Below, piece after piece: positions 1 through 55,754 of a stretch of 55,754 bases of DNA. Made by a program: the position numbers and the translations under genes. How positions within the stretch are numbered: position 1 is the first letter of the stretch; each line of letters opens with the position of its first letter. The notes under the pieces are model-generated. The model was not told the origin of the DNA, searched no databases, and worked only from the letters and a program-made list of their open reading frames with translations. The DNA lies in assembly GCA_043825215.1 (NCBI GenBank), contig JBDRSD010000063.1:1-55754 (forward strand), read 5' to 3'. Source of the DNA: Nanobdellota archaeon (lineage in GTDB: Archaea > Nanobdellota > Nanobdellia > Woesearchaeales > JAHJEM01).

Positions 1-242
1 TATGCTCGTCAGACAATAACACTTTTTGATAAGCCATTAACAAACCACCTCACATTTTATCGTCGATAAACTACTATAAATATGTTACTAATCACACGAG
101 AAATTATAAGCAAAATAACCAAGACTTTATAGACAACCCCTCATATGCGTGCCATGCACGAAAGAAGGGGCGGGAGCGAGAACTACTACTCCTTTTCAAA
201 CGAAAGCAGAACCTGTAGCACAGCTTAGAAATCAGTAAATCT

Positions 243-731
243 TCACGGTATCCTATCCAGGCTCTTAATCAGATAATTCTCAGCATTCCCGTCTCCCTCG
301 GAAATAACTTCCACATCCTGCTTTATAACGACAGGCTTCTCTTCAACTGCTGCCTTTCCGATGACCAATGCATCCTTGATCCGCGAAAGCACTGTATCCA
401 TCTCCTCCGGCGGCACCTGCTTTGGCTTCCACAGGAAATTCAGACCATCATCCTGCTTTCTCTCGATAATATCAATTGCCACATGCCCTTTCTCCGACAT
501 GATGATATTCGTCCCGTGCGCGCCAAGAAGCTCAAAGAGAACCGCAGCAGCATACGACCCAGAGAAAAACAGATGCTCAAGAAGTGCTTCTGGAATCTCA
601 TCAATAGCTGTGGTGTGCTGCTTTGGAAAGATAAGAATATGTCCTCGCGAGGCTTCTCCTGCATGGGCAATCTTTATGACTTCATCTTCATACAGAAGCT
701 CCTTTTTTCCTTCGCACAATTCACAGGTCAT
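243..731 (-). CDS. HIT-family protein, degenerate histidine triad
   Basis: N-terminal CELC, GHILIFPKQH motif; triad region reads GHVAIDII instead of HxHxH. Confidence 0.75.
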   Translation of the reverse strand: MTCELCEGKKELLYEDEVIKIAHAGEASRGHILIFPKQHTTAIDEIPEALLEHLFFSGSYAAAVLFELLGAHGTNIIMSEKGHVAIDIIERKQDDGLNFLWKPKQVPPEEMDTVLSRIKDALVIGKAAVEEKPVVIKQDVEVISEGDGNAENYLIKSLDRIP

Positions 732-1696
732 GTGAACAACCCCGCAATCTTATCCATTTCAGGATTCCCGTGCTTTGGCCTGTCCTCATCAGAATCATCT
801 TCTGTATCGTCAGGCCCTTCATGATCACCTTTCTCGTCATCGTCCTTTCCCCCATCATCTTTCTTGCCATCTTTCTTCTGCTCTTCCTTGTCAAATTCCC
901 GAAGCTTCTGGGACAAGCGACCAATATTGATCCCCTGAAAGAGCTCTGCAAGGTCATGATTCGTCTTCATCAGTTCCTTGATCTTCTCCGGAGTCTCAAT
1001 AAGCATCTGTTTGAGCCGAGGATTTCCCATGATCACCTTGGCCAGGTTATCCTTTGCCTCTTCAGGAGCAGGCGGTAGAGGTTCTGGAGGCAGCGGCGGC
1101 AATTCGTCCATTGGCTGAACAGGAGCAGGCATTCCTTGAGGAGGACGCAATCCTGGGACTTGAACTGTCGGAGGTACCTGCGGCTTTGCCTCACCCACCA
1201 ACTTTCCCTCACGCTGCAAATAATTCCTCATGACAGCACCAACATTTGTGCGAAGCGCAGGAGTGAGCTTTGCCACTTCTTCCCGAGGCACCTTGCCCTT
1301 GGGAATCGGAAAGTCAACACCCTCATTCGGGATGATATGAAAGAGAAAATGCGGACTCTGCTGGCCAGCAACAGCGCCATTCGCAATAAAGACCGTCACC
1401 TGCGGTGCGACCATGCCCTTCTTCACCGCCGCGACAAGGTACTTGGTCGTCCGAAACAAGTGCTTGAACACATCCGGAGGAATCACCGGAAGGATGGGAT
1501 AATGCTCCTTAGGCATGACCAAGGTATGCCCCTTTGCCGCAGGATTGATATCAAGAATGGCAAGCATCTTCTCATCCTCATAGACCTTCCGTGACGGGAT
1601 CTCACCCTTCACGATCTTGCAGAAGATGCAATTCTCCTTCTGCAGGCGGGAAACTTCATCAGGAGACATATTCTGCAGCTCTTCTTCCGAAACCAT
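728..1696 (-). CDS. HIT-family protein with Pro-rich linker, helical domain and acidic tail
   Basis: CIFCKIVKGEIP, DINPAAKGHTLVMPKEH, QQSPHFLFH; overlaps next gene by 4 nt. Confidence 0.85.
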   Translation of the reverse strand: MVSEEELQNMSPDEVSRLQKENCIFCKIVKGEIPSRKVYEDEKMLAILDINPAAKGHTLVMPKEHYPILPVIPPDVFKHLFRTTKYLVAAVKKGMVAPQVTVFIANGAVAGQQSPHFLFHIIPNEGVDFPIPKGKVPREEVAKLTPALRTNVGAVMRNYLQREGKLVGEAKPQVPPTVQVPGLRPPQGMPAPVQPMDELPPLPPEPLPPAPEEAKDNLAKVIMGNPRLKQMLIETPEKIKELMKTNHDLAELFQGINIGRLSQKLREFDKEEQKKDGKKDDGGKDDDEKGDHEGPDDTEDDSDEDRPKHGNPEMDKIAGLFT

Positions 1697-1781
1697 AGAG
1701 CACCTTTGTGGCTAGAGGATATTTAAATGTTACCCTTAAGAGAAGATACGATAGGTTCCATACCAATATCTTGGAAGAGGG

Positions 1782-1800
1782 GATGAGTCCGACTGGATTT
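1782..1800 (-). repeat. decayed copy of tRNA-Lys(CTT) 3' end (distal att remnant)
   Basis: gatgagtccgactggattt matches 15176-15194 at 18/19. Confidence 0.75.
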
Positions 1801-1818
1801 TTTGCCCTGGAAAAATCC

Positions 1819-2412
1819 TTAGAAGTACCCTTCCTGTATTGTCGCATCCACATCGTGGTATTTTAATATAGGCAAAATATCGTTTTTACGTTCGACAGGA
1901 ACCATGATTGTGCTTTTCCCCAATTTCCTTCCTTCAAGCTTCTCAAGAAGCCCCTGATACTTCTTGTCATTCGCTCGAAATCCATATATCTTGTTGAGGA
2001 ATGCGCCTCTGTTTGTGCCAATGCGACTCCAGGAGATGACTGCATATTTTCTGCCTTCGATCCTTCCACCAACATAGGGACCATAGAGAACAATCCCGCT
2101 TGCTTCAATGCTTTGCTTGAGGTCATTCCACTCTTCAAGCTTTCCTACGATGGCATTGATCTTGTTGTCAACTCCTTTTGCCTTGAATATGAGCGCGTCT
2201 CTGCTCTTATAGAATGATTCAATAGCATCTTCGATTTCCTTCTGAATTTTTTTTGTCGCAGAATGAACATCGAAAAATATATCGATGTCGCTGTCTTTCT
2301 TTGCCTCTCCTTTGGCAGCAGAACCGAACAGGATGATGCACCTGACATTTTTCATATTCTGATGAGCAGCCAGGTACCATGAGACAAAGGTGCTCGTGTA
2401 TGCCTTATACAT
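1819..2412 (-). CDS. minimal nucleotidyltransferase (MNT) domain protein with C-terminal extension
   Basis: ILFGSAAKGEAKKDSDIDIF Pol-beta superfamily motif. Confidence 0.85.
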   Translation of the reverse strand: MYKAYTSTFVSWYLAAHQNMKNVRCIILFGSAAKGEAKKDSDIDIFFDVHSATKKIQKEIEDAIESFYKSRDALIFKAKGVDNKINAIVGKLEEWNDLKQSIEASGIVLYGPYVGGRIEGRKYAVISWSRIGTNRGAFLNKIYGFRANDKKYQGLLEKLEGRKLGKSTIMVPVERKNDILPILKYHDVDATIQEGYF

Positions 2413-2815
2413 TTTTCACCTTCTTCTTCAATTCGAGAAAGCAGTCAATTTTCTCTTGGATCGTTTTTTCAGAAACACCTTTCCCATATGCCATGTCATT
2501 ACTGTCCTTTTCGATCAGGTATGCGGAATCAAGAAGGGGATCGATCTCGGGAAGTGATTCGATTGATGCAGTTATCCTTTGCGCAATGAGTAGCTTTGCA
2601 TTTTCTTTCTTCTTTTTCAGCCAGCGATGATCTATCTTCTCGCCTTGCTTAAGCACAGATTTCTTCTTGAGATATTCTTCGAGGAGGGCAACTGTTCCTA
2701 AGGAGAGCAGGAATGCGAGGCGGCGCTGATGAACGATAATGCCTTGGGAATCCTTGAGAGCGCTTTCTATCTCGTCCATCACTTCCTTCATGAGCCCATC
2801 GAATGCTGATGCCAT
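2405..2815 (-). CDS. putative HEPN-like partner of the MNT
   Basis: helical 136 aa ORF overlapping the MNT; SNDMAYG at the usual Rx4-6H/Y position. Confidence 0.5.
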   Translation of the reverse strand: MASAFDGLMKEVMDEIESALKDSQGIIVHQRRLAFLLSLGTVALLEEYLKKKSVLKQGEKIDHRWLKKKKENAKLLIAQRITASIESLPEIDPLLDSAYLIEKDSNDMAYGKGVSEKTIQEKIDCFLELKKKVKNV

Positions 2816-2818
2816 GTC

Positions 2819-2914
2819 GAGACACCTGTCTTGAAGTAATTAAGACACCTGTCTTTAAAAAGATTATGTTTTATGTTAAGATGGATGTCTTAAAATCATT
2901 AAGGCAAGTGTCTT
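2819..2914. promoter_or_regulatory. four palindromic operator-like boxes over the promoter of the 2815 operon
   Basis: AAGACA-nn-TGTCTT-like boxes at 2819, 2842, 2878 and 2901 (spacing 23/36/23), flanking a tttaaa TATA at about 2854. Confidence 0.7.
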
Positions 2915-2950
2915 AATAGAGAATTACGACCATGTCGTTTGTCGTCGGTG

Positions 2951-2986
2951 GTTTGTCGTTCATCGTGGTTCGGACGGGACGGTTCA
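2951..2986 (+). repeat. 36-bp direct repeat, copy 1
   Basis: 34/36 identical to 3739-3774; 24-bp core tcgtggttcggacgggacggttca is identical. Confidence 0.9.
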
Positions 2987-3026
2987 GACGTGTTTCATTT
3001 TGTTCCATCTTATGACTCCCTCACCT

Positions 3027-3296
3027 TTATATTATGTATTCTTCAATCTCTTTCAACTTCTTGATATTCAGTTGATACGCATCTCCGTGTTTGGTTTTTC
3101 CATAGAATAAGACCAACTCTTCCTTGATGAGATCTTCCAAGACCTCTTTCACATATCCTTGAAGGTGGCCTGGAATGCTCGAGTGCAATCTTTCAAAAAG
3201 AAGATGACCTTTACTGAATGCCTGCTTCGCATATAACTTCTTGAGAATGTTCTTCTTAATGCGAAAATAATCGGCTTTACTAATCTTCCCAGACAT
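3027..3296 (-). CDS. small winged-helix-like hypothetical protein
   Basis: 89 aa; VKEVLEDLIKEELV..GKTKHGDAYQLN helix-wing pattern; TATA (tttataa) about 25 nt upstream. Confidence 0.6.
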   Translation of the reverse strand: MSGKISKADYFRIKKNILKKLYAKQAFSKGHLLFERLHSSIPGHLQGYVKEVLEDLIKEELVLFYGKTKHGDAYQLNIKKLKEIEEYII

Positions 3297-3408
3297 CCAG
3301 TTTGGTGTGAAGTCGAGTTTTATAAGCTTTATTCAATTCATTCATATTTATGGCTCTTATTGGCTAGAAATAGAAAGTTTTAAATATGTTGACAGCACCA
3401 CCTAGGTC

Positions 3409-3735
3409 ATGGAAAACAAAACAGCATTTTTGGAGATATTCGGCGATTCACCTGTATTGAGAGCATTAGATTTCTTGATAGTCAATGAAGATTTTGACTA
3501 TAGTATGACTGACATAGCCAATCTATCTGGAGTCGGCTATTCCACGCTCAAATTGTTCTGGAACAGATTGGAAAGGGAAAGGATAGTCATCAACACGAGA
3601 ACAGTAGGTAAGGCAAAGATGTATAAGCTCAACACAATAAACCCTGTCATCAAGAAATTCAGGGAGTTCTACTGGGAGACAACCAAGCAGCATACGCACA
3701 ACAAATTAAAGGAACAGATCTTGGTGGAATCATAA
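3409..3735 (+). CDS. winged-helix transcription regulator
   Basis: YSMTDIANLSGVGYSTL HTH and TRTVGKAKMYKLN wing. Confidence 0.8.
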   Translation: MENKTAFLEIFGDSPVLRALDFLIVNEDFDYSMTDIANLSGVGYSTLKLFWNRLERERIVINTRTVGKAKMYKLNTINPVIKKFREFYWETTKQHTHNKLKEQILVES

Positions 3736-3738
3736 GGC

Positions 3739-3774
3739 GTTTGTCGTTAGTCGTGGTTCGGACGGGACGGTTCA
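3739..3774 (+). repeat. 36-bp direct repeat, copy 2
   Basis: matches 2951-2986. Confidence 0.9.
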
Positions 3775-3846
3775 AGTCGTCATTAGTTCTTCGTTTGTGG
3801 TTCATTGTTCCTTCATCCCGTTCTATCTTCGACTCCGTCAATCAAT

Positions 3847-4416
3847 TTATTCAACAACTTGCAATACTGATTTTTGCATGCATGATGAAGAAACTTTTTT
3901 AATGGATTCCAACAAGAGATTCCCGTATTCTGGAGCAATCTCTATCAAACCAGGCTTGAGGAGTTTTCCACCATATTTTCTCAGAAGACCATACTCTCCC
4001 TTCTTGCCATTCAACATATAATTAAACTTGATCTTGTCCCTTTTTTCAAGATTCTCAAGAGTATAAAATATTTGAACAACTGGAATGAAACCAAATAATT
4101 CTGCTAAATATTTTCCATGAATAATGCTTCTTCCACACAAAAGGATATTTTCTTTGGCAAAATTCGATCTGTCAAAAAGTGAATAATAATCATAAGAAGA
4201 GATATGGATCGCTATACTTGTCAATTTCTCAATCTGCTTTTTAATCTGCTGGGATTGTTGTAATTGCTCCTTGAGAGGGATTTTGAAGAAGATAACTGCA
4301 ACATCGATATCATTGGGATTTGAATTCTCCATGACTGAAGAGCCGAACTGGACTATGTCAATAACATCTTTACTATAGATTAACTTTGGTTTTGTTTGCC
4401 ATAGTTTTTGCGTCAT
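3847..4416 (-). CDS. MNT nucleotidyltransferase domain protein
   Basis: QFGSSVMENSNPNDIDVAV motif; C-terminal domain similar to the 1819 gene. Confidence 0.8.
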   Translation of the reverse strand: MTQKLWQTKPKLIYSKDVIDIVQFGSSVMENSNPNDIDVAVIFFKIPLKEQLQQSQQIKKQIEKLTSIAIHISSYDYYSLFDRSNFAKENILLCGRSIIHGKYLAELFGFIPVVQIFYTLENLEKRDKIKFNYMLNGKKGEYGLLRKYGGKLLKPGLIEIAPEYGNLLLESIKKVSSSCMQKSVLQVVE

Positions 4417-4735
4417 CTTTAATCACCTCTGTCAAATCCTTGCCCAATATCTGGACATAGCTGTTTTGATAGAACGGAAAATCCTTATCCAAGATATCAT
4501 AGACATCGGGGAATTTATTTCGTAAAATACGAAATCTATTCGTGTGGGAAGATGGTGTATCGCCGGTTTTCTCTAATATGTAAAGGTCTATCAATGCGAC
4601 CAATGACTTAAAATAGAGCACAAGCGCAGAGTTGTATCTCTCTTTTTTCAACTCATCTTCTCCCGCGTCAAAATACTCTTTTGCTGTTTTCTTCAGAATT
4701 GAAGCTTTTGGATGCTCTTGCTTTTGATCATTCAT
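4373..4735 (-). CDS. HEPN-domain protein
   Basis: AKEYFDAGEDELKKERYNSALVLYFKSL..PSSHT HEPN-like helices; adjacent to MNT. Confidence 0.7.
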   Translation of the reverse strand: MNDQKQEHPKASILKKTAKEYFDAGEDELKKERYNSALVLYFKSLVALIDLYILEKTGDTPSSHTNRFRILRNKFPDVYDILDKDFPFYQNSYVQILGKDLTEVIKDDAKTMANKTKVNL

Positions 4736-4827
4736 ACCTGGTAAGAAAGACCAACTACTATTTAAACCTTTTCTTACTTGGTAAGAATTTTATTGAATTA
4801 TTTCTCATTTTTCGAACCAGGTAAGAA
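4731..4827. promoter_or_regulatory. three 17-bp imperfect palindromes spaced exactly 40 bp
   Basis: ttcatacctggtaagaa (4731), ttcttacttggtaagaa (4771), ttcgaaccaggtaagaa (4811); they cover the start codon and flank the TATA box. Confidence 0.7.
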
Positions 4828-4945
4828 AAACTGCAAAACGAAGAATCAAATACTGTCAACGATGAATGACAGATGAGACCGGCTGGATTGCAGCCTTTCG
4901 AAGCTAGCTAAGCGATACCCGGCAGGATTCTCACTTGCGGTTCAA

Positions 4946-5077
4946 TCACACGAAAAAACTGAGTCCGACGGGAAAAGGAGGTGAACCCTGCGGCACTGAC
5001 GACGATAAACTTTCATTAGTAGAAATTGTCGTTTTCGTTTCTGAACCCGTACTATTGAACCTATTTGAGTTTGTCAT
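4946..5077 (-). CDS. Int(N): N-terminal fragment of the split integrase (43 aa as integrated)
   Basis: GGAGGT RBS then ATG at 5077; reads MTNSNRFNSTGSETKTTISTNESLSSSVPQGSPPF-PVGL, crossing the att core in the same frame as the PVGL of the integrase ORF. Confidence 0.75.
   Translation of the reverse strand: MTNSNRFNSTGSETKTTISTNESLSSSVPQGSPPFPVGLSFFV
4997..5049 (+). repeat. putative integrase arm-type sites, left end
   Basis: tgacgacgataaa (4997-5009) and ctgaacccg (5041-5049) recur at 15146-15158 and 15115-15123. Confidence 0.65.
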
Positions 5078-5160
5078 GGTGTGAACCTCCTTCGATATTG
5101 TTCATATTATGAATAATAGATATATTTTTAAATGTTGCGGTAAACAGTCCAGTTGAAAGG

Positions 5161-5535
5161 GTGAAAACAATCGTACTCCCTCCAAGAAAGATATACAAGT
5201 TCAGCCATAGCATTGGACAAGGTGGATTTCTCTATTCTCATAAGATACAGATAGGAAGAATTCAGAACAAGGATGGTTTGAGAAATATGCTTCAGGCAGT
5301 GGGGAAGCAATTCAAGCTCATTGATGTGACGGTAAAGATTTATGACGACATCTTCTTTTTTTTCTTCCTGTTTCATACTGCGAGACCTGTTGACTTGATA
5401 AACAAGTTGCAGGAACATCTTCATGAATATGGAGAGTTCACATCAGACTATCTGTATACGACAGTGTATGACCTTCAGGAAGAATACTTGCGAAAAGACT
5501 TGAAGGAATATGGATTTGACTATGATAAAGGATAA
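5161..5535 (+). CDS. IS200/IS605 TnpA (Y1 HUH)-like protein lacking catalytic residues
   Basis: pattern SHSI..LR.ML..IYDDIFF..PVDLINKL..YLYTTV..EEYLRKDL parallels TnpA, but HUH and the catalytic Tyr are replaced. Confidence 0.5.
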   Translation: MKTIVLPPRKIYKFSHSIGQGGFLYSHKIQIGRIQNKDGLRNMLQAVGKQFKLIDVTVKIYDDIFFFFFLFHTARPVDLINKLQEHLHEYGEFTSDYLYTTVYDLQEEYLRKDLKEYGFDYDKG

Positions 5536-5929
5536 GCTAGAATTAAGGAGAGCATTCATTGGGCGATGGCGTATTGTCAAGATGAGTGAGTGGGATAAGG
5601 ATTTTGTCGATGAGGATGTGAAAGCGTACCTGCTCATTGAAAAGAATGGTTCTGGAGAATTTAGGTTTGGTTACGTATCTGGAGATGATGTTCATGGGGA
5701 ATTCAAGCAGCAAGGAAGGGATATTATTTTTGATTTCACTTGGGATGGGAGTGATGAGTGTGACCACGTATTTGGTGATGGCTGGATGAAACTGACTACA
5801 TCAACAACTGCAGAAGGTGAATTGCGATTTCATGGAGGAGAAAAGTCACACTTCTGGGTTAAGAAGTTGAATGAACGAAGACAAGAAGGAACGTCTAATA
5901 AAAAACAGAGAGGGACTCGGAAAAGATGA
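5510..5929 (+). CDS. hypothetical beta-rich protein
   Basis: GRWRIVKMSEWD..GEFRFG..FTWDGSDECD..FHGGE; overlaps both neighbours. Confidence 0.65.
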   Translation: MDLTMIKDKLELRRAFIGRWRIVKMSEWDKDFVDEDVKAYLLIEKNGSGEFRFGYVSGDDVHGEFKQQGRDIIFDFTWDGSDECDHVFGDGWMKLTTSTTAEGELRFHGGEKSHFWVKKLNERRQEGTSNKKQRGTRKR

Positions 5930-6654
5930 GGACAGAACAATTGGATGTGAACGGTACGAAGTATCTTGTCACGATTCATTACGAACAGAGGAACGGTTCC
6001 AGAGTATCCATTGGAAAGAAAGGAATTAACATTCGTGTTCCGTTAGGGATGAGCAGGGACGAGCAAAGCAGGGAAGTACTCAAGATGAAAATTTGGGCAA
6101 GAGAGCAACTTCTGAAGAAACCTGAAAAGTTCAAGAAAGAGCCAGCAAAGGAATATCATGACGGTGACGTGTTGACTATTGGAAATGATGAATATCATCT
6201 TCACATTGATTTCAAGGAGAAGCAGAGCAGTTCTGCAAGGAGAAGTGATAAAGACATCTACCTTTTCATCTCATCATCTCTTTCAAAGGAAAGACAGAAT
6301 GAGCACGTCTCTACTCTGCTCAGCAGAGTGGTTGCCAGAAAAAGGATAGACGAACTCAAAGGTAAGATTTCAGAGTTGAATGACAAGCATTTCCACCAGA
6401 AGCTCAACAAAATATTCTTCAAATACAATTCATCAAACTGGGGAAGCTGCTCAATCAATGGCAATATCAACATTTCCACACGGCTCCTTTTTGCTCCAGA
6501 GGATGTGCTGGAATACGTCTGCATACATGAGCTTGCTCATCTCATCGAGCATAATCATTCTGACAGATTCTGGAAATTAGTGAAAGATGCAATGCCGAAT
6601 TACAATGAAAAAAAGCAATGGCTAAAGGAACATGGGCAAACCTGCACATTTTAA
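5926..6654 (+). CDS. YgjP/DUF45-like (M48-type) zinc metallopeptidase
   Basis: WGSCS..NINIS.RL and YVCIHELAHLIEHNHSDRFW motifs. Confidence 0.9.
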   Translation: MRTEQLDVNGTKYLVTIHYEQRNGSRVSIGKKGINIRVPLGMSRDEQSREVLKMKIWAREQLLKKPEKFKKEPAKEYHDGDVLTIGNDEYHLHIDFKEKQSSSARRSDKDIYLFISSSLSKERQNEHVSTLLSRVVARKRIDELKGKISELNDKHFHQKLNKIFFKYNSSNWGSCSINGNINISTRLLFAPEDVLEYVCIHELAHLIEHNHSDRFWKLVKDAMPNYNEKKQWLKEHGQTCTF

Positions 6655-8233
6655 GAGAACGAAGAAAAACGATAAGGAAGGAAGCCAACAGACCAAGCTC
6701 TTCCTCTTCCGTGACAAACCAGTAGAATACACTATTGCAGACGATTTTGTGAGACACCCATATCTCAAAGAGAATAAAATAATCGCCAAGCAATACCAGC
6801 TCGACATTGCCAAGAATTGCATCCATGAGAACACTGCAGTCATCCTTCCTACTGGACTTGGCAAGACTATTATTGCATTCCTTGTTATCGCTGAGGTGCT
6901 TTCGAAGAAAATACTCTTTCTTGCTCCGACAAAGCCTTTGGTTATGCAGCATTTTGAGAGCTGCAAGAAGTTCCTTGCTATTGATGAGTCAAGGATTGTC
7001 CTTCTTTCTGGGAGCATTCCTGCAAAGAAGCGAAGGGATATCTTCATGGAGGCAACGGTCGTTATTTCCACTCCTCAGACGATAAAGAATGACCTTGAGA
7101 AAAAAAGGTACACGCTCACTGATTTCGGTCTTGTCATCTTTGACGAACTGCATAAGGCAGTAGAAGAGTATGCTTACGTTGAGATTGCCAAACAGTATAA
7201 AGGATTGATTCTAGGACTCACTGCATCACCTGGAGCAAAGAAGAAAAAAATCCAGAAGATATTTGACAACCTCAAGATAAAGAACATCGAAAGCAGGATA
7301 CGGGAAGACATTGACGTGAAGGAGCACATCAAGGACATTGACATTGCATGGGAGAAGACACCACTTGATGAAGAGCTGAAGAAGATACGAGCACCAGTGC
7401 AATCACTCTTCCTTGAGAAGCTGGAAAAGCTCAACAAGGTAGGCATTCTCACCTACAAGAAACCGCAATACCTCACCAAAAAAGACATCCTTGGAGCAAG
7501 GATGGCAATCATCAAGCGATTCTCAAGGACACCTTACGCATTCCACATACACAACAGCCATTCAGTAGTCCTGCAGACATATCACTGCCTTGAGCTTCTT
7601 GACACACAAGGAGCAGAACCATTCCTCAAATACCTTATGAAATTCAAGGAAAAGAAGAAACTGTCAAAGTCAGAGCAGATGTTCATTAATCACGAGTCAT
7701 TGCAGAAAGCAAGAGAACTGGCAGAAAAGAAGAAGGGATTATCGCATCCGAAACTAGCACTGCTAAAAAGAATGGTTGAAGAGCAATTCAAAGAAGAACA
7801 AGATTCTCTCGTTCTCATTTTTACACAATTCAGGGACACCATAGACTCGATAGAAGCAACACTCAAGAACATTCCTGGAGCGAAGATTCATCGTTTTATC
7901 GGACAGGCAAAGAAGGGAAAAGAGAAGGGCATGAATCAGAAGGAACAAAAAGAAATCATCGACAAATTCAAGAATCGGGAAATCAACATCCTCATAGCAA
8001 CATCAGTCGCTGAAGAAGGAATCGACATCCCTAATGTGAATCTCGTCATCTTCTATGAACCAATTCCTTCCGAAATTAGGGGAATACAACGGAAGGGAAG
8101 AACAGGAAGAAGCCACCTCGGAAAAGTCATTATCCTCATTGCAGAAGGAACAAAAGACGAAGCGTACTTCCATGTGGAAAGATACAAGGAAAGCAAGATG
8201 CAAGACATCATCGGAAAAATGAAACACAGGTGA
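6632..8233 (+). CDS. Hef/FANCM/Mph1-like SF2 helicase without nuclease domain
   Basis: LPTGLGKT, APTKPLV.QH, DELH, TASPG, TSVAEEGIDIP, QRKGRTGR; ends right after the helicase core. Confidence 0.9.
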   Translation: MGKPAHFKRTKKNDKEGSQQTKLFLFRDKPVEYTIADDFVRHPYLKENKIIAKQYQLDIAKNCIHENTAVILPTGLGKTIIAFLVIAEVLSKKILFLAPTKPLVMQHFESCKKFLAIDESRIVLLSGSIPAKKRRDIFMEATVVISTPQTIKNDLEKKRYTLTDFGLVIFDELHKAVEEYAYVEIAKQYKGLILGLTASPGAKKKKIQKIFDNLKIKNIESRIREDIDVKEHIKDIDIAWEKTPLDEELKKIRAPVQSLFLEKLEKLNKVGILTYKKPQYLTKKDILGARMAIIKRFSRTPYAFHIHNSHSVVLQTYHCLELLDTQGAEPFLKYLMKFKEKKKLSKSEQMFINHESLQKARELAEKKKGLSHPKLALLKRMVEEQFKEEQDSLVLIFTQFRDTIDSIEATLKNIPGAKIHRFIGQAKKGKEKGMNQKEQKEIIDKFKNREINILIATSVAEEGIDIPNVNLVIFYEPIPSEIRGIQRKGRTGRSHLGKVIILIAEGTKDEAYFHVERYKESKMQDIIGKMKHR

Positions 8234-8239
8234 ACAATC

Positions 8240-8380
8240 ATGGCAAAAAAAACAGTATCATTTACGGTAGAAGAAGAGGTAGTTGAGAAGTTCAACCGAC
8301 ACTGCGATGAGAATAGCATCAATAAGTCGAACTTGGTAGAGAAGATGATTAAGCGGTTCTTGGAAGAAAAGAAGAGGTAG
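8240..8380 (+). CDS. ribbon-helix-helix (CopG-like) protein, 46 aa
   Basis: MAKKTVSFTVEEEVVEKFNRHCDENSINKSNLVEKMIKRFLEEKKR; aggtga RBS; not in the ORF track. Confidence 0.75.
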   Translation: MAKKTVSFTVEEEVVEKFNRHCDENSINKSNLVEKMIKRFLEEKKR

Positions 8381-8856
8381 AACGACTCTTGTTATTAGCT
8401 GGTGGAGAAATCTTGGCAATTTTTGGTATGTGTTTATACGACTTCCAGTGGCAGGATATGGAGGTTATAGACCAGCATCGAAAATGAAGGGGATAAAATA
8501 TTTCTACTCGACTTTATCAAAAATATTAAATTCATTGCTGGAAATCGAGCAAAATCTTGCATTGTTAGCCTGACGTGAATATGATTTCCAAAAACAAAAA
8601 AAGTACTCAAGTTTGGCAATAACTTTATTAATAGATGTTCACACTTGACTATTGGTGATACCTTTGGAAAATACCGAAATAAAAAAGAAAGCCCTATGTA
8701 CGAAGGGATACTCTCCAAAGCAATCGATAGTCTCAAGGGAAGGATACAACCCCGAAACCTCGATTCAAGCAAGAAATGCTGGCTTACCACAAACAGACCA
8801 GACACCGCAAACTCCACCAAAAAACGTGAAGAAGGACATAAGCAACAAGTAATCCG

Positions 8857-9276
8857 ATGGCTCTCGAAATTTGGATATCTGCGGTTGGAACGTTTTTTGC
8901 AGGAATTGGACTTTTTCTCAATTGGCATGCAATAAGAGAAGAAAATAAAACAAGGACAGCTCAGATATTTATCGATTCATTCGAAAGGATAATTAAAGTC
9001 GAAAAATCACTGTACACTGATTTCGATATAAAGTCAGTAAACCAGAAAAAAGAATGGGATAGCCTTTTGTTTAATTCTATTGAATTATTCGCAATCATGG
9101 TTAATACCAAAATGATTAAAGATAAACCCATGAGAACTTTTTTCGATGATGCAATAGTTCGATGGTATGAAGAGATTTTTTTAAAATTCCACGAAGATGA
9201 GGTTAATGAAGGAAAGATGTATCCTGAATTTAAAAAATTATACCACTCCATAAAAAGTGAGCAACTAAAAAAATGA
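8857..9276 (+). CDS. hypothetical protein with N-terminal membrane anchor
   Basis: hydrophobic N-terminus followed by a helical domain. Confidence 0.65.
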   Translation: MALEIWISAVGTFFAGIGLFLNWHAIREENKTRTAQIFIDSFERIIKVEKSLYTDFDIKSVNQKKEWDSLLFNSIELFAIMVNTKMIKDKPMRTFFDDAIVRWYEEIFLKFHEDEVNEGKMYPEFKKLYHSIKSEQLKK

Positions 9277-9302
9277 GCAAGTGACTTCGGAGGTATTTCA
9301 AC

Positions 9303-9449
9303 ATGAGACGGTTTAAGAATGGTGCAACTCATATAAGACCTCAGGAACCTGTAATCATATCTGGATTATGTCCTGTGTGCCAAAGAGCAAAGCCGACACA
9401 TGAAGATGGTCTATGCGACTATTGCCATCTTAAGAGATTTACACATTAA
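9303..9449 (+). CDS. zinc-finger microprotein, 48 aa
   Basis: ggaggt RBS; CPVC...CDYC; not in the ORF track. Confidence 0.55.
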   Translation: MRRFKNGATHIRPQEPVIISGLCPVCQRAKPTHEDGLCDYCHLKRFTH

Positions 9450-9528
9450 TTTTTTGCTCATTTTGTTGGGAATGCAAGTATATTTACCTTTCCCGTCCCT
9501 TGGGGCGGTTGGGTAATTGATTTAAAGT

Positions 9529-9798
9529 TCACAATTCCATTTTCTTCTCAACCTTCTTGCCAAGACTTGTTTTTTGGTAGATGCGTCCAGTCTTCTCGTT
9601 TGGATTGATGGTTTCCACTAGACCTTTTTCTTTCAGCTCCTTGAGTGCTCTGGATACAAGGTTGAAGTAGGTGTTGCTTGATTTACCGTACATTTTCTTT
9701 GTCACTTCTGATGGCATCATTGGCTTGTCAAGGGCTTTGAATATTTGCAGTCGATTCTTACCCCTCCTGACATAACCCACTAGTTCCAACAAGTTCAT
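9529..9798 (-). CDS. winged-helix regulator (ArsR/MarR-like)
   Basis: PMMPSEVTK..VSRALKELKEKGLVE..GRIYQKTSLG. Confidence 0.85.
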   Translation of the reverse strand: MNLLELVGYVRRGKNRLQIFKALDKPMMPSEVTKKMYGKSSNTYFNLVSRALKELKEKGLVETINPNEKTGRIYQKTSLGKKVEKKMEL

Positions 9799-9943
9799 AG
9801 CAATTTATAAACGAATTGAGTTTAAGAAGCAAATTCAACAATCTATTAGCAAATTACCAACAAAAAACCGAAAAATATAAATAGGATGTCACGAAAAAAG
9901 GAAGTAAGTCAATAGTTAGAAAAAATAAATTGGGGGGAAATAT

Positions 9944-10279
9944 ATGGCAAGAACTACTGAGTTTGTTCTAGGGTTGATTGGAGGAATCGTTGGATTCATC
10001 GGAGCAATAATCGCCATGTTTGTCGGAGGTCTTGGCGGTGCATTTGGAGCGAAAGGAGCATCAACCATTGTAACGCTTGGTTGGGTTGCCATCCTATTTG
10101 CAATTATTGGAATAGTTGGAGCTGCTCTTGTAAAATCAAAGACAAAACTTGGCGGTTGGTTCATGCTTGTCAGTGCAATAGGTGGTTTGATAGCAGTCAG
10201 CTTTGCCTATGCACTTGCGTTCGTTCTTCTCCTCATTGCAGGTCTTATGGCTGTACTGAAGAAGGGGGATAAAAAATGA
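9944..10279 (+). CDS. small multi-pass membrane protein (DUF4064-like)
   Basis: RTTEFVLGLIGGIVG start; 3-4 hydrophobic helices. Confidence 0.75.
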   Translation: MARTTEFVLGLIGGIVGFIGAIIAMFVGGLGGAFGAKGASTIVTLGWVAILFAIIGIVGAALVKSKTKLGGWFMLVSAIGGLIAVSFAYALAFVLLLIAGLMAVLKKGDKK

Positions 10280-10830
10280 GAATGCAATATGCCTTTCTTT
10301 TTTTTGTCCTTTTTTTCAGCATAGCATTATACGGATGTACATCCGAACAAGGAACAACAGCGAGCACGAAAGATGATGCTCAAGTGGACAAAAAAAGCAA
10401 TGAACAGGTTCAAAGCGCAATACTTTCAACTGCTCGAAAAGCAGAAGTCATGGATGTTGCAAAAAACTGGGATGAAGACTTGGCTGATGATGGTCTAATA
10501 ATATATCCAGAATTGAGGGACGAAAATGACAGCACTGTCGAGTTTGAAGGAGTAACCCTAAAAGTGGATATGGAAATCTGGACAACAAAACTTAACGATA
10601 ATTTTAAGGAAGTAAAAATCAGAAAAATCTACAGCGGTTCAGGGACAATCGATAACTGGAGAGATGGTAACTTCATGTATGATGGCGGCATAAAAATTCC
10701 ATTCGAAGACATTAAAGCTGTAGAATCGGATAGCGACCATGGATTATTGCTTATCAAAATATACGCCAATAATAAGACTTACGAAGCTAAAAGCACAATG
10801 GGTGTAAGAATAAAACCTGAAGCAGAATAA
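10276..10830 (+). CDS. putative lipoprotein
   Basis: signal peptide ending in LYGC. Confidence 0.7.
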   Translation: MRMQYAFLFFVLFFSIALYGCTSEQGTTASTKDDAQVDKKSNEQVQSAILSTARKAEVMDVAKNWDEDLADDGLIIYPELRDENDSTVEFEGVTLKVDMEIWTTKLNDNFKEVKIRKIYSGSGTIDNWRDGNFMYDGGIKIPFEDIKAVESDSDHGLLLIKIYANNKTYEAKSTMGVRIKPEAE

Positions 10831-10853
10831 ATTAATGAAACGAGGAACGAAAA

Positions 10854-11543
10854 ATGAACTCAAAATATTTTGTCATAATCTTTCTTGGTCTTGCGTTTGT
10901 ATTTCTTTCAGCTTGTTCATCTCAAACTGTTTACAAATTTCAATGTTCTGACGGTACGTTCGTCGACACTGCCAGTAAATGCTCTTTAGCAAACGTTGCC
11001 GAACTCTCCAATGAACCAATTAACTGTTCAGCTTGTCCCGTAAAAACAGAAACGAAAGTTGAAACAAACACGGTAACAGAGAAGATTTATGTCTGCTCAG
11101 ATATGCGGGAAGTAAAGACTGCAAACGACTGCAAAAGCACCGAACAAAAAGCAATAGAATCTTCAAGCGATAATCTTGTCCTAACTATTAATAGTGCACG
11201 TACTGCAAGAGCCATCGGAGACTATTCAATGGAAACTCTTAAGTCGGATGAACAATATGTAATAGTCGATTTCACTATCTACAACAAGGAACTTGAAGAT
11301 GGATACGAATTCAATCCCAACTGGGTACTCCTTGAAGATAGCAAGGGGTATAGTTACAGCTATTCGTGGAACAGTCCAAATTTACCAAAATATTGGGGAG
11401 GAATGGCTGGCGTAACTGTTGAATATCAACAGAAAAAGAGCGGAGAATTAGCTTTTGTTGTGCCTAAGACTGAAAAGAAGTTTACATTAATTGTTAAAGA
11501 CTTTACTGGAGTAAATGGCAAAAAAACATTTACACTAACTTAA
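10854..11543 (+). CDS. lipoprotein with Cys motifs and DUF4352-like Ig domain
   Basis: LSAC lipobox; CSDG..C; YVIVDFTIYN..LEDSKGYSY..SGELAFVVPK. Confidence 0.75.
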   Translation: MNSKYFVIIFLGLAFVFLSACSSQTVYKFQCSDGTFVDTASKCSLANVAELSNEPINCSACPVKTETKVETNTVTEKIYVCSDMREVKTANDCKSTEQKAIESSSDNLVLTINSARTARAIGDYSMETLKSDEQYVIVDFTIYNKELEDGYEFNPNWVLLEDSKGYSYSYSWNSPNLPKYWGGMAGVTVEYQQKKSGELAFVVPKTEKKFTLIVKDFTGVNGKKTFTLT

Positions 11544-11562
11544 CGAAAATAGAAAGGAAACC

Positions 11563-11955
11563 ATGAAAAAGTGCTCACAATGCGGAAAAGAACTGAAAGC
11601 ATTTGAATCAAAAGAGAAATTTAAGGACAATACTTTCATGTGCAAGATTTGTTTTGAGAGTTGGAAAAAAGACCAATCCCACGAACAAGAAGCATCAAGA
11701 AAAGACAACATCAGTAAAGCATTGCAGAAAAATTCACAATGGGAATATCGACTAATAACAGTCGAGACAGATAGAAGCAGCTTTGTTGCATCGAACGTTA
11801 AGCTTACGAAAGTCGAGGATACCCTGAATAAACTAGGTGAAGAAGGCTGGGAGCTAGTGGCTGCAATAGGACTTCAAGCTATCTCTGCTGGATTAAGCGT
11901 TCATTCACCAGGAACTACCACTAACGTATCCTTTGTTTTCAAACGAAAGGTGTAG
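11563..11955 (+). CDS. zinc ribbon plus DUF4177-like domain protein
   Basis: CSQC..CKIC; WEYR..LNKLGEEGWELV..FVFKR. Confidence 0.8.
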   Translation: MKKCSQCGKELKAFESKEKFKDNTFMCKICFESWKKDQSHEQEASRKDNISKALQKNSQWEYRLITVETDRSSFVASNVKLTKVEDTLNKLGEEGWELVAAIGLQAISAGLSVHSPGTTTNVSFVFKRKV

Positions 11956-12695
11956 CCAAACGTATTTTTTTATCCATAACCGACAGCGAAGCTGGCGGAC
12001 AATAACAGGGTGGGTGGGGTGGGATTCAATATCATCACACCCGTTCTCCATCAGACCTTTACCTTTTGGTCTTCTTTGTATAACTTTGCTGGTGGACATT
12101 GTTTTTCAGAGAGGGGTTGCTTCTGTAACGTGATGCTCATTTTCACATTTCGTTTTGTTTTATGGAATACAAATTCTTGATTGTCTACTGGAACTTTGTC
12201 AGGGTAACAAAATTCAATTATACCGTGGTAATCAGGGAAGTTCAGGGTATTCCCGTCTTCAATTACATAATCCCAAATTCAACAATGCCAATTACAATTA
12301 CACAGTTTCTCCTGGAATAACAATATTGAAATTGAACAGCATCTAACGTCTGCAAAATATAGTTCTACCTACAGAAATCTATTAATAGTCGAGCATCTAG
12401 TCTGAATGAAATCCGTTTTGTTATTTTTGGTCATCGACGATAAACCAGTTTTTTTACATTTAAATCAAGTGCACAACAATGCATTGCAATCATCGATTGC
12501 TTCCACTTCTCCACTCTTAATTAACATTCTTGTTACACTTTTTTATGGCAACATTGCTAAAAATATCGATACATTTGAGTGTATATTGTTTGATTGTTTC
12601 CACTATTCATTGTTTGATTCTTTGAGTGGAGCAATGGTTGAGTGTTGATAATCGATGCAAACTAGCTAAAGCAATGGAACCATGGAGGAAGGAAG

Positions 12696-14039
12696 ATGAC
12701 GCAAACAAGTGAACTACAATATGAATATGGGTTTTATACCCCCTGGCTGAATATGCAAGACTTTCCAAAGGAACTGGAAATTGTCAGAAGAAAGTTTCCA
12801 ATGGAAGATGAAGAAGTACAATTCAATCTGGTAATGTTTGCAGTGAACCTAGAGTCTGGAGCAAAGGCAGTATCTCGGAGTGCAGGTTGGTTTGCTGATA
12901 AAAATCCAAGCGGAATCCATTGGCACACCTATCAAGCTTCTAAACGAGCTCAAAAAGTTCTGGAATGTGGTAAATACATTACGATAGAATTGGGACAACG
13001 CTCAGAACATAAATCATCGATTCTTCATCCTTTGCCTGATTTTTATGAACTCTTTGGGAATACAGCGGTTATCGAAGGACGACACATCGATGTAAGCACG
13101 AATCCAAATGCAATCATCCACTATAACAAGAAGAGAAAAGGAGAGAAATATCTTCCGTTAAGTGCAACTGAACATGATATTCGAATTCGTCAACTAACCA
13201 AACCATATCAGTATAGACAAGGAGACATCATTAATATCATCCCTGCAACCAGATATGACTTAGCCATAAGACAAGTATTGAGGGAAATGAGGGAACTCAA
13301 TGAAAAATATTTTTCTCAAATCGAACTTGGCTTCAGGATAAAAGAATACAATGGCGTGATAGCTACGAAGGTTAAGCTGACAAGGGTGCTGAGTGCGTAT
13401 GATGATGGAGTGTGTGGTGGTGGACGACTCTATCAGCGGAAGGCATCGTCATATCAAGATATTCCTTCGGATGAGCGGAATTTTATGACAATCAATGGAC
13501 AATCCACTGCAGAGGTCGATATTTCATCGATGCATTTGATATTACCTTATGCTCGGGTGGAGCATCAACCAGAAGGTGATTTGTATAATCCGATTTCTCA
13601 GGAGTTATTCGGAGAAATTAATCAACAGTATAGGGATGTTGTGAAAGAGCCATCCATCATCCTTTTGAATTGTACGGATAAAGACCAATTCCAAGGAGCA
13701 ATCGAGAAATATGATAAAAATAAGCATGCTGTCTGTGAGAATTATAAAGTTCTTATGGAGCACAAGATAACGGGAAGAAAATTCATTCAGGCATTCAGAA
13801 AGGTTCATCCCAGATTAGAGCGTTTTATTCTCTCTGGAATTGGGCTTGATTTGCAGTATGACGATAGCTGCATAATGGTAAACATTCTGTTTCGTCTGTT
13901 TGAAGAAGGGATTCTTGCTCTACCCCTTCATGATTCAATTATCTGTCAAGTGGGGATGGAGCAGAGAGTAAAACAAATCATTGAGGAAGAGTTCCACAGG
14001 TACACTGGATTTTATTGTAGAACAAAAATTGAGCGTTAA
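12696..14039 (+). CDS. family A DNA polymerase / T7 RNA polymerase-like palm-domain protein (putative replication protein)
   Basis: GGRLY, motif A-like TAEVDISSMHL, motif B-like RDVVK, motif C-like LPLHDSII; ggagg RBS. Confidence 0.7.
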   Translation: MTQTSELQYEYGFYTPWLNMQDFPKELEIVRRKFPMEDEEVQFNLVMFAVNLESGAKAVSRSAGWFADKNPSGIHWHTYQASKRAQKVLECGKYITIELGQRSEHKSSILHPLPDFYELFGNTAVIEGRHIDVSTNPNAIIHYNKKRKGEKYLPLSATEHDIRIRQLTKPYQYRQGDIINIIPATRYDLAIRQVLREMRELNEKYFSQIELGFRIKEYNGVIATKVKLTRVLSAYDDGVCGGGRLYQRKASSYQDIPSDERNFMTINGQSTAEVDISSMHLILPYARVEHQPEGDLYNPISQELFGEINQQYRDVVKEPSIILLNCTDKDQFQGAIEKYDKNKHAVCENYKVLMEHKITGRKFIQAFRKVHPRLERFILSGIGLDLQYDDSCIMVNILFRLFEEGILALPLHDSIICQVGMEQRVKQIIEEEFHRYTGFYCRTKIER

Positions 14040-14245
14040 GAATTTTGTAATCTTTTTTGTAATGTTTTTTTTTATTCTGTTTTTTGTTATTATTTTTTAT
14101 GATTTCTCTTTCTTTTCTTTCTTATTTTTCTCCTTTTTGTTAGTGGCGGAAGACACACACGCCGCCACTTATCATTACAGAGCAGTTCATATAACTTGTT
14201 CCACCCAATCAAAAACCCATCAGAGCATTATCTGTTCCACCCTCT
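14040..14245 (+). other. candidate replication origin or terminator region of the element
   Basis: ~100 nt T-rich tract, GC hairpin agtggcgg/ccgccact (14142-14169), two cagagca...tgttccaccc repeats. Confidence 0.45.
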
Positions 14246-14287
14246 AACTATTGGAGCAATTCTTGCTCTCCCTCTCTTACCAACCAA

Positions 14288-15191
14288 TCATCGTATTATC
14301 TGCCACAGCTGAGCTAGCTTCTTCATATCCTCCTTTTCTCTCATGTCGTCTTTAAGGTTCTTCTCGAATACCTTATCCATTGACATATCCAAATCATTCT
14401 GAGAGGAATGGATGTATACTTGCGTACTTTTTATTGACGTATGTCTAGCTAACTTCTGAGCCACTATGGGGTCTTTTGTTCCCTTGTAAACTCTTGTTAT
14501 GAAATAGTGTCGGAGTGAATGCGTTGTCAGTCGGTAGAGCTTCCTGCTTTGTTTAACATAGCTTTCCTCGCTACGTCCATAATTCTCATTCATTCCTGAC
14601 AATACACAGACGTCCCTGAACGTATTTCTAAGCCAATGTGGACTAATATGTTCTTCCCTATTCCAATCACTCTCTGAGTAGAGAATGTGTCCAGAATGGG
14701 CTTGTATTGCGTTTAGGTGCAAGTCTACCCACGTCTTAAGAGGTTGATATATTTCGTCGTGAAGATAGAGGGTATCACCTGTTCTTGCTTTCTCAGTCAA
14801 TACATGGATTTTCCTTCTGGGGAAGTCGATATCATCCAATCGAATCTTGACTACTTCACCCACTCTCAACCCAAGATTAGCCATTAACCGATAAGCCATA
14901 TTTGCCTTGGGATTCAGGCAATAGGAAAGGAACGTCCTCAGTTCTTCATCAGTGAATCCCTTGTTAATATTCCCGTACTTCGGATTCTTCGGTTTCTTGA
15001 ACTTCTTTCTCATCATTTCCTGTACTGCTCCTTGTATTTCTTCAAGCCGATGTTTTGGTAGCATCCCTAAGAATTCCTTGCTAATCAAATATTGGAAGTT
15101 TTCGTACCCTGTACCTGAACCCGAATCTGTTAAAGAAATCTCATTTGACGACGATAAAACTGCGTGAGGGGAACAGATGAGTCCGACGGGA
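14288..15191 (-). CDS. tyrosine integrase, Int(C) fragment (internal Met at 15064)
   Basis: GLRVGE, TEKAR, HSLRH, ARH, TQVY catalytic residues; frame open up to and through the att core. Confidence 0.93.
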
Positions 15192-15295
15192 TTTGAACCC
15201 GCGGCCACTCGATTACTTCAACCGAAGGGCGAAGGATTGACGACGCCAGTCGGCAATAAGAGTCGAGTGCTCTAACCAGGCTGAGCTACGGACCC
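15178..15295 (-). tRNA. tRNA-Lys(CTT), 43-nt intron at 37/38 (15214-15256)
   Basis: GGGTCCG/CGGACTC acceptor stem, CTCGA anticodon stem, CT-CTT-A|A loop, GTTCAAATC T-loop. Confidence 0.95.
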
Positions 15296-15387
15296 GCTGT
15301 TATGTGTCCTGCAGCAAAGTGTGGTCGAGCGAAGCGAGCGCCGCACGCTTTTCGTCAACCTTTTTTGCAAAAGGTTGGTTGAGTTCG

Positions 15388-15413
15388 CTAACCAGGCTGA
15401 AGCTTTTGGACCC
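15388..15413 (-). repeat. decayed copy of tRNA-Lys(CTT) 5' end, upstream of the gene
   Basis: ctaaccaggctgaagcttttggaccc versus ctaaccaggctgagctacggaccc (15272-15295); TATA tttataaat about 25 nt further upstream. Confidence 0.75.
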
Positions 15414-15447
15414 ATTGTGGCAAAAAACTGCTGGTCATTTATAAATA

Positions 15448-16819
15448 TTACTTAACAAAACGGATAGTGACAGGTGTCTTTGGCCAATGATAAGATGTGC
15501 CGCGATATGTATATCCTTCCGAATGCTCAAGGAGCCCTTTCACCTTTTCCGGAGAGTTGCCGTCAGTAATCATCTGCAACCCTAACCTATACCGCTCAAT
15601 ACCTTTGCGAAACATCATCCTATTCTCATACCTGAACTGTTCCAGAAAAACCAAGTCTGAATCCCGCAAGGGAAACTGGAAATGCGTAGGATTGCCAAAA
15701 TGCAGGCTGTAGAGCGAGTCGATCATCCGAGCGAAAACCTCCATCGGATCCTCCATAATCCCAGAAGTTCCGTTAATCCCGCTCTCGTACTCAATATCTG
15801 CTCTGAATGCTGACAATTTCGCAGAACACGAGGAAACACTCCTCCTCATGGAATGCCAGACCGCCCAATCCTCCTGAGCATCTTTAACCTGGATAAACTC
15901 TTTCTTGACAACCTCCAACGGTTCAAGATATCGCACCCAATCATCATCTTCCTCGATTTTTCTCTCCAATCCCCGTATCCTAAGGCCAAAATACTTGTCA
16001 TGTGCCTTTGCATATGCCATCAGGACATCTCCACAGTACAGTTCAATATCCTGAAACACCGACGATCTCCCCACGAGCAACTCGTATTTTGCCGTGAGCA
16101 CTCTTCTCTCCCATGGATTTCCAATTGCTGATGAATCCACAGGCAGCTTTATCTTCATAAACGCATCTTGCAGGCTATCCAGGCTTTTCTGGATATACTT
16201 CCTTCGCCTCTTCAATTCAGACCTATTCTCAACATACCTAACAGACTTTTCATTCTCACGAGCATACTCTCCCATATCATCAAGCATGGTTGTATGATCA
16301 TCATATGCTGTCAAGAGTACCTGTATCAATCTCATCGTCCTCAGGTTCTCCCGGACAACCTGATCAGTCGCATAAAGCCTACGCAAGGAATCAAATTCAG
16401 ACCTTTGGTAAATCGATCCCATCTCGGCACTGATTTCACTAAAAGAAGGTCCCTGGTACCTGCTGGTAAAAATGATTCCCTGCGTCAAAAGAGTATCTGT
16501 CATGACATGGGCAAGTTCGTGATCAACTGCGTCAATGGCCTGCCCATCAAGGACATGTTCCCGTACCGGCAGACTCAATTCATCAGCGACAGGATCATAC
16601 AATCCAAAGGTGTCCACAAAACCAAGACGGTCAGCAAGAGACATCTCCCCCTGTTCCACAATCCTCACCTTTATACCCTGATCCTCAAATGCCGCCGCCA
16701 CCCAACTATCATGCTTTGCAAACTCCGCAACCAAGGGATCAGAAGCATCCTTTTGGCAAGCAGAACATGCCAGCGCTCCACCAAGAAGAACGGGAAGATA
16801 TGATCTCATGCTTTTCATG
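15448..16819 (-). CDS. secreted or lipid-anchored protein with HExxH zincin-like motif
   Basis: LLGGALAC signal, VDHELAH and PMEVFAR; start codon uncertain. Confidence 0.6.
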
Positions 16820-16934
16820 GTATGAAATTGCTCAATCCTTAACAATCTAGAAATCATTTTCAACTTATAAAGTTGGCGGATTTTTGAAAAGATACTGAAC
16901 ATTTAAAAACTTGCAATATTCTCTTCTACCTATT

Positions 16935-17085
16935 GCCGCAGTCGCATAACCTGAGTAATACGTGCCAACTCGCCGTGGCGTGGCGAAGCGGGCATTACGC
17001 AAGCGTAAGCCCACTTAGTGGTTGTTCTTTTGTGAAGTTTTAAAAATAAGCTGTATTCACTGTCTTCCTATGCCGCAGTCGCATA
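16935..17085 (+). repeat. two copies of the tRNA-Ser(CGA) 5' end
   Basis: gccgcagtcgcataacctg (16935-16953) and gccgcagtcgcata (17072-17085), each about 25 nt after a tttaaaaa box. Confidence 0.85.
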
Positions 17086-17137
17086 CGCATCGAACACGTT
17101 CGCTGGTCACGACAGCGCATGTATAAGAATTAATTTT

Positions 17138-17220
17138 GCCGCAGTCGCATAACCTGGTATTGCGTCAGTCTCGAAAACTGATTCCGTAAGGAATTCCCAG
17201 TTCAAATCTGGGCTGCGGCG
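17138..17220 (+). tRNA. tRNA-Ser(CGA), intronless
   Basis: GCCGCAG/CTGCGGC acceptor, TCAGT-CTCGAAA-ACTGA anticodon arm, long variable arm TTCC-GTAA-GGAA, G73. Confidence 0.95.
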
Positions 17221-17366
17221 TCATTAATTCTCGTAAGACATAGGAGGCGATATCTATAATTTGAACTGGGCATCGTGAACTCGTTCACGTTATGTCCAGT
17301 TCAAATCTACTTGCGAATTTTATTCGCAAATTGCCAGCAACGAAGTTGCTGAGCAGGGCTGCGGTG
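17221..17366 (+). mobile_element. 99-bp tRNA 3' mini-element, family A (Ser copy), duplicated 3' end interrupted by a 47-nt hairpin insert
   Basis: ccagttcaaatct at 17197 and 17296 (period 99); 17259-17308 is 45/50 identical to the reverse complement of 35461-35510. Confidence 0.75.
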
Positions 17367-17371
17367 TGTTT

Positions 17372-18352
17372 TCATTTAGAAAGATATTTGAGGAAGATTC
17401 CCTCGAGTTTCCTGCATTGCTTCCCAATAAAGTCTTCACCATCGGTTTCTCTCCCGACAAACCAATGCTTGTATGAAACAAGAGCAGTCGCTATGAATGT
17501 GACCTCATACATATCCCTCCGCTCTTCAAAACCTTGAGGGAGTTTAATCCCTTTTCGGACAATCTTTTCAATAAGACGTTCACTGTCCGGAATATCCGCA
17601 ATATGATGGAAGTCCTCATCCATTGGCCCTGCCATTGCCCACTCCCAATCAATCAGGCCTGTGATCTTTCCCTCATGCGCGAGGATATTCTTAAGATCTA
17701 AATCAGAATGGCAAAGGGTAATCTCAACAATTCCCGCATATACCTTTGCAAAGTGATCCCTAAATCTCTCGAGTGATGGAACGTAAACCGAGAATCTACT
17801 ATCTTCTCTTAATGGAGGGATGCGAAAATCGATTAAAGAACAGATATATTTTGCGAATGTATCGAACGGCCCAGTGTTCGAGTCCACCAAGGGACCAACC
17901 TGCATATCCTTCAAAAAGCTTCCAATCTTTGGAAACCTAAATGATTTCAACTGCACAAAAATATCTGCGATACTCTCTAAATACACATCCTTTTCTTCAG
18001 TTGTACTCTGGTCAAAAGTCTTGATAAGCTGCTCTCCCTGTAACCTTTCCATCAGGATATATTCAAAACCAATCCGATCCCTCGTAAGATCATACGCTAG
18101 AATTCCCGGAACGGGAATCGTCGTCCTATTTCTGACAAAATCCATGACCATAACTTCACTTTCTGTCTTATTTTTCCAATGTGGATTTGTCAAGCGTAAA
18201 GCAAGCCGACGTCCGTCTTTTGTATCTAAAAAATAAAGTGGGTTAATGACTCCTCCCTCGAATCGTTCATAGGATTTTACACTAGTTCCAATATCCTGCA
18301 GAATCGTGTTTATCTGTTCTTCAGTGATCTGATGGCTGGCTTTTGGTTGCAT
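17372..18352 (-). CDS. aminoglycoside phosphotransferase / choline kinase family protein
   Basis: IPVP..YILMERLQG, HSDLDLKNIL, GLIDWEWA. Confidence 0.88.
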   Translation of the reverse strand: MQPKASHQITEEQINTILQDIGTSVKSYERFEGGVINPLYFLDTKDGRRLALRLTNPHWKNKTESEVMVMDFVRNRTTIPVPGILAYDLTRDRIGFEYILMERLQGEQLIKTFDQSTTEEKDVYLESIADIFVQLKSFRFPKIGSFLKDMQVGPLVDSNTGPFDTFAKYICSLIDFRIPPLREDSRFSVYVPSLERFRDHFAKVYAGIVEITLCHSDLDLKNILAHEGKITGLIDWEWAMAGPMDEDFHHIADIPDSERLIEKIVRKGIKLPQGFEERRDMYEVTFIATALVSYKHWFVGRETDGEDFIGKQCRKLEGIFLKYLSK

Positions 18353-18390
18353 ATGCTTCGCGAGTAAGAATTATGTTATAAATATTCTCC

Positions 18391-19749
18391 TTACAGAATG
18401 AATGACTCTTGTCGTGCAGGTATCTTGCATTGGAATCCCTTCTCTGTCAGCTTTTCCTTCAGTGCCTGTGCTGGTTTTTCCTCTCCATGCACGATAAAGA
18501 CCTTCATAGGCTTCTTGAACCCAGATGCCCACCACAAGAGATCCCTCTGGTCAGCATGCGCAGAAAACCCGTTGATCTTCTCCACCTTTGCCTTCACAGC
18601 AATTTCAGTACCCATCATCCTAACCTTCTTTGCACCCTCAAGGATGAATCTGCCAAGCGTCCCCTTGGCCTGAAAGCCCACAAAAAGGACAGTGTTCCTC
18701 GGATCCCACAACCCGTGCTTCAAATGATGCCTGATACGGCCAGCATTCGCCATGCCTGAGCCTGCAATGACAACATATGGCTCTTTTTTCTCGTTTAACA
18801 TCTTTGATTCATGCGTGCTGTCAAGCATGACCAGATTCTTGAAAGAGAACGGGTGGTTGATGTTCACCGTCTCGTCATAGCATTCAGGATGCCTCTCGAA
18901 AACCCGGGTTGCCTTTATAGCAAGCGGGCTGTCCAAGTACACTTTCTCATTCGGGAATTTTCTCTGCAAAAAACTCTTCCTCATGCTATAAAGGAGTTCC
19001 TGAGTCCTCTCAACAGCAAAAGATGGTATCAGCAACCGACCTCCTTTCGCATACGTCTCCCGCGCAATTCTCACGAGCAGCTCATCCCTGCCTATCGGAT
19101 CCTCATGCATACGATCGCCATAGGTAGATTCCATGATGACATAATCTGCTTTCAGGACCTGTTCAGGATCCCGCACGATAGGCACATCCCTCTGGCCGAG
19201 ATCCCCAGAGAAGACAAGAGCCTTATCCTCCAGGCGGATTCTGATTATTGCTGACCCTATGATGTGGCCAGCATCAAAGAATTCGACTTCCACTCCTTTC
19301 ATCGGTGAAAAAACGCTGTGATACGATGTCTTCTTGAAATGCGGGAACGTCTCTTTGACATCCGAAAGTATATAGAGTGGCTCCCTCTCGGGAACGCCCT
19401 GCCTCTTCCTTCTCTTGTTCTCCATCTCTGTCTCCATCTGCTGGACATGGGCAGAATCCTCAAGCATGATCTTGCAGAGGTCAATCGTCGCGGGCGTTGC
19501 AAAAATACTTCCCTTAAAACCCTCTCGTACAAGCTTTGGCAGAAGACCGGAATGATCAATATGCGCGTGCGTCAGCAAGACAAAACCGATATCCCTCGGC
19601 TTAAAAGGAAATTCCTCGTAATTGATCCGAGTAATGTCTTTTGTGCCCTGGAACATCCCGCAATCAACGAGAAACCTGACCCCATACGATTCTACCAGAA
19701 AGCACGAACCAGTCACGCCCCCTGCCGCACCACAGAATACAAGTCGCAT
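18391..19749 (-). CDS. metallo-beta-lactamase beta-CASP ribonuclease
   Basis: THAHIDHSG, AGHIIGSA, MESTYG, FSAHAD. Confidence 0.92.
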   Translation of the reverse strand: MRLVFCGAAGGVTGSCFLVESYGVRFLVDCGMFQGTKDITRINYEEFPFKPRDIGFVLLTHAHIDHSGLLPKLVREGFKGSIFATPATIDLCKIMLEDSAHVQQMETEMENKRRKRQGVPEREPLYILSDVKETFPHFKKTSYHSVFSPMKGVEVEFFDAGHIIGSAIIRIRLEDKALVFSGDLGQRDVPIVRDPEQVLKADYVIMESTYGDRMHEDPIGRDELLVRIARETYAKGGRLLIPSFAVERTQELLYSMRKSFLQRKFPNEKVYLDSPLAIKATRVFERHPECYDETVNINHPFSFKNLVMLDSTHESKMLNEKKEPYVVIAGSGMANAGRIRHHLKHGLWDPRNTVLFVGFQAKGTLGRFILEGAKKVRMMGTEIAVKAKVEKINGFSAHADQRDLLWWASGFKKPMKVFIVHGEEKPAQALKEKLTEKGFQCKIPARQESFIL

Positions 19750-19803
19750 AAGAGTTCATGTCCGCACAGACGTTTTTAAATGTTACGGCGCCAATTTGCC
19801 CAT

Positions 19804-19925
19804 TCATCTGAATGTAAAGATAAATAGCTGAAACCCTTTTCCTTCAATAGTAAACTCAAGATAATTCTCGCCATAGGCATCACCTGAGACGAGCGTGTAC
19901 AGGCCTGCGCCATTGATGATACGTT
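19804..19925 (-). pseudogene. possible remnant of a DipZ-type C-terminal domain
   Basis: startless frame GLYTLVSGDAYGENYLEFTIEGKGFQLFIFTFR* resembles the LY.LV..L...GF..YTFTFG ending of DipZ-like proteins (recalled, not searched). Confidence 0.35.
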
Positions 19926-19990
19926 CATTTATATGCAGAGAGATTTAAAAGAGTTGTGGATACAGCAAGAATACACCTAGAAATTCTCCT

Positions 19991-21184
19991 CTACCTAATA
20001 ATTCCCATCTCTCTGCCTTTCTTTTCAAAAACAGCAAGCGCCCTTTCAAGAATCTCTTCGGTGTGCGTCGCCATGTAACTCGTACGAAGGCGGGAATGCC
20101 CTTCAGGAACAGCAGGGCTGACAACAGCATTTGTAAACACGCCCGCATCATACATCACTTTCCAGAACTGAAAAGTGCGCATGTCCTCACCAATGATAAC
20201 CGGAATGATTGGCGTCTCGCTCACACCGGTGTCATAACCCATTGCAGAAAGGCCCTCTTTCATCTTATACGTGTTTGCCCATAACTTGCTTCTCCTCTCT
20301 GGCTCAGTCTGGATGATATCCAGGGTAGCGATCGCAGTCGCAGCCTGCGCAGGAGGAATACTCGCGCTGAATAGAAAAGGCCGTGATACGTGCTTGATAT
20401 AATTGATGATACTTTCTTTTGCGGCGATGAAGCCGCCGAGACTTGCGAAAGATTTGCTAAAGGTTCCCATAATAATATCCACTTCATCTTCCAATTGAAA
20501 ATGTTCGCAAGTTCCCATCCCAGTCTTCCCAAGGACCCCTATCCCGTGAGCATCATCGACCATGACTGCCGCATCATACTTCTTGCACAGGCGAACGATT
20601 TCAGGAAGTCTTGCAATATCCCCTTCCATACTGAAGATGCCATCAATAACCACAAGACGTCCCTTATGCTTTTGCGCGTAAATGAGAACACGTTCGAGAT
20701 CCTCCATATCATTATGCCTGAACTTCACCGTATCTCCGAACGAAAGCCTACAGGCATCGACGATGCTCGCATGATCCGCACGATCAATAATGACTGCATC
20801 ACCTTTGTTCACCAAAGCTGATATGACCCCAAGATTCGTCTGGAAACCAGTGCTATAGACGAGGGCAGCCTCCTTCTTCATCGCTTTTGCAAGCTTTTCT
20901 TCAAGCTCAACATGCAAATCCAAAGTCCCGTTCATCAGACGAGAACCAGTGCAGCCGCTGCCATACTTCTCAATGGCCTTGATGGCTGCCTCTTTCACCC
21001 GCGGATCAGATGTGAGACCGACGTAATTGTTCGAGCCGAGCATGATCTTCTCCTGCCCATCAATCATAACCGTCGAATCTATCTCTGACTGGATAGGCAC
21101 GAAAAAAGGATAGAAGCCATTCAGCCTGATGAGTCGCTCTGCCTCTGCAATCCTTCCATTGGTGCATTTGTCAAATAAGCTCAT
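19991..21184 (-). CDS. PLP-dependent alpha-oxoamine synthase, serine palmitoyltransferase-like
   Basis: GSNNYVGL, YGSGCTGSRLMNGT, DHASI, DDAHGIG, GTFSKS. Confidence 0.88.
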   Translation of the reverse strand: MSLFDKCTNGRIAEAERLIRLNGFYPFFVPIQSEIDSTVMIDGQEKIMLGSNNYVGLTSDPRVKEAAIKAIEKYGSGCTGSRLMNGTLDLHVELEEKLAKAMKKEAALVYSTGFQTNLGVISALVNKGDAVIIDRADHASIVDACRLSFGDTVKFRHNDMEDLERVLIYAQKHKGRLVVIDGIFSMEGDIARLPEIVRLCKKYDAAVMVDDAHGIGVLGKTGMGTCEHFQLEDEVDIIMGTFSKSFASLGGFIAAKESIINYIKHVSRPFLFSASIPPAQAATAIATLDIIQTEPERRSKLWANTYKMKEGLSAMGYDTGVSETPIIPVIIGEDMRTFQFWKVMYDAGVFTNAVVSPAVPEGHSRLRTSYMATHTEEILERALAVFEKKGREMGIIR

Positions 21185-21459
21185 GATTCCCTTCTTAGGA
21201 CATTCATTAAGCATTTAAAGGTTTAGTTTTTTTTTTAAATTGAAGAAGAATTATACAACCTGCAGATACTGAATGGCATGGTTGTCGAACCAGCCAAGAA
21301 GACCTGCGCTCCGATGACGAGAGATTTCCTGCCAGATTGCAGAGACGCCTTTTGGAAACCCCTGACACCGCTCTTTAAAAACTAAAAAAAACAGGAATAA
21401 AACTGCTCCTGCCAATGTTCAGGCTGAAAGGAGCGAATCCCTCTCAGACTTTAGTAATT

Positions 21460-21747
21460 TCAATAGAATCCTGACTTGTCTATTCTATCCTGTGTGGCCT
21501 TTATCTGCTCAATGGCTTGCTTGTCAAGCTTGTGCTCTTTCACCCAATAGATGCCTTTTGCAGTATCTTTGCCCAAGTAGCCGAAGTTGACAAGCTCTCG
21601 TCGTATCAGCGTGTGATCATCGACGTCGAATGCCCTTATCTTTTCATTGACTTCCTGTTCAGAATAGTTCCTGTCCTTGTCAAACGCAGAAGCGATCCTT
21701 GCGAGTATCTCCTGCTTTTGCACATCGTCGCGAGGGAGGGTGATCAT
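21460..21747 (-). CDS. DUF2087-like winged-helix protein
   Basis: TLPR..K..IL..YSEQEVNE..DDHTLIRRELVNFGYL. Confidence 0.75.
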   Translation of the reverse strand: MITLPRDDVQKQEILARIASAFDKDRNYSEQEVNEKIRAFDVDDHTLIRRELVNFGYLGKDTAKGIYWVKEHKLDKQAIEQIKATQDRIDKSGFY

Positions 21748-22526
21748 CGTGTCTTCAATCTCTCCTTCTCTTTTTTGAGCTTGAAATACGTGGCAAGTGT
21801 CTGCATGACCTCGTGGAAGGTGACTTCGTCCTTGATTAAAGGAATCATGTCAGTATCCCACCTGTTTTTGAGCTTCTTGGCATTGTTGAACATGCGAATG
21901 ATTGAGAATTCATCTCCAGATTCCTTGCACTTCTTCTCGACAAGCTTCATGTTGATGGGGATCTTATGCTTGATGATCTGGTAGATGTCGTAATGGTCAC
22001 GTGGACGGTTCCTGCCTATTGCTGCTGCGACCATTTCGGCGACCATTTCTTCAATGGATAGAGTCTTGACGCTAAAGTTTGGGATAAATCTATTATAGAA
22101 GTGTTCTATAGAATGTTTTTCTGGCGGTGTAAGAAGTTTTCCTCTCTCGTTTAGGTCAAGGAAGAGTGTGTCTGGCTTTCCAGTAAAGCCATAATAATGT
22201 GCCACGAGCCGTGTGAATCCTTCCACGTCCTTATCATTTGTTATCTTCTCGAATAATCCACTCTTTTCCAGTATTGGTCTTATTTCTGCGATGACAAGTT
22301 TGATATCCCTTGTCAAAGTATAGTCAATGTCCTCGCTCAGCCTTGCATGATGCAAGAGTATTTTCTGAAGGGCGGTGCCTCCCTTAAAATACACACTCTT
22401 TACGTCTTTCAAGAGAAAAAGGGTTCTCATAAGATAATAATCCTTCGTCAGAATCTCCTCATTAAAACCCTGCTCCAGGACAATCTGCTTGAAATCTTCA
22501 ACCCTTAACGCCTTTTCTTCATCCAT
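21744..22526 (-). CDS. AbiEii-like nucleotidyltransferase toxin (type IV TA)
   Basis: KDYY, FKGGTAL, RLSEDID, RPRDHYD. Confidence 0.9.
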   Translation of the reverse strand: MDEEKALRVEDFKQIVLEQGFNEEILTKDYYLMRTLFLLKDVKSVYFKGGTALQKILLHHARLSEDIDYTLTRDIKLVIAEIRPILEKSGLFEKITNDKDVEGFTRLVAHYYGFTGKPDTLFLDLNERGKLLTPPEKHSIEHFYNRFIPNFSVKTLSIEEMVAEMVAAAIGRNRPRDHYDIYQIIKHKIPINMKLVEKKCKESGDEFSIIRMFNNAKKLKNRWDTDMIPLIKDEVTFHEVMQTLATYFKLKKEKERLKTR

Positions 22527-23005
22527 ACTCTCATCTCTTCCTTATTCATAATCCTAAAAGGATGATCATTGATATACTCTGTCACTGCCCGTCCCACTTT
22601 CTTCTTGCTCGTCCTTCTGAAAATGAACGATGTCGTCAAGAATCTCTGCTTTCCCTGCCTTTTGACAGAAGAAACCTCGATCTTCATAGGGATCTGATCG
22701 GTAAGCTTCCAGTAATTCGCAGCAGCCCACCCACTAATAAAATATCCCTCGCCATTGAACAGTTCATCTGCCAGGATGAATGAATCCTCAGACCACATGT
22801 TTGACTTTGCCATAACTGGAACCAGGTAATACTTCGTTCTGTTAAGCTTGACAATCCTCTTCTTCTTGAGCAAATTCTTGATAATATTGTATCTTTGCGT
22901 CTTATTCTTCGCAAATGTATCAACATCATCTGACGTGAAAAAATATTTCTTCTGAAATTCAAGTGGTGAGACAATTTCCATTTCCTTCTTTGACACTCCT
23001 CGCAT
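22505..23005 (-). CDS. AbiEi-like antitoxin
   Basis: wHTH N-terminus, YFISGWAAANYWKLTDQIP; overlaps the toxin gene. Confidence 0.85.
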   Translation of the reverse strand: MRGVSKKEMEIVSPLEFQKKYFFTSDDVDTFAKNKTQRYNIIKNLLKKKRIVKLNRTKYYLVPVMAKSNMWSEDSFILADELFNGEGYFISGWAAANYWKLTDQIPMKIEVSSVKRQGKQRFLTTSFIFRRTSKKKVGRAVTEYINDHPFRIMNKEEMRVWMKKRR

Positions 23006-23011
23006 TTTAAC

Positions 23012-23037
23012 ACCAATTAGTAGTTTTATTACTAATT
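23012..23037. promoter_or_regulatory. inverted repeat in the AbiE promoter
   Basis: aattagta...tactaatt between the TATA box and the start codon. Confidence 0.5.
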
Positions 23038-23061
23038 AATGTTACAAGTATTTAAATGTTC

Positions 23062-23343
23062 TCATTTTCTTACCCTGAGTACATTCTCAAGATCTTCAAA
23101 ATAATCATTTACCTGTCTTGCGGTAGTCTCCTTGATAAACCTCTTATTAATTTTGAATTGCTTTCCATTTTTCAAAGGAGTGGAAAGAATTGATGTCAAA
23201 CGTTCTGCCAATTCCCTAGCAATCATGGTCTTTTCCACCATCTTGAGACGAGTCTCTTCATCAGCAGCGAGCCAGTCAGTCCAGAATTGTTCTGGAGAAT
23301 GTTTTTCGAGTTTGATTTCGTTAATTTTCTTCATTGTTCTCAC
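23062..23343 (-). CDS. hypothetical protein
   Basis: 93 aa ORF with plausible composition, no motif recognised. Confidence 0.45.
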   Translation of the reverse strand: MRTMKKINEIKLEKHSPEQFWTDWLAADEETRLKMVEKTMIARELAERLTSILSTPLKNGKQFKINKRFIKETTARQVNDYFEDLENVLRVRK

Positions 23344-23460
23344 CAGTATATGCGAATCGATGGAGTCTTATATTCTTTTTGCCGAGATGTCCTGTGATAA
23401 ATTGCGAAAGAATCGGAAGAATTTCGAGAAATCACTATGCATTATCACAATACAAAGGAA

Positions 23461-23557
23461 TGCTCCCGCCGGGATTCGAACCCGAGTCGCTGGATGTTTC
23501 CGGCGCACGTTGCGCTTCGAGAATCCAGCATGATTGGCCGGACTACACTACAGGAGC
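23461..23557 (-). tRNA. tRNA-Glu(CTC), 22-nt intron at 37/38 (23496-23517)
   Basis: GCTCCTG/CGGGAGC acceptor; CTGGA stem; TTCT/GGAA BHB helix. Confidence 0.95.
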
Positions 23558-23636
23558 GTATATTTATGAAAGTTGGAAGGTATTTATAAAGATATTTGTC
23601 TCGATAGAATTAAATTAATAAAAAACAAGAGAAATC

Positions 23637-24074
23637 TTACTTCCTTGCCTTCTCGACTTTACCACGCCTCAGTGCATTCAATGACTGGTCATTGACCTTG
23701 ATGACACACCAACGAACTCCAGGAATATCTCCCTTGGAACGACCCATCTTACCGCCGATACGTTCGATCATGACCTCGTCGTGCTCGTCTACAAGCTTTG
23801 TCGCGCCATCACCAGGCAGGAATGCAGTGACCTGCTTTCCGTTCTTGATGAGCTGTACGCGAACGCACTTTCTCATGGCAGAATTCGGCTGTTTTGCCTC
23901 AAGTTGCACCTTTTCAAGAACAATACCTGAAGCCTGAGAACTTCCCTCTAATGGATCTGACTTCTTAGCAAGGCCTAATGTCTTTGCAGCATACCACTTA
24001 TAGAGCTTCCTATAGCGGTGATGCCGCTTCTTCAGCGCCTTTGCACTATTGATCCCTGATGGTTTATTTGCCAT
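23637..24074 (-). CDS. rps12: 30S ribosomal protein uS12
   Basis: [29 protein letters not shown]. Confidence 0.98.
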
Positions 24075-24142
24075 TATCCTCTGAAGATTTCGAGGTAGTT
24101 TTTAAAGGTTTCTCTTCTTAAGATGAATGAAATCTATTGTCT

Positions 24143-24445
24143 GTGCACGCCACCTCCCCGGTGGCTGGACGGCCATGCTTGCTTTGCTCGCATGTCCTAC
24201 AAACCATCCCGACGGGGCCACAATGCAAATCTCTGATTTGCATGTGCATGTGAATTTTCAATTCACATTGCATCCCCCGGTTTGTCCAGCGCCGAGGTGG
24301 CGTGCGATGCGACGAGGGTTGGCTCCGTCGGAGTGTCGCATAGGCCGAATACACTAAGTGTATGAGGCCGCAATGTAAATCTCCGATTTACATGCGCACG
24401 TAAATCTTTGATTTACGTTGCGTCGCACCGCCACCACGAGGCATA
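24143..24445 (-). ncRNA. structured ncRNA, candidate SRP (7S) RNA with palindromic insertions
   Basis: 12-bp helix gcacgccacctc/gaggtggcgtgc plus gctggac/gtccagc closes two arms; second arm has TAGG...AGCA resembling SRP helix 8. Confidence 0.4.
24216..24424 (+). repeat. two ~59-bp double-hairpin repeats with compensatory changes
   Basis: about 24216-24274 versus 24366-24424; four palindromes AYGYRAATY-nnn-RATTYRCRT. Confidence 0.85.
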
Positions 24446-24519
24446 TTAGGATATATTTTCTTTTTGTCAATAATAAGTGACAATGAACATTTATATACTG
24501 TACTGGTATCTCCTCTTTC

Positions 24520-25260
24520 ATGACAAACCCTGATTATACACGATCCCTGGAAAGCGCCCTCGCACTAACACTTGCCCTTGACAAAAACACAAGAAGCGAG
24601 GGTGAAAGGTCTGTCAAACCCGAAGACGGACTCGTCAAGGTCATCTTCTCAGATGAGAAAATGGCAGGACTGCAACTCACCACAGACGGATACCTCATGG
24701 TTGATTACCATCGTGCCTGGCCTCGTTACCGGGAAGAAAAAGGCGCGCGAGTCGAGACAACAACAGGAACGCATCAGCTCACACCTGAAATGATCTCCTG
24801 GCCTGGAGCCGACATCATGATCCTCAAGGCAGATATCCCTGAAGATCCGAGACCAATCCCCTATAATGTCGCCCTGTCAGATGTGAAATTTGACCCTTTT
24901 TTCGCCTTCATGAACGAGATCACATACATTGGAGTGCAGAATAATCATGGCATACGAACAGAAAGAATCAAGGGAAAGATCATCGGAGAAAGCCAGCGGA
25001 GCATATGCTACTCCCGACCAGATTTTGACATGTCCATCTACGCATTTCCGACCAACATCCCGAACACGGGCAATGTTGCGGGCAGAGACCTCATAGGAGG
25101 CATCTTCATAGATGACACTGGCTATCTGCAGGGAATAGCAGTACCAACCCGGCCAAACTATATGCTCATACCCTTCCAGACCATGCAGGATTGCGCAAGA
25201 AAAGCAGGGATAACAAGAGCGATGACCACATTCGGCATACGCTGGAAAGTGCCTGCATGA
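24520..25260 (+). CDS. hypothetical protein, possible degenerate trypsin-like fold
   Basis: GYLMVDYH..DIMILK..LIGGIFIDDTGYLQGI spacing; nucleophile Ser absent. Confidence 0.5.
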   Translation: MTNPDYTRSLESALALTLALDKNTRSEGERSVKPEDGLVKVIFSDEKMAGLQLTTDGYLMVDYHRAWPRYREEKGARVETTTGTHQLTPEMISWPGADIMILKADIPEDPRPIPYNVALSDVKFDPFFAFMNEITYIGVQNNHGIRTERIKGKIIGESQRSICYSRPDFDMSIYAFPTNIPNTGNVAGRDLIGGIFIDDTGYLQGIAVPTRPNYMLIPFQTMQDCARKAGITRAMTTFGIRWKVPA

Positions 25261-25590
25261 TCATTTCTTTCCATAAACAGTCCTTCTCTCCATCACCAGG
25301 TGTTTCTCGTCCGGAACAGAAATGTAGACCTCTTCTCCAGGCTTTAAATTGATGCTCCTAATGATATCCTTGCTAAAATAGATGCCAAGCCTGCCCTGTG
25401 AGAGCTTGACGACCTTCTGCCTGATCTGTAGAGGGTTCTTTCTGAGTTCCTCAACGACCTTTCTCGAAGATACAGGCTCGAATTCAAAATAATCGCATTT
25501 AGGGCATTGGAAACTAATGGCCTTCTGTTTCGCTCCTTCTACGCTAACAAAGACTTTCCTTAGTGTGGCTTCACATTTTGGGCATTTCAT
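25261..25590 (-). CDS. zinc-ribbon plus AbrB/MazE-type DNA-binding protein (putative antitoxin)
   Basis: CPKC..CPKC; GRLGIYFSKDIIRSINLKPGEEV. Confidence 0.8.
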   Translation of the reverse strand: MKCPKCEATLRKVFVSVEGAKQKAISFQCPKCDYFEFEPVSSRKVVEELRKNPLQIRQKVVKLSQGRLGIYFSKDIIRSINLKPGEEVYISVPDEKHLVMERRTVYGKK

Positions 25591-25796
25591 TGTAACCTTT
25601 TTGCGTTGATCACCGTTACGGTGTTGTTATTGACGGAATACACGATATAAAATCCATTTTCTTTAATGACGTATGTGTTTCCTTTCTTTCTTGCATTTTT
25701 TGTTAAAAGTATTAAATGAACAACCTCACTCCAAGGCACATTTGCATGTTCTCGGATATAGTGATCTGATCTTCGAATATCTTTGAAATACTTCAT
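25587..25796 (-). CDS. putative RelE/DUF4258-like toxin
   Basis: 69 aa basic ORF, SDH..VTVINAKR; overlaps the antitoxin-like gene. Confidence 0.5.
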   Translation of the reverse strand: MKYFKDIRRSDHYIREHANVPWSEVVHLILLTKNARKKGNTYVIKENGFYIVYSVNNNTVTVINAKRLQ

Positions 25797-25926
25797 ATAA
25801 CCACTTCAATTATAAAAATGTAGTCATTTTGACTATTAAATGATTGCGGAGAAATGTCCAGTGACATTATCATCAGATCAGTCATAAACAAAATCTTTAT
25901 TAATTCTCTTCTAAATCTATACATTA

Positions 25927-26448
25927 ATGTATCAACTTGATATGTGTATTGGTGCTGGAAGATTTGGTGTATTCTTTAGGATCAAAGACCATCCACGTGT
26001 AGGTGCGAAGATTTACCTTGTTGATGAGTTCTATAATAATGAATTTATCAAAAAAGAGCTAGAAAAAGCAAGAGTCATTAAAGAACTCGGTATCTCAGTA
26101 CCACGTTACGTTGGTATTGCAGATTTCCTTGTACCAAGTGATATTCAAGAAAAATTGGGCTTCGTCAGAATGGATTCTATTAAAAAATCCATAGTATTGT
26201 CCTGGGCAGGTAAAACCAAGAAGGGTCTGATCATAGAGATTCTCGAGAACGATTTACAATCAGTCCCTATTAAAGAATTACGAGACCAATATGCAATAGA
26301 AAAGGCAAAACTGGACCAGTTGGGGATTAGAGCAAGGGAAACAGGACCAACAACCAATGTCTTATGGAGCAACAAAAAGAAAAGAATTTACCTCATTGAT
26401 TTTGATGATTGGGTTTTCCCCAAAGAAATGTCTCATTCAATTAAATGA
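25927..26448 (+). CDS. minimal protein-kinase-like (RIO/Kdo-type) protein, atypical catalytic loop
   Basis: IGAGRFG Gly-loop, GAKI Lys, NVLW, IYLIDFD. Confidence 0.65.
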   Translation: MYQLDMCIGAGRFGVFFRIKDHPRVGAKIYLVDEFYNNEFIKKELEKARVIKELGISVPRYVGIADFLVPSDIQEKLGFVRMDSIKKSIVLSWAGKTKKGLIIEILENDLQSVPIKELRDQYAIEKAKLDQLGIRARETGPTTNVLWSNKKKRIYLIDFDDWVFPKEMSHSIK

Positions 26449-26860
26449 CCTTAATCTCCTTCAATTCAGGAAAGAACTTCTGGATGGCTTTCTCATACTC
26501 GCGCAGGTTCTGGGCCTTTGCCCCAATCATGAGTCCTCGCGTCTTCTCGTCAGGGCCGGACACAGTCACAATCCCATTCTCCTCCCGTATTTCCAGCACT
26601 TTAAGTGGTGCCATGATGTTCACGATGAACTGGAGCATCTCAGGTTTGTACTCGACGATCTTGAACTTGCGCTGCAAAAGCCGATCAAGCTTTGTCACAT
26701 TCATCTTGTTCTTGCCAAGCGCTCGCCCAATCTCGCCTTCATCGACGAGAAAGATGATCTTTTCCCGCAAGAAAAAGCAATCCTTGAGCTGTGCGCTCGT
26801 CACCTTCTCAAACAATGCCATGAGCCGAAGCGTCTCTTCAGTGTAGAGTATCCTGTTCAT
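26441..26860 (-). CDS. nusA: archaeal NusA (KH domains)
   Basis: GEIGRALGKN, GLMIGAKAQNL; position in the RNA polymerase operon. Confidence 0.92.
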   Translation of the reverse strand: MNRILYTEETLRLMALFEKVTSAQLKDCFFLREKIIFLVDEGEIGRALGKNKMNVTKLDRLLQRKFKIVEYKPEMLQFIVNIMAPLKVLEIREENGIVTVSGPDEKTRGLMIGAKAQNLREYEKAIQKFFPELKEIKVI

Positions 26861-27126
26861 GCGGTGACACCAATGACAGAAACAGCAAAAGGTTTCTTGC
26901 ACAATGTTCCCAATTCCTCGTTCGCAATCTCAAGCTCCACCAGCTCAAAACCAGAAATGCCTTGCGCGCGAGACAAGTCTTTCTTCACATCTGCCTTGCA
27001 GTTCTTTGCAATAAAGACTTTCTTGATCTTTCCCATCAGCGCAGCTTTCATAGTCTCGCGCTCTCCGATGAGCATGTTCTTCGACCCTAAATTCTTCCTG
27101 ATCTCATCAATCGCTTTCATTTTCAT
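26857..27126 (-). CDS. rpl30e: 50S ribosomal protein eL30
   Basis: [24 protein letters not shown]. Confidence 0.93.
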
Positions 27127-28250
27127 TTCCTTTTTGTGACAAGCTGGGGAAGCCCTGTTCCTGTCGGGATCGGCTGGTTGATCATCACATTCTCAATAAC
27201 GCTGTTCAGGTAGTCCACTTCTCCAGTCAAACCTGCATTTATGATGTTTTTTATCGGCGTCTCAAACGAGGCGCGCGCAAGGACGCTTGGCTTCTCCTTG
27301 ACAATGCCATACCTGTTGATGCCAAGGACCTTGCCTGACATGCACATGGTGTCTGCGACAAGCATGATATGCCTGATGTCGATCTCAATTCCCTGAGGGC
27401 GGGTGACCTTCAATATCTCGTTGATGATCGCATGGCGGGCAGCCTCGATACCGTACATCTTCTCGATCTCGAAGATGTCATTGGTCATCGTGTGCTCCAT
27501 GTCCACAAAGTCGAGCTTTGCGACCTCCTTCAGGTTGGATCCTGCAGTCATGATGATGAACTCATCATCCCTTTTCACAGGCAGGACCTGGGTGATCCCT
27601 TTTATCCCGGAAATGTACACGTCCTTCACCTTCTCCTTCAGGCGGTAGAGGGCGTTTAGGTTCTCTTCCTTAGCTTTTCCCTTGACGATGATCTTATTGT
27701 CCTTATCCACGCGGAATGAGAATCCCTTCACAGACTTGTCGAGTATCTTCGCAAGCTTTGCGGCAGTCTCAGAAATGTTATCATTAAGCTTGATCACCAT
27801 GGTCAGGTCAAGCATGTCAATATCAATCACATCGATGAACTCCACGAATTTGGTCTCCTTGATTGCCTTCGCGATCTCCTTTATGTCCTTGCCCTTGTTA
27901 TGTGGGCTCTTCAGGCGGATCTCCATCATCTTGGTAGAAATCTCCTTTCTGCCGTCAAGGATTTCGATCAGGCGCGGAAGGCCTGTTGTGACGTTCATCT
28001 CGGAAACGCCTGCAAAGTGGAACGTGTTCAATGTCATCTGGGTGCCTGGCTCTCCAATAGACTCAGCGCTGATTATCCCGACACTCTCTCCAGGCTCAGC
28101 CAAAGACTGGCGGTATTCCCTATGCACTTCCTCAAGGATCTTCTTGACCTTTGTCTTTGCCAACCCCTCTGTATGCTTTCTCACATCATCCACAATGGAC
28201 AGGGGGAGCAGTTCCTCGTACTCATCAAATATGTCGTTTGCCATTTTCAT
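27123..28250 (-). CDS. rpoA2: RNA polymerase subunit A''
   Basis: [25 protein letters not shown]. Confidence 0.98.
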
Positions 28251-30844
28251 TCCATGGAATGCACAATTTTTCTTACATTGATCTTTCCTGCCTCGCTCTT
28301 CGAGACATCAATAGAATCCTCACCATACTGGAATTGCACGATCCGTCCTGACGCATCCCTGACCGTGAAGTCGTACTCGACCTTCAGGTCCTGCAGGGCA
28401 TTCGCAAGCCTCCTGTACAAGTATCCTGACTTTGGTGTGCGAAGCGCAGTATCCATAAGAGAGTCCCGTCCAGTCATTGCCATGAAGAACTGCTCATGCG
28501 GGCGAAGCCCGTCCTTAAAGCCGTTCCTGATGAATCCGCGGGCAGCAGGCCCGAGATCAAACTTCTTGAAACAGGAAAGTGAACGGTCCTTATAGCCGGT
28601 TGTGATGCGATGGCCGCGAAGCGCCTGCTGGCCAACGCACGCAGACATCTGCGCAAGATTGATCAGATTGCCTTTCGCTCCGGCAAGCACCATCTTCAGG
28701 ATATCCGCATTCGGATCCGCCTTTGCAGAGACAATCCTGCCCACATCATCCCTTGCCCGGTTCAGCCGCTCAAGGATGCGAAGCTCCAAGGTCTCGTCAA
28801 TCGTTCTCCCAGGCATGGCGTCCAAGGTCTGATCCTGGAAGCTATTGATAAAGGACTGTACTTCCTCGTATGCCTCAGTGAGGATGTTTTGGATCTCTGT
28901 CTTCGTCTCATCCTTCAGATCAATATCAGAGATTGCGACAGAGAACCCGTGCCTGAAGAGGACCTCTATGCCCAGGCGATAGATTTTCCCAAGGATGTCA
29001 ACCATCTGCTCCTGCCCATACTTCTTATGCAGGTTACGGAGCAGCAGGCCTGACCCCTCGCCAAGATTGTTCTTGTCCATGATGCCTGAGATGAGCTTTC
29101 CGTTCTTGATCTCGACAACAGCATCAGGATGATCAGGCTGGCTCTTATACAGGCGAGAGAGCCCCTTGAAATTGAAATCGTTCGGCAAAACCGAAGAGAA
29201 GATGTCCTTTCCCGTGACCTCTCCCTTATTCGAGAGCTTTGAGAACTCATCGATCCCAATCGCTGCAAGCATGTCAACCGCTTCTTCGCGCTTGACCTTA
29301 AAACTTTGTTGAGTAAGAATATAATTTCCAGAGATTGCATCCTGGTTACAACCGATAATCGATAAGCCATACCTTGGGCTGATGAGCTGTGTCTGGACTT
29401 CCATCAAGATCTCTGCCTCAGCACGAGCCTCTTCAGTCTGCGGAACGTGCAGATTCATCTCATCACCATCAAAGTCTGCATTGTAAGGTGCGCAAACCGC
29501 AGGATTCAACCTAAATGTAAGCCCTGGAAGGACTCTTACCTTATGGCACATCATGCTCATCCTGTGCAAGGACGGCTGACGATTGAACAGAGTGACATCG
29601 CCATCCATAAGATGTCGCTCGACCAGGAAACCAGGTTGCAATTCCTCAAGAAGTTGCTCCTTTGTCTCGTCTGTTATCTTCTTCCTTTTCCCATCCGGGC
29701 GGATGATATAATTAGAGCCAGGATACTGGTGTGGGCCTTTCTCGATAAACTTCTTCAGGTACTCCTTGTTCCACTCAGTCACCCGCTCAGGGACAGTGAG
29801 CTTCATCGCAATCACAAAAGGAACGCCGACCTCATTGATCTGCAATTTCGGGTCAGGGGAGATGACGGTCCTCGCAGAGAAGTTTGTCCTCTTACCCGCA
29901 AGATTATGCCTGATCCTTCCTTCCTTTGACTTGATCCTCGCAGTGAGCGTCTTCAAGGGCTGGCCACCCCTATGACGGGCAGGAGGAAGCTGGGCAACCT
30001 CATTATCAAAAAATGTCGTGATATGATACTGGAGCAGGTCCCAGAGATCCTCGATTATTATCTCTGGAGCGCCAGCGTTGATATTCTCAAACAAGCGATG
30101 ATTGATCCTGACAATATCCCCGAGCTTATGCGTTAAGTCATCCTCGCTCCTCTCACCAGATTCAAGCGTGATCGACGGGCGCATCGTCACCGGAGGGATT
30201 GCCAATACCGTCAGGATCATCCATTCCGGCCTGATAGACTTCGGATTGATGCCGAAAAGCTCAAGATCCGCATCCATGACCTTCTCAAGGCGGGTCCGAA
30301 TCTCAATAGGTGAGACCCGCTTCTCATTCTCAATGACAGTCGAAGGCTTCTCAAGGCTTATCTTAAACTGCTTTGCATTGCAATACGGGCACTTCCCTTG
30401 TGTCTTCAACGCCGCGATGATCTCTTTAATGAGCTTTCTCGTATGGGTGAATCCGCCAGTCTCGGCAACCTCGGCAAGCTGGGCCTTGTACTTGTCAATC
30501 CTGTTCTTCGGGATAAGGATCTTTGAGCACTCCCTGCACGTTGATCGCAAGAGGTCCATGATGACACCCATGAAACTGATGTGGATGATTGGCCTTGCAA
30601 GCTCGATATAACCGAAATGACCAGGGCACTCCTTCAGCTTATTCCCGCAGGTCTTGCACTTCAGGCCCGGATCGATGACACCCAGGCGGATATCCATGAG
30701 ACCCCCATCGACAGGATACCCCTCCTTATCATACAGTTCAGGAGTCACGACCTTTGCCGCAGCCATATCCTTGATGAACTTCGGGCTCATGATGCCAAAT
30801 TCAATCCGTGCAATCTTTTTTTGTGAAGGAATTTCCATAGTCAA
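28247..30844 (-). CDS. rpoA1: RNA polymerase subunit A'
   Basis: catalytic [21 protein letters not shown]. Confidence 0.99.
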
Positions 30845-30850
30845 TATTCA

Positions 30851-32653
30851 TTAAAATTTTCTTTCGAGCTTCAATTTCGGATACACAGTCATGGACATGA
30901 GCTCGTCCAAGAGGAGCTTGAACGCGTACGACATCTCCACATTCGAGACCTCATCATTCTCGAACTGGATTGGCCCGACGCTCTTGTTCTTTCTTGAATC
31001 ATGATAGCCCATAAGACCATACTCCTCGCTTATCGGGATGATGACCTTGTCTGAGTCAAAGCGCTCCTTTAAGAGGAGACTTGCGCCATGCGCGACAAAC
31101 GTGTCCTTCTCCATCTCTCCAAGGCGGAGGCCTCCCTCTTTTGCCCGGCCTTCGGTCGGCTGTCTTGTCAGGAGTTGGATGGGGCCGCGCGCGCGAGAAT
31201 GCACCTTGTTCGCGACCATGTGCTTGAGCTTTAAGTAATAGATGCTTCCCACAAAGATCCTTGCAGGATACACGTCACCCGTCGTCCCGTTGTACATGAG
31301 CTCAGTCCCATTCTCACGGAAACCCAGTGAGAGAAGCTCATTTCTGATATCTGCCTCAGACTCGCTCTCATAGATGGTTCCGTTGATTGGCCTGCCAGAG
31401 AGGGCGCCAGTCTTTCCAGCAATGATCTCGATCAGATGCGCAACCGTCATCCTCGACGGAATGCCATGGGGGCCGAACATGATATCAGGCTTGATGCCTG
31501 AAGCAGTAATGGGCACGTCCGCTTCAGGAACGACAAGGGAGATGACCCCTTTCTGGCCGTGACGGGAGGTGAACTTATCCCCGATCTCCGGGATCCGAAG
31601 GTCCCGAAGCCTCACCTGGATGAGCTTATTGCCCTCATCGTTCTCTGTGATGAGCACAAAGTCAGCAATGCCCTTTTCACCATGCTTCAGGCTCATGGAA
31701 GACTCGCGCCTGCTGCTCGAAGCCAGATTATACTCGTCAAGGCTTGAAAGGAAACGGGGAGGAGACGTCTTTCCGATGATCACGTCCCCCTCAGCGACCT
31801 GCGCTTCCGGGAATATGATACCATCCTCCTCGAGGAAGCGGTAATCATGCTCAGAGCGGTAGCCCTTGACATCCTTGTCAGGAATCGCAACCTCATCGAT
31901 GAGGCCGCCAGAATACCGAAGCTCCTCGCTTATGACCGGGCGATAATACGTGCTTCTCGCAAGCCCCCGGTCAATGCTTCCCTTGTTGATGACAATCGCA
32001 TCCTCCATATTATATCCCTGGTAGGACATGACCGCAATCGTCACATTCATCCCGGACGGGTGTTTGCTATACTCGAGCACCTCATCCATCAACGTCCCAA
32101 CGATGGGAACCTGGGGATAGTGCAAAAGGTTCACATCCATGTCCATGCGATTGAAATAATTTGCAGTGTAAAAGCCGATCGCCTGCTTCTGGTTCTTCGA
32201 CCCTTGGGTCAGGCGGACTCCATGATCATAATTCCCGAAAGGGACAAGAGACGTCGTGATGCCGACAATGCCAAGCGGCATGATCTCCAGATGCGTATGC
32301 TCTGGCGTTAAGTCATCCTCAAAAAAAGAAACGTACGCGTTCTCCTCTTCTGCAGAATCAAGATACTCGATCACACCCTGCTTGATGAGGTCACTCCAGG
32401 AGAGCTCCTTTTTCTGCAGCTGCTCAATGTGGCGCTCAGTCAAAAGCGGCTTTCCATCCTTCACCACGATAAGGGGCCGTATGCACCTGCCTTTGCAGAC
32501 CTCGACAAATACCTTATCATTCCCATCATCATAAAACACATTCAAAGTCGGCGGAAGCTTGTTCATGCGCCTTGCCGAGACGATGCCTTCAGCAAAATCC
32601 CTGCCTGACTTCACGCTTCCGACAAACTGGTTATCAAGATAGACTTCGGTCAT
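30851..32653 (-). CDS. rpoB1: RNA polymerase subunit B'
   Basis: GDKFTSRHGQKG, GGLRLGEME. Confidence 0.98.
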   Translation of the reverse strand: MTEVYLDNQFVGSVKSGRDFAEGIVSARRMNKLPPTLNVFYDDGNDKVFVEVCKGRCIRPLIVVKDGKPLLTERHIEQLQKKELSWSDLIKQGVIEYLDSAEEENAYVSFFEDDLTPEHTHLEIMPLGIVGITTSLVPFGNYDHGVRLTQGSKNQKQAIGFYTANYFNRMDMDVNLLHYPQVPIVGTLMDEVLEYSKHPSGMNVTIAVMSYQGYNMEDAIVINKGSIDRGLARSTYYRPVISEELRYSGGLIDEVAIPDKDVKGYRSEHDYRFLEEDGIIFPEAQVAEGDVIIGKTSPPRFLSSLDEYNLASSSRRESSMSLKHGEKGIADFVLITENDEGNKLIQVRLRDLRIPEIGDKFTSRHGQKGVISLVVPEADVPITASGIKPDIMFGPHGIPSRMTVAHLIEIIAGKTGALSGRPINGTIYESESEADIRNELLSLGFRENGTELMYNGTTGDVYPARIFVGSIYYLKLKHMVANKVHSRARGPIQLLTRQPTEGRAKEGGLRLGEMEKDTFVAHGASLLLKERFDSDKVIIPISEEYGLMGYHDSRKNKSVGPIQFENDEVSNVEMSYAFKLLLDELMSMTVYPKLKLERKF

Positions 32654-32657
32654 AGTA

Positions 32658-34139
32658 TCACTTCATTGGCTCAAGGCCGAATTTTTTTAGTTGTTGGATC
32701 ACTTCTTTATCATCAAGGCCTGGCGTAACACTTGCGAGAAGCGCAAAGTTCTTCCTCAGGCCGATGTTTGTCCCTTCAGGAGTCTCATTCGGGCAAAGCC
32801 GTCCCAGATGCGTCGGGTGAAGGGCTCTCGCCTCAAAATTCTCCTGCGTGGTTGAAAGGGGAGATATCACGCGCTGCAGGTGCGACTCTGTCTGCAGGAA
32901 ATTCAACCGCTCAATCCTCTGGGAGATTCCCTTCCTCCCGCCCACCCAGGTGCCTGTAGCCATGCTCGAATAGATCCTCTGGGTCAGAAGCTTTTCCCTG
33001 ATGATGACCTTCAGGCTCGGGAATTTTCCACGCTTTACGATGCGCTGGAAATTATACAGGAGATCGCCAATAAGGACTTTCAGGTTCACCCGGAAGAGAT
33101 CCGCAAGAAGGTCTCCTGGCATCTTCAGGCGCTTGTTATTGTAATGATCCTTATCATCCTTCACTTTACCCGACTTGACAAAGACGATGAACTGCTTCAA
33201 AAGCTTGCACAAATTGTAGGCCTTGTAGATGCGATCCTGCTTTGTCGTTCCCAGATGCGGCAGGAGATACTTGTCCAAGATATCATGCATGCGCTCAAGC
33301 CTGATCTCCTTGGACTGGGTGATTCCCACCTTCTTGGCAATGAAGTCGAGCGCGTCCTCCTCATTCTTCAGGTCCATGAACTCGTACAGGTTCAAGTACA
33401 CGCTTGCCTCGTCAGACAGGCTGATGAACTTCATGATCTCCTCATCCTTCACAAGACCGAGGGCCTTTATGACTGGAATGCAGGGAATGCGCTTCACGCG
33501 CGTGAACGTGATATTGAAGATGCCATCCTTCATCTTCTCGATGATATGAGGAATCTTATACGATCCCTTCTCAGAAAATAACTTTCCAGAATACTCAGAC
33601 ACTTCGAGCGGGGTCTTTTCCACCATCATCTTATTCGACGCGAGGTCCTCGATCGTGATCACGCACTTCTCAGTCCCGTTGATGATGAAATACCCGCCAG
33701 GATCATCAGGATCCTCGCCATGCCTGATGAGCTCTTCGCGGGAAAGCCCGTGGAGATGGCAAAACTTTGACTTGAGCATGATTGGGATGTTTGCGATCTG
33801 CGTCTTGAAAGACTCGCGCTGCACGCCATTTATGATGGAGGAAATCTCGATAAAGACAGGAGCAGAATACGAAAGCTTGCGAAGCCTTGCCTCAACAGGA
33901 AAGATTGCCCGCTTCGACCCGTCAGCCTCGATGATCTCGGGCTTTGTCACCCAGATCTTATCCAGGCGGATCTTGAACTCCTCGACATTTGGCGGGATGA
34001 TCGTCGGCTCGATCTCTTTATTCTCCTCGATTATTGCCTGGAGCTCGTTCTCGATGAAATTATTGAATGAGTCGATGCCTGCCTTCACGATAGAATTCTC
34101 CTCAAAATACTTCTGCATGAGAATCCTTCGCTGCATCAT
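32658..34139 (-). CDS. rpoB2: RNA polymerase subunit B''
   Basis: DPGGYFIINGTEK, ETPEGTNIGL. Confidence 0.98.
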   Translation of the reverse strand: MMQRRILMQKYFEENSIVKAGIDSFNNFIENELQAIIEENKEIEPTIIPPNVEEFKIRLDKIWVTKPEIIEADGSKRAIFPVEARLRKLSYSAPVFIEISSIINGVQRESFKTQIANIPIMLKSKFCHLHGLSREELIRHGEDPDDPGGYFIINGTEKCVITIEDLASNKMMVEKTPLEVSEYSGKLFSEKGSYKIPHIIEKMKDGIFNITFTRVKRIPCIPVIKALGLVKDEEIMKFISLSDEASVYLNLYEFMDLKNEEDALDFIAKKVGITQSKEIRLERMHDILDKYLLPHLGTTKQDRIYKAYNLCKLLKQFIVFVKSGKVKDDKDHYNNKRLKMPGDLLADLFRVNLKVLIGDLLYNFQRIVKRGKFPSLKVIIREKLLTQRIYSSMATGTWVGGRKGISQRIERLNFLQTESHLQRVISPLSTTQENFEARALHPTHLGRLCPNETPEGTNIGLRKNFALLASVTPGLDDKEVIQQLKKFGLEPMK

Positions 34140-34366
34140 ACCACACCCCGATAGAACACCGTCATCTTTGCAGTGATGCTCGGTCTCTTGATCCTGACCA
34201 CATCGCCAGGCTTGACCTCAAGATGGGAAATCGCAGGATCAGCCTTGTATATCTTGGGAAGCTGATGGAACGTGATGTTATACGACTCAAAAAGCTCTTT
34301 TTTGTCCTTCTCAGAGAGCTTCGCATGCTCAGGTATCAATTGATGGGTGACGGAGGGTTTTGCCAT
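34136..34366 (-). CDS. rpoH: RNA polymerase subunit H (Rpo5)
   Basis: HQLIPEH..QLPKI..DP..PGDVVRIKR.S.TA..YR.VV. Confidence 0.97.
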   Translation of the reverse strand: MAKPSVTHQLIPEHAKLSEKDKKELFESYNITFHQLPKIYKADPAISHLEVKPGDVVRIKRPSITAKMTVFYRGVV

Positions 34367-34380
34367 TTTTTTGATTATGA

Positions 34381-34496
34381 TGAGCCGGACGGGACAATCG
34401 GCAGCATACCGCTGTTTTCGAACCCGCGACCACTCGATTAAAAGTCGAGTGCTCTAGTGCCTCGCATTTCTAGCGTCCAGGCTGAGCTACCGGCCC
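34381..34496 (-). tRNA. tRNA-Lys(TTT), two non-canonical introns: D-loop 20 nt (34457-34476) and 59/60 22 nt (34395-34416)
   Basis: spliced product parallels tRNA-Lys(CTT); BHB helix GCCT/AGGC in the D-loop intron. Confidence 0.92.
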
Positions 34497-34505
34497 AAAG
34501 GGGTA

Positions 34506-34685
34506 CGCCCTGGCCGGGACTTTCAGTCAGGGACCCGAACGCAGCTAATGGTTGCTTGCCGGTCGCTGATTTTGAACCCGGGTCGAAGCCTTATTGTGAC
34601 GAAAAGGCCAATGACCTCCCCTGTCTCGACAGGGCTTCATGATAGTTTCCGTTGCATATGCAATGCCGAACTACACTACCAGGGC
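34506..34685 (-). tRNA. tRNA-Asp(GTC), three introns: D-loop 19 nt (34646-34664), 37/38 35 nt (34592-34626), 59/60 51 nt (34520-34570)
   Basis: GCCCTGG/CCAGGGC acceptor, AAGCC/GGCTT anticodon stem; BHB helices TTCG/CGGA and TTCA/TGAA. Confidence 0.92.
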
Positions 34686-34989
34686 ATGAGCGTGAAAGGT
34701 ATAATAGGAGCGGATTTTTTTCTTTGTCAGAAAATGTTGTCATGTGCAATCCAGCCCCCTGTCGTCTATCCATGTGCGCAATAGACCAAGAAAATGCAGC
34801 CCCTTTATAAACCTTACGGTTCCATTCCTCTATGTCCTAATCAAAACCCCTCCAAACATAAAAACAATATATCCCTATATTTTAAAGTTTAAAAATATTG
34901 TGGCACAAAAATAGGATGGTTGGAAAATATGGCCTGGAAAAACGATACTGGAAAGCGGACCTGCAATCAGGCAAAGAACCACATTAATT

Positions 34990-35227
34990 GAAGAAGAACG
35001 AATTGAAGAAGTGCGAAGAGAACAAGGGAGGGAAGAGAACAAGTGAGGATGAGAACAGGGGAGGAAGAGAATGAAAGAGGAAGGGCAGAAGGTGTAAAGA
35101 GAATGAAAGAGGAAGAGAACAGAGGAGGAAGAGAACAAGGGAGGAAAGAGAACAAGGGAGGAAAGAGAACAAGTGAGGATGAGAAGGAGAACGAAGAGAA
35201 AGAGGGAGGAAGAGAACAGGGGGGGAA
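34990..35227 (+). repeat. purine-rich degenerate tandem repeat
   Basis: recurrent gaagagaacaagggag / gagaatgaaagaggaag units; almost no pyrimidines on the + strand. Confidence 0.85.
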
Positions 35228-35449
35228 CTTGTTTCAAGAACACCAGTTGCCCAGTTGGGCAATATCATCTGCGCATCGCCCAGATAAAACCAAGACGAAA
35301 GTCTTGGCATATGCCGGGCAATGCCCGACTTGATTTCCGGCAAAGGCGGAAAAGTCATTCTTGAAAGAAAAGACGAAGAACTCCATAAAAATTAAATTGT
35401 AGAATCTTTGCAAAAGATATGTACAGATCAAATCCCACGAAAAGAAAAC

Positions 35450-35548
35450 TCCCCTCGCCCAGATTTGAACCGGACATAACGTGACTGCGGTCACGATGCC
35501 CAGTTCAAATCATTTGTTGGAATATTGATTTCTGACGAGAAATAAATA
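35450..35548 (-). mobile_element. 99-bp tRNA 3' mini-element, family A (Tyr copy)
   Basis: 24-bp tcccctcgcccagatttgaaccgg at 35450 and 35549 (period 99); homologous to the element after tRNA-Ser. Confidence 0.8.
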
Positions 35549-35702
35549 TCCCCTCGCCCAGATTTGAACCGGGAACCTTTCGGTGACGGCTGGTCGCATT
35601 TCATCCATGCCCGAAGGGCTCGTCATACGACGTCTACAGCCGAACGCTCTTTTTCGCCATACGAAAACCGATTCTCGCAAGGTACCGTTGAGCTACGAGG
35701 GG
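35549..35702 (-). tRNA. tRNA-Tyr(GTA), two introns: D-loop ~33 nt (35651-35683) and 37/38 49 nt (35585-35633)
   Basis: C1-G72 archaeal Tyr identity pair, TTCGG/CCGAA stem, CT-GTA-G|A loop; D-loop BHB is weak. Confidence 0.88.
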
Positions 35703-35746
35703 TTATTCCTCTGGAGAAGGTGGTTGTTTTTAAATATTTGGGAAAA

Positions 35747-36052
35747 TCATTTCTTCATTCTTCTCTTCTCAAGATAGCGCTCCTGGAGGCTCTTCAGGTC
35801 AGTCGGCCGGGGACTTTCTTTACCCTCAACTCCTTTCTCAGATTCTCGTTTATCCACAGACTTCTCTGATATCAATTCTGCGAGCATCTCCATGATCTCC
35901 TGCGTGCGCTTTTCCTTACGCGGCTTCTGGTTAAGCTCGTTCCTGATGAGAATCTCAATCTTCCTCGAGAAATTGAACCCGTGATCATGGCAGTGCTTCT
36001 TGAATTCCTGCCACGTCTCCTTGTCAAGAATCAACGATACTTTCTCCTTCAT
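35747..36052 (-). CDS. ribbon-helix-helix-like protein
   Basis: KEKVSLILDKETWQEFKKHC..FSRKIEILIR; TATA about 25 nt upstream. Confidence 0.65.
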   Translation of the reverse strand: MKEKVSLILDKETWQEFKKHCHDHGFNFSRKIEILIRNELNQKPRKEKRTQEIMEMLAELISEKSVDKRESEKGVEGKESPRPTDLKSLQERYLEKRRMKK

Positions 36053-36147
36053 GGAACTATAGCAACTCGATTGCAATTATAAATATTGTGCAAATCCGTA
36101 TCGTGCAAATGCATAACTTCTTAAATAAGTTGCAACCCGGCTAGTTC

Positions 36148-36810
36148 GTGATCGACTTCAAAAAAATACGATGCATCGTCTACGATCTTGATGGCACTGT
36201 CATAAACTCCATGGACCTCCATGAAGAAGGCTGGCGCATCGCAGCAGAGGCATTCTTCATACCCATCAACAAAAAGATACTCCGGGACCTTGCCGGACGA
36301 CCCATAAACGAAATCGCAGCCCAACTCCTCAAAACAAAAGACGAAGAACGCATCAATGCATTCGTCGCCCTCAATCACGAATACGTTCTCAAGCATACAG
36401 ACAGGATACATCTTTTCCCATCCTTTCAAGAGACATTTTTAGAGATCTCAAAAAAACACCCTGTCTGGGTCTGCACGTCCTCGACAAAAGATTTCGTCGA
36501 CAAGATCTTTCAGAACCTTGACGGACTGCATTCCCTTCGCAACAACTATGTCTACAGGGAAATGTATGCCAAGGGAAAACCGAACGCAGAACCGCTTCTC
36601 CTCACCTTCAAGAAAGCAGGAAACTTCTCACCCGAGAACTGTATCTACATCGGAGACGCATACACAGACTATTTGGCAGCGACTGCTGCAAAATGCGCGT
36701 TCATCTACTTTTCCCCAGACCCAACAAACGAAGACTCCCGCATTCCAAAGACAATAACAAGAATAAGAAACCACAAGGAATTACTCACGCTCCTTGATGG
36801 CGTGTCTTGA
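36148..36810 (+). CDS. HAD-family phosphatase
   Basis: YDLDGTV, CTSS, KPNAEP, IGDAYTD. Confidence 0.92.
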   Translation: MIDFKKIRCIVYDLDGTVINSMDLHEEGWRIAAEAFFIPINKKILRDLAGRPINEIAAQLLKTKDEERINAFVALNHEYVLKHTDRIHLFPSFQETFLEISKKHPVWVCTSSTKDFVDKIFQNLDGLHSLRNNYVYREMYAKGKPNAEPLLLTFKKAGNFSPENCIYIGDAYTDYLAATAAKCAFIYFSPDPTNEDSRIPKTITRIRNHKELLTLLDGVS

Positions 36811-38203
36811 TATCCACTTCATTCGAATAGGTCTTTCTCTCTGTTCCCTTTCCAGAATCAAACTTCACCTTTGCAGGACCAAGGCTGAGGCCGCCGACAA
36901 TCTTCAATTTCGACTTGATATTATAGGTGATGATCCTCTCTTCATACGGATCAAGCTGGTGCAGGTCATACCGCACAATGACCCCTTTCTTGGAATCATG
37001 GATTATCTTTGTCGGGCTCATCGTCCCCAGATTATCAGTCTTGACAAACTCGGCAATCGCAGGAATGCGATCAATGATCTTGATACTCCCGATCTTATTC
37101 GCTGTCCTGTTCTTAATGAGCAATTTTACCTTGATATCAGAAACACCCTCTTTTGAGGGATGCAAGTGCACATCCTTATAGCAGATGATTGGGCTTCTTA
37201 GGATGAAATAGAGCGCCACAATGACAATAATGACGAGAAGGATTATTATCGGAACGCGATAGTTCTCAACAACAGTCACGGTATAAGCCTCTTTTGGCAT
37301 AAGGCTGAATGACCAGGTAAGATCACCCTTGACCTTCGTCGCCTTTGGTTCAGTCGTGATGAAAAGGTTCCGGAAGAAATTTGAATTAACATTCTTCTCT
37401 ATCGTATCCGCATCATTTCCGTTATTGATAAAGGAATACGCTGTCGTCGTCTTGAAAAGCTCCTTTGTCACAGTCGGGATCTCTTCAGGGTTCGAATACC
37501 GCAAAATCTCAAAATTCTTCACTTCCTCAGCATAGCTCTTGTTCTCGAAGATGAGCTTTGCCGTTATCGCATAAATCCCTGGCTTCTGGAACGGGTCAAG
37601 GTCAAAGATGAGCTCGTTACCCTTCTCTTCCATGCCAAGGAGCGTTGTCGTATACGTCTTTTGGAAGAGACTGCTCTCGATAACGACCGCAACCTCATCA
37701 AGGTCGCGAGGGTTCCTGTTCCTCAGATTGATGTTGATTCGCAATTTTTCCCGAGGATCGATCTTGGGAGGAAAGGTGAGAGTCAGGCTCGGGTTCGGCG
37801 GATAGACCCCTTCAGGAAGATTAGAATCCTTAATATTGATAGGCAAGGAAACAGCATAAAGAGTGTCAGTCACAAGAGACTTCACCTTGACAGGAACAGC
37901 ATACGGGCCGATACCGACGACATCCTTTGGCGTGACTGTTATGATGAACGATTCAAAAGATCCCGCATCGATATTAAACGATTCTGGCTTTGGGTCGATC
38001 TGGATGATGAACCTGGCAGAATGCGAAAATACCTGGAAGCGGTCAACATAATCCGCATCATTAATGATTGATATCTGGTAGGTCGCCACCCCATCCTTGA
38101 AAATGCTCGTATTGAGCTGTGTGATCTTGAATTCTGTCGCAGAAGTCCCTACTAGGAGTATAGATAAGAACAGAAAGAGAATCCCGAACTGCCTGCATTT
38201 CAT
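36785..38203 (-). CDS. membrane-anchored surface protein with Ig-like domains
   Basis: signal peptide, beta-rich body, TM helix IIILLVIIVIVALYFIL. Confidence 0.75.
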   Translation of the reverse strand: MKCRQFGILFLFLSILLVGTSATEFKITQLNTSIFKDGVATYQISIINDADYVDRFQVFSHSARFIIQIDPKPESFNIDAGSFESFIITVTPKDVVGIGPYAVPVKVKSLVTDTLYAVSLPINIKDSNLPEGVYPPNPSLTLTFPPKIDPREKLRININLRNRNPRDLDEVAVVIESSLFQKTYTTTLLGMEEKGNELIFDLDPFQKPGIYAITAKLIFENKSYAEEVKNFEILRYSNPEEIPTVTKELFKTTTAYSFINNGNDADTIEKNVNSNFFRNLFITTEPKATKVKGDLTWSFSLMPKEAYTVTVVENYRVPIIILLVIIVIVALYFILRSPIICYKDVHLHPSKEGVSDIKVKLLIKNRTANKIGSIKIIDRIPAIAEFVKTDNLGTMSPTKIIHDSKKGVIVRYDLHQLDPYEERIITYNIKSKLKIVGGLSLGPAKVKFDSGKGTERKTYSNEVDIKTRHQGA

Positions 38204-38390
38204 AAGTCCACCCTTGGAATTTAATACAGAAATTGCAAGTATATGAGTATTTAAACTTTTCTGTTCTTGCTCTTTCAATACTCTTCTTCTACCTCGGATT
38301 TTCCTTATGTATTCCTAACTTATCAATGACAGGAAATATTGATAAGTGAATGTATTCCATTTATACACTGAAATATTGGAGGTACATAAC

Positions 38391-39140
38391 ATGAACAAAC
38401 TATTGCTATATGTAGTAATGGCAACAATGGTCTCTACTGTTGTCCTTGCAGCACCGAAGTACAGCTGCAGCGACACAGATGGCGGCAACTTACCCTTTAC
38501 CTTTGGGACGGTAAGCGGGAATTACAACAAGGTTCCCTATAGCTATGGTGATTATTGCATCGATTCAGGAAACCTCAGGGAATACTGGTGCAATACCAAA
38601 TACTGGGCATACACAGACCAGAGTTGCGGAACAGACTATTACGGCAGCAACTACTGCACAGGAAATGTCGTCTACAAAGACCTGACTGACTACTCCTGCG
38701 GAAGCGGTATTTGTGACAGCCAGGTTGTGCCTGAAGTTGTTCAAGACTGTGATGCATCTGATGGCTATTACGGCACGAACTACTGCCTCTATGACAACGT
38801 CTACCAGGACTACCTAGATTATTACTGCTCAGGTGGAGCCTGCCCGTACGACACGACACCAACACTAGTCGAAGCTTGCAACTGGGGATGTACCGCGGGT
38901 GTCTGCGACCCACAACCTAATTCCTGCAGCGACACCGACGGCGGAATCAACCTTCCAGTACTTGGAACTGTGTCTGGATTTTACATCAACCAGACCTACA
39001 ACTATACTGACTTCTGCGTCGACTCAGACCAACTCTATGAGTACTACTGTGGTGGCAATTATCAGTATGGATTTGCCACAAGCTGCTCAGGAGGAAACCA
39101 GACGAACTACACAGGTTGCAGTGTAGGCAGGTGCGTATAA
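38391..39140 (+). CDS. secreted cysteine-rich repeat protein
   Basis: signal peptide; two CSDTDGG..GTVSG..D.C...L.EY.C repeats flanking two YYG.NYC repeats; ggaggt RBS. Confidence 0.85.
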   Translation: MNKLLLYVVMATMVSTVVLAAPKYSCSDTDGGNLPFTFGTVSGNYNKVPYSYGDYCIDSGNLREYWCNTKYWAYTDQSCGTDYYGSNYCTGNVVYKDLTDYSCGSGICDSQVVPEVVQDCDASDGYYGTNYCLYDNVYQDYLDYYCSGGACPYDTTPTLVEACNWGCTAGVCDPQPNSCSDTDGGINLPVLGTVSGFYINQTYNYTDFCVDSDQLYEYYCGGNYQYGFATSCSGGNQTNYTGCSVGRCV

Positions 39141-39209
39141 TCTCTTTCATTTTTTTTCTTTTTTAAAAACATCACTTTTAAAAAAAGGACTATTTTCTTA
39201 AAGAACAAT

Positions 39210-39356
39210 GGGGCTGTAGTGTAGCTTGGCCAGCGGCAATCCAGAATTGCCTGGGTTGCTCTGTGAGCAACTATCACTGGCCCTTGGGGTGGCATTAAAG
39301 CCTATGTTTGTGCTTCCACAATGGGTCCAACCGGGGTTCGAATCCTCGCAGCCCCA
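39210..39356 (+). tRNA. tRNA-Pro(GGG), two introns: D-loop 41 nt (39230-39270) and 37/38 32 nt (39290-39321)
   Basis: GGGGCTG/CAGCCCC acceptor, GGCCC/GGGTC stem; BHB helix GCTT/GAGC. Confidence 0.9.
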
Positions 39357-39451
39357 GTTTTTTCGTGGAACTTCGAACGTATGTGAGAATGTTCCACTGG
39401 GTGTCGCTTATCAGCGGCGAAAGGCTGCGTTCCTGTATCCTTGCAGCCCCA
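39357..39451 (+). mobile_element. 95-bp tRNA 3' mini-element, family B (Pro copy)
   Basis: atccttgcagcccca (39437-39451) repeats 39342-39356 at 14/15; architecture shared with 47112-47202. Confidence 0.7.
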
Positions 39452-39620
39452 TATTCAAGAACTCTGCAGGCATTCTGTAAAATTACTTCAAGCATCTCTT
39501 GCCTATGCTATCTGTCCACGATCTGTGAATTGGTTGCCAATCACTGTTGATAAAATATCGGCATAACTAAAATATCTATGCAACCGATATATTTAAATAT
39601 GAATTATCAATATCAACATC

Positions 39621-40550
39621 ATGATCAATGCTGCTTTGTACAAAAGGATTATTGAAAAGACAAAGGACCTGAATAGGCACAAGCCTTTTGATAAGCTGCA
39701 ATTGCAGAAGCTCAAAGAGCAATTCGCAATCCAATACATCTACAATAGCACAGCTATCGAGGGAAACACAATAACCCTGCAAGAGACAGAACTCATCCTG
39801 GGTCAAGGAATAACAATAGGTGGGAAAAGCCTGAGAGAGCATCTTGACATCACGAATCAGAGAGAAGCTCTCACTTGGATAGAACAGAAGACAAAAGGAC
39901 GTTTGTTGGAGGCAGATATGCTGACATTGCATCGCATCACACTCAAAGGCATCTCTGATTTCTGGGCTGGCAGATACAAGACGAGCCAGAACAGGATCCT
40001 GGGATCAAGGCTGAAGACAACTCCCCCCCATAAGGTGTATTCAGAGATACTTAACCTCATGCATGTCATCAACAAGAATCCAGAGAAGCTTAATCCAATC
40101 GAGCTCTCAGCATGGGCACATCATGAGATAGCAAGAATCCATCCTTTTGTGGATGGCAATGGAAGAACAGCCAGATTGCTCTGCAATCTCATACTGATGA
40201 AAGCTGGCTATCCGCCAGTGATAATCCGCAATAAGGATCGTAAGAAGTACATTGATTGCTTAGAAAAGGCACATTTTGGAGACTTGAATCCATTTGTTGA
40301 TTTCATCGGCAAGGCTGTTGAAGAATCACTCATGCTCTATCTGAACGCATTTGAGAGATCCACTGCCGAGAAGGATCTGGTGCCATTGTCTGAACTGAAG
40401 ACACACTATTCTCAGGAATACCTCAGCCTTCTTGCTCGCAGAGGTTCATTGTCTGCTGTCAAGATCAATGGGGCATGGCACAGCAGCAAAAAAGAGCTGG
40501 GCCTATATCAAAAAAGAAGAAAATATCGGATTAAGATGAAATTGCGATAA
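39621..40550 (+). CDS. Fic-domain protein with N-terminal autoinhibitory motif
   Basis: HPFVDGNGRTAR and STAIEGN; C-terminal HTH-like tail. Confidence 0.93.
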   Translation: MINAALYKRIIEKTKDLNRHKPFDKLQLQKLKEQFAIQYIYNSTAIEGNTITLQETELILGQGITIGGKSLREHLDITNQREALTWIEQKTKGRLLEADMLTLHRITLKGISDFWAGRYKTSQNRILGSRLKTTPPHKVYSEILNLMHVINKNPEKLNPIELSAWAHHEIARIHPFVDGNGRTARLLCNLILMKAGYPPVIIRNKDRKKYIDCLEKAHFGDLNPFVDFIGKAVEESLMLYLNAFERSTAEKDLVPLSELKTHYSQEYLSLLARRGSLSAVKINGAWHSSKKELGLYQKRRKYRIKMKLR

Positions 40551-40619
40551 ATCGATATTTTACTCGAATCCAGACATTTGCCAGCAATCTTTTACAAATC
40601 TGTTTTTTCTCCGATTCTC

Positions 40620-40735
40620 GGGGCTGTAGTGTAGCTTGGATAACAAGGGATAAGAATGCCGCTAACTGCTTACTGAGCAGCTGCTTTTCCTCGCAAGGCA
40701 TTTAAACTCATCCTTGTTTCTTTGCTGGTTATCCC
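40620..40735 (+). pseudogene. tRNA-Pro 5' fragment followed by a long hairpin
   Basis: ggggctgtagtgtagcttgg identical to 39210-39229, stopping exactly at the D-loop intron site. Confidence 0.75.
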
Positions 40736-41134
40736 ATGAAACGACTCATCGCATGTGCTGTTGGCGGGCTTATTTCTCTTGCAGGCATCACTGGGGCTCT
40801 CTATAGCAGGGTGAACTGGCGGGCGATAGACAAGCGCGCAGACATAATCGATGCAAGGACTCTTGAAAAGGAGCTTCTTGCAGAGAGCTTATTGATCGAG
40901 CGCGACGGGAGATATAAGATAGTCGACCCGGATACTGCAAACACGACATACGAGGAATATGTAGACCGGTTGTGTATGATCCAAAGCTATGAGGGTGCAA
41001 TTGGAAAGCCGGAAGTCCTTTTCGGCCTTCTCGAATCAGACATGTATAAGGCACGGGAGCACATCTATTATGCGATTTCATTCATCGGACTGGGAATCTG
41101 TGCCATTCCCTTCTTGAAACGGAAGAATTCTTAG
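40736..41134 (+). CDS. hypothetical membrane protein
   Basis: hydrophobic N- and C-terminal helices. Confidence 0.6.
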   Translation: MKRLIACAVGGLISLAGITGALYSRVNWRAIDKRADIIDARTLEKELLAESLLIERDGRYKIVDPDTANTTYEEYVDRLCMIQSYEGAIGKPEVLFGLLESDMYKAREHIYYAISFIGLGICAIPFLKRKNS

Positions 41135-43176
41135 CTGATCCTTGAGACATGATCCGCTTTTACAACCCGTATCACGTGTTCGACAAAGCTTTCCATCTTC
41201 TGCTCGTGCGAGACGATGATGATCTGTTTTGCCCTGAGCTCCTCGAGAACATCGCGCACGCGATCAAGCTGCTCTGACGAGAATCCATCCGTCGGCTCGT
41301 CCAGGATGATCAAGTCCTTTGTCTTGACCTCTCCCATGAAATCATTCACTATGCGAAACAGCGCCAAACGGTACGCGAGTGCGACTGCAGTCTTCTCCCC
41401 GCCGGAGAGAAATTCATACGCAGTCTCATACCCGTCCTGCTCGATCACTGGAGAGAATTCCGGAGAGAGGCGCACCTTTATGCCCTCATCCTCGATTAAG
41501 ACGGAGAACCATTCCTCGAAAAAAGTATTGAACTCGCCATACACCTTCATGAGTATCTGCTTCTCGATAAGGTCTGTTAACTCGAAGAAGAAGTCATTCA
41601 GCCAGTGATGGACATCGCTTAACTTCTGCATCCGTTCCCGGACTGCGAGAAGGCGCTTAACTTCTCCTTTCACTCCTTCAATGGTCTCGTCAAGGTTCCT
41701 GATCTCTGTCTTGATCCTGCTCTCGTCCACTTCCAGCCTGTGCAGATCCTCCCGTGCAAGATCTAGGTCCTTTTTGGCTTTCAAAATCTCCTTATCAATG
41801 TCCTTGAACGATGCGATCTTCTTATCAAACACTTCTTTTTTCTCCTTTGCAAGAGAAATCTCCTTCTCAAGTTTTTTGATCAGCTCTTTTATTGAATCTG
41901 ATTTTCTTTTCTTGTCCTCAAGATTCTTCTTTTTTATCAGAAGCACGCGCAAATCCTTCTCCTGCGATTCAAGATCTCGAAGGCTTGATCTCTCCTTCTC
42001 TATTTTTGCATCTATCTCCTGCTGCTCTGTCTTAATGCCAGAAATGGCTTTTTTTATCTTTTCAATCTTCTCTTCTTCCTTCTTCTTGATGTCTGCTTTA
42101 TGCTCTCCTGTCACATCCTGCAGGCACATCGGGCAGTGGGAAAGCTTTGCGACATTTTCGATTACCTCTTCAGAATGCCTCTTTCTCGCCAGGAATTCAC
42201 CTGCTGTTCCCTGGATTTTCCCCTTCTCATCCTGAAAACCTTTAATCATGCCCTCCTTCTCAAGTATCGCTTTTCGCAGGTCTTCTGCTTCAGGGATTTT
42301 TGGCATGTCTTCCCGTAATGCCTCCTCAAGCTCGAAGAGGTCCTCTTTATTTCTTTTCATTGCCTCTTCATACGCCTTCATACGCGCCTCAAGAACTGCA
42401 ATGTCCTTCTTTAATGCTTCATGGGCTTTTCGCTCTTCTTCAAATCTCTCCCCATCTCTGGCCCTCTCCTGCATGAGATTTCTCGCAATGACCAGTTCTT
42501 TTAGCAGTTTCTCTTCATGCCCTTTTTTTGCTTGCAGGATGGCTTCCTTGTCTTCAGCCTCTTTCTTGAGGGAATCATACTGTCCGGTCTTGCTTGCGAG
42601 AAGATCTCGCTCGTTCTTGATATCCCTGGAAACGTTTATCGTGTTCTCCTTCACCCGCTTGTACTTGTCGATGTTGAACAATCGCCTGATGGTCGAGAGG
42701 CGCTCCTCGTCAGACTCGAGAAGGATCTGCTTCATCTCCTCCTGGGGCGTGTAGACTGTATACCTATAGATAAGGGACTTGGATTTCGTGAGCAGCTCGT
42801 CCGGGTACCCGATGATCTCCAGGATCTTTGACTTGAGCTCGATTGCCGTGCCTTCCATCCTGTCACCATCGATCTCGATGAAACCAGACTCCTGCCGGAT
42901 AGCCTTTCCTCCTTTGAGCCGCCTTTGCACGATAACTTCTCTACCATCTATTCCGAATGCGAGCTCAACAAACCCTTCGGTCTTTCCATGGCGAAGAAGG
43001 GCATTTCCCGACACTGCGCCCTTCATGATGCCAAAGAGGGCAAACTCTATCGCGAGAAGGATTGTTGTCTTTCCTGACCCGATATCCCCCGACAGGAGGA
43101 TCGTGCCTTCAGGAAACTCTATTGTCTCATCTTCATACGAGCGGATATTCCTCAACCGAAGAGAACGGATGATCAT
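41131..43176 (-). CDS. rad50: Rad50/SbcC SMC-like ATPase
   Basis: GDIGSGKT, coiled coils with CPMC zinc hook, LSGGE, ILDEPT. Confidence 0.9.
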   Translation of the reverse strand: MIIRSLRLRNIRSYEDETIEFPEGTILLSGDIGSGKTTILLAIEFALFGIMKGAVSGNALLRHGKTEGFVELAFGIDGREVIVQRRLKGGKAIRQESGFIEIDGDRMEGTAIELKSKILEIIGYPDELLTKSKSLIYRYTVYTPQEEMKQILLESDEERLSTIRRLFNIDKYKRVKENTINVSRDIKNERDLLASKTGQYDSLKKEAEDKEAILQAKKGHEEKLLKELVIARNLMQERARDGERFEEERKAHEALKKDIAVLEARMKAYEEAMKRNKEDLFELEEALREDMPKIPEAEDLRKAILEKEGMIKGFQDEKGKIQGTAGEFLARKRHSEEVIENVAKLSHCPMCLQDVTGEHKADIKKKEEEKIEKIKKAISGIKTEQQEIDAKIEKERSSLRDLESQEKDLRVLLIKKKNLEDKKRKSDSIKELIKKLEKEISLAKEKKEVFDKKIASFKDIDKEILKAKKDLDLAREDLHRLEVDESRIKTEIRNLDETIEGVKGEVKRLLAVRERMQKLSDVHHWLNDFFFELTDLIEKQILMKVYGEFNTFFEEWFSVLIEDEGIKVRLSPEFSPVIEQDGYETAYEFLSGGEKTAVALAYRLALFRIVNDFMGEVKTKDLIILDEPTDGFSSEQLDRVRDVLEELRAKQIIIVSHEQKMESFVEHVIRVVKADHVSRIS

Positions 43177-43300
43177 GCGAATAGCGAACGAGCCTAGCTT
43201 TTTAAAGGTTTCAAAACCGGATTTTGTTGGATCGAGGAAATAGTATATCTTGCCTTATAAAATCGAAATACATATAAATTCCATAATATCCATAACTTCC

Positions 43301-43504
43301 ATGGCAACTACAATTTCCATATCCGAAGACTTGAAGGAGAAACTCAAAAACCTCGGAAAAGCAGGCGACTCCTACGAGGATGTAATCACCAAGATGTATG
43401 AAATGACACGAAAGAACATCTTGTTATCTTTCCTCTACGACGAATCTGATTCTGTGAGTATCGATGAAGCAATCAGGCAAGCACGAAAAAAATGGCAAAA
43501 GTGA
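43301..43504 (+). CDS. RHH-type antitoxin
   Basis: MATTISISEDLKEKLKNLG..DSYEDVI; overlaps the next gene. Confidence 0.75.
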   Translation: MATTISISEDLKEKLKNLGKAGDSYEDVITKMYEMTRKNILLSFLYDESDSVSIDEAIRQARKKWQK

Positions 43505-43830
43505 TGATAACCGCTTCCCTGAAGGAAGAGATATTCAAAAGGTTCAAAGCAACATCTGAAGATGTATTGCTACACCTGAAATCCTTAGAAAATGAGCCCC
43601 ACAAAGGCAAGGCACTCGGGCATGTCGCAGAAATCGTCATCAAGGAATTGCGTTATGAAAAATTTCGTTTCTACTTCATCACTGATGGCCGTATCCTGAA
43701 ATTCGGCACAGAAGATGAATTGGCTTCCCTTCTTATCAAGTTCGTCCGTATGTCTGACAAGAAAGACCAGCAGAAGAAGATTGATGAGGTCAAGAACATC
43801 CTCAAATCACTGGGATTCGATGCATTCTGA
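43492..43830 (+). CDS. RelE/ParE-like toxin
   Basis: LENEPHKGKALG..IKELRYEKFRFYF. Confidence 0.7.
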   Translation: MAKVMITASLKEEIFKRFKATSEDVLLHLKSLENEPHKGKALGHVAEIVIKELRYEKFRFYFITDGRILKFGTEDELASLLIKFVRMSDKKDQQKKIDEVKNILKSLGFDAF

Positions 43831-43895
43831 CGATTCACTCGCTTGCTCATATAAAGTGGGCAACATTTTTAAAGAATTAACCATTAAAATAATTC

Positions 43896-43988
43896 ATGGA
43901 CCAGCGCACAAAATCAATCATTGCAACACTCATCCTCATATTCCTTGCGATGGTCATGGGAATACTCCTTCTCCTATTGACACGGTAA
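43896..43988 (+). CDS. 30-aa single-pass membrane micropeptide
   Basis: MDQRTKSIIATLILIFLAMVMGILLLLLTR; tttaaa TATA about 25 nt upstream; not in the ORF track. Confidence 0.55.
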   Translation: MDQRTKSIIATLILIFLAMVMGILLLLLTR

Positions 43989-44112
43989 TACCTTAATGTC
44001 CCTGATTGGTTTATCGTTCGTCGTTTGTTGTCGTTCCTCACTACGAACTACTCACTACTAACCCCAAAAATCCGAAACAGTTAAAAACGGCCTACGCTAA
44101 TGAATTCTCAAG

Positions 44113-46710
44113 ATGCAGGGGCTGAGCCAAAAAGAGGTAGAGCATAAGAGACTGGAGTATGGTCTAAATGAGATCAGGGAACTTGGGCATGTCTCCAAAG
44201 GAAAGATACTTCTTCGCCAGGTCAAGAAGAACTTCGTCATCTACCTCCTCGCCTTTGCTGTACTCATCTCATTCATCGTCGGAAAAACACTGACCGCATA
44301 CACGATCATCGTCATCATCGCAATCGTCATCCTCTCCGGTTTCTTCCAGGAATACAAAGCAGAACGCTCTATCCGTGCCCTGCGGAACATGACCGTTCCT
44401 GAGACCACAGTCATCCGTGAAGGCAAGGAAAGAAAGATTCTCTCACAAGAGCTTGTGCCAGGAGACATCATCATCATGCGCACAGGAGAGCGCGTGCCTG
44501 CAGACGCACTCATACTTGAGGAAAAAGAGCTTCGCGTCGAAGAAAGTGTCCTCACTGGCGAATCAAGGGATGTCAGAAAAGAAAAAACTAAAGGCGAAAC
44601 TTTTACTAAAGACAATATTATCTATATGGGAACATACATTGTCTCTGGCAAATGCACTGCGCGAATTCTTCACACAGGACTTAACACAGAATTCGGAAAG
44701 ATCGCACGCATGATCTCCACATCAGAAAAAGAACTCCTCCTCCAAAAGAAAGTGAACAAGATCGCGAAAAACATGGTGCTCCTCGCCCTCTTCTTCGCCA
44801 TCATAACTGGAATTGCCATCCTCATCAGAGCAGACGGCATATCACACGAAACCCTTATTGAAGTCCTCATTGTCATGATCGCAATTGCGGTCGCTGGATT
44901 TCCAGAAGGGTTTCCGGTCGTGCTTATCTCTACTCTTGCCTATGGCGCACATCGGATGGCACAAAAAAATGCGATCATCAACAGGATGAGTGTCATCGAG
45001 ACCCTTGGCGAGACAACTGTCATCTGCTCAGACAAGACAGGAACAATCACCAGTGGAGAAATGACTGTCAAGAAGATCTGGGCAAATGAGCGTATCCTTG
45101 ATGTGTCTGGTGTGGGGTATGATATCGATGGGGAGTTTACCTACGCTGGAAAAAAAGCAAACCTTGACCATTCTGCAAACCTTCTCCTCAGGACAAGCGC
45201 ACTCTGCAATGATTCCCGCATAGAAAAAGTGGAAGGAAAAGAGCACGTCCCACACGGATCATCAACTGAAGCTGCCCTTCTCATACTCGGCGCGAAAGGA
45301 GGAGTATTCAAAGAAGACCTCCCAGACAAGCGCGAAGAAGAGATTCCCTTCTCATCAGAGCGAAAGATGATGAGTGTCGTCTGCAAGGAAAAGGACGGAC
45401 TCTACGTCTATTCCAAAGGCGCTACCGAAATACTCCTCTCCAAAAGCACCCACATCCAAAAGAGAATGGCAGTCAAACTCACATCAAAAGAAAAGGAGAA
45501 GATCGAAAACCTCCACCATCAGCTCACAAGCCAGGGCTACCGGGTGATTGCCCTCGCATATAAAAAAACAAGAACTGCAGATATAGACAAGATCGAGCAT
45601 GGCCTGACTTTTCTCGGCCTTGCTGCAATGGAAGACCCCCCCAGAGAAGGAGTCAAGCATGCCATACACGTTGCAAAAGAAGCGGGAATCACTGTCAAGA
45701 TGATTACAGGAGACAACAAGAACACTGCAGAACACATAGCACAAGAGATCGGCATTTCTGGCCGTGCCCTCACAGGAGATGAGCTTGACAAGATGACAGA
45801 CGAAGAACTCGCAGACATCGTCCAGGAAATAACGCTTTTCGCGCGTGTACGGCCAGAACACAAACTTCGGATCGTTAAGGCGCTTAAGACTCGGGGAGAG
45901 GTCGTCACCATGACCGGAGACGGCGTCAATGACGCGCCAGCGCTCAAGGAATCCCACATTGGAGTCGCCATGGGAAAAGCAGGGACAGATGTCTCAAAGG
46001 AAGCAGCAGACATCATCCTCAAAGATGACAACTTCGCGACAATCGTAGATGCGATCAAAGAAGGACGGACAATATTTTCCAACCTGCAAAAATTTACCAC
46101 CTACCAGCTCTCGATAAATCTCGGGCAGCTCCTCCTCATAACACTTGGAGCAATTCTCGGCCTTCCCCTGCCGCTCCTTGCCATCCAGATACTCTTCATG
46201 AACCTCTTCTCAGACGAAATCACGGCAATAGCACTCGCATTCAACCCCTACTCGCACGACATCATGCAGATCAAGCCACGCAAGAACCCAGGCATCTTCA
46301 CAAAACCACTCTTCTCACTCTTCCTCATGACAGGGCTTGTCATTGGCCTCTTCTCCCTTATCATCTACTACTACTTCATCACCCACGGATATAGTCTTGA
46401 AGAGGCACGGACAACTGTTCTCATCTCCATGGTCCTCTTTGCAATAGTCAACGCATTCAACTACCGCTCATTCAGAAAACCCGTGTACAAACTGAAGCTC
46501 TTTGCCAACAGGTACCTGATCGGCGCGGCGTTCATATCGTTTCTGGGCGTACTTCTTGTCGTCTACATCCCCCCGCTCAACGTGATATTTCACACCATTT
46601 CCATCTCCGGATTTTCCTGGCTAGTTGCAATCATCGCATCCCTTGCCGCAGTCATCATCGTCGACATCTACAAGCTCTTCAACCAGAAGAGGCTCACGCA
46701 TATCCAATAG
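44113..46710 (+). CDS. cation-transporting P-type ATPase (P2-type)
   Basis: TGES, PEGFP, DKTGT, KGA, DPPR, TGDN, GDGVND. Confidence 0.95.
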   Translation: MQGLSQKEVEHKRLEYGLNEIRELGHVSKGKILLRQVKKNFVIYLLAFAVLISFIVGKTLTAYTIIVIIAIVILSGFFQEYKAERSIRALRNMTVPETTVIREGKERKILSQELVPGDIIIMRTGERVPADALILEEKELRVEESVLTGESRDVRKEKTKGETFTKDNIIYMGTYIVSGKCTARILHTGLNTEFGKIARMISTSEKELLLQKKVNKIAKNMVLLALFFAIITGIAILIRADGISHETLIEVLIVMIAIAVAGFPEGFPVVLISTLAYGAHRMAQKNAIINRMSVIETLGETTVICSDKTGTITSGEMTVKKIWANERILDVSGVGYDIDGEFTYAGKKANLDHSANLLLRTSALCNDSRIEKVEGKEHVPHGSSTEAALLILGAKGGVFKEDLPDKREEEIPFSSERKMMSVVCKEKDGLYVYSKGATEILLSKSTHIQKRMAVKLTSKEKEKIENLHHQLTSQGYRVIALAYKKTRTADIDKIEHGLTFLGLAAMEDPPREGVKHAIHVAKEAGITVKMITGDNKNTAEHIAQEIGISGRALTGDELDKMTDEELADIVQEITLFARVRPEHKLRIVKALKTRGEVVTMTGDGVNDAPALKESHIGVAMGKAGTDVSKEAADIILKDDNFATIVDAIKEGRTIFSNLQKFTTYQLSINLGQLLLITLGAILGLPLPLLAIQILFMNLFSDEITAIALAFNPYSHDIMQIKPRKNPGIFTKPLFSLFLMTGLVIGLFSLIIYYYFITHGYSLEEARTTVLISMVLFAIVNAFNYRSFRKPVYKLKLFANRYLIGAAFISFLGVLLVVYIPPLNVIFHTISISGFSWLVAIIASLAAVIIVDIYKLFNQKRLTHIQ

Positions 46711-47011
46711 GAATGTAGGCCTGGATTGCGTAGAAATAGGGGGCGAGTATGATAGAACATAGGGCAAACTTAAGAGGACATAGGGAATAAGTGGTATTTC
46801 GTCTTCTTTTTCATTAGACATTGCCGCTTTGCGGCACTTTATCCGTGCTTCGCACGGACATCTATTCATGACAATTTTTTGCCAAAGGCAAAAAAAAATT
46901 ACCAGGCAACGCCTGGATTGAAGAAAGAAAAACCCGTCACTCCCCCTAATGCAGATCATCCTATTCAGGGAGAGGTAACTTTAAAAAGGCAATATTACCA
47001 CTGCTCCCTAC

Positions 47012-47111
47012 AGCCCCGTAGTGTAGCGGTCAAAACACAGGTGACCAATCATCCTGGCCTTTGGACAATGGAAGAAAGCCAGGGACTCCGGTTCGAATCC
47101 GGACGGGGCTA
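47012..47111 (+). tRNA. tRNA-Gln(TTG), two introns: 21/22 15 nt (47034-47048) and 37/38 12 nt (47065-47076)
   Basis: A1-U72 AGCCCCG/CGGGGCT acceptor; BHB helices GGTC/GACC and CTTT/GAAG. Confidence 0.92.
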
Positions 47112-47202
47112 GTTTTTTTTCGTGGGGTTGAGTGAAGCGAAATCCCACCGGGTTCTGTATTGTCCAGGCGGAACTGGACGTTCTTGTATCCGGACGGGGC
47201 TA
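47112..47202 (+). mobile_element. 91-bp tRNA 3' mini-element, family B (Gln copy)
   Basis: atccggacggggcta at 47097 and 47188, perfect 15-bp repeat. Confidence 0.75.
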
Positions 47203-47247
47203 TCTCATTTTTTCCAGAACTGGGCTTTCCAACAACCAATCTTCAAC

Positions 47248-49098
47248 TCACAAGTGCAGGCCTTCTGAAGAACTCATGCCTTTAATGGTTTTCTCCACTC
47301 CTCCCAAAAAATCCTGAACCCTTCTTTGATAATCTGCGGGTTTTGTCGTGACATAGCTATGCATCCTCTCTACTAATGAATTCTTCAGTTTATCAATGGG
47401 TGTACCTTGTAACTCTTCGTATTGGAGTCGTACGTGTGCGGAAAGGTCATGCTGATACGTGCCATTCTTGGTGATCTCAGCCAAATGATAGCCATATATT
47501 CCGAATTTGATGGCATCAGAAATTCTGCCAGGATACTTCAACAACGTCTTTCCTAAGAATCTCAGGTAATTTGGCCCCATTTTCTTCGAAAACAGCTGGA
47601 CAGACCGCATGACTGCAAAAAGATCCTCTTTTTTCCTTATAGTGCGTGAGTGTCTTCCTCTTTGATGCTCAAACATCGTCAATACACGCTCAAAATAGCT
47701 TCCCAAGTCTGGACTATAGAGCCTGTGCAGCAACCCAGTATATTCTCTTGCCAAGACAGCCGTGTCCATTGTTGTCAGAAAATTTGTAGTATCACTTTGG
47801 GTGTTGCTTCCATCGCAACTCTTCGTGAGCCGTCCTTCTTCTTCCATCCTTTCATACAGCGCAGTCCCAGGCCCTGCTCTCAGTAACCCGACCATCGCAA
47901 CAGGTATGCCTGACTCTTGCACAAGACGTTCCTGCCAACCGAAAATTCTTTCATCATCAGAATCAAAGCCTATGATAAACCCGCCAGTCACTTCGACATA
48001 TCGCTGGAGGATCTTCACCTTTTCAACAATCTCTTCAATTTTACTCTCAGGATCAACTTCTGAACTGACATTGAACCTTTTTCCCGTTTCTGCAAGACTT
48101 TTCGGATTTGGAGTCTCGATCCCCACGAAAATCACCTGTCCGCCAGCCCGCACATAATTTCTTAACATACCCTCGTTATTGGCAATGTTCAATGAAATTT
48201 CTGCATGCAAAGCAAAGGGATGTCCCCTTTCCTGCTGAAACTTGGCGACTCTATCAAAGATGGCATTTGCAGATTTTGGCATCCCGATCGGATTATCGTC
48301 TGCAAGGACAACATTTCCTCTCCAGCCCAGCGTATAAAGAGTTCCAAAATCATCAACAATATCCTGGCTTGGCCTGTATCTTGTTTTCGGCCCGAACAAG
48401 GTCGCAACATCACAGAACTCGCAACCACCAGGACAGCCTCTTGAGAATTGCAGTATCATAGAGTCATACGCATCCATTGTCACGAGATCATATCTTGCCC
48501 TGGGCGGGTCTATTGCACGAGAAAAATCAAGCACTTTCGCATCGACATCTTGTCCTTCGAACTGCTTTAGAATTCTTTCCAGGCTCTCATGATTAGGTGT
48601 TCTTGAATACATGTTTTTTAAATGTCCCTGCTGAAGATCATTGATGACCAAGGGAACGGTGTTTTCACCTTCGTTCAGCACCCATACAACCTTATCGACA
48701 ATGTCATCAAGAATTCCATTTTCTGCGTCAAAGTACTTGGTCGCATACGGTCCTCCGAACAGGATTGTCTTCTGCTGCGCTGAAATTCTTTGGATCAATT
48801 CCCTTATGGATTGCGTCTGCACCATTATCCCGGATAACAGGACGATATCTGACCTTGCAATCCTCTCATCAGTGAGAGGCTCAATGTTCGTATCAATAAG
48901 CGAGCAATGGTAATTCTCAGGCAATAATCCTGCAACAGTTATCAGCCCCAAAGGAGGACTCGGGGCACGCTTACCCACGAATTTGAGCGCCCGCTCAAAC
49001 CCCCAATACGTATCTTTAGGGTTTTGTGGATACACAAGAGTGACTTTCACATCATCTCCTGATACGGTTTTTTCAAGCAACCCTTCTGTAATTATCAT
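47248..49098 (-). CDS. B12-binding radical SAM protein (DUF4070-type C-terminus)
   Basis: PPLGLITVA, GGPY, SRGCPGGCEFC, GIETP, GFIIGFDSD. Confidence 0.9.
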   Translation of the reverse strand: MIITEGLLEKTVSGDDVKVTLVYPQNPKDTYWGFERALKFVGKRAPSPPLGLITVAGLLPENYHCSLIDTNIEPLTDERIARSDIVLLSGIMVQTQSIRELIQRISAQQKTILFGGPYATKYFDAENGILDDIVDKVVWVLNEGENTVPLVINDLQQGHLKNMYSRTPNHESLERILKQFEGQDVDAKVLDFSRAIDPPRARYDLVTMDAYDSMILQFSRGCPGGCEFCDVATLFGPKTRYRPSQDIVDDFGTLYTLGWRGNVVLADDNPIGMPKSANAIFDRVAKFQQERGHPFALHAEISLNIANNEGMLRNYVRAGGQVIFVGIETPNPKSLAETGKRFNVSSEVDPESKIEEIVEKVKILQRYVEVTGGFIIGFDSDDERIFGWQERLVQESGIPVAMVGLLRAGPGTALYERMEEEGRLTKSCDGSNTQSDTTNFLTTMDTAVLAREYTGLLHRLYSPDLGSYFERVLTMFEHQRGRHSRTIRKKEDLFAVMRSVQLFSKKMGPNYLRFLGKTLLKYPGRISDAIKFGIYGYHLAEITKNGTYQHDLSAHVRLQYEELQGTPIDKLKNSLVERMHSYVTTKPADYQRRVQDFLGGVEKTIKGMSSSEGLHL

Positions 49099-49350
49099 TT
49101 GTCAATCACACTCTTTTGTTTTTCACGTTCCACTCGTCATGCATAAGACAAATCTTGTGCAAAGAGAGAGAACAGCACATTCAGCACTTGCTTTTGGGGC
49201 AATCTCCCCGATAAAGCGAAGAAAAACAAGATTATATCCGTGTCGCATAACACAGTTATTCCATCAACATTTATAAATATTCCTGGCAAACAAAGGAATC
49301 TTTATTCGGGAATACAGACTTTATGCAAGAATGCACCACTCATTGCATCT

Positions 49351-49442
49351 AATAGCAAATCGCATTGATTTTGGAACTTTGATTTTGCGATTTGCTATTT
49401 AGTAAATCTCCCAACTTGTTCATTAATTTTGGGGATTTACTA
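49351..49442. repeat. two adjacent inverted repeats
   Basis: aatagcaaatcgca/tgcgatttgctatt (14 bp perfect) and tagtaaatc/gatttacta. Confidence 0.8.
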
Positions 49443-49473
49443 TAACATGGGAAATGATACAATGCATTATCTT

Positions 49474-49495
49474 GGTTCGAATCCGGCCGGGGCTA
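49474..49495 (+). repeat. copy of tRNA-Gln 3' end (att remnant)
   Basis: 21/22 identical to 47090-47111. Confidence 0.85.
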
Positions 49496-49761
49496 TGTAT
49501 ATTTTGGTGATCCTAAGGGACTCTTTTTTTCAGAAAGCCTGAATTTAAGAGTCTTGATCACCTCTTTTATGTTTTGACAATCGTATTCTCTCAGGAGTCG
49601 TTCCTTTTCTCTGAGTGAGAATTCTTCATCCAAGAATTTCATGTGGTATCACCAAAGACCTTATGGCCTTGATGATGTTTGAGGGTATGTCTGATTTTGT
49701 ATATATGAAATTAGTTGATTTAGTAATAAGATTTAAGTATTGTATTTGGTTTCTCATTGAT

Positions 49762-51567
49762 ATGAATGATGAGGAGAAGCAGCTTCAATTTGTCATGGAT
49801 TGGTTTCCAGTAAGACCTCGGTTAAGCAGAATTATTAAATCAATAGTGAGGGGCAGGTTAGAGAGACTTGAAATTAGTTCATTTGATGAAATCTATGAAT
49901 CTGTTGGTTTGTTGGTAGAGGAGTTTGATGACAAATCTTATCATCTTCGATCGCTTAACGCTCCTTATTCTCCCGATGATTCAAGAACGCCTATTGAAGT
50001 AACTCCTTTTCGAGAACAAACTCGAGAATCACGGAGTCTATTATCAGATTTGACCCGAAGGTTAGATGGACGGATTTCATCAGATGCAATGAATGTTCTC
50101 TCTCAGTTAGAAAGGTCAGATATTTTTTGTGTTGTGTTTGGAGTACCAGTTGATATTGACGTTTCTCTGATAGAGTCACGCCTTGAAGAGATTGCTGTTT
50201 TGCTGGCACCAAATGGGTATGTGCCTGAGCGTCCAATAAAATCAGTTTCATTCTCTCCTCTAAAGATTACGTTCAGAAGGAGGTCATATGATGGCAATCC
50301 TTATAGAATTGTGGAAGAGAATCCTGAGAAATACGGAAATTTACGACGGTGGGAGTTGGGAAAATTTGATCCTGCTTTATATGAGGCGTTGCATAATCAT
50401 GATCAGATTCACCTAATTCCTAGAGAAAGAAGGTTTTTTGGTAATCTTCTAACATTTTTGCGAGCAAAATATGGTGATCTAACAAGAGGTCAGATTGCTC
50501 TGCGTGATCCCCCTTTTTACAATGCATTGAGAAAGTCAGGAAAAATCGAGTGGGTGGGATATAAACATCGACGATTTAATGGTAATCCAAAGGCATATTT
50601 TAATGAGAAATTAAGTGAATTGTCCGTAAAGCGAAGGTCTGACTTAATGAAAAAGGATAGATCTCTTCTTGAGGCGATGAGACGGTCAGGACAACTTGAT
50701 GAAGTATTACCTGCAGATCCCAAACGACATGCTGCGGGAAAAAAATCAGGAACCATAAGAAATTCCCCGAAGAAGATAGAAGAAATAATATCTGCATTCG
50801 AAACGTATCAAGGAAATTCGAGAGAAGCGTCAACGAACCTCTCCGTAAGTCCATCGACTATCAGAAGATATTGGCGAGAAGCAGGCCTTTACACTCCCAA
50901 TAAATTACCTTCTTCTCGCAGTCATGGTTTATCCCCTTCTCAGGTAAAAATGGTAACAGATTCTCACGCAACATATCAGGGGAATGCGACTGAGGCTAGC
51001 AATCATCTTCCGTTCTCAAGATGGACAATAGGAAAATATTGGAAAGAAGAAGGACTTGAACATATCGTAAAAGGAAATCCCACATCACAAGATGAACGAA
51101 CAAGAATCATTTCTGCTTATGATGAATATGACGGTAATCTTTCTGCTGCAACAAGGGAACTTCCCTATACTAGGACAATTATTCGAAGGATTTGGGAAGA
51201 AGAACATCTGCAAGCAAAGGGAAAAGAGTCAGGACCAATACTTAATGATCGAGAAAAGCAAGAAATCTTAGACGCCTATGATTTGTATGATGGTCATCCT
51301 TCATTAGCAGCCTCAGGTCTTAACCGTTCATTCAGAACAGTAAGAAAAATGTGGGATGCTGCAGGACTTCAAGTAAATAATGACTACTCTGCTCAACGAT
51401 TACCAGAAGAAGGAATTGAGGTCATTTGTGAGGCGCATACCACTTTTAATGGTAACGCTTCAGAAGTAGCTCGTAATATTCCATATAACCGAGCCACTAT
51501 CTCTAAATATTGGCGAGAAAATGGTCTGGTCAGTAAAGGGAAGCGAACCAGGAAAAAAATAATGTGA
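49762..51567 (+). CDS. multi-repeat putative DNA-binding protein (3 + 5 helical repeats)
   Basis: five repeats I.SA..Y.GN...A...L..S..TI..YW...GL and three GN....Y..L.R......D...Y.AL repeats. Confidence 0.8.
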   Translation: MNDEEKQLQFVMDWFPVRPRLSRIIKSIVRGRLERLEISSFDEIYESVGLLVEEFDDKSYHLRSLNAPYSPDDSRTPIEVTPFREQTRESRSLLSDLTRRLDGRISSDAMNVLSQLERSDIFCVVFGVPVDIDVSLIESRLEEIAVLLAPNGYVPERPIKSVSFSPLKITFRRRSYDGNPYRIVEENPEKYGNLRRWELGKFDPALYEALHNHDQIHLIPRERRFFGNLLTFLRAKYGDLTRGQIALRDPPFYNALRKSGKIEWVGYKHRRFNGNPKAYFNEKLSELSVKRRSDLMKKDRSLLEAMRRSGQLDEVLPADPKRHAAGKKSGTIRNSPKKIEEIISAFETYQGNSREASTNLSVSPSTIRRYWREAGLYTPNKLPSSRSHGLSPSQVKMVTDSHATYQGNATEASNHLPFSRWTIGKYWKEEGLEHIVKGNPTSQDERTRIISAYDEYDGNLSAATRELPYTRTIIRRIWEEEHLQAKGKESGPILNDREKQEILDAYDLYDGHPSLAASGLNRSFRTVRKMWDAAGLQVNNDYSAQRLPEEGIEVICEAHTTFNGNASEVARNIPYNRATISKYWRENGLVSKGKRTRKKIM

Positions 51568-51844
51568 GTACAGAGCAACTCAAGGACATTCTCAAATGTC
51601 GAGAAGCATTTGGTAAAAAAATAGATATTATTTGATATCATGTTTACGCAGTCCCATCAGGCCAATATCCATGCCTAATACGCAAGAATTCTTGCGTTTC
51701 CGCCGTTTTCCAGGCCTAAATTCTGCCCGTTACTATGTCTTCCCCTATCTGGGAAAACGGGCCTGGATAAGTCGTGGAATGTCTGATCTGATGAGTGTTG
51801 GGGTGTGTGAGTTTGTAAATCGAAACATTTAAATAGAAGTATCA

Positions 51845-51870
51845 CTAAAATAGCTAAATTGGCTATTTAG
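51845..51870. promoter_or_regulatory. inverted repeat in the second AbiE promoter
   Basis: ctaaaatagct-aaat-tggctatttag between the TATA box and the ATG. Confidence 0.5.
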
Positions 51871-51879
51871 GCGTTATTA

Positions 51880-52380
51880 ATGGAGTCGCTGTCAAAAAAG
51901 GAAGTTGAAGTCATTGCAAACCTAGAATTCAGTAAGAAGTATTTCTTCACAAGAACTGACATTAAGGAATTCTTTAGCAGTGTGCAACAGATCAATGATT
52001 TTATCTTTGGCCTGAAAAATAAAAAAAGGATCATCAAACTAAATAAGAGAAAATATTATCTTATCCCCATAAAAGCCCGAAGCGGAGGCTGGTCAGAGCA
52101 CCCATTCATAATAGCAGACGAGCTGTGTGATGGAAAAGACTATGTTATCGGAGGGTGGGCTGCAACAAAGTACTGGAAACTCACAGACCAGATTCCAGCA
52201 CAAACTGACATCTATACGACAAGAAGACAAGGAAAAATCAGCATTATGAACTCTCGTTTCGTATTCCATAGGACCACAAAAGAAAAAATAAATAGAGGAA
52301 TCAAAAAAGAAGTAGAAGGACACCCATTCAAGATTCTACCTAAACAAGAGGCAGCAGCATGGTACCAGAAGAGACGGTAA
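51880..52380 (+). CDS. AbiEi-like antitoxin
   Basis: paralog of 22505-23005; GGWAATKYWKLTDQIP. Confidence 0.85.
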   Translation: MESLSKKEVEVIANLEFSKKYFFTRTDIKEFFSSVQQINDFIFGLKNKKRIIKLNKRKYYLIPIKARSGGWSEHPFIIADELCDGKDYVIGGWAATKYWKLTDQIPAQTDIYTTRRQGKISIMNSRFVFHRTTKEKINRGIKKEVEGHPFKILPKQEAAAWYQKRR

Positions 52381-53141
52381 ATAAGGACTTCATCGCAGAC
52401 CTCGTTGCAAGAACGCACTTCAACCAGGTCTTGCTCGCCAAAGACTACTACCTCACAAAAATGCTGTATGCCATAAAAGATGTCAAAGGAATCTATTTCA
52501 AAGGCGGAACTGCATTAAACAAAATATTTCTTGACCACGCTAGGCTAAGTGAGGATATTGATTTCACCCTCACTGAAGATGTCAGAAAGAAACAAGCAGA
52601 ACTCACAAGAATCCTCAAAAAACAACCATTCATAACAAAAATAACAGAGGACAAATCAGTCGAAGGATTCATACGGATGGTAAACCATTACACGAATTTC
52701 TCAGGCGAAGAAGACACCATATTCATAGACCTCAACCAAAGAGGAAAGCTCCTCACCAAACCAGAAAGTCACACCCTACCTCACTTTTACCCAGATATAC
52801 CATCATTTACAATATACACACTCTCACAAGAAGAGATGATAGCAGAAAAAGTCGCGGCAGCAATAGGCAGGAACCGTCCACGAGACCATTATGATATCTA
52901 CCAGATAATCAAGCATGACCTGCCAATAAACATGAAACTGGTAGAACAAAAATGCAAGGATTCTGGCGATGAATTCAGCATAATAAAGATGTTTAACAAG
53001 GCCAAAAAGCTCAAAAATCGTTGGGAAGAAGACATGATACCCCTACTCCCAAAACCAGAATCATTCGCAGAAATCATAAAATTCCTCGCACAACACTTCC
53101 ACCTCAAAGAAGCAAAAGAAGAAAAAAAAGATAACAAGTGA
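52359..53141 (+). CDS. AbiEii-like nucleotidyltransferase toxin
   Basis: KDYY, FKGGTAL, RLSEDID, AEK, RPRDHYD. Confidence 0.9.
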   Translation: MVPEETVNKDFIADLVARTHFNQVLLAKDYYLTKMLYAIKDVKGIYFKGGTALNKIFLDHARLSEDIDFTLTEDVRKKQAELTRILKKQPFITKITEDKSVEGFIRMVNHYTNFSGEEDTIFIDLNQRGKLLTKPESHTLPHFYPDIPSFTIYTLSQEEMIAEKVAAAIGRNRPRDHYDIYQIIKHDLPINMKLVEQKCKDSGDEFSIIKMFNKAKKLKNRWEEDMIPLLPKPESFAEIIKFLAQHFHLKEAKEEKKDNK

Positions 53142-53193
53142 TATACATCCTCCGACAAGAGGAGTCCTCCACGATCATCTCATTACCCCACCC

Positions 53194-53206
53194 CCGGGCG
53201 GGGCTA
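53194..53206 (+). repeat. decayed tRNA-Gln 3' end
   Basis: ccgggcggggcta, 12/13 to 47099-47111; intergenic. Confidence 0.55.
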
Positions 53207-53242
53207 GTCATTTTTTATCCTGATGACGGGGGTGGCTGGAGT

Positions 53243-53318
53243 TTGTTCCAGTGAGGGAACAACTGTTTTATATGTGGAACAATCAAGATAAAAAAATATT
53301 TAAAGGAACAATCGTTCC
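53243..53318. promoter_or_regulatory. GGAACAA operator-like repeats
   Basis: ggaacaa at 53256, 53276 and 53305; imperfect palindrome ggaacaatcgttcc at the start of the gene. Confidence 0.55.
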
Positions 53319-53876
53319 ATGGATGATATGCTTGAAAAATACGCCCTTTTTACTGTATTCAGGACATTACGGGAGACAGATACCGAAGAATCCATAAGGT
53401 CCCTTTCCCGGAAGGCCAATGTTGGGGTTGCGACAGCAAAACGCTGCATTGACTACCTTTATGAGAAGAATATCGTCAAGAGAAAGATCATAGGAAATCT
53501 CCATCAATATTCTCTTGATAATGAAAGTCTGCTCACCAGGCAATTGAAGATTGCCATGACGTCTGCAGACATAGTAGAATCAGGGCTTGTCGAAGAGATT
53601 GCAAAAAAATATCCTGAAATACACTCCATCGTCTGGTATGGATCGACAGCAATCGGAACAGACTCGCCGCAGAGCGACATTGATATCGCAGTGATAGCAA
53701 GGGCCCCTTTGAGGCTCAAGCCTTTGTCTGCTGAAACAAGACTGAAGAGAGAAGTATCATTGTCTTCCTTCACTTTGCAGGAATGGAGAAAAAAAGCCCG
53801 GACCGACAAGGCATATTATGACGCAGTCATTATCGACGGGATATGCATTCATGGGGAAATGCCGGTGGTGGTCTGA
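53319..53876 (+). CDS. HTH-MNT antitoxin
   Basis: SIRSLSRKANVGVATA HTH; WYGSTAIG..SDIDIAV. Confidence 0.88.
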   Translation: MDDMLEKYALFTVFRTLRETDTEESIRSLSRKANVGVATAKRCIDYLYEKNIVKRKIIGNLHQYSLDNESLLTRQLKIAMTSADIVESGLVEEIAKKYPEIHSIVWYGSTAIGTDSPQSDIDIAVIARAPLRLKPLSAETRLKREVSLSSFTLQEWRKKARTDKAYYDAVIIDGICIHGEMPVVV

Positions 53877-54298
53877 TGGACGTCAATGAATGCCTTGAAA
53901 AGGGTCTGCTGAAAAAGGAAACGCCTGACAAGAGAAAAGCAGATAAGTCCATAGAAGTTGCAGTCTACAAGCTTGAGCGGGCAAGAAAACTCCTTGAATT
54001 GGGCATGTTCGAGGAGACCATACTCAACGGCTATGCTGCATTGTTCCACGCGGGAAGAGCAATTCTCTTCAGGGATGGCATCAGGGAAAAAAGCCACTAT
54101 GCCCTCTTCGTGTACCTCAAAGAAAAATACTCGGACAAGCTTGAACGTCGGTTCCTGAATGAGCTGAATTCATATCGGCTTGAACGCCATGACATCAGCT
54201 ACGGCCTGGAAAAACCGCAAATAGGCAAGGAAGAAGCAGAGCACATCGTCGAAGCTGCGAAAAATTTTATCAATGCCACGAAGAAAATGATTGCCTGA
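53876..54298 (+). CDS. HEPN-domain toxin
   Basis: YAALFHAGRAIL..KSH..RHDISY. Confidence 0.88.
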   Translation: MDVNECLEKGLLKKETPDKRKADKSIEVAVYKLERARKLLELGMFEETILNGYAALFHAGRAILFRDGIREKSHYALFVYLKEKYSDKLERRFLNELNSYRLERHDISYGLEKPQIGKEEAEHIVEAAKNFINATKKMIA

Positions 54299-54324
54299 AA
54301 CAATTCAAGACAGCCCATCGGCAT

Positions 54325-54346
54325 CGGTTCGAATCCTGGCGGAGCA
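54325..54346 (+). repeat. decayed tRNA 3' end (Gln- or Glu-like)
   Basis: cggttcgaatcctggcggagca, T-arm plus acceptor strand with no upstream tRNA body. Confidence 0.65.
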
Positions 54347-54444
54347 GGTTTTTTAACGACAATCTTTTCTTCACTTCTCATGTGGACCTTCCAACCGAAA
54401 ACTATAATAGCCAGTGCATGAGTACTTTCTTCTGGGGTGTTTGC

Positions 54445-55515
54445 ATGCGAATCGAAAATGACGTGAAGCTTGATTTTGAGGATGTTCTGATACGGCCAAA
54501 ACGAAGCACGCTGACAAGCAGGGCAGAAGTCTCTCTCGAGAGATCATTCACCTTCCTGCACAGCCATCGCACATGGACAGGAATTCCGATCGTTGCAGCG
54601 AACATGGACTCGAGCGGAACATTCGAGATGGCAGAGGCACTTGCACAGCATAAGATGCTCACTGTTCTCCACAAATTCTACAACGTGAAAGAACTGGCAA
54701 TATTCTTGCCGAAATTCAACAAGCCAGACTATGTCTCCTACTGTGTGGGCATCCGCGACGAAGACTTTGCAAAACTCAAAGAAGTTATGAACAAGGGATT
54801 GCATAAGCATTTCAACTTCATCTGCCTTGATGTTCCCAATGCGTACCTGGAATCTGTTGTCAAGAAACTCAGGGAATTACGAAAACTCTTACCCTCCCAC
54901 ACGATCATCGCAGGAAACGTTGTCACAAACGAGATGACAGAAGAACTCCTCCTCTCAGGTGCTGACATCGTAAAAGTGGGCATAGGGCCTGGAAGCATGT
55001 GCCTCACCAGAAGAAAGACGGGAGTTGGCTATCCGCAGCTTTCTGCGACAATCGAATGCGCAGATGCGGCCCATGGCATCGGAAGCAATGGCGGCTGTGG
55101 ACTCATCATGTCAGACGGAGGCGCAAGATACCCTGCAGACGTCGCCAAAGCCTTTTGCGGCGGAGCAGACTTTCTCATGAGCGGAAGCCTCTTTTCCGGA
55201 AACGACCAATCTGGCGGAAAACTCATCACAAAAGACGGCAAGAAATTCAAAGAATGCTACGGCTCCAGTTCCGACGTTGCCATGAAACGGCATTATGGAA
55301 AGGTCGAAAAACACCGCACATCAGAAGGCAGATACTCCCTCATTCCCTACAAGGGAAATGTCAACGATTTTATCCTTGACCTCCTCGGAAGCTTGCGCAG
55401 TACGGCAACATACATCGGCGCACGACGCCTTAAAGAATTCTCCAAGCGCGCAACATTCATCATGGTTGGTAGACAACTCAATACAAGCCTTGAACAGTAC
55501 GACGCAAGGGAATAA
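54445..55515 (+). CDS. guaC: GMP reductase
   Basis: KLDFEDVLIRPKRSTL.SR, AANMD, KVGIGPGSMC.TR..GVGYPQLSA. Confidence 0.95.
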   Translation: MRIENDVKLDFEDVLIRPKRSTLTSRAEVSLERSFTFLHSHRTWTGIPIVAANMDSSGTFEMAEALAQHKMLTVLHKFYNVKELAIFLPKFNKPDYVSYCVGIRDEDFAKLKEVMNKGLHKHFNFICLDVPNAYLESVVKKLRELRKLLPSHTIIAGNVVTNEMTEELLLSGADIVKVGIGPGSMCLTRRKTGVGYPQLSATIECADAAHGIGSNGGCGLIMSDGGARYPADVAKAFCGGADFLMSGSLFSGNDQSGGKLITKDGKKFKECYGSSSDVAMKRHYGKVEKHRTSEGRYSLIPYKGNVNDFILDLLGSLRSTATYIGARRLKEFSKRATFIMVGRQLNTSLEQYDARE

Positions 55516-55527
55516 TTCTTTAAAAAC

Positions 55528-55754
55528 TGTTCAATTTGATAATCTGTTCACACATTTGATTTTGTTGTTCTTATTCTTGTTTTTTGGTGATATATATGGT
55601 GCAATTGACCAAGAAGAAGAGAAAATGGATTATTGCCCAGTTTCGGGCAGGTAGGAGTGCTACAGGTATAGCTGGAATTCAAAAGATTAGCAGAAGGTAT
55701 GTCTACAAACTTGTTGCAAATCACAAGAAGGACGGTTTGGCTGCTTATGAGGGG
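55528..55754 (+). mobile_element. probable left end of an IS481-like insertion sequence with partial transposase (ATG 55596, truncated by the window)
   Basis: TGT-starting end tgttcaatttgataatctgttcacaca; MVQLTKKKRKWII..GRSATGIAGIQKISRRYVYKLV..KDG HTH. Confidence 0.55.

What the first reader, a model, noticed from the sequence alone, without database searches (positions are those of the whole stretch)
4946..15191. Integrase gene split in frame by its own att site (SSV1/pTN3-style) in a DPANN-like archaeon
Seen: the 14-bp att core tgagtccgacggga occurs at both ends. An unlisted ORF (ATG 5077, GGAGGT RBS) crosses the left core as P-V-G-L, the same frame in which the integrase ORF crosses the right core. 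In-silico excision gives one ~335 aa ORF, MTNSN...SPPF-PVGL-ICSPH...HSLRH...TQVY. Known: att-within-int partitioning is described for Sulfolobus SSV1 and Thermococcus pTN3 integrases. Inference: this is a comparable self-disrupting integrase in a lineage where I am not aware it has been described. Int(C) keeps all catalytic residues and an internal Met (15064), so integration may switch isoforms rather than abolish activity.
Basis: partly seen in the sequence, partly recalled or inferred. Interest (0 to 1): 0.88.

Follow-up and report, generated by a model that had tools for sequence, protein, structure and literature searches.

The report
Self-splitting integrase in a DPANN archaeon
A 10-kb mobile element sitting in a tRNA gene of a groundwater nano-archaeon carries an integrase gene that is cut in two by its own insertion site, a trick known so far from an unrelated integrase family of heat-loving archaea.

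Summary
The 14-bp core is exact at 4960-4973 and 15178-15191. The right copy is the 3' end of an intron-bearing tRNA-Lys(CTT). A 43-aa ORF with its own TATA box, GGAGG and ATG reads into the left core as P-V-G-L, the same frame in which the integrase body leaves the right core. Joining them in a script gives one 335-aa ORF.

It is not chance. A second, decayed element in the same genome and a 55%-identical relative keep the promoter, ATG, spacing and frame at different tRNAs. Of 27 related loci where both ends could be found, 19 have an in-phase ATG ORF entering the distal core. The two other frames do so in 4 of 54 cases.

The architecture is that of SSV1/pTN3 "suicidal" integrases, but the protein is not of that family. 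It is PF00589 and Xer-like, and 0 of 22 members match PF16795. The att lies in a predicted disordered N-terminal tail. The host is a Nanoarchaeota/Woesearchaeota archaeon. I found no description of this in DPANN. No free circular form was seen.

The parts
15178..15295 (-). tRNA-Lys(CTT) with a 43-nt intron at 37/38; the integration target (attB side)
   Evidence: Rfam RF00005, 56.5 bits. ARAGORN with introns.
15178..15191 (.). tRNA-proximal copy of the 14-bp att core, equal to the 3' end of the tRNA including the discriminator
14288..15190 (-). Int(C): integrase body from the core (P-V-G-L) to the stop, 300 codons. The catalytic domain and both N-terminal helices are retained.
   Evidence: ORF and translation. 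PF00589. Invariant R115, K140, R233, H234, H256 and Y265 and nearly invariant H230 in A1. AF2 model, mean pLDDT 77.6.
15062..15064 (-). Internal ATG (MLPKH), the start chosen by a gene caller (258-aa protein P0002). It is not conserved in homologues.
4974..15177 (.). Body of the integrated element, 10,218 bp with one core copy. G+C is 0.36-0.42 against 0.45-0.49 in the right flank.
4960..4973 (.). Distal copy of the 14-bp att core
4946..5077 (-). Int(N): ATG plus 34 element-encoded codons, then the core read as P-V-G-L, then 4 flank codons and a stop
   Evidence: Same length and spacing in C76 and L008.
5086..5132 (-). Expression signals of Int(N): TATA-like TTTAAAAATA (5123-5132) and GGAGG (5086-5090). 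They are conserved with the C76 element and, more loosely, with L008.
   Evidence: The reading as an archaeal TATA box and RBS is mine.
12696..14039 (+). Element gene of 447 aa; a possible family-A-polymerase-like replication protein (a lead only)
   Evidence: phrog_4756, E 7e-38, function unknown. Atlas neighbours are named 'DNA-directed RNA polymerase family' and 'putative DNA polymerase family A'. No Pfam hit.
6632..8233 (+). Element gene: superfamily-2 helicase (DEAD/ResIII plus Helicase_C). About 85% identical in DNA to the C76 element.
5926..6654 (+). Element gene: YgjP-like metallopeptidase-domain protein
   Evidence: PF01863, E 2.2e-42
1784..1797 (.). Degenerate third core (13 of 14). 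It may mark the far end of an older, decayed element occupying 1798-4959.

Best explanation
A 10.2-kb plasmid-like element is integrated at the 3' end of tRNA-Lys(CTT) in a Nanoarchaeota/Woesearchaeota (DPANN) genome. Its tyrosine integrase carries attP inside its own reading frame, at about codons 36-40.

In the free circle, one promoter, RBS and ATG would drive a 335-aa protein. That protein would have an unstructured tail of about 75 residues, two short helices and a Xer-like catalytic domain.

Recombination between the 14 bp in that tail and the identical 14 bp at the tRNA's 3' end leaves the tRNA intact. It puts the integrase body (300 codons, no promoter or start of its own) directly behind the tRNA. 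It strands the promoter plus 35 codons 10 kb away, where they now encode only a 43-aa peptide.

Shown here: the anatomy, the frame identity, and conservation of the arrangement in relatives at other tRNAs. Inferred: that the 335-aa form is the active enzyme, that strand exchange occurs within the 14 bp, and that excision needs either a full-length integrase supplied in trans or from a tandem array, or low expression of Int(C).
For: Anatomy. The cores are exact and the right one is the tRNA's 3' end. The frame is the same at both cores. The in-script join is 335 aa with a single stop.

Same genome. A decayed sister element on contig C76 lies at an intron-bearing tRNA. ARAGORN and Rfam both missed that tRNA, and its identity as Arg(TCT) is my reading of the sequence. 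The core there differs at 2 positions. It is followed by an Int(C) remnant in the same frame (NNPIGLI...LPKHKLEE). At the far end stands an ATG ORF, MAIYNGFKEQGSDTKTE...GSNPIGL, with the same TATA/RBS block.

L008. Its integrase is 55% identical. Int(N), MTNNERFTNVGS...KSNPSEP, has the same ATG-to-core spacing. L008 is a tandem array in which Int(N) of one element is fused through the core to Int(C) of the next. This gives a natural uninterrupted 326-aa ORF, P0003.

Family, genome collection. In 54 of 79 loci a same-strand tRNA 3' end lies inside the integrase open frame. A distal repeat of at least 12 nt was found in 18 of these. In 14 of the 18 an in-phase ATG ORF of at least 8 aa enters the repeat, against 4 of 36 for the other two frames.

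Family, metagenome collection. Of 80 loci, 41 abut a tRNA and 9 have a distal repeat. Five of the 9 are in phase, against 0 of 18 out of phase.

Open frame. Upstream of the KYG motif the integrase frame stays open for a median of 97 codons, against 14 and 9 in the other frames (142 loci). In 41 of the 142 that stretch has no Met at all.

Start codon. The window's Met49 column is never M in the 21 homologues.
Against: No free or circular copy with an intact gene was found. The viral-contig scan confirmed no relative. None of the 80 metagenome loci has a terminal overlap. The only uninterrupted ORF seen is the tandem hybrid in L008.

The Int(N) part is short, weakly conserved and predicted unstructured: pLDDT is below 50 for residues 1-40 of the window ORF and 1-60 of P0003. 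Nothing shows that the enzyme needs it.

Of the 27 loci with a distal repeat, 8 lack an in-phase ATG ORF.

Some relatives appear to start just before the LPKH helix with no tRNA-like coding stretch, for example L038, L043, L047, L051, L097, L131/L132 and L154. In 9 of 63 loci with an upstream tRNA the frame does not reach the tRNA. The family is therefore not uniformly split.

The exact core is 14 bp. A review gives 40-50 bp for known suicidal integrases (PMC8371274, passage seen).

A gene caller annotated the 258-aa form (P0002).

The loci are related to each other and a few are duplicated between collections (L010/L088 and L025/L112 look identical), so the counts are not independent events.
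Confidence: 0.85

Rival explanations
1. This is an ordinary tRNA-integrating element with an intact integrase of 258 aa starting at Met 15064, or at a nearby TTG. attP would lie in the 5' untranslated or promoter region, and the 43-aa ORF entering the left core in the same frame would be fortuitous.
For: A gene caller chose this start (P0002). The region upstream of residue 40 is modelled with pLDDT below 50. Some family members seem to start just before the LPKH helix.
Against: The Met is not conserved: 0 of 21 homologues have it. A predicted helix at residues 44-49 begins before it. The upstream frame is kept open family-wide, a median of 97 codons against 14 and 9. In-phase ATG ORFs occur at 19 of 27 distal cores, against 4 of 54 out of phase. 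The Int(N) promoter, RBS, ATG and spacing are conserved in three diverged elements.
Confidence: 0.08
2. The split is real but not 'suicidal'. Int(C), translated from Met49 or a TTG on read-through transcripts from the tRNA gene, would be an active enzyme. Integration would then swap promoter and N-terminus (a switch) rather than inactivate the gene.
For: Int(C) keeps all predicted helices and the whole catalytic domain; only an unstructured tail is removed. Int(C) lies directly behind the tRNA on the same strand, and I see only a T4 run in between. The consensus scan found no terminator-like hairpin, but it is built for bacterial signals.
Against: No RNA data exist: none of the 4 runs that hold the stretch is on record as RNA. 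No RBS-like motif precedes Met49 (my reading). 41 of 142 relatives have no Met at all upstream of the KYG motif in the open frame. For the SSV/pTN3 families, truncated integrases were reported unable to recombine (PMC8371274, passage seen), though there the removed part is larger.
Confidence: 0.25
3. The copy is a fossil. The architecture is as described, but this element can no longer move, and the intact frames are leftovers of a recent insertion.
For: A sister element in the same genome is clearly decayed, with a truncated integrase. Degenerate cores lie nearby. No circular form was found.
Against: Both cores are identical over 14 of 14 nt. Both integrase pieces are free of stops, and the promoter block is intact.
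Confidence: 0.2

Closest known systems
SSV1 integrase and the pTN3 / pT26-2 families ('suicidal', type I archaeal integrases)
   Same: attP lies inside the integrase ORF. Integration at a tRNA gene partitions the gene into int(N) and int(C) at the two ends of the element. Tandem or mixed elements can give hybrid genes. (SSV1 record: attP 1735-1778 inside int 961-1968. Review PMC8371274: passages and section 9. PMC7253208: passages.)
   Different: The protein family differs. SSV1 Int is PF16795 plus PF07935. The family here is PF00589 only, with 0 of 22 members matching PF16795 at E up to 10. hhalign against SSV1 Int gives probability 0.5%. The SSV1 Int structures (3vcf, 4dks, 3uxu) are in the PDB copy but are not among the 16 profile hits. 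Here the att sits about 35 codons from the start in an unstructured tail, and Int(C) keeps every folded part. The exact core is 14 bp. The hosts are DPANN archaea, and the window's is from groundwater metagenomes, not hyperthermophiles.
XerA / integron IntI / XerH-type tyrosine recombinases (PF00589)
   Same: These are the best sequence and fold matches: XerA 5hxy at 5.4e-13 and 4a8e at 1e-12. Foldseek gives IntI4 2a3v at 6.8e-09 and XerA at 2.4e-08. The catalytic residues are conserved.
   Different: No SAM-like N-terminal domain was detected in any of the 22 members. Only two helices precede the catalytic domain. The enzyme is encoded by a mobile element abutting a tRNA, not a chromosome dimer resolvase.
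pNOB8-type (type II) archaeal integrases
   Same: Integration at the 3' part of tRNA genes by an element-borne tyrosine recombinase with a PF00589 domain (review section 9).
   Different: In type II the integrase gene stays intact after integration (passage). Here it does not.
Integration-dependent immunity of mycobacteriophages BPs and Brujita
   Same: attP lies inside a phage gene, so integration changes the gene product. The integrases are small and simple. The Brujita integrase 5vfz is among the PDB hits at 6.9e-09.
   Different: There the gene cut by attP is, as I recall, the repressor and not the integrase. One search showed me only the title and the first lines of the abstract of PMC4557955, which break off before naming the gene. 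That system is bacterial and not at the 5' end of int.

Membership tests
Suicidal (type I) integrase, defined by architecture | attP lies within the integrase reading frame | tested here: met
   The same frame crosses both cores, and the join gives one 335-aa ORF.
Suicidal (type I) integrase, defined by architecture | After integration, int(N) and int(C) lie at opposite ends of the element in the same orientation, with int(C) next to the target tRNA | tested here: met
   The same layout occurs on C76 and in L008.
Suicidal (type I) integrase, defined by architecture | The arrangement is conserved among relatives with different targets | tested here: met
   19 of 27 loci with both ends found are in phase, against 4 of 54 out of phase.
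Suicidal (type I) integrase, defined by architecture | A free form with an intact gene exists | tested here: inconclusive
   No relative was confirmed in viral contigs. None of the 80 metagenome loci has a terminal overlap. Only a tandem-array hybrid ORF was seen.
SSV / pTN3 / pT26-2 integrase families (sequence family) | Phage_integr_3 (PF16795) catalytic domain, as stated for these families in PMC8371274 section 9 | tested here: not met
   0 of 22 members at E up to 10. Positive control: SSV1 Int at 1.5e-61.
SSV / pTN3 / pT26-2 integrase families (sequence family) | Detectable sequence similarity to SSV1 Int | tested here: not met
   hhalign probability 0.5%, E 0.12. No SSV1 Int chain is among the PDB profile hits.
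SSV1-like integrases | N-terminal ORF D-335 domain (PF07935) | tested here: not met
   Absent in all 22 members. Present in SSV1 Int.
Tyrosine recombinases, Phage_integrase PF00589 | PF00589 domain above the gathering score | tested here: met
   74.9 bits against a cutoff of 27.1. 22 of 22 members match.
Tyrosine recombinases, Phage_integrase PF00589 | Catalytic R...K...HxxR...H...Y residues | tested here: met
   R115, K140, R233, H234, H256 and Y265 are invariant and H230 nearly invariant in A1. Their assignment to catalytic roles is by my knowledge of the family.
Xer / lambda-type integrases with a core-binding domain | N-terminal SAM-like domain (PF02899 / PF13495) | tested here: not met
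   No such hit in any of 22 members at E up to 10. The models show two helices only.
pNOB8-type (type II) integrases | The integrase gene remains intact after integration | tested here: not met
   The promoter, ATG and 35 codons are 10 kb from the body.
Any site-specific integrase | Catalyses attP x attB recombination | not testable with these tools
   Needs an in vitro or in vivo assay.

The most novel reading that the evidence does not exclude
Self-splitting ('suicidal') integrases may have arisen a second time, independently of the SSV/pTN3/pT26-2 clade. The second origin would be in a small Xer-like PF00589 family spread through DPANN archaea (Woesearchaeota/Nanoarchaeia, Micrarchaeota, Iainarchaeia).

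In this family the att lies in a disordered N-terminal tail. Any tRNA 3' end, in any of the three frames (seen as GSNP, RVQIP or GFKS), can therefore be written into the protein without cost. That would explain the many tRNA targets.

On this reading, integration acts as a promoter-and-start disconnect that leaves the whole folded enzyme encoded behind the tRNA. Tandem arrays would rebuild full-length hybrid genes.
Probability: 0.55. Interest if true: 0.75.

Novelty: new variant of a known kind. Interest (0 to 1): 0.65.

Why it matters
The 2021 review of archaeal tyrosine recombinases ties gene-splitting integrases to the PF16795 families. It suggests they arose in a single event (PMC8371274, section 9, read). 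The 2020 study frames them as a trait of hyperthermophilic and deep-sea archaea (PMC7253208, abstract and passages).

A PF00589, Xer-like family with the same architecture challenges both points. The window's host comes from groundwater metagenomes, and the family reaches 265 places among species-representative genomes.

It also offers a simpler system for the standing paradox of how such elements ever leave. Here the split removes only a tail and the expression signals, so the activity of Int(C) against the full-length form is directly testable.

There is a practical side too. Gene callers report these genes either truncated (258 aa here) or read through into the tRNA (P0003, P0004 and others). 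Mobile elements of DPANN genomes are therefore likely under-recognised.

Tried and rejected
Free or circular form. The viral-contig scan matched 15 pattern stretches, none confirmed as a relative. None of the 80 metagenome loci had a terminal overlap of at least 15 nt.

Read evidence for attP and attB junctions. The look-up of sequencing runs listed 5 groundwater-metagenome runs, 4 holding part of the stretch; one may be the source, and one from another study holds 0.48 of the sampled words. No junction evidence exists either way.

Empty site in relatives.
- The right-hand neighbour gene (15448-16902) has no match in 30 relatives.
- The HIT-domain gene to the left has orthologues in the genus, but no tRNA or core lies within about 1.5 kb of them in the 5 loci fetched.
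- The same-genus genome G401 has an intron-less tRNA-Lys(CTT) at a contig start. A core-like copy follows about 96 nt later, and there is no synteny with the window.
- The insertion boundaries could therefore not be confirmed by an empty site.

Other steps that led nowhere. The protein atlas did not resolve the host taxon. The sigma-70 and terminator scan is not suited to archaea and I gave it no weight. ARAGORN without introns missed the target tRNA. ARAGORN and Rfam both missed the tRNA on C76, whose two introns I read by eye only.

Not done. I built no phylogeny with pTN3, pNOB8 and SNJ2 integrases. I fetched only SSV1 Int and used domain and profile tests instead. The review's Table S1, which might show whether DPANN sequences sit in one of its PF00589-only families, is a supplement and supplements were closed.

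Considered and rejected: an assembly chimera.

Full report
OBSERVATION. The 14-nt word TGAGTCCGACGGGA occurs exactly at 4960-4973 and 15178-15191, and with one mismatch at 1784-1797. None of 100 shuffles reached three matches. The right copy is the last 14 nt of a tRNA gene on the minus strand, 15178-15295. Rfam scores it at 56.5 bits. ARAGORN run with introns calls it tRNA-Lys(CTT) with a 43-nt intron at 37/38. The default ARAGORN run had missed it.

On the minus strand, ORF 14288..15208 (306 aa) reads ...AAGSNPVGLICSPH... and carries a PF00589 domain at residues 87-270, E 8.6e-21. Also on the minus strand, ORF 4946..5077 (43 aa) starts with an ATG that lies 8 nt after GGAGGT. It reads MTNSN...SPPFPVGLSFFV*. 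Both read the core as CCC-GTC-GGA-CTC, so the frame is the same. Joining 5077->4960 to 15177->14288 inside a script gives 1008 nt: 335 codons, a first M and one terminal stop.

IS IT CHANCE? THE SAME GENOME. A search of the whole genome with the integrase ORF found a second place on contig C76, matching only residues 5-59, the stretch between the core and the LPKH motif. That place is a decayed sister element.

A related core, TCCCATCGGGCTCA (two differences), occurs three times on C76:
- at 10070, at the 3' end of a tRNA. I read it by eye as tRNA-Arg(TCT) with two introns; ARAGORN and Rfam did not call it;
- at 10315, followed in the same frame by NNPIGLIRTSSS...FLGILPKHKLEE, where the integrase breaks off and a helicase gene about 85% identical in DNA to the window's follows;
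- at 15826, entered by an ORF with its own AAGGAGG and ATG, MAIYNGFKEQGSDTKTE...VVAGSNPIGLRT*.

An alignment of the three Int(N) sides (window, C76, L008) shows several shared features. There is a TATA-like TTTA(A/T)AAATA block preceded by CGCAA. The window and C76 share ATTATTCATAATAT, found nowhere else in the genome. The ATG sits in the same column. There is no indel between ATG and core, although nucleotide identity there is low. Motifs such as N-x-F and GS-x-TK recur in the peptides. A chance ORF would not keep its promoter, start and length across elements that target different tRNAs.

THE FAMILY. The homology search gave 232 proteins at E up to 1e-3 among 802 candidates. The named ones are from Woesearchaeota, Nanoarchaeia, Micrarchaeota or 'archaeon' records. 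In an alignment of 22 (A1), conservation starts at L..L.KH.L and runs to the C-terminus. The window's Met49 column holds S/T/D/N/E in the other 21. Many database proteins begin with translated tRNA T-arms such as GSNP, RVRIP and GSIP.

The genome-contig scan confirmed 265 relatives and kept 79 loci. The metagenome scan confirmed 177 and kept 80.

- Genome set. 63 of 79 loci have a same-strand tRNA within 700 nt upstream. In 54 its 3' end lies inside the integrase open frame. Many contigs end too soon to show the far end. In the 18 loci where a repeat of at least 12 nt of the tRNA end was found downstream, 14 have an ATG ORF of at least 8 aa entering the repeat in phase with the integrase. Only 4 of the 36 other frames do so.
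- Metagenome set. 41 loci abut a tRNA and 9 have a distal repeat. Five of the 9 are in phase, and 0 of 18 other frames are.
- Negatives. Eight of the 27 have no in-phase ATG ORF. Six loci with about 10 kb downstream showed no repeat (L012, L024, L050, L084, L103, L137).
- Open-frame control. Anchored on the KYG motif (found in 151 of 159 loci, 142 of them away from contig edges), the integrase frame stays open for a median of 97 codons upstream. The other frames stay open for 14 and 9. At least 60 codons are open in 134, 4 and 12 of the 142 loci respectively. In 41 of the 142 the upstream open stretch has no Met.

The loci are related, and at least two pairs look duplicated between collections (L010/L088, L025/L112). 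These are counts, not independent events.

A NATURAL UNINTERRUPTED GENE. L008 holds the closest relative, at 55% identity. Rfam finds its tRNA at 853-963. A first Int(C) follows it directly (tblastn 942-1820, 48.5% identity). A second integrase stands at 10001-10918. The second is preceded by an ATG ORF, MGSKQNPQ...VVLGSNPSEP, that runs through a copy of the core into it. Its own Int(N), MTNNERF...KSNPSEP, stands at the distal core at 19858. L008 is thus a tandem array. Int(N) of one element is fused to Int(C) of the next, which yields the 326-aa database protein P0003. This shows that the two halves do form one ORF in nature, although as a hybrid.

WHAT KIND OF ENZYME. All 22 members of A1 match PF00589. 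None matches PF16795, PF07935 or a SAM-like N-terminal domain at E up to 10. SSV1 Int, fetched from NC_001338 (attP annotated at 1735-1778 inside int 961-1968), matches PF16795 at 1.5e-61 and PF07935 at 2.6e-34. Profile comparison of A1 with SSV1 Int gives probability 0.5%.

Against solved structures the A1 profile finds XerA (5hxy at 5.4e-13, 4a8e at 1e-12), IntI4, Brujita Gp33 and XerD. It does not find the SSV1 Int chains, which are present in the library.

The AlphaFold model of the window ORF has mean pLDDT 77.6. Residues 1-40 fall below 50, helices lie at 44-49 and 52-70, and the catalytic domain starts at about residue 87. Foldseek ranks IntI4, XerA, XerH and Tn1549 Int first. The model of the natural full-length P0003 has residues 1-60 below 50 with no secondary structure. 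The alignment is shallow there, so this is weak evidence of disorder.

The att therefore lies in a low-complexity tail that is probably unstructured. This fits the family using many tRNAs and all three frames across the T-arm.

HOST AND ELEMENT. RpoB' of the window is 79% identical to a protein named 'Nanoarchaeota archaeon', and further top hits are named Woesearchaeota or Nanoarchaeia. The runs holding the DNA are groundwater metagenomes.

In a sample of 401 high-quality genomes of the phylum, 6 (including this one) match A1 at E up to 1e-30. The family is sporadic there. Most genome hits are labelled Micrarchaeota.

The element (4974-15177) has lower G+C than the right flank. It encodes:
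- an SF2 helicase;
- a YgjP-like protein;
- an HTH protein;
- DUF4064, DUF4352 and DUF4177 proteins;
- a 447-aa protein of phrog_4756, whose atlas neighbours are named polymerase-like.

No capsid or packaging gene was recognised among those scanned, so I call it a cryptic, plasmid-like integrated element.

HOW IT MOST LIKELY WORKS. Shown: the anatomy above. Inferred: the free circle expresses the 335-aa protein from the conserved promoter. Strand exchange occurs inside the 14 identical bases, which lie in the T-stem and acceptor region. Beyond them the element keeps imperfect similarity to the T-arm (GGTTCA...CCGC).

Integration restores the tRNA and parks a promoter-less integrase body behind it. 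Leaving would then need one of three things: a full-length integrase from a related incoming element, a tandem hybrid as in L008, or some Int(C) made from an internal start. The review describes the first route for the SSV and pTN3 systems (PMC8371274, passages). Whether Int(C) is made and active is open.

COMPARISON AND NOVELTY. The architecture is that of the type I or 'suicidal' archaeal integrases. The review states that such enzymes are exclusive to archaea and that the SSV, pTN3-like and pT26-2-like families carry PF16795. It suggests a single origin (section 9 read, passages). It does not contain the words DPANN, Woesearchaeota, Micrarchaeota or Nanoarchae-, and neither does PMC7253208. 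One thaumarchaeal element with an SSV1-like split integrase is reported in PMC6563490 (passage).

My literature searches were as follows:
- 'SSV-type integrase' with 'DPANN': none of the 25 listed papers holds both terms, and papers holding more of the terms rank first.
- Five phrases for suicidal or partitioned integrases: 20 papers hold at least one, 19 are listed, and none of the listed titles concerns DPANN.
- Integrase with split phrases and DPANN phyla: 3 papers, none on this subject by title and abstract.
- The DPANN virus paper PMC12647753 uses 'integrase' once, in its methods.

As far as these searches reach, a gene-splitting integrase has not been described in DPANN, nor in a PF00589-only family. 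Subscription journals and supplements were not searched. I rate it a new variant of a known kind: the same trick, a different enzyme family, a different lineage and habitat, and a gentler split.

LIMITS. 

Noticed in passing
window 1784-1797, 4872-4890 and 1798-4959: A 13-of-14 copy of the core lies at 1784-1797. It is read NPVGL in the same phase by an ATG ORF, 1659..1853(-). A weaker core-like word lies at 4872-4890. The stretch between them has low G+C (0.37-0.43). It holds two nucleotidyltransferase-domain genes (1819-2412, 3847-4416), each overlapped by a small upstream ORF with no Pfam hit. It looks like the remnant of an older element pushed outward by the newer insertion.
   Followed up: partly
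G000 contig C76, about 9935-15839 (L002, L005-L007): A decayed sister element of about 5.5 kb lies behind a tRNA that I read as Arg(TCT) with two introns (D-loop and anticodon loop). ARAGORN and Rfam both miss this tRNA. An extra 245-bp segment with its own core copy sits between the tRNA and the truncated integrase.
   Followed up: partly
window 12696-14039 (+): A 447-aa element protein has no Pfam hit. It matches phrog_4756 (unknown function, E 7e-38). Its atlas neighbours are named 'DNA-directed RNA polymerase family' and 'putative DNA polymerase family A'. It may be a small family-A-like polymerase used for replication of the element.
   Followed up: partly
L008, L013, L014, L019, L025, L061, L074: Contigs carrying this archaeal-type integrase sit in bins labelled Bacteroidota, Chloroflexi, Acidoferrum, 'bacterium' or Methanosarcinales. 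L008 and L014 also carry intron-bearing tRNAs. These are probably binning errors or label errors in the records.
   Followed up: no
L044, L046, L053, L075 (Marsarchaeota / Micrarchaeota records): In this sub-clade the tRNA lies about 200 nt upstream and outside the integrase frame. In L044 an 81-nt repeat covers a T-arm-like stretch together with the ATG and first codons of the integrase (MKNNQR...). Here the att seems to overlap the start codon rather than split the body.
   Followed up: no
L178 (G401 contig C79, 50-240): A same-genus genome has an intron-less tRNA-Lys(CTT), whereas the window's copy has a 43-nt intron. About 96 nt after it lies a word, TCCCGTCGGACTC, that matches the window's core better than it matches its own tRNA end. 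This may be a footprint of a past visit by an element of this kind.
   Followed up: partly
L145, L148, L149 (metagenome loci, about 31% identical integrases): Three elements at tRNA-Ser, tRNA-Lys and tRNA-Gln share a long conserved Int(N) peptide (M(M)KRCYVMKSVQKESGKHGKK...TEDTEHATITP...) ahead of different cores. In this clade the N part is conserved while the att-coded part changes.
   Followed up: no
window 18391-19749 (-): A 452-aa beta-CASP/MBL protein has as its best NCBIfam hit the 'type VII CRISPR-associated Cas14' model, at 417 bits and far below that model's 800-bit cutoff. The next hit is aCPSF1. It is probably an aCPSF-like ribonuclease and not a Cas protein.
   Followed up: no

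Follow-up and report, generated by a model that had tools for sequence, protein, structure and literature searches.

A divPolA2-like polymerase with a predicted winged helix in a tRNA-integrated archaeal element

Archaeal plasmids and viruses are known to replicate with AEP primase-polymerases, MCM, rolling-circle Reps or PolB, and a gene for a family A-type enzyme in an archaeal integrative element raises the question of what kind of polymerase it encodes and what that polymerase does for the element. The gene lies in a stretch of 55,754 bases (the window), in which a first-pass annotation had described a replication gene and an adjacent origin-like tract as one unit ending at position 14245. 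That span covers both the gene and the tract 3' of it, but the gene itself stops at 14039. Its open reading frame starts with ATG, is preceded immediately 5' by an SD-like GGAGG and encodes 447 amino acids, arranged as follows.

12696..14039, plus strand: divPolA2-like polymerase gene, winged helix plus minimal family A (ORF, AlphaFold, Foldseek, VIA, homology)
12750..13085, plus strand: predicted N-terminal winged helix-turn-helix, MarR/PadR-like, codons 19-130 (VIA; weak PadR profile match)
13092..14036, plus strand: predicted thumb-like region, palm and fingers, codons 133-447 (VIA, conservation counts, T7 motif alignment)

The four motifs by which the protein had been noticed (GGRLY, EVDISSMH, RDVVK and PLHDS) were all found in the translation, at residues 242-246, 273-280, 313-317 and 410-414 respectively, and they fall on conserved columns. 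Pfam and NCBIfam searches of the 447-aa protein gave no match; specifically, PF00476 (DNA_pol_A) was not matched at E ≤ 0.1, nor was it matched by any of 48 aligned members of the family. Searches of the PDB sequences with either the protein or its profile as query returned nothing significant, and comparison of the profile with single sequences of T7 DNA polymerase and T7 RNAP was also insignificant (hhalign, E 0.31 and 0.33). Against a three-sequence PolA alignment the profile gave, at low mact, a colinear but weak match (hhalign, E 0.0018, probability 15%), in which D275, R313, K317 and D413 align with D475, R518, K522 and D654 of T7 DNA polymerase.

The structure was predicted with AlphaFold from an alignment (pLDDT 85.6, pTM 0.86); the model obtained from the single sequence was unusable (pLDDT 30.4). 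Foldseek searches of the PDB with the alignment-based model gave 150 matches at E ≤ 0.001, and 49 of the 49 among the matches listed were family A DNA polymerases. In VIA comparisons the best match was an apicoplast Pol (9qsc; Z 15.1, rmsd 3.3, 243 residues aligned), with Aquifex Pol I (8jrb) at Z 14.2 and Klenow at Z 13.2, and the alignments to PolA enzymes start at residue 133 or 143, end at 447 and comprise 240-266 residues. Residues ~19-130 match MarR/PadR/HxlR-type regulators (VIA, Z 6-7.3), and a PadR profile matched the N-terminus weakly (E 0.11). The landmarks of the catalytic module are GGR (243-244), D275 of motif A, R313 and K317 of motif B and H412-D413-S414 of motif C. In the model D275 ends a strand (269-276) and H412-D413 lie where strand 408-411 turns into strand 414-418; the two aspartates are placed in it as in PolA, with the motif A strand carrying one and the motif C hairpin the other. 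As modelled, and in comparison with PolA and T7 RNAP, the protein has the PolA / T7-RNAP fold with an N-terminal winged helix and no exonuclease domain. The description of the protein as family-A-polymerase-like is thus borne out at the level of predicted structure; the exonuclease domain had also been thought to be absent, and indeed Pfam and NCBIfam gave no match to one and the first 130 residues model as the winged helix.

The protein belongs to divPolA2, the closest described group, which is a large, biochemically uncharacterised family reported by Yutin et al. (Virol J 2024; PMC11348598) among the divergent family A polymerases of Caudoviricetes. The profile matched the divPolA2 representative AUR84708 (a CDS in MG592441.1) at E 3.9e-32, hhalign aligned the two with 99.2% probability (E 1.8e-19, 207 columns), and BLASTP gave E 2e-9. 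Full-length matches in BFVD were phage proteins of 400-450 aa, including the Rheinheimera barbavirus protein A0A4P8NBL2 (TM by query 0.47-0.66, E 1e-21 to 3e-15). Our protein shares with divPolA2 the size (~430 aa), the lack of an exonuclease, an N-terminal globular domain followed by palm and fingers, and structural neighbours in PolA and the mitochondrial RNAP 6ymv (PMC11348598). It differs in its setting, as published members lie in tailed-phage genomes with a regular DNA polymerase whereas this one lies in a small archaeal element. The family was described from bacteriophages only, and the supplementary tables may list further, possibly non-phage, members (PMC11348598); Yutin et al. searched a Caudoviricetes database only, and the phage-genome setting reflects what was sampled there more than a property of the protein. 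A further difference is that the N-terminal domain, which was without similarity in that study, models here as a winged helix of MarR/PadR type.

Exhaustive searching at E ≤ 0.001 recovered homologues in 3,438 representative clusters; a word-indexed search recovered the polymerase itself only. Homologues occurred in 94 phage records, and for the element the named homologues were from Woesearchaeota/Nanoarchaeota. The window's own genome has a single copy, and the gene was present in none of three genomes of the same genus, none of six of the same family, 3 of 60 relative genomes and 3 of 400 other genomes of a phylum sample. The polymerase gene is therefore mobile and accessory. For related loci, a 10-sequence alignment served as the query; scans of IMG/VR and of metagenomes with the archaeal sub-alignment yielded one and three loci, respectively, and in a plasmid collection the matches were one or two weak ones, solely to hypothetical proteins of Sphingomonas/Thioclava.

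T7-like and mitochondrial RNAPs and N4 RNAPII resemble the protein both in fold and in having an N-terminal DNA-binding module ahead of the polymerase core, and one reading of it is as a single-subunit DNA-dependent RNA polymerase, whose winged helix would read a promoter and whose PolA-type core would make mRNA or an origin primer transcript. T7 RNAP itself makes the primer transcript at the T7 primary origin. We regard this reading as unlikely. More residues were aligned by VIA to single-subunit RNAPs (337 to yeast mtRNAP, residues 18-444, Z 13.3; 335 to T7 RNAP, Z 11.2; N4 RNAPII had Z 7.8) than to DNA polymerases, but the two highest Z-scores went to the latter. The active-site columns point both ways. 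Counted over the ungapped rows of the best 150 of the 3,438 family representatives, D275 (149/149), D413 (150/150), R244 (149/149), K317 (148/149) and H412 (144/150) are nearly invariant, the R313 column holds 137 Arg and 12 Lys in 149 and the fingers Asp column (D295) is Asp in 132 of 149. The steric-gate column (H280) is His in 136 of 149, where PolA DNA polymerases have Glu, and motif C is HDS instead of HDE, the type seen in T7 RNAP; both changes are in the direction of an RNA polymerase. At the O-helix Tyr column (Y639 in T7 RNAP) the protein has Asn (N325), as do 147 of 149 representatives, which argues against such an enzyme. So does the phage representative AUR84708, which in the hhalign alignment retains Glu at the steric gate, in contrast to the His of the archaeal branch. 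The combination of His at the gate, Asn for the O-helix Tyr and an HDS motif C means that either dNTPs or rNTPs could be the substrate. The protein is moreover about half the size of the T7-like and other known promoter-specific single-subunit RNAPs, with neither a promoter-binding domain nor a specificity loop recognisable, and the element lacks a repeated promoter-like motif: none of at least 11 nt occurred in at least three of its six intergenic regions, although there are few transcription units in which to find one. Yutin et al. raised the possibility themselves, allowing for 'repair DNAP or RNA polymerase' as the function of divPolA2 (PMC11348598). A neighbouring cluster in the ESM Atlas has been labelled automatically as 'DNA-directed RNA polymerase family protein', which in this respect is a lead only.

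What the polymerase does is better approached from the element that carries it, and the following features were identified on either side of the gene.

4946..5077, minus strand: short ORF, putative Int(N), ending in a distal att-like copy at 4960-4994 (translation, frame)
5926..6654, plus strand: YgjP-like metallopeptidase, inside the element (Pfam)
6632..8233, plus strand: SF2 DEAD/ResIII helicase (Pfam; phrog_16 DNA helicase, E 4e-39)
9529..9798, minus strand: small winged-helix regulator, 89 aa (weak HTH_20/MarR-type Pfam matches below gathering scores)
11956..12695, no strand: 740 nt lacking any convincing ORF, 5' of the polymerase gene (ORF list)
14288..15208, minus strand: tyrosine integrase, C-terminal part, Int(C) (PF00589, E 8.6e-21; phrog_216 integrase)
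15178..15295, minus strand: intron-containing tRNA gene, the integration target (Rfam RF00005, 56.5 bits)

The polymerase is the signature gene of an element of ~10.2 kb (about 4960-15190) in a small archaeal genome, at the 3' end of the intron-bearing tRNA gene, which ARAGORN did not detect at 15178..15295. The open frame of Int(C) continues into the tRNA gene at its 3' end, where the proximal att core CCCGTCGGACTCA occupies 13 nt (15178-15190), and the putative Int(N) reads this core in the same frame. Int(C) has 230 homologues at E ≤ 1e-10, the named ones being from Woesearchaeota, Nanoarchaeia and other archaeal MAGs. Full-length integrase homologues begin with ~20 aa followed by GSNP, which is encoded by the tRNA T-arm, and the putative Int(N) resembles their N-termini, with individual BLAST matches that are weak (E 0.19-9.8). 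From these reading frames, the integrase gene appears to have been split by insertion, as in SSV-type elements, where attP lies inside the integrase gene and integration leaves Int(N) at one end of the element and Int(C) at the other. Because its distal att copy is imperfect, the element in the window may be immobilised.

An integrative element had been proposed from the outset, and the position of the polymerase beside a tyrosine integrase at a tRNA gene agrees with it. So does its gene content: as the first-pass annotation had noted for capsid, packaging and conjugation genes, comparison of the element's ORFs with Pfam and PHROGs recognised no capsid, terminase or conjugation gene, and in the same comparison no second polymerase or other replication gene was recognised. 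The SF2 helicase, 4.4 kb upstream of the polymerase, is the sole helicase of the element and has partial PADLOC matches to defence helicases. The 740-nt stretch contains ORFs of 50-80 aa only, together with short repeats, and did not match genes of related loci. The 89-aa regulator is common to two other polymerase-bearing loci (49% identity in L016, 34% in L010).

Five archaeal or metagenome loci with usable flanks were compared with the window. Two of them are archaeal elements bounded by tRNA-derived repeats: L008, of 5.8 kb, has 53-nt repeats that are 94% identical and 5,789 bp apart, and L009, of 6.8 kb, has perfect 69-nt repeats 6,774 bp apart. All that these two and the window's element have in common is the polymerase and an integrase, the three integrases being divided between the Pfam families PF00589 and PF16795; a 72-aa ORF is further common to L008 and L009. 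In all three a noncoding stretch directly follows the polymerase (248 nt in the window, ~446 and ~774 nt in the others). An integrase lies within ~5 kb of the polymerase in the window and in three of the five loci (L008, L009 and L016), and this, with the 94 phage records, supports the predicted linkage of homologues to mobile elements.

This association could also be that of cargo. The protein might be an accessory DNA-synthesising enzyme for conflict, in defence, counter-defence or repair, which integrases and phages carry along and which does not initiate replication. One indication comes from three of the 150 best representatives (917-948 aa), which consist of an entire DRT4 reverse transcriptase at residues ~7-510 (PADLOC Drt4, E 1e-169 to 1e-183) fused to an equally complete module of winged helix and polymerase (profile columns 28-418; hhalign 99.96%, E 3.8e-39). 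Such fusions are present on many contigs; being full-length, they point to roles outside replicon initiation and leave room for an RNA polymerase or a defence-linked function, but at 3 of 150 they are a small minority. The neighbourhoods of some homologues point the same way, as the Sphingomonas homologue adjoins a resolvase, an MmeI-type restriction-modification gene and an AbiJ-like gene, and in L016 an Mrr-SF2 helicase lies beside the polymerase. Phage divPolA2 copies have variable neighbourhoods (PMC11348598) and, because a regular DNA polymerase is encoded alongside, are not the main replicase there. UG9 reverse transcriptases reportedly act together with a family A polymerase (PMC9226505). 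However, no PADLOC model matches the polymerase, and it is the only large gene besides the integrase that the three att-bounded elements share, with no other replication candidate in them. A function in conflict is, on this balance, improbable for the element's enzyme.

If the polymerase acts in replication, a site for it might be expected nearby, and the sequence between the polymerase and the integrase has three features.

14042..14141, plus strand: T tract directly 3' of the stop codon (72% T, 82% pyrimidine)
14142..14169, no strand: GC hairpin, 8-bp stem and 12-nt loop (MFE and centroid structures)
14178..14242, plus strand: two CAGAGCA..TGTTCCACCC copies, at 14178-14206 and 14221-14242 (exact repeat search)

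The tract of ~100 nt, the hairpin and the two repeats were all present as they had been described. The T tract starts 3 nt past the stop codon, holds several runs of T5-T9 and is the richest single-base 100-nt window of the 55,754 bases (the runner-up has 56%). Folding of 14036-14290 gave z = -2.48, with 1 of 200 shuffles equally stable. Searched on both strands, the entire window contains just two exact copies of the 10-mer TGTTCCACCC (14197 and 14233), and CAGAGCA stands before each, at 14178 and 14221. The interpretation of these features as an origin fared less well, as its proposed check was conservation of tract and hairpin downstream of homologues: a comparable T tract was found in none of the five loci (best 100-nt T or A fraction 0.44-0.53), and no conserved hairpin was found downstream of the polymerase in the homologous loci compared.

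Archaeal RNA polymerase terminates at oligo-T, and there is about an even chance that the T tract is just such a terminator or spacer, with the hairpin and repeats being integrase or regulator sites, or chance, and none of it an origin. The tract sits exactly between the convergent polymerase and integrase genes, its start and its T runs are as expected of a terminator, and instead of a similar tract L008 and L009 have a different block, 17/18 identical between them, 40-70 nt past the stop. On the other side, termination needs far less than 100 nt at 72% T, a composition that no other part of the window matches, and the repeated 10-mer is likewise confined to this place. Plasmid origins usually consist of an AT-rich unwinding region and repeats adjoining the rep gene, and the layout here resembles that. 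The T tract, hairpin and two repeats are the leading candidate site for initiation, but a candidate only.

The likeliest role of the polymerase, judged from its context, is that of the element's replication initiator or primase-polymerase, to which we give a probability of about 0.45. It is supported by the absence of any other replication gene from the element and by the occurrence of minimal PolA relatives and of CCPol-MP in mobile elements. The former are the TV-Pol family (Iyer, Abhiman and Aravind, 2008; PMC2579912), predicted primase-polymerases of mobile elements. Our protein has in common with them a minimal PolA core, the beta-hairpin Arg (G243-R244 here), two catalytic Asp residues, the fingers Asp and RxxxK, as well as a mobile-element setting with integrases or resolvases, but TV-Pol has a linked D5-like helicase, of which none was seen here, and an all-helical N-terminal domain (PMC2579912) in place of the modelled winged helix. 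The profile found nothing at E ≤ 10 in the TV-Pol-bearing Microcystis phage Ma-LMM01, where the prefilter passed 0 candidates. PF00476 matches another, PolA-like gene in that phage.

CCPol-MP of SCCmec (Bebel et al., 2020, PMC7581432; Rice, 2023, PMC10061031) is an exonuclease-less PolA-type enzyme of an integrative element adjoining recombinase genes, as here, and the only tested precedent for de novo priming by a PolA-type enzyme, which it performs with dNTPs (PMC7581432). CCPol differs in being recognisably PolI-like ('PolA' conserved domain), unlike our protein with no PF00476 match, and in depending on two products of downstream genes, the small OB-fold partner MP and the Cch2 helicase. 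The window's element has neither of them, the polymerase being followed by its 248 noncoding nt and then the convergent integrase, and by analogy the fused winged helix may supply DNA binding in place of MP. The role proposed here is analogous to that of the PrimPol-helicase Reps of small archaeal plasmids (for example pRN1 ORF904; PMC2777425), with one plasmid-encoded enzyme both recognising the origin and priming replication in a small integrative or episomal element; those Reps have an AEP fold, not a PolA-type palm and fingers, and a fused helicase that our protein lacks.

On this model of a replication initiator, the element would excise and circularise, restoring the split integrase gene, and the winged helix would bind duplex DNA at a site close to the gene that encodes it. 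At this site the polymerase module would then start DNA synthesis, priming it de novo or elongating a short primer, in the manner of CCPol-MP, the PolA-type primase of SCCmec. The copy could be completed by PolB/PolD of the host, or by the polymerase itself with the element's SF2 helicase.

Our literature searches turned up no archaeal integrative element whose core gene was reported to encode a family A-type enzyme. The protein connects divPolA2, as described from phages, with archaeal elements, bacterial islands and defence reverse transcriptases, and its winged-helix model suggests a fold for the N-terminal domain left unmatched by Yutin et al. (2024). A bolder and more doubtful proposal is that winged-helix-PolA proteins form an unrecognised third class of polymerases that prime at specific origins, that one of them is the only replication protein in the smallest tRNA-integrating plasmids known from DPANN-type archaea (5.8-10 kb), and that large phages and DRT4 reverse transcriptases have recruited the module. 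Were this so, an archaeal replicon would have a family A enzyme at its core, the more than 3,400 sequence clusters of the family would have a function, and a small, sequence-addressed polymerase might find practical use.

The polymerase gene starts with an ATG directly downstream of an SD-like GGAGG, and all four motifs quoted in the first-pass annotation could be read in its 447-aa translation (GGRLY, residues 242-246; EVDISSMH, 273-280; RDVVK, 313-317; PLHDS, 410-414). The gene and other features of the window are as follows.

~4946-5077 (-): short ORF of 43 codons at the distal end, putative integrase N-terminal piece
12696-14039 (+): polymerase ORF, ATG start, 447 aa
14142-14169: GC hairpin, 8-bp stem and 12-nt loop
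14288-15208 (-): tyrosine integrase (PF00589), open frame extending into the tRNA 3' end
15178-15295 (-): intron-containing tRNA gene, 118 nt, detected by Rfam (missed by ARAGORN)
18391-19749 (-): beta-CASP metallo-beta-lactamase-fold nuclease, 452 aa

No family was assigned to the protein by Pfam, NCBIfam or PADLOC and PDB sequence searches gave nothing significant; in PHROGs it matched phrog_4756 (function unknown; E 7.1e-38). An exhaustive HMMER search retrieved 3,438 representative clusters at E<=0.001, 545 at E<=1e-10 and 22 at E<=1e-30. By sequence comparison, then, the polymerase belongs to a large family, with a common core at residues ~240-445. Ungapped conservation among the best 150 representatives was 149/149 for R244, 149/149 for D275 and 148/149 for K317, while D413 was kept in 150/150 and H412 in 144/150; residues of active-site type are nearly invariant in these alignments. 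Low-stringency hhalign against three phage PolAs gave a weak alignment (E 0.0018, probability 15%) that was yet colinear across all motifs, pairing D275 with T7 DNAP D475, R313 and K317 with R518 and K522, and H412-D413-S414 with H653-D654-E655.

An AlphaFold2 model built from a 48-sequence family alignment was confident (pLDDT 85.6, pTM 0.86) and placed D275 and D413 canonically in the secondary structure. A single-sequence structure model was unusable. Foldseek returned 150 PDB matches at E<=0.001, and all 49 among the matches listed were family A DNA polymerases. With VIA-align, the best match was apicoplast Pol (Z 15.1, 243 residues aligned, 143-447 of the polymerase), and other DNA polymerases scored 14.2 (Aquifex Pol I), 13.2 (Klenow) and 12.0 (T7 DNAP); yeast mitochondrial RNAP gave Z 13.3 over 337 residues (18-444) and T7 RNAP Z 11.2. 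The family A fold proposed in the first-pass annotation was upheld. No exonuclease domain was found, again as proposed; the N-terminus (residues ~19-130) instead models as a winged helix resembling MarR/PadR/HxlR regulators (VIA-align Z 6-7.3; PadR profile match weak, E 0.11). Canonical DNA polymerases have a steric-gate Glu (E480) where this family has H280 (136/149), and an O-helix Tyr (Y530) where it has N325 (147/149). A single-subunit RNA polymerase, which the HDS motif, the His at the steric gate and the long alignments to mitochondrial and T7 RNAPs would suit, seems an unlikely identity given that the best Z-scores are to DNAPs, that the O-helix Tyr is missing and that no repeated promoter motif was found in the element.

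The passages of Yutin et al. (2024; PMC11348598) on divPolA2, a divergent family A polymerase group of phages, describe proteins of ~430 aa that combine a PolA palm with an unassigned N-terminal domain, lack an exonuclease and are encoded beside a regular DNA polymerase; they report DNAPs and the mitochondrial RNAP 6ymv as structural neighbours, propose a role as 'repair DNAP or RNA polymerase', and give AUR84708 in MG592441.1 as the representative. Our family profile matched exactly this CDS (E 3.9e-32), and hhalign of the family against it gave 99.2% (E 1.8e-19). Full-length structural matches in BFVD were to phage proteins of 400-450 aa, a Rheinheimera barbavirus protein among them (TM by query 0.47-0.66, E 1e-21 to 3e-15). 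Homologues were found by tblastn in 94 phage records, chiefly large Vibrio, Aeromonas, Shewanella and Pseudoalteromonas phages, and both of the two homologue-bearing phages checked also encode a regular PolA. We conclude from these matches that the polymerase is a member of the divPolA2 family. The TV-Pol group suggested earlier (Iyer et al. 2008; PMC2579912) was close in concept, as its feature list is present (beta-hairpin Arg, two Asp, fingers Asp, RxxxK), but the closest described group is divPolA2, and a profile search for a named TV-Pol member in the one phage genome tried gave no sequence link. A Sphingomonas homologue adjoins a resolvase and an MmeI-type RM gene, a setting resembling TV-Pol contexts in Iyer et al. 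(2008).

Bacterial homologues also lie in RM/Abi-type islands, and 3 of the 150 best representatives (P0089, P0092 and P0121; 917-948 aa) are natural fusions of a complete DRT4 (UG15) defence reverse transcriptase to a complete winged-helix-divPolA2 module with its motifs intact. Both points would fit a conflict-related DNA-synthesising enzyme, a role that we consider improbable for the polymerase. Such fusions occur on many contigs, with one member from a Lentisphaeria MAG, and no mention of them was found in passages of a UG/Abi survey (PMC9226505).

The integrative context claimed in the first-pass annotation held and could be extended. The integrase lies at a tRNA gene, copies of whose 3' end recur at 4960-4994, 4872-4890 and 1782-1800, and G+C is 36-42% over ~3-15 kb of the window vs 43-55% beyond. 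The distal short ORF and the integrase share a 13-nt core, CCCGTCGGACTCA, read as P-V-G-L in the same frame. Full-length integrase homologues have ~20 residues followed by a tRNA-T-arm-encoded GSNP, and the short ORF resembles their N-termini, with weak individual E-values. Judged from the sequence, integration seems to have cut the integrase gene in two, the arrangement known from SSV-type elements, and the element would therefore span ~4960-15190, roughly 10.2 kb. The direct repeat TTTATCGTCGTCA lies on either side of the 13-nt core, and a similar third copy is present near 12434. Other genes of the element encode a YgjP-like peptidase, an SF2 DEAD/ResIII helicase, a small winged-helix regulator, DUF4064, DUF4352 and DUF4177 proteins and several unknowns; no virion (capsid), packaging or conjugation genes were recognised among them, in agreement with the earlier description. 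The polymerase gene is single-copy in this genome and was found in 0/3 same-genus genomes, 0/6 same-family genomes, 3/60 relatives and 3/400 further genomes in a sample of the phylum, where one of the three copies is broken.

Several further features were seen in the window. The tRNA copies at 1782-1800 and 4872-4890 (95% and 84% identical to 15176-15194) enclose a low-GC stretch of ~3 kb in which nucleotidyltransferase-type genes occur (PF01909/PF18765; PADLOC PDC-S09-like) and which was probably left behind by an earlier tandem insertion at this tRNA; one of its ORFs (3409-3732) is 37% identical to a homologue in the related locus L009. The 5' part of the target tRNA has a partial copy (87% identical) at 15378-15400, ~116 nt upstream, and a second tRNA, probably intron-bearing, was detected by Rfam only (23461-23557, -, 97 nt). 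The nuclease at 18391-19749 best matched the NCBIfam type VII CRISPR Cas14 model (E 1e-124, positions 1-425 of 612) with 417 bits, far below the cut-off of 800, and also matches aCPSF1. The strongest strand asymmetry is a purine tract at 34992-35207 (88-93% purine over ~200 nt).

Closer relatives of the polymerase (30-35% identity, full length) come from MAGs labelled archaeon, Nanoarchaeota or Woesearchaeota. Two related loci are bounded by repeats, perfect 69-nt direct copies of a tRNA-Phe 3' part 6,774 bp apart in L009 and 53-nt copies (94% identical) 5,789 bp apart in L008; between the copies lie, in both loci, the polymerase (+) and a convergent integrase overlapping att, of PF16795, a different Pfam family from the PF00589 integrase of the window. 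In another locus, L016, the polymerase is accompanied by a PF00589 integrase, an Mrr-SF2 helicase, DUF4352 and the small winged-helix gene also seen in the window. Homologues are linked to mobile elements. As only the polymerase and an integrase are common to the three att-bounded elements (those of the window, L008 and L009), the polymerase may be the core propagation function of the element, and this gene sharing is our strongest contextual argument. In L010 (9295-9648) and L016 (8465-8830) the polymerase gene adjoins a '23S rRNA intervening sequence protein' gene (four-helix bundle, bAvd-like; 41% identity between the two), absent from the element in the window. In L026 (G388:C17, 9467-10728), from another genome of the same class, the homologue is split between two frames and has two in-frame TGA codons; it is either a decaying copy or one in which TGA is read differently.

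A noncoding stretch directly follows the polymerase gene in all three bounded elements (248, ~446 and ~774 nt). In the window, 14042-14141 is 72% T, the most single-base-rich 100 nt of the 55.7 kb (runner-up 56%), followed by the hairpin and by TGTTCCACCC, which occurs exactly twice (14197 and 14233), each copy preceded by CAGAGCA; tract, hairpin and repeats are as first described. The possible conservation of tract and hairpin downstream of homologues was not borne out: within 400 nt downstream, none of five homologous loci had a 100-nt window with at least 60% T or A (best 0.44-0.53), and both features are specific to the window. L008 (9385-9402) and L009 (3774-3791) share, ~40-70 nt after the stop codon, a block identical at 17/18 positions, ATACCATTAGCA(C/T)TACA, a candidate cis-acting site; the surrounding noncoding DNA has diverged and the polymerases are only 43% identical. 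Because the tract is window-specific and the block common to L008 and L009 is another one, the tract may be an origin, with an unwinding region and repeats, or might just as well be an oligo-T terminator that lies between convergent genes and next to protein-binding sites. Another candidate origin region is the 740-nt stretch upstream of the gene (11956-12695), which lacks both a convincing ORF and any resemblance to genes of the related loci. It contains GATTG(C/T)TTCCACT at 12495 and 12592, and at 12274 a 13-nt string, CAAATTCAACAAT, that recurs in a divergent promoter region at 9830.

Rep and origin functions are what we infer for this locus: the polymerase would bind the origin and prime replication of the excised circular element, a tentative reading that we rank first, with a probability of about 0.45. 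Such a role would be analogous to that of CCPol-MP of SCCmec (PMC7581432) and to the one predicted for the TV-Pols. No mention of divPolA2 was found in later literature, and searches of papers' main texts turned up no account of an enzyme of this kind from archaeal elements. What is new here is that divPolA2, a recently described polymerase family of unknown function, has an archaeal, non-viral variant.

Follow-up and report, generated by a model that had tools for sequence, protein, structure and literature searches.

Among short elements that carry no genes, PATE and REP/BIME are modular, defined by hairpins and moved by Y1 HUH transposases. Mobile elements and archaeal tRNA introns and fragments are reportedly the topic of work by Fujishima in 2010 and by Randau and Soll in 2008. 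Partial tRNA copies mark integrated elements (PMC9897764), and the T-loop/3'-end class of tRNA attachment sites is represented by attL and attR copies from archaeal and bacterial elements with a tyrosine integrase (PMC8371274, PMC9897764; Williams 2002 as cited in PMC8371274). A further model has archaeal tRNA genes receive introns and fragments from mobile elements (Sugahara et al. 2012, PMC3293823; PMC8371274), and casposons are described as producing a 14-bp target duplication, inserting at a tRNA gene and forming tandem arrays that share the duplicated site (PMC4779613).

Two inserts that recall all of these systems lie in the window, by which we mean the whole 55,754-nucleotide stretch analysed (contig C63 of a small Nanobdellota archaeon from groundwater; assembly of 1.74 Mb in 98 contigs, 46% G+C, 94% complete). 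The tRNA genes of this genome contain several introns each and encode no CCA; ARAGORN and Rfam miss or mis-call such genes, and the anticodons of intron-bearing genes given here are hand parses. In the window ARAGORN found one tRNA, Rfam found three at the gathering threshold, and our own T-arm scan combined with hand reading found at least seven; a practical consequence of spare tRNA ends and multi-intron genes is that they defeat standard tRNA finders. The two inserts, cassettes B1 and B2, and the tRNA sequences that bound them are as follows:

39210-39356, + strand: tRNA-Pro(GGG), host of B1; 147 nt, with introns in the D-loop and the anticodon loop; anticodon parsed by hand.
39357-39436, + strand: cassette B1; 57.6 bits with covariance model R1 (see below); matches the full-frame pattern.
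39437-39451, + strand: distal copy of the tRNA-Pro 3' end, ATCCTTGCAGCCCCA; one mismatch, a C-to-T change that weakens the T-stem.
47012-47111, + strand: tRNA-Gln(UUG), host of B2; 100 nt, intron-bearing; the final 15 nt (47097-47111) form the proximal copy of the repeat.
47112-47187, + strand: cassette B2; 56.7 bits with model R1; matches the full-frame pattern.
47188-47202, + strand: distal copy of the tRNA-Gln 3' end, ATCCGGACGGGGCTA; exact.

The tRNA-Pro(GGG) gene has a promoter-like TTTAAAAA upstream, pairs as expected in the acceptor stem (GGGGCTG/CAGCCCC) and the T-arm (CGGGG-TTCGAAT-CCTCG), and ends in the 15 nt ATCCTCGCAGCCCCA (39342-39356), the proximal and working copy of the repeat. 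Behind it, B1 consists of G, T6 (39358-39363), CGTGG (39364-39368), hairpin 1 (39365-39397), CCACTGGGT (39394-39402), hairpin 2 (39403-39418), GAAAGGCTG and CGTTCCTGT (39428-39436); B2 consists of G, T8, CGTGG (47121-47125), hairpin 1 (47122-47148), CCACCGGGT (47145-47153), hairpin 2 (47162-47179) and CGTTCTTGT (47179-47187). A preliminary description of this DNA had claimed a common frame behind both tRNAs (T-run, CGTGG, hairpin, CCACYGGGT, second hairpin, CGTTCYTGT), closed by a copy of the host tRNA from ATCC to the discriminator base, and both features can be read directly at the two loci, with one mismatch in the copy at tRNA-Pro and none at tRNA-Gln; the unit lengths that it gave (95 nt for B1, 91 nt for B2) and the TTCGAATCC T-loop that it ascribed to both hosts are also correct. 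Within the window the full-frame pattern has two matches, against 0.00 expected from 100 dinucleotide-preserving shuffles. The cassette proper measures 76-80 nt and contains no real ORF, the open reading frames across B1 being only mechanical frames that run through the tRNA.

Comparison with tyrosine-integrase elements reveals an intact tRNA at one end and a partial copy reaching to the 3' end at the other, as in attL and attR; a repeat that begins in the T-loop; inserts in arrays; and integrase-bearing examples at other tRNAs of the same genome. Unlike those elements, which measure 9-23 kb in the published archaeal examples compared, the insert of the family represented by B1 and B2 (family B) is ~80 nt long and gene-free, and a single frame with exchangeable hairpin modules occurs at six tRNAs. 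Family B resembles casposons in its duplication of similar length, its position at tRNA genes and its tandem arrays (PMC4779613), but it is gene-free and has no terminal inverted repeats, and the genome has no detected Cas1. With the Sugahara model, the likeness lies in partial tRNA copies beside an intact gene, in an insert at the T-loop of a tRNA copy, and in a look-alike of hairpin 1 within T-loop insertions of intact tRNA genes in relatives, whereas that model involves a 1.8-kb recombinase-bearing element at a single locus and the present inserts are hairpin cassettes of 50-200 nt at many tRNAs, with splicing putative. Like PATE and REP/BIME, family B is short, gene-free, hairpin-defined and modular, in a genome that has Y1 transposases; unlike them, it comes with a duplication, is tied to tRNA ends and does not co-occur with Y1 genes. 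Full-text literature searches turned up no account of hairpin mini-inserts beside the tRNA genes of DPANN archaea, while supplementary tables of the papers cited may list small tRNA-flanked elements. The attachment-site footprint is known, and what is apparently new is that the inserts are so small and gene-free, that their hairpins are modular and that they are linked to T-loop insertions: a textbook footprint of virus or plasmid integration here bounds gene-free inserts of ~80 bases, made of shuffled hairpin modules, at many tRNAs.

The genome-wide search that the preliminary description had called for returned three full-frame matches in the 1.74-Mb genome, the third on contig C72 behind a tRNA hand-read as Arg(UCG), and the exact pattern of the left half alone (T-run and hairpin 1) occurs five times. 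Covariance model R1, which comprises the T-run and hairpin 1 and was built on six family B copies, returns exactly those six from the genome (56.7-66.8 bits; next best 18.4 and 15.6 bits). Each of the six directly adjoins the 3' end of a tRNA or a duplicate of such an end, six different tRNAs being involved, and four of the copies are directly behind an intact tRNA: Pro-GGG, Gln-UUG, Arg-UCG (our own reading, on C72) and Pro-UGG. Besides B1 and B2 the copies are:

Contig C72: B3, behind the tRNA read as Arg(UCG).
Contig C39: B4, at tRNA-Pro(UGG); right half longer.
Contig C43: B5, 85 nt behind tRNA-Met and after another cassette; a 43-nt two-hairpin module is nested in hairpin 2.
4874-4959 of the window, - strand: B6, decayed; 59.5 bits with R1; behind a second copy of the tRNA-Lys(CUU) 3' end.

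B6 retains T6, a CGTGTG hairpin 1, CTGCCGGGT, a remnant of hairpin 2 and GGCTGC, and its closing repeat, AATCCAGCCGGTCTCA (4889-4874), is degenerate, with 12 of 16 positions matching tRNA-Lys. Every copy from B1 to B6 ends in 15-16 nt of its own host tRNA, from T-loop position 58/59 to the discriminator, and in 6/6 an oligo-T run starts right behind the discriminator region. The distal copies of B1 to B6 have 1, 0, 1, 1, 0 and 4/16 mismatches, respectively, and their C-to-T or G-to-A changes weaken or break tRNA pairs, whereas the proximal copies pair properly; at tRNA-Pro(GGG) the proximal copy is the version (CCTCG) found in the same-genus genomes G177 and G240. Because the proximal copies pair properly, because the one at tRNA-Pro(GGG) matches relatives, and because the T-run separates the two, the proximal copy is the working tRNA end, and the distal copy a displaced spare that decays. 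The earlier claim of a second, independent repeat family tied to tRNAs stands in its tie to tRNAs, since 6/6 strong model matches adjoin tRNA 3' ends, and fails in its independence, since the copies include a mosaic and share modules with other cassettes (see below); the crossover point and the parasitic habit that it also proposed are putative.

The exact patterns are almost confined to this genome: outside it, the left-half pattern occurs in 3 of 300 other genomes of the order, once each and with no tRNA-like flank, and the full-frame pattern in five stretches of genome_contigs and three of metagenome_contigs; the six of these eight that were read have no tRNA-like flank, and five of the six are GC-rich (0.58-0.67). 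These exact patterns were too strict, as the covariance model later found relatives: R1 matches (E up to 0.1) are present in 19 of 150 related genomes, and among the 17 loci read, four follow the 3' end of a tRNA or a duplicate of it (L030 and L042 in G301, L036 in G240, L033 in G047). Two same-genus genomes, G240 and G301, have related cassettes at tRNA genes. In G301, two B-type cassettes are stacked behind a tRNA-Pro (L042), and another lies between 22-nt repeats of an antisense tRNA 5' end (L041); in G240, an 815-nt insert separates tRNA-Gln(CUG) from a canonical B cassette farther behind it (L036). No tRNA was detected by ARAGORN or Rfam, both of which can miss intron-rich tRNAs, at eight of the 17 loci. 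Orthologous tRNAs, whose comparison had been suggested as a check, have no B cassette at tRNA-Pro(GGG) of G177 and G240 or at tRNA-Gln of G293 and G084; since the tRNA flanks of the relatives, including those of the same genus, cannot be aligned with this genome, these are empty orthologous tRNAs and not syntenic empty sites. As a whole cassette, the motif is neither missing from other tRNAs and other genomes nor found mostly away from tRNAs; hairpin 1 alone, in other families of the order, occurs also at places with no detected tRNA.

Family B is one of several groups of inserts bounded by tRNA ends in this genome. The T-arm/acceptor scan yielded 45 candidates, some of which are not tRNAs, and 14 of the 45 have a downstream 13-nt repeat (at most one mismatch, within 20 kb), in nine cases within 300 nt; chance alone should give, by our estimate, ~0.5 across the whole set of 45. 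The inserts bounded by these repeats measure between ~80 nt and 10 kb, and several form stacked arrays, two of which, headed by tRNA-Lys and tRNA-Gln, are in the window:

15178-15295, - strand: tRNA-Lys(CUU), with intron; Rfam tRNA, 56.5 bits; heads its array.
14288-15208, - strand: tyrosine recombinase (integrase) gene, directly behind tRNA-Lys; PF00589, E 8.6e-21.
4960-4973, - strand: second copy of the tRNA-Lys 3' end, TCCCGTCGGACTCA; closes a 10.2-kb integrase island, directly before B6.
49474-49495, + strand: third copy of the tRNA-Gln 3' part, GGTTCGAATCCGGCCGGGGCTA; one mismatch; closes a 2.3-kb segment with a minus-strand radical-SAM gene.
53194-53206, + strand: fourth copy of the tRNA-Gln 3' end, CCGGGCGGGGCTA; closes a 3.7-kb segment.

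The tRNA-Lys array consists of the 10.2-kb integrase island, B6 and a 3.1-kb segment, with repeats 10.2 and 13.4 kb downstream of the tRNA; beyond the copy at 4960-4973, one lies at 1784-1796. Its integrase matches phrog_216 integrase and, below the cut-off, a XerA-like protein; the start of the ORF overlaps tRNA-Lys and the true start is probably further in. A second integrase gene is directly behind tRNA-Glu on contig C64, with a repeat 6.1 kb downstream. The tRNA-Gln array consists of B2, the 2.3-kb segment and the 3.7-kb segment, each closed by a copy, the outermost of which carries CCGGG like the tRNA-Gln of relatives G293 and G084. The 3.7-kb segment encodes a 650-aa multi-HTH protein (49615-51567) together with an AbiEii gene; a role as recombinase for the former was discarded, the matches being weak HTH matches only. 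The expectation that several families of mini-inserts flank tRNAs in this genome was borne out on contigs C37 and C73 (family C, in which host-specific T-stem sequence flanks a hairpin pair on both sides), at 35549 and behind tRNA-Ser (a further family), and on contigs C76 and C5. In the integrase islands, repeat blocks of 14 and 16 nt begin in the region of the T-loop where the mini-cassette repeats also begin, and a CGT(T/G) word stands 3-10 nt left of the junction in 12 of 17 hand-listed right junctions, including that of the 6-kb integrase element, the 17 representing only ~5-6 independent families. In size, the cassette stands at the lower limit of this series of inserts bounded by tRNA ends, which extends from ~80 nt to 10 kb.

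We interpret the cassette, with a probability of about 0.5, as a miniature, non-autonomous insert of the kind made by tRNA-targeting integrative elements, in agreement with the published accounts (PMC8371274, PMC9897764); the intact tRNA and partial 3' copy by which such elements are recognized are present, with 15-16 nt of direct repeat. Incoming DNA would recombine site-specifically in the T-loop/3' part of the tRNA gene, bringing a replacement tRNA 3' end with its own oligo-T terminator and pushing the old end outward. Archaeal RNA polymerase stops at T-runs, and so the T-run of the cassette would end transcription of the tRNA. As the cassette encodes nothing, either a resident recombinase would move it in trans or it would be the fossil of such events, and its hairpins would be interchangeable modules common to other cassettes of the genome and across the order. 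Should the cassettes be mobile, they would rank with the smallest known mobile DNAs that are site-specific, and the acquisition of each new tRNA end needs explaining.

Several observations weigh against integrase-mediated insertion. No integrase gene was found inside or beside any B copy, those of this genome being confined to kb-scale inserts at other tRNAs, and none of its integrase-bearing elements has B-type ends. A circle of ~90 bp would lie at or under the lower size limit for excision by simple tyrosine recombinases, which counts against this reading. Neither an excised form nor an empty allele nor a circle junction was seen in contigs of four sequencing runs. The occurrence of one frame at six tRNAs, each with a host-specific repeat, is hard to explain by a carried attachment site and easy to explain by duplication of a target site, and the antisense 5'-end repeats in G301 indicate that the repeat is not one conserved recombination core; both the six tRNA ends on one gene-free frame and the G301 repeats are left unexplained by an integrase.

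Both would be explained if the cassette were a true transposable mini-element, for which staggered cuts in the T-loop and past the tRNA end, followed by gap repair, would duplicate 15-24 nt. Repeats vary little in length, measuring 15-16 nt in the G240 copy as in all of B1 to B6; their likeness extends into the T-rich trailer in B3, B4 and the G240 copy (6/8 positions each, by our count); the G301 locus shows that any terminal piece of a tRNA gene can be repeated; and casposons offer a precedent with 14-bp duplications, a tRNA-Leu gene as target and tandem stacking (PMC4779613). Against this, the trailer likeness may reflect composition, T-rich trailers being common to all tRNA genes, and falls to 2/8 for B1 and B6; terminal inverted repeats are not seen in family B; and the flanking of the family C hairpin pair by host-specific sequence on both sides cannot be produced by a single duplication. 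No candidate enzyme was found in this genome, where Cas1 (PF01867) has no match in an assembly 94% complete, by a search that as a control detects it in 7 of 14 known genomes. We consider cut-and-fill duplication unlikely.

The T-loop insertions of relatives bear on a broader reading of the cassettes. In G047 (L043, L044) and G105 (L046), the look-alike of hairpin 1 lies antisense inside an insertion of 108-119 nt, placed between the T-loop and the 3' strand of the T-stem of a tRNA gene that is otherwise intact; removal of the insertions by script yields tRNAs that ARAGORN accepts. Locus L045 resembles these on its unmasked side, and tRNA-Gly(UCC) of G047 is a fourth gene with a T-loop insertion, a longer one that by our own reading holds similar hairpins; the genes with such insertions in G047 and G105 are for tRNA-Gly, tRNA-Ala and tRNA-Pro. 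A second tRNA-Gly(GCC) gene was not found in G047 (76% complete), and the minimum-energy folds of the G047 and G105 insertions have no clear 3-4-3 bulge-helix-bulge motif. It is conceivable, and we put it forward as a doubtful extension of miniature tRNA-targeting inserts, that hairpin cassettes form a class of their own among very small mobile DNAs, specialised for tRNA genes in DPANN archaea, in three forms: behind the tRNA 3' end or before the 5' end, with the gene end duplicated; as stand-alone multi-hairpin elements; and within the T-loop of tRNA genes that are intact in other respects (G047, G105), which would require splicing. By cassette insertion and recombination between duplicated ends, archaeal tRNA genes might then gain non-canonical introns and become fragmented. 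The look-alike in the T-loops of relatives' tRNAs offers a concrete, testable link from mobile DNA to the way in which non-canonical tRNA introns and split tRNA genes arose and spread in Archaea.

The hairpins themselves are shared between cassettes. B3 is a mosaic: its left side is identical to that of B4 over 29/29 nt, and its right side agrees with that of B1 at 92% of 39 nt; hairpin 2 of both B2 and B5 resembles, by manual alignment, the reverse complement of the opening hairpin of another family; and the 43-nt two-hairpin module occurs on contigs C43 and C90, in both orientations and, by manual comparison, at the same spot of a hairpin. The loop plan of hairpin 1 (GA-NN-GNA-NN-GA) recurs in the arms of multi-hairpin elements of ~180 nt in this genome, with 28 such hairpins counted against 6-16 in shuffles, and its stem (GTGGGATT/AATCCCAC) together with the loop plan recurs in several families of the order. 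Such properties might suggest that the hairpins are ends or relics of IS200/IS605-type elements, like PATE and REP, moved as folded single strands by Y1 (HUH) transposases with the T-loop as cleavage or target site. The genome has five Y1_Tnp matches, one Y1 gene being just behind tRNA-Ser(GCT); one IS right end is a 9-bp hairpin with the hairpin 1 loop plan, followed by an 8-nt tail containing GTTC as after hairpin 2 of family B; and modules are found in both orientations and in stand-alone multi-hairpin elements. However, IS200/IS605 elements make no target duplication and family B has one of 15 nt, model R1 has no match at IS ends, and co-occurrence is absent, with Y1_Tnp in 7 of 19 relatives that have an R1 match and in 46 of 131 that do not. 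G240 (81% complete) and G301 (71% complete) have B-type cassettes and no Y1 match. This origin is very improbable.

It is highly implausible that the cassette serves the tRNA locus as a terminator or insulator, a small structured RNA or a protein-binding site and is maintained by selection, not as selfish DNA. The T-run directly behind the discriminator in 6/6 copies, the recurrence of the hairpin 1 stem and loop plan in several families of the order, and the retention of B1 in a strain from another study would agree with it. Yet most tRNA genes here, and the orthologous tRNAs of relatives, do without a cassette; the two B1 substitutions of that strain both fall in hairpin 1; the T-run stands in front of the cassette, where there is no promoter; and the spare tRNA end is left unexplained. 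Rfam gives only three tRNAs for the window at the gathering threshold and nothing relevant in permissive searches of the B1 region and the relatives' loci. The earlier statement that hairpin interiors vary while the frame is kept is accurate as a description and weak as evidence for selection on pairing: in hairpin 1, pairing is kept in 95% of the pair cells over the six copies, against 44-64% with the partner slid, but only two pairs have changed on both sides, 46 of 500 shuffles reach the observed score, and DNA folding z-scores are -0.9 to -1.8. The hairpins are real, and the case for selection on their pairing is weak.

Other candidate explanations fail on single points. A MITE is contradicted by our own reading of the ends, the left (T-run, CGTGG) and the right (CGTTCYTGT) not being inverted copies; an integron cassette, judged by its integrase, by the TIGR02249 search, in which all matches stay below the cut-off of 265 bits (the strongest, on contig C44, is split into pieces of 101 and 78 bits, with a gap at model positions 180-237); and a bulge-helix-bulge intron by the location of the B cassette outside the tRNA, the T6-T8 inside the would-be intron and the better tRNA end formed by the proximal copy. 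An RNA-mediated origin was rejected, despite three reverse transcriptase genes in the genome, because the repeats lack CCA and are in sense orientation. Hairpin 1 is not a K-turn or K-loop by hand check, which finds no 3-nt bulge before the G-A pairs.

Contigs of the four DNA runs, in which rare variants are dropped, contain no joint that skips B1 or B2. In a contig from another study B1 is present in full and differs by two substitutions, both in hairpin 1, one of which breaks a pair. One X2 contig departs from the reference at 39363, just past the T-run, and could represent a cassette-free allele or the tRNA-Pro of another organism.

Four tRNA genes in two relatives of the source genome, G047 and G105, carry an insertion within the T-loop (loci L043, L044, L046 and L048). 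In all four genes the insertion point lies directly after T-loop nucleotide 60 and the inserted sequence terminates in GRAAAGT; the insertions measure 108-119 nt in the genes for Ala-GGC, Gly-GCC and Pro-CGG and about 190 nt in that for Gly-UCC, and are composed of a look-alike of hairpin 1, the first hairpin of the Family B cassette, together with additional hairpins. These insertions are probably T-loop introns; minimum-energy folds of them contain no clear bulge-helix-bulge motif.

Three further regions of the window were described:
16935-17371, forward strand: tRNA-Ser(CGA) locus, with the gene at 17138-17220
35702-35450, reverse strand: multi-intron tRNA and the insert behind it
47248-55515: segments stacked behind tRNA-Gln, with the neighbouring gene pair

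Upstream of the tRNA-Ser(CGA) gene, part of its 5' end is repeated twice (19 nt at 16935 and 14 nt at 17072), and each of these copies has its own promoter-like box, TTTAAAAA, in front of it. The gene is followed by a mini-insert with a spare tRNA 3' end, which is split by a 46-nt two-hairpin module (approximately 17309-17354). The 154-nt multi-intron tRNA is probably tRNA-Tyr(GUA), as parsed by hand; behind it lies a 99-nt insert of a family other than B, at whose end the entire T-arm and the 3' end are repeated in a 24-nt copy. The sequence beyond this copy, TTTTCGTGGGATTTGA, looks like a decayed left end of Family B. The segments behind tRNA-Gln encode a radical-SAM/DUF4070 protein, a 650-amino-acid protein with several helix-turn-helix motifs and an AbiEii toxin, and a nucleotidyltransferase/HEPN pair adjoins the last tRNA-Gln repeat on its outer side; the region forms a small island of defence and toxin-antitoxin genes. 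At the tRNA-Pro locus, one contig of X2, a sequencing run of another study, agrees with the window as far as the last T of the T-run (39363) and is unrelated thereafter; it could represent either a cassette-free allele or the tRNA-Pro of another organism.

Other relatives and the rest of the source genome contain additional elements, of which those with coordinates are as follows:
G301 C69, 16650-17451, reverse strand: Family-B-type cassette (L041)
C28, 1040-1260; C20, 22000-22260; also C13, C44, C54, C65 and C78: multi-hairpin elements of the source genome
C30, 13854-14152; C31, 16242-16540; C23, 11700-12139: contig-end copies of an IS200/IS605-type element (Y1 transposase), source genome
C84, 14504-15148; C78, 1331-1945; C2, 755-1366: three reverse transcriptase genes (RVT_1), source genome

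The G301 cassette lies upstream of a tRNA gene in inverted orientation, flanked by direct repeats that are antisense to the first 22 nt of that tRNA. In G084 (C25, L020), a partial copy of the tRNA-Gln 5' end stands about 126 nt upstream of the gene, and the only clear promoter box precedes this copy. In G240 (C45, L010), five hairpins in a closed chain come after tRNA-Pro(GGG), without a tRNA repeat. Each multi-hairpin element spans approximately 150-180 nt and has a long closing stem; one arm shares the loop plan of hairpin 1, and the remaining arms match modules of the tRNA mini-inserts. The same IS200/IS605-type element runs off the ends of all three contigs, its right end consisting of a hairpin whose loop is GAGCGCAGCGA, after which comes TAGTTCAC. 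On C27, a short way behind tRNA-Ser(GCT), there is another, distinct Y1 element, whose ends form complex hairpins.
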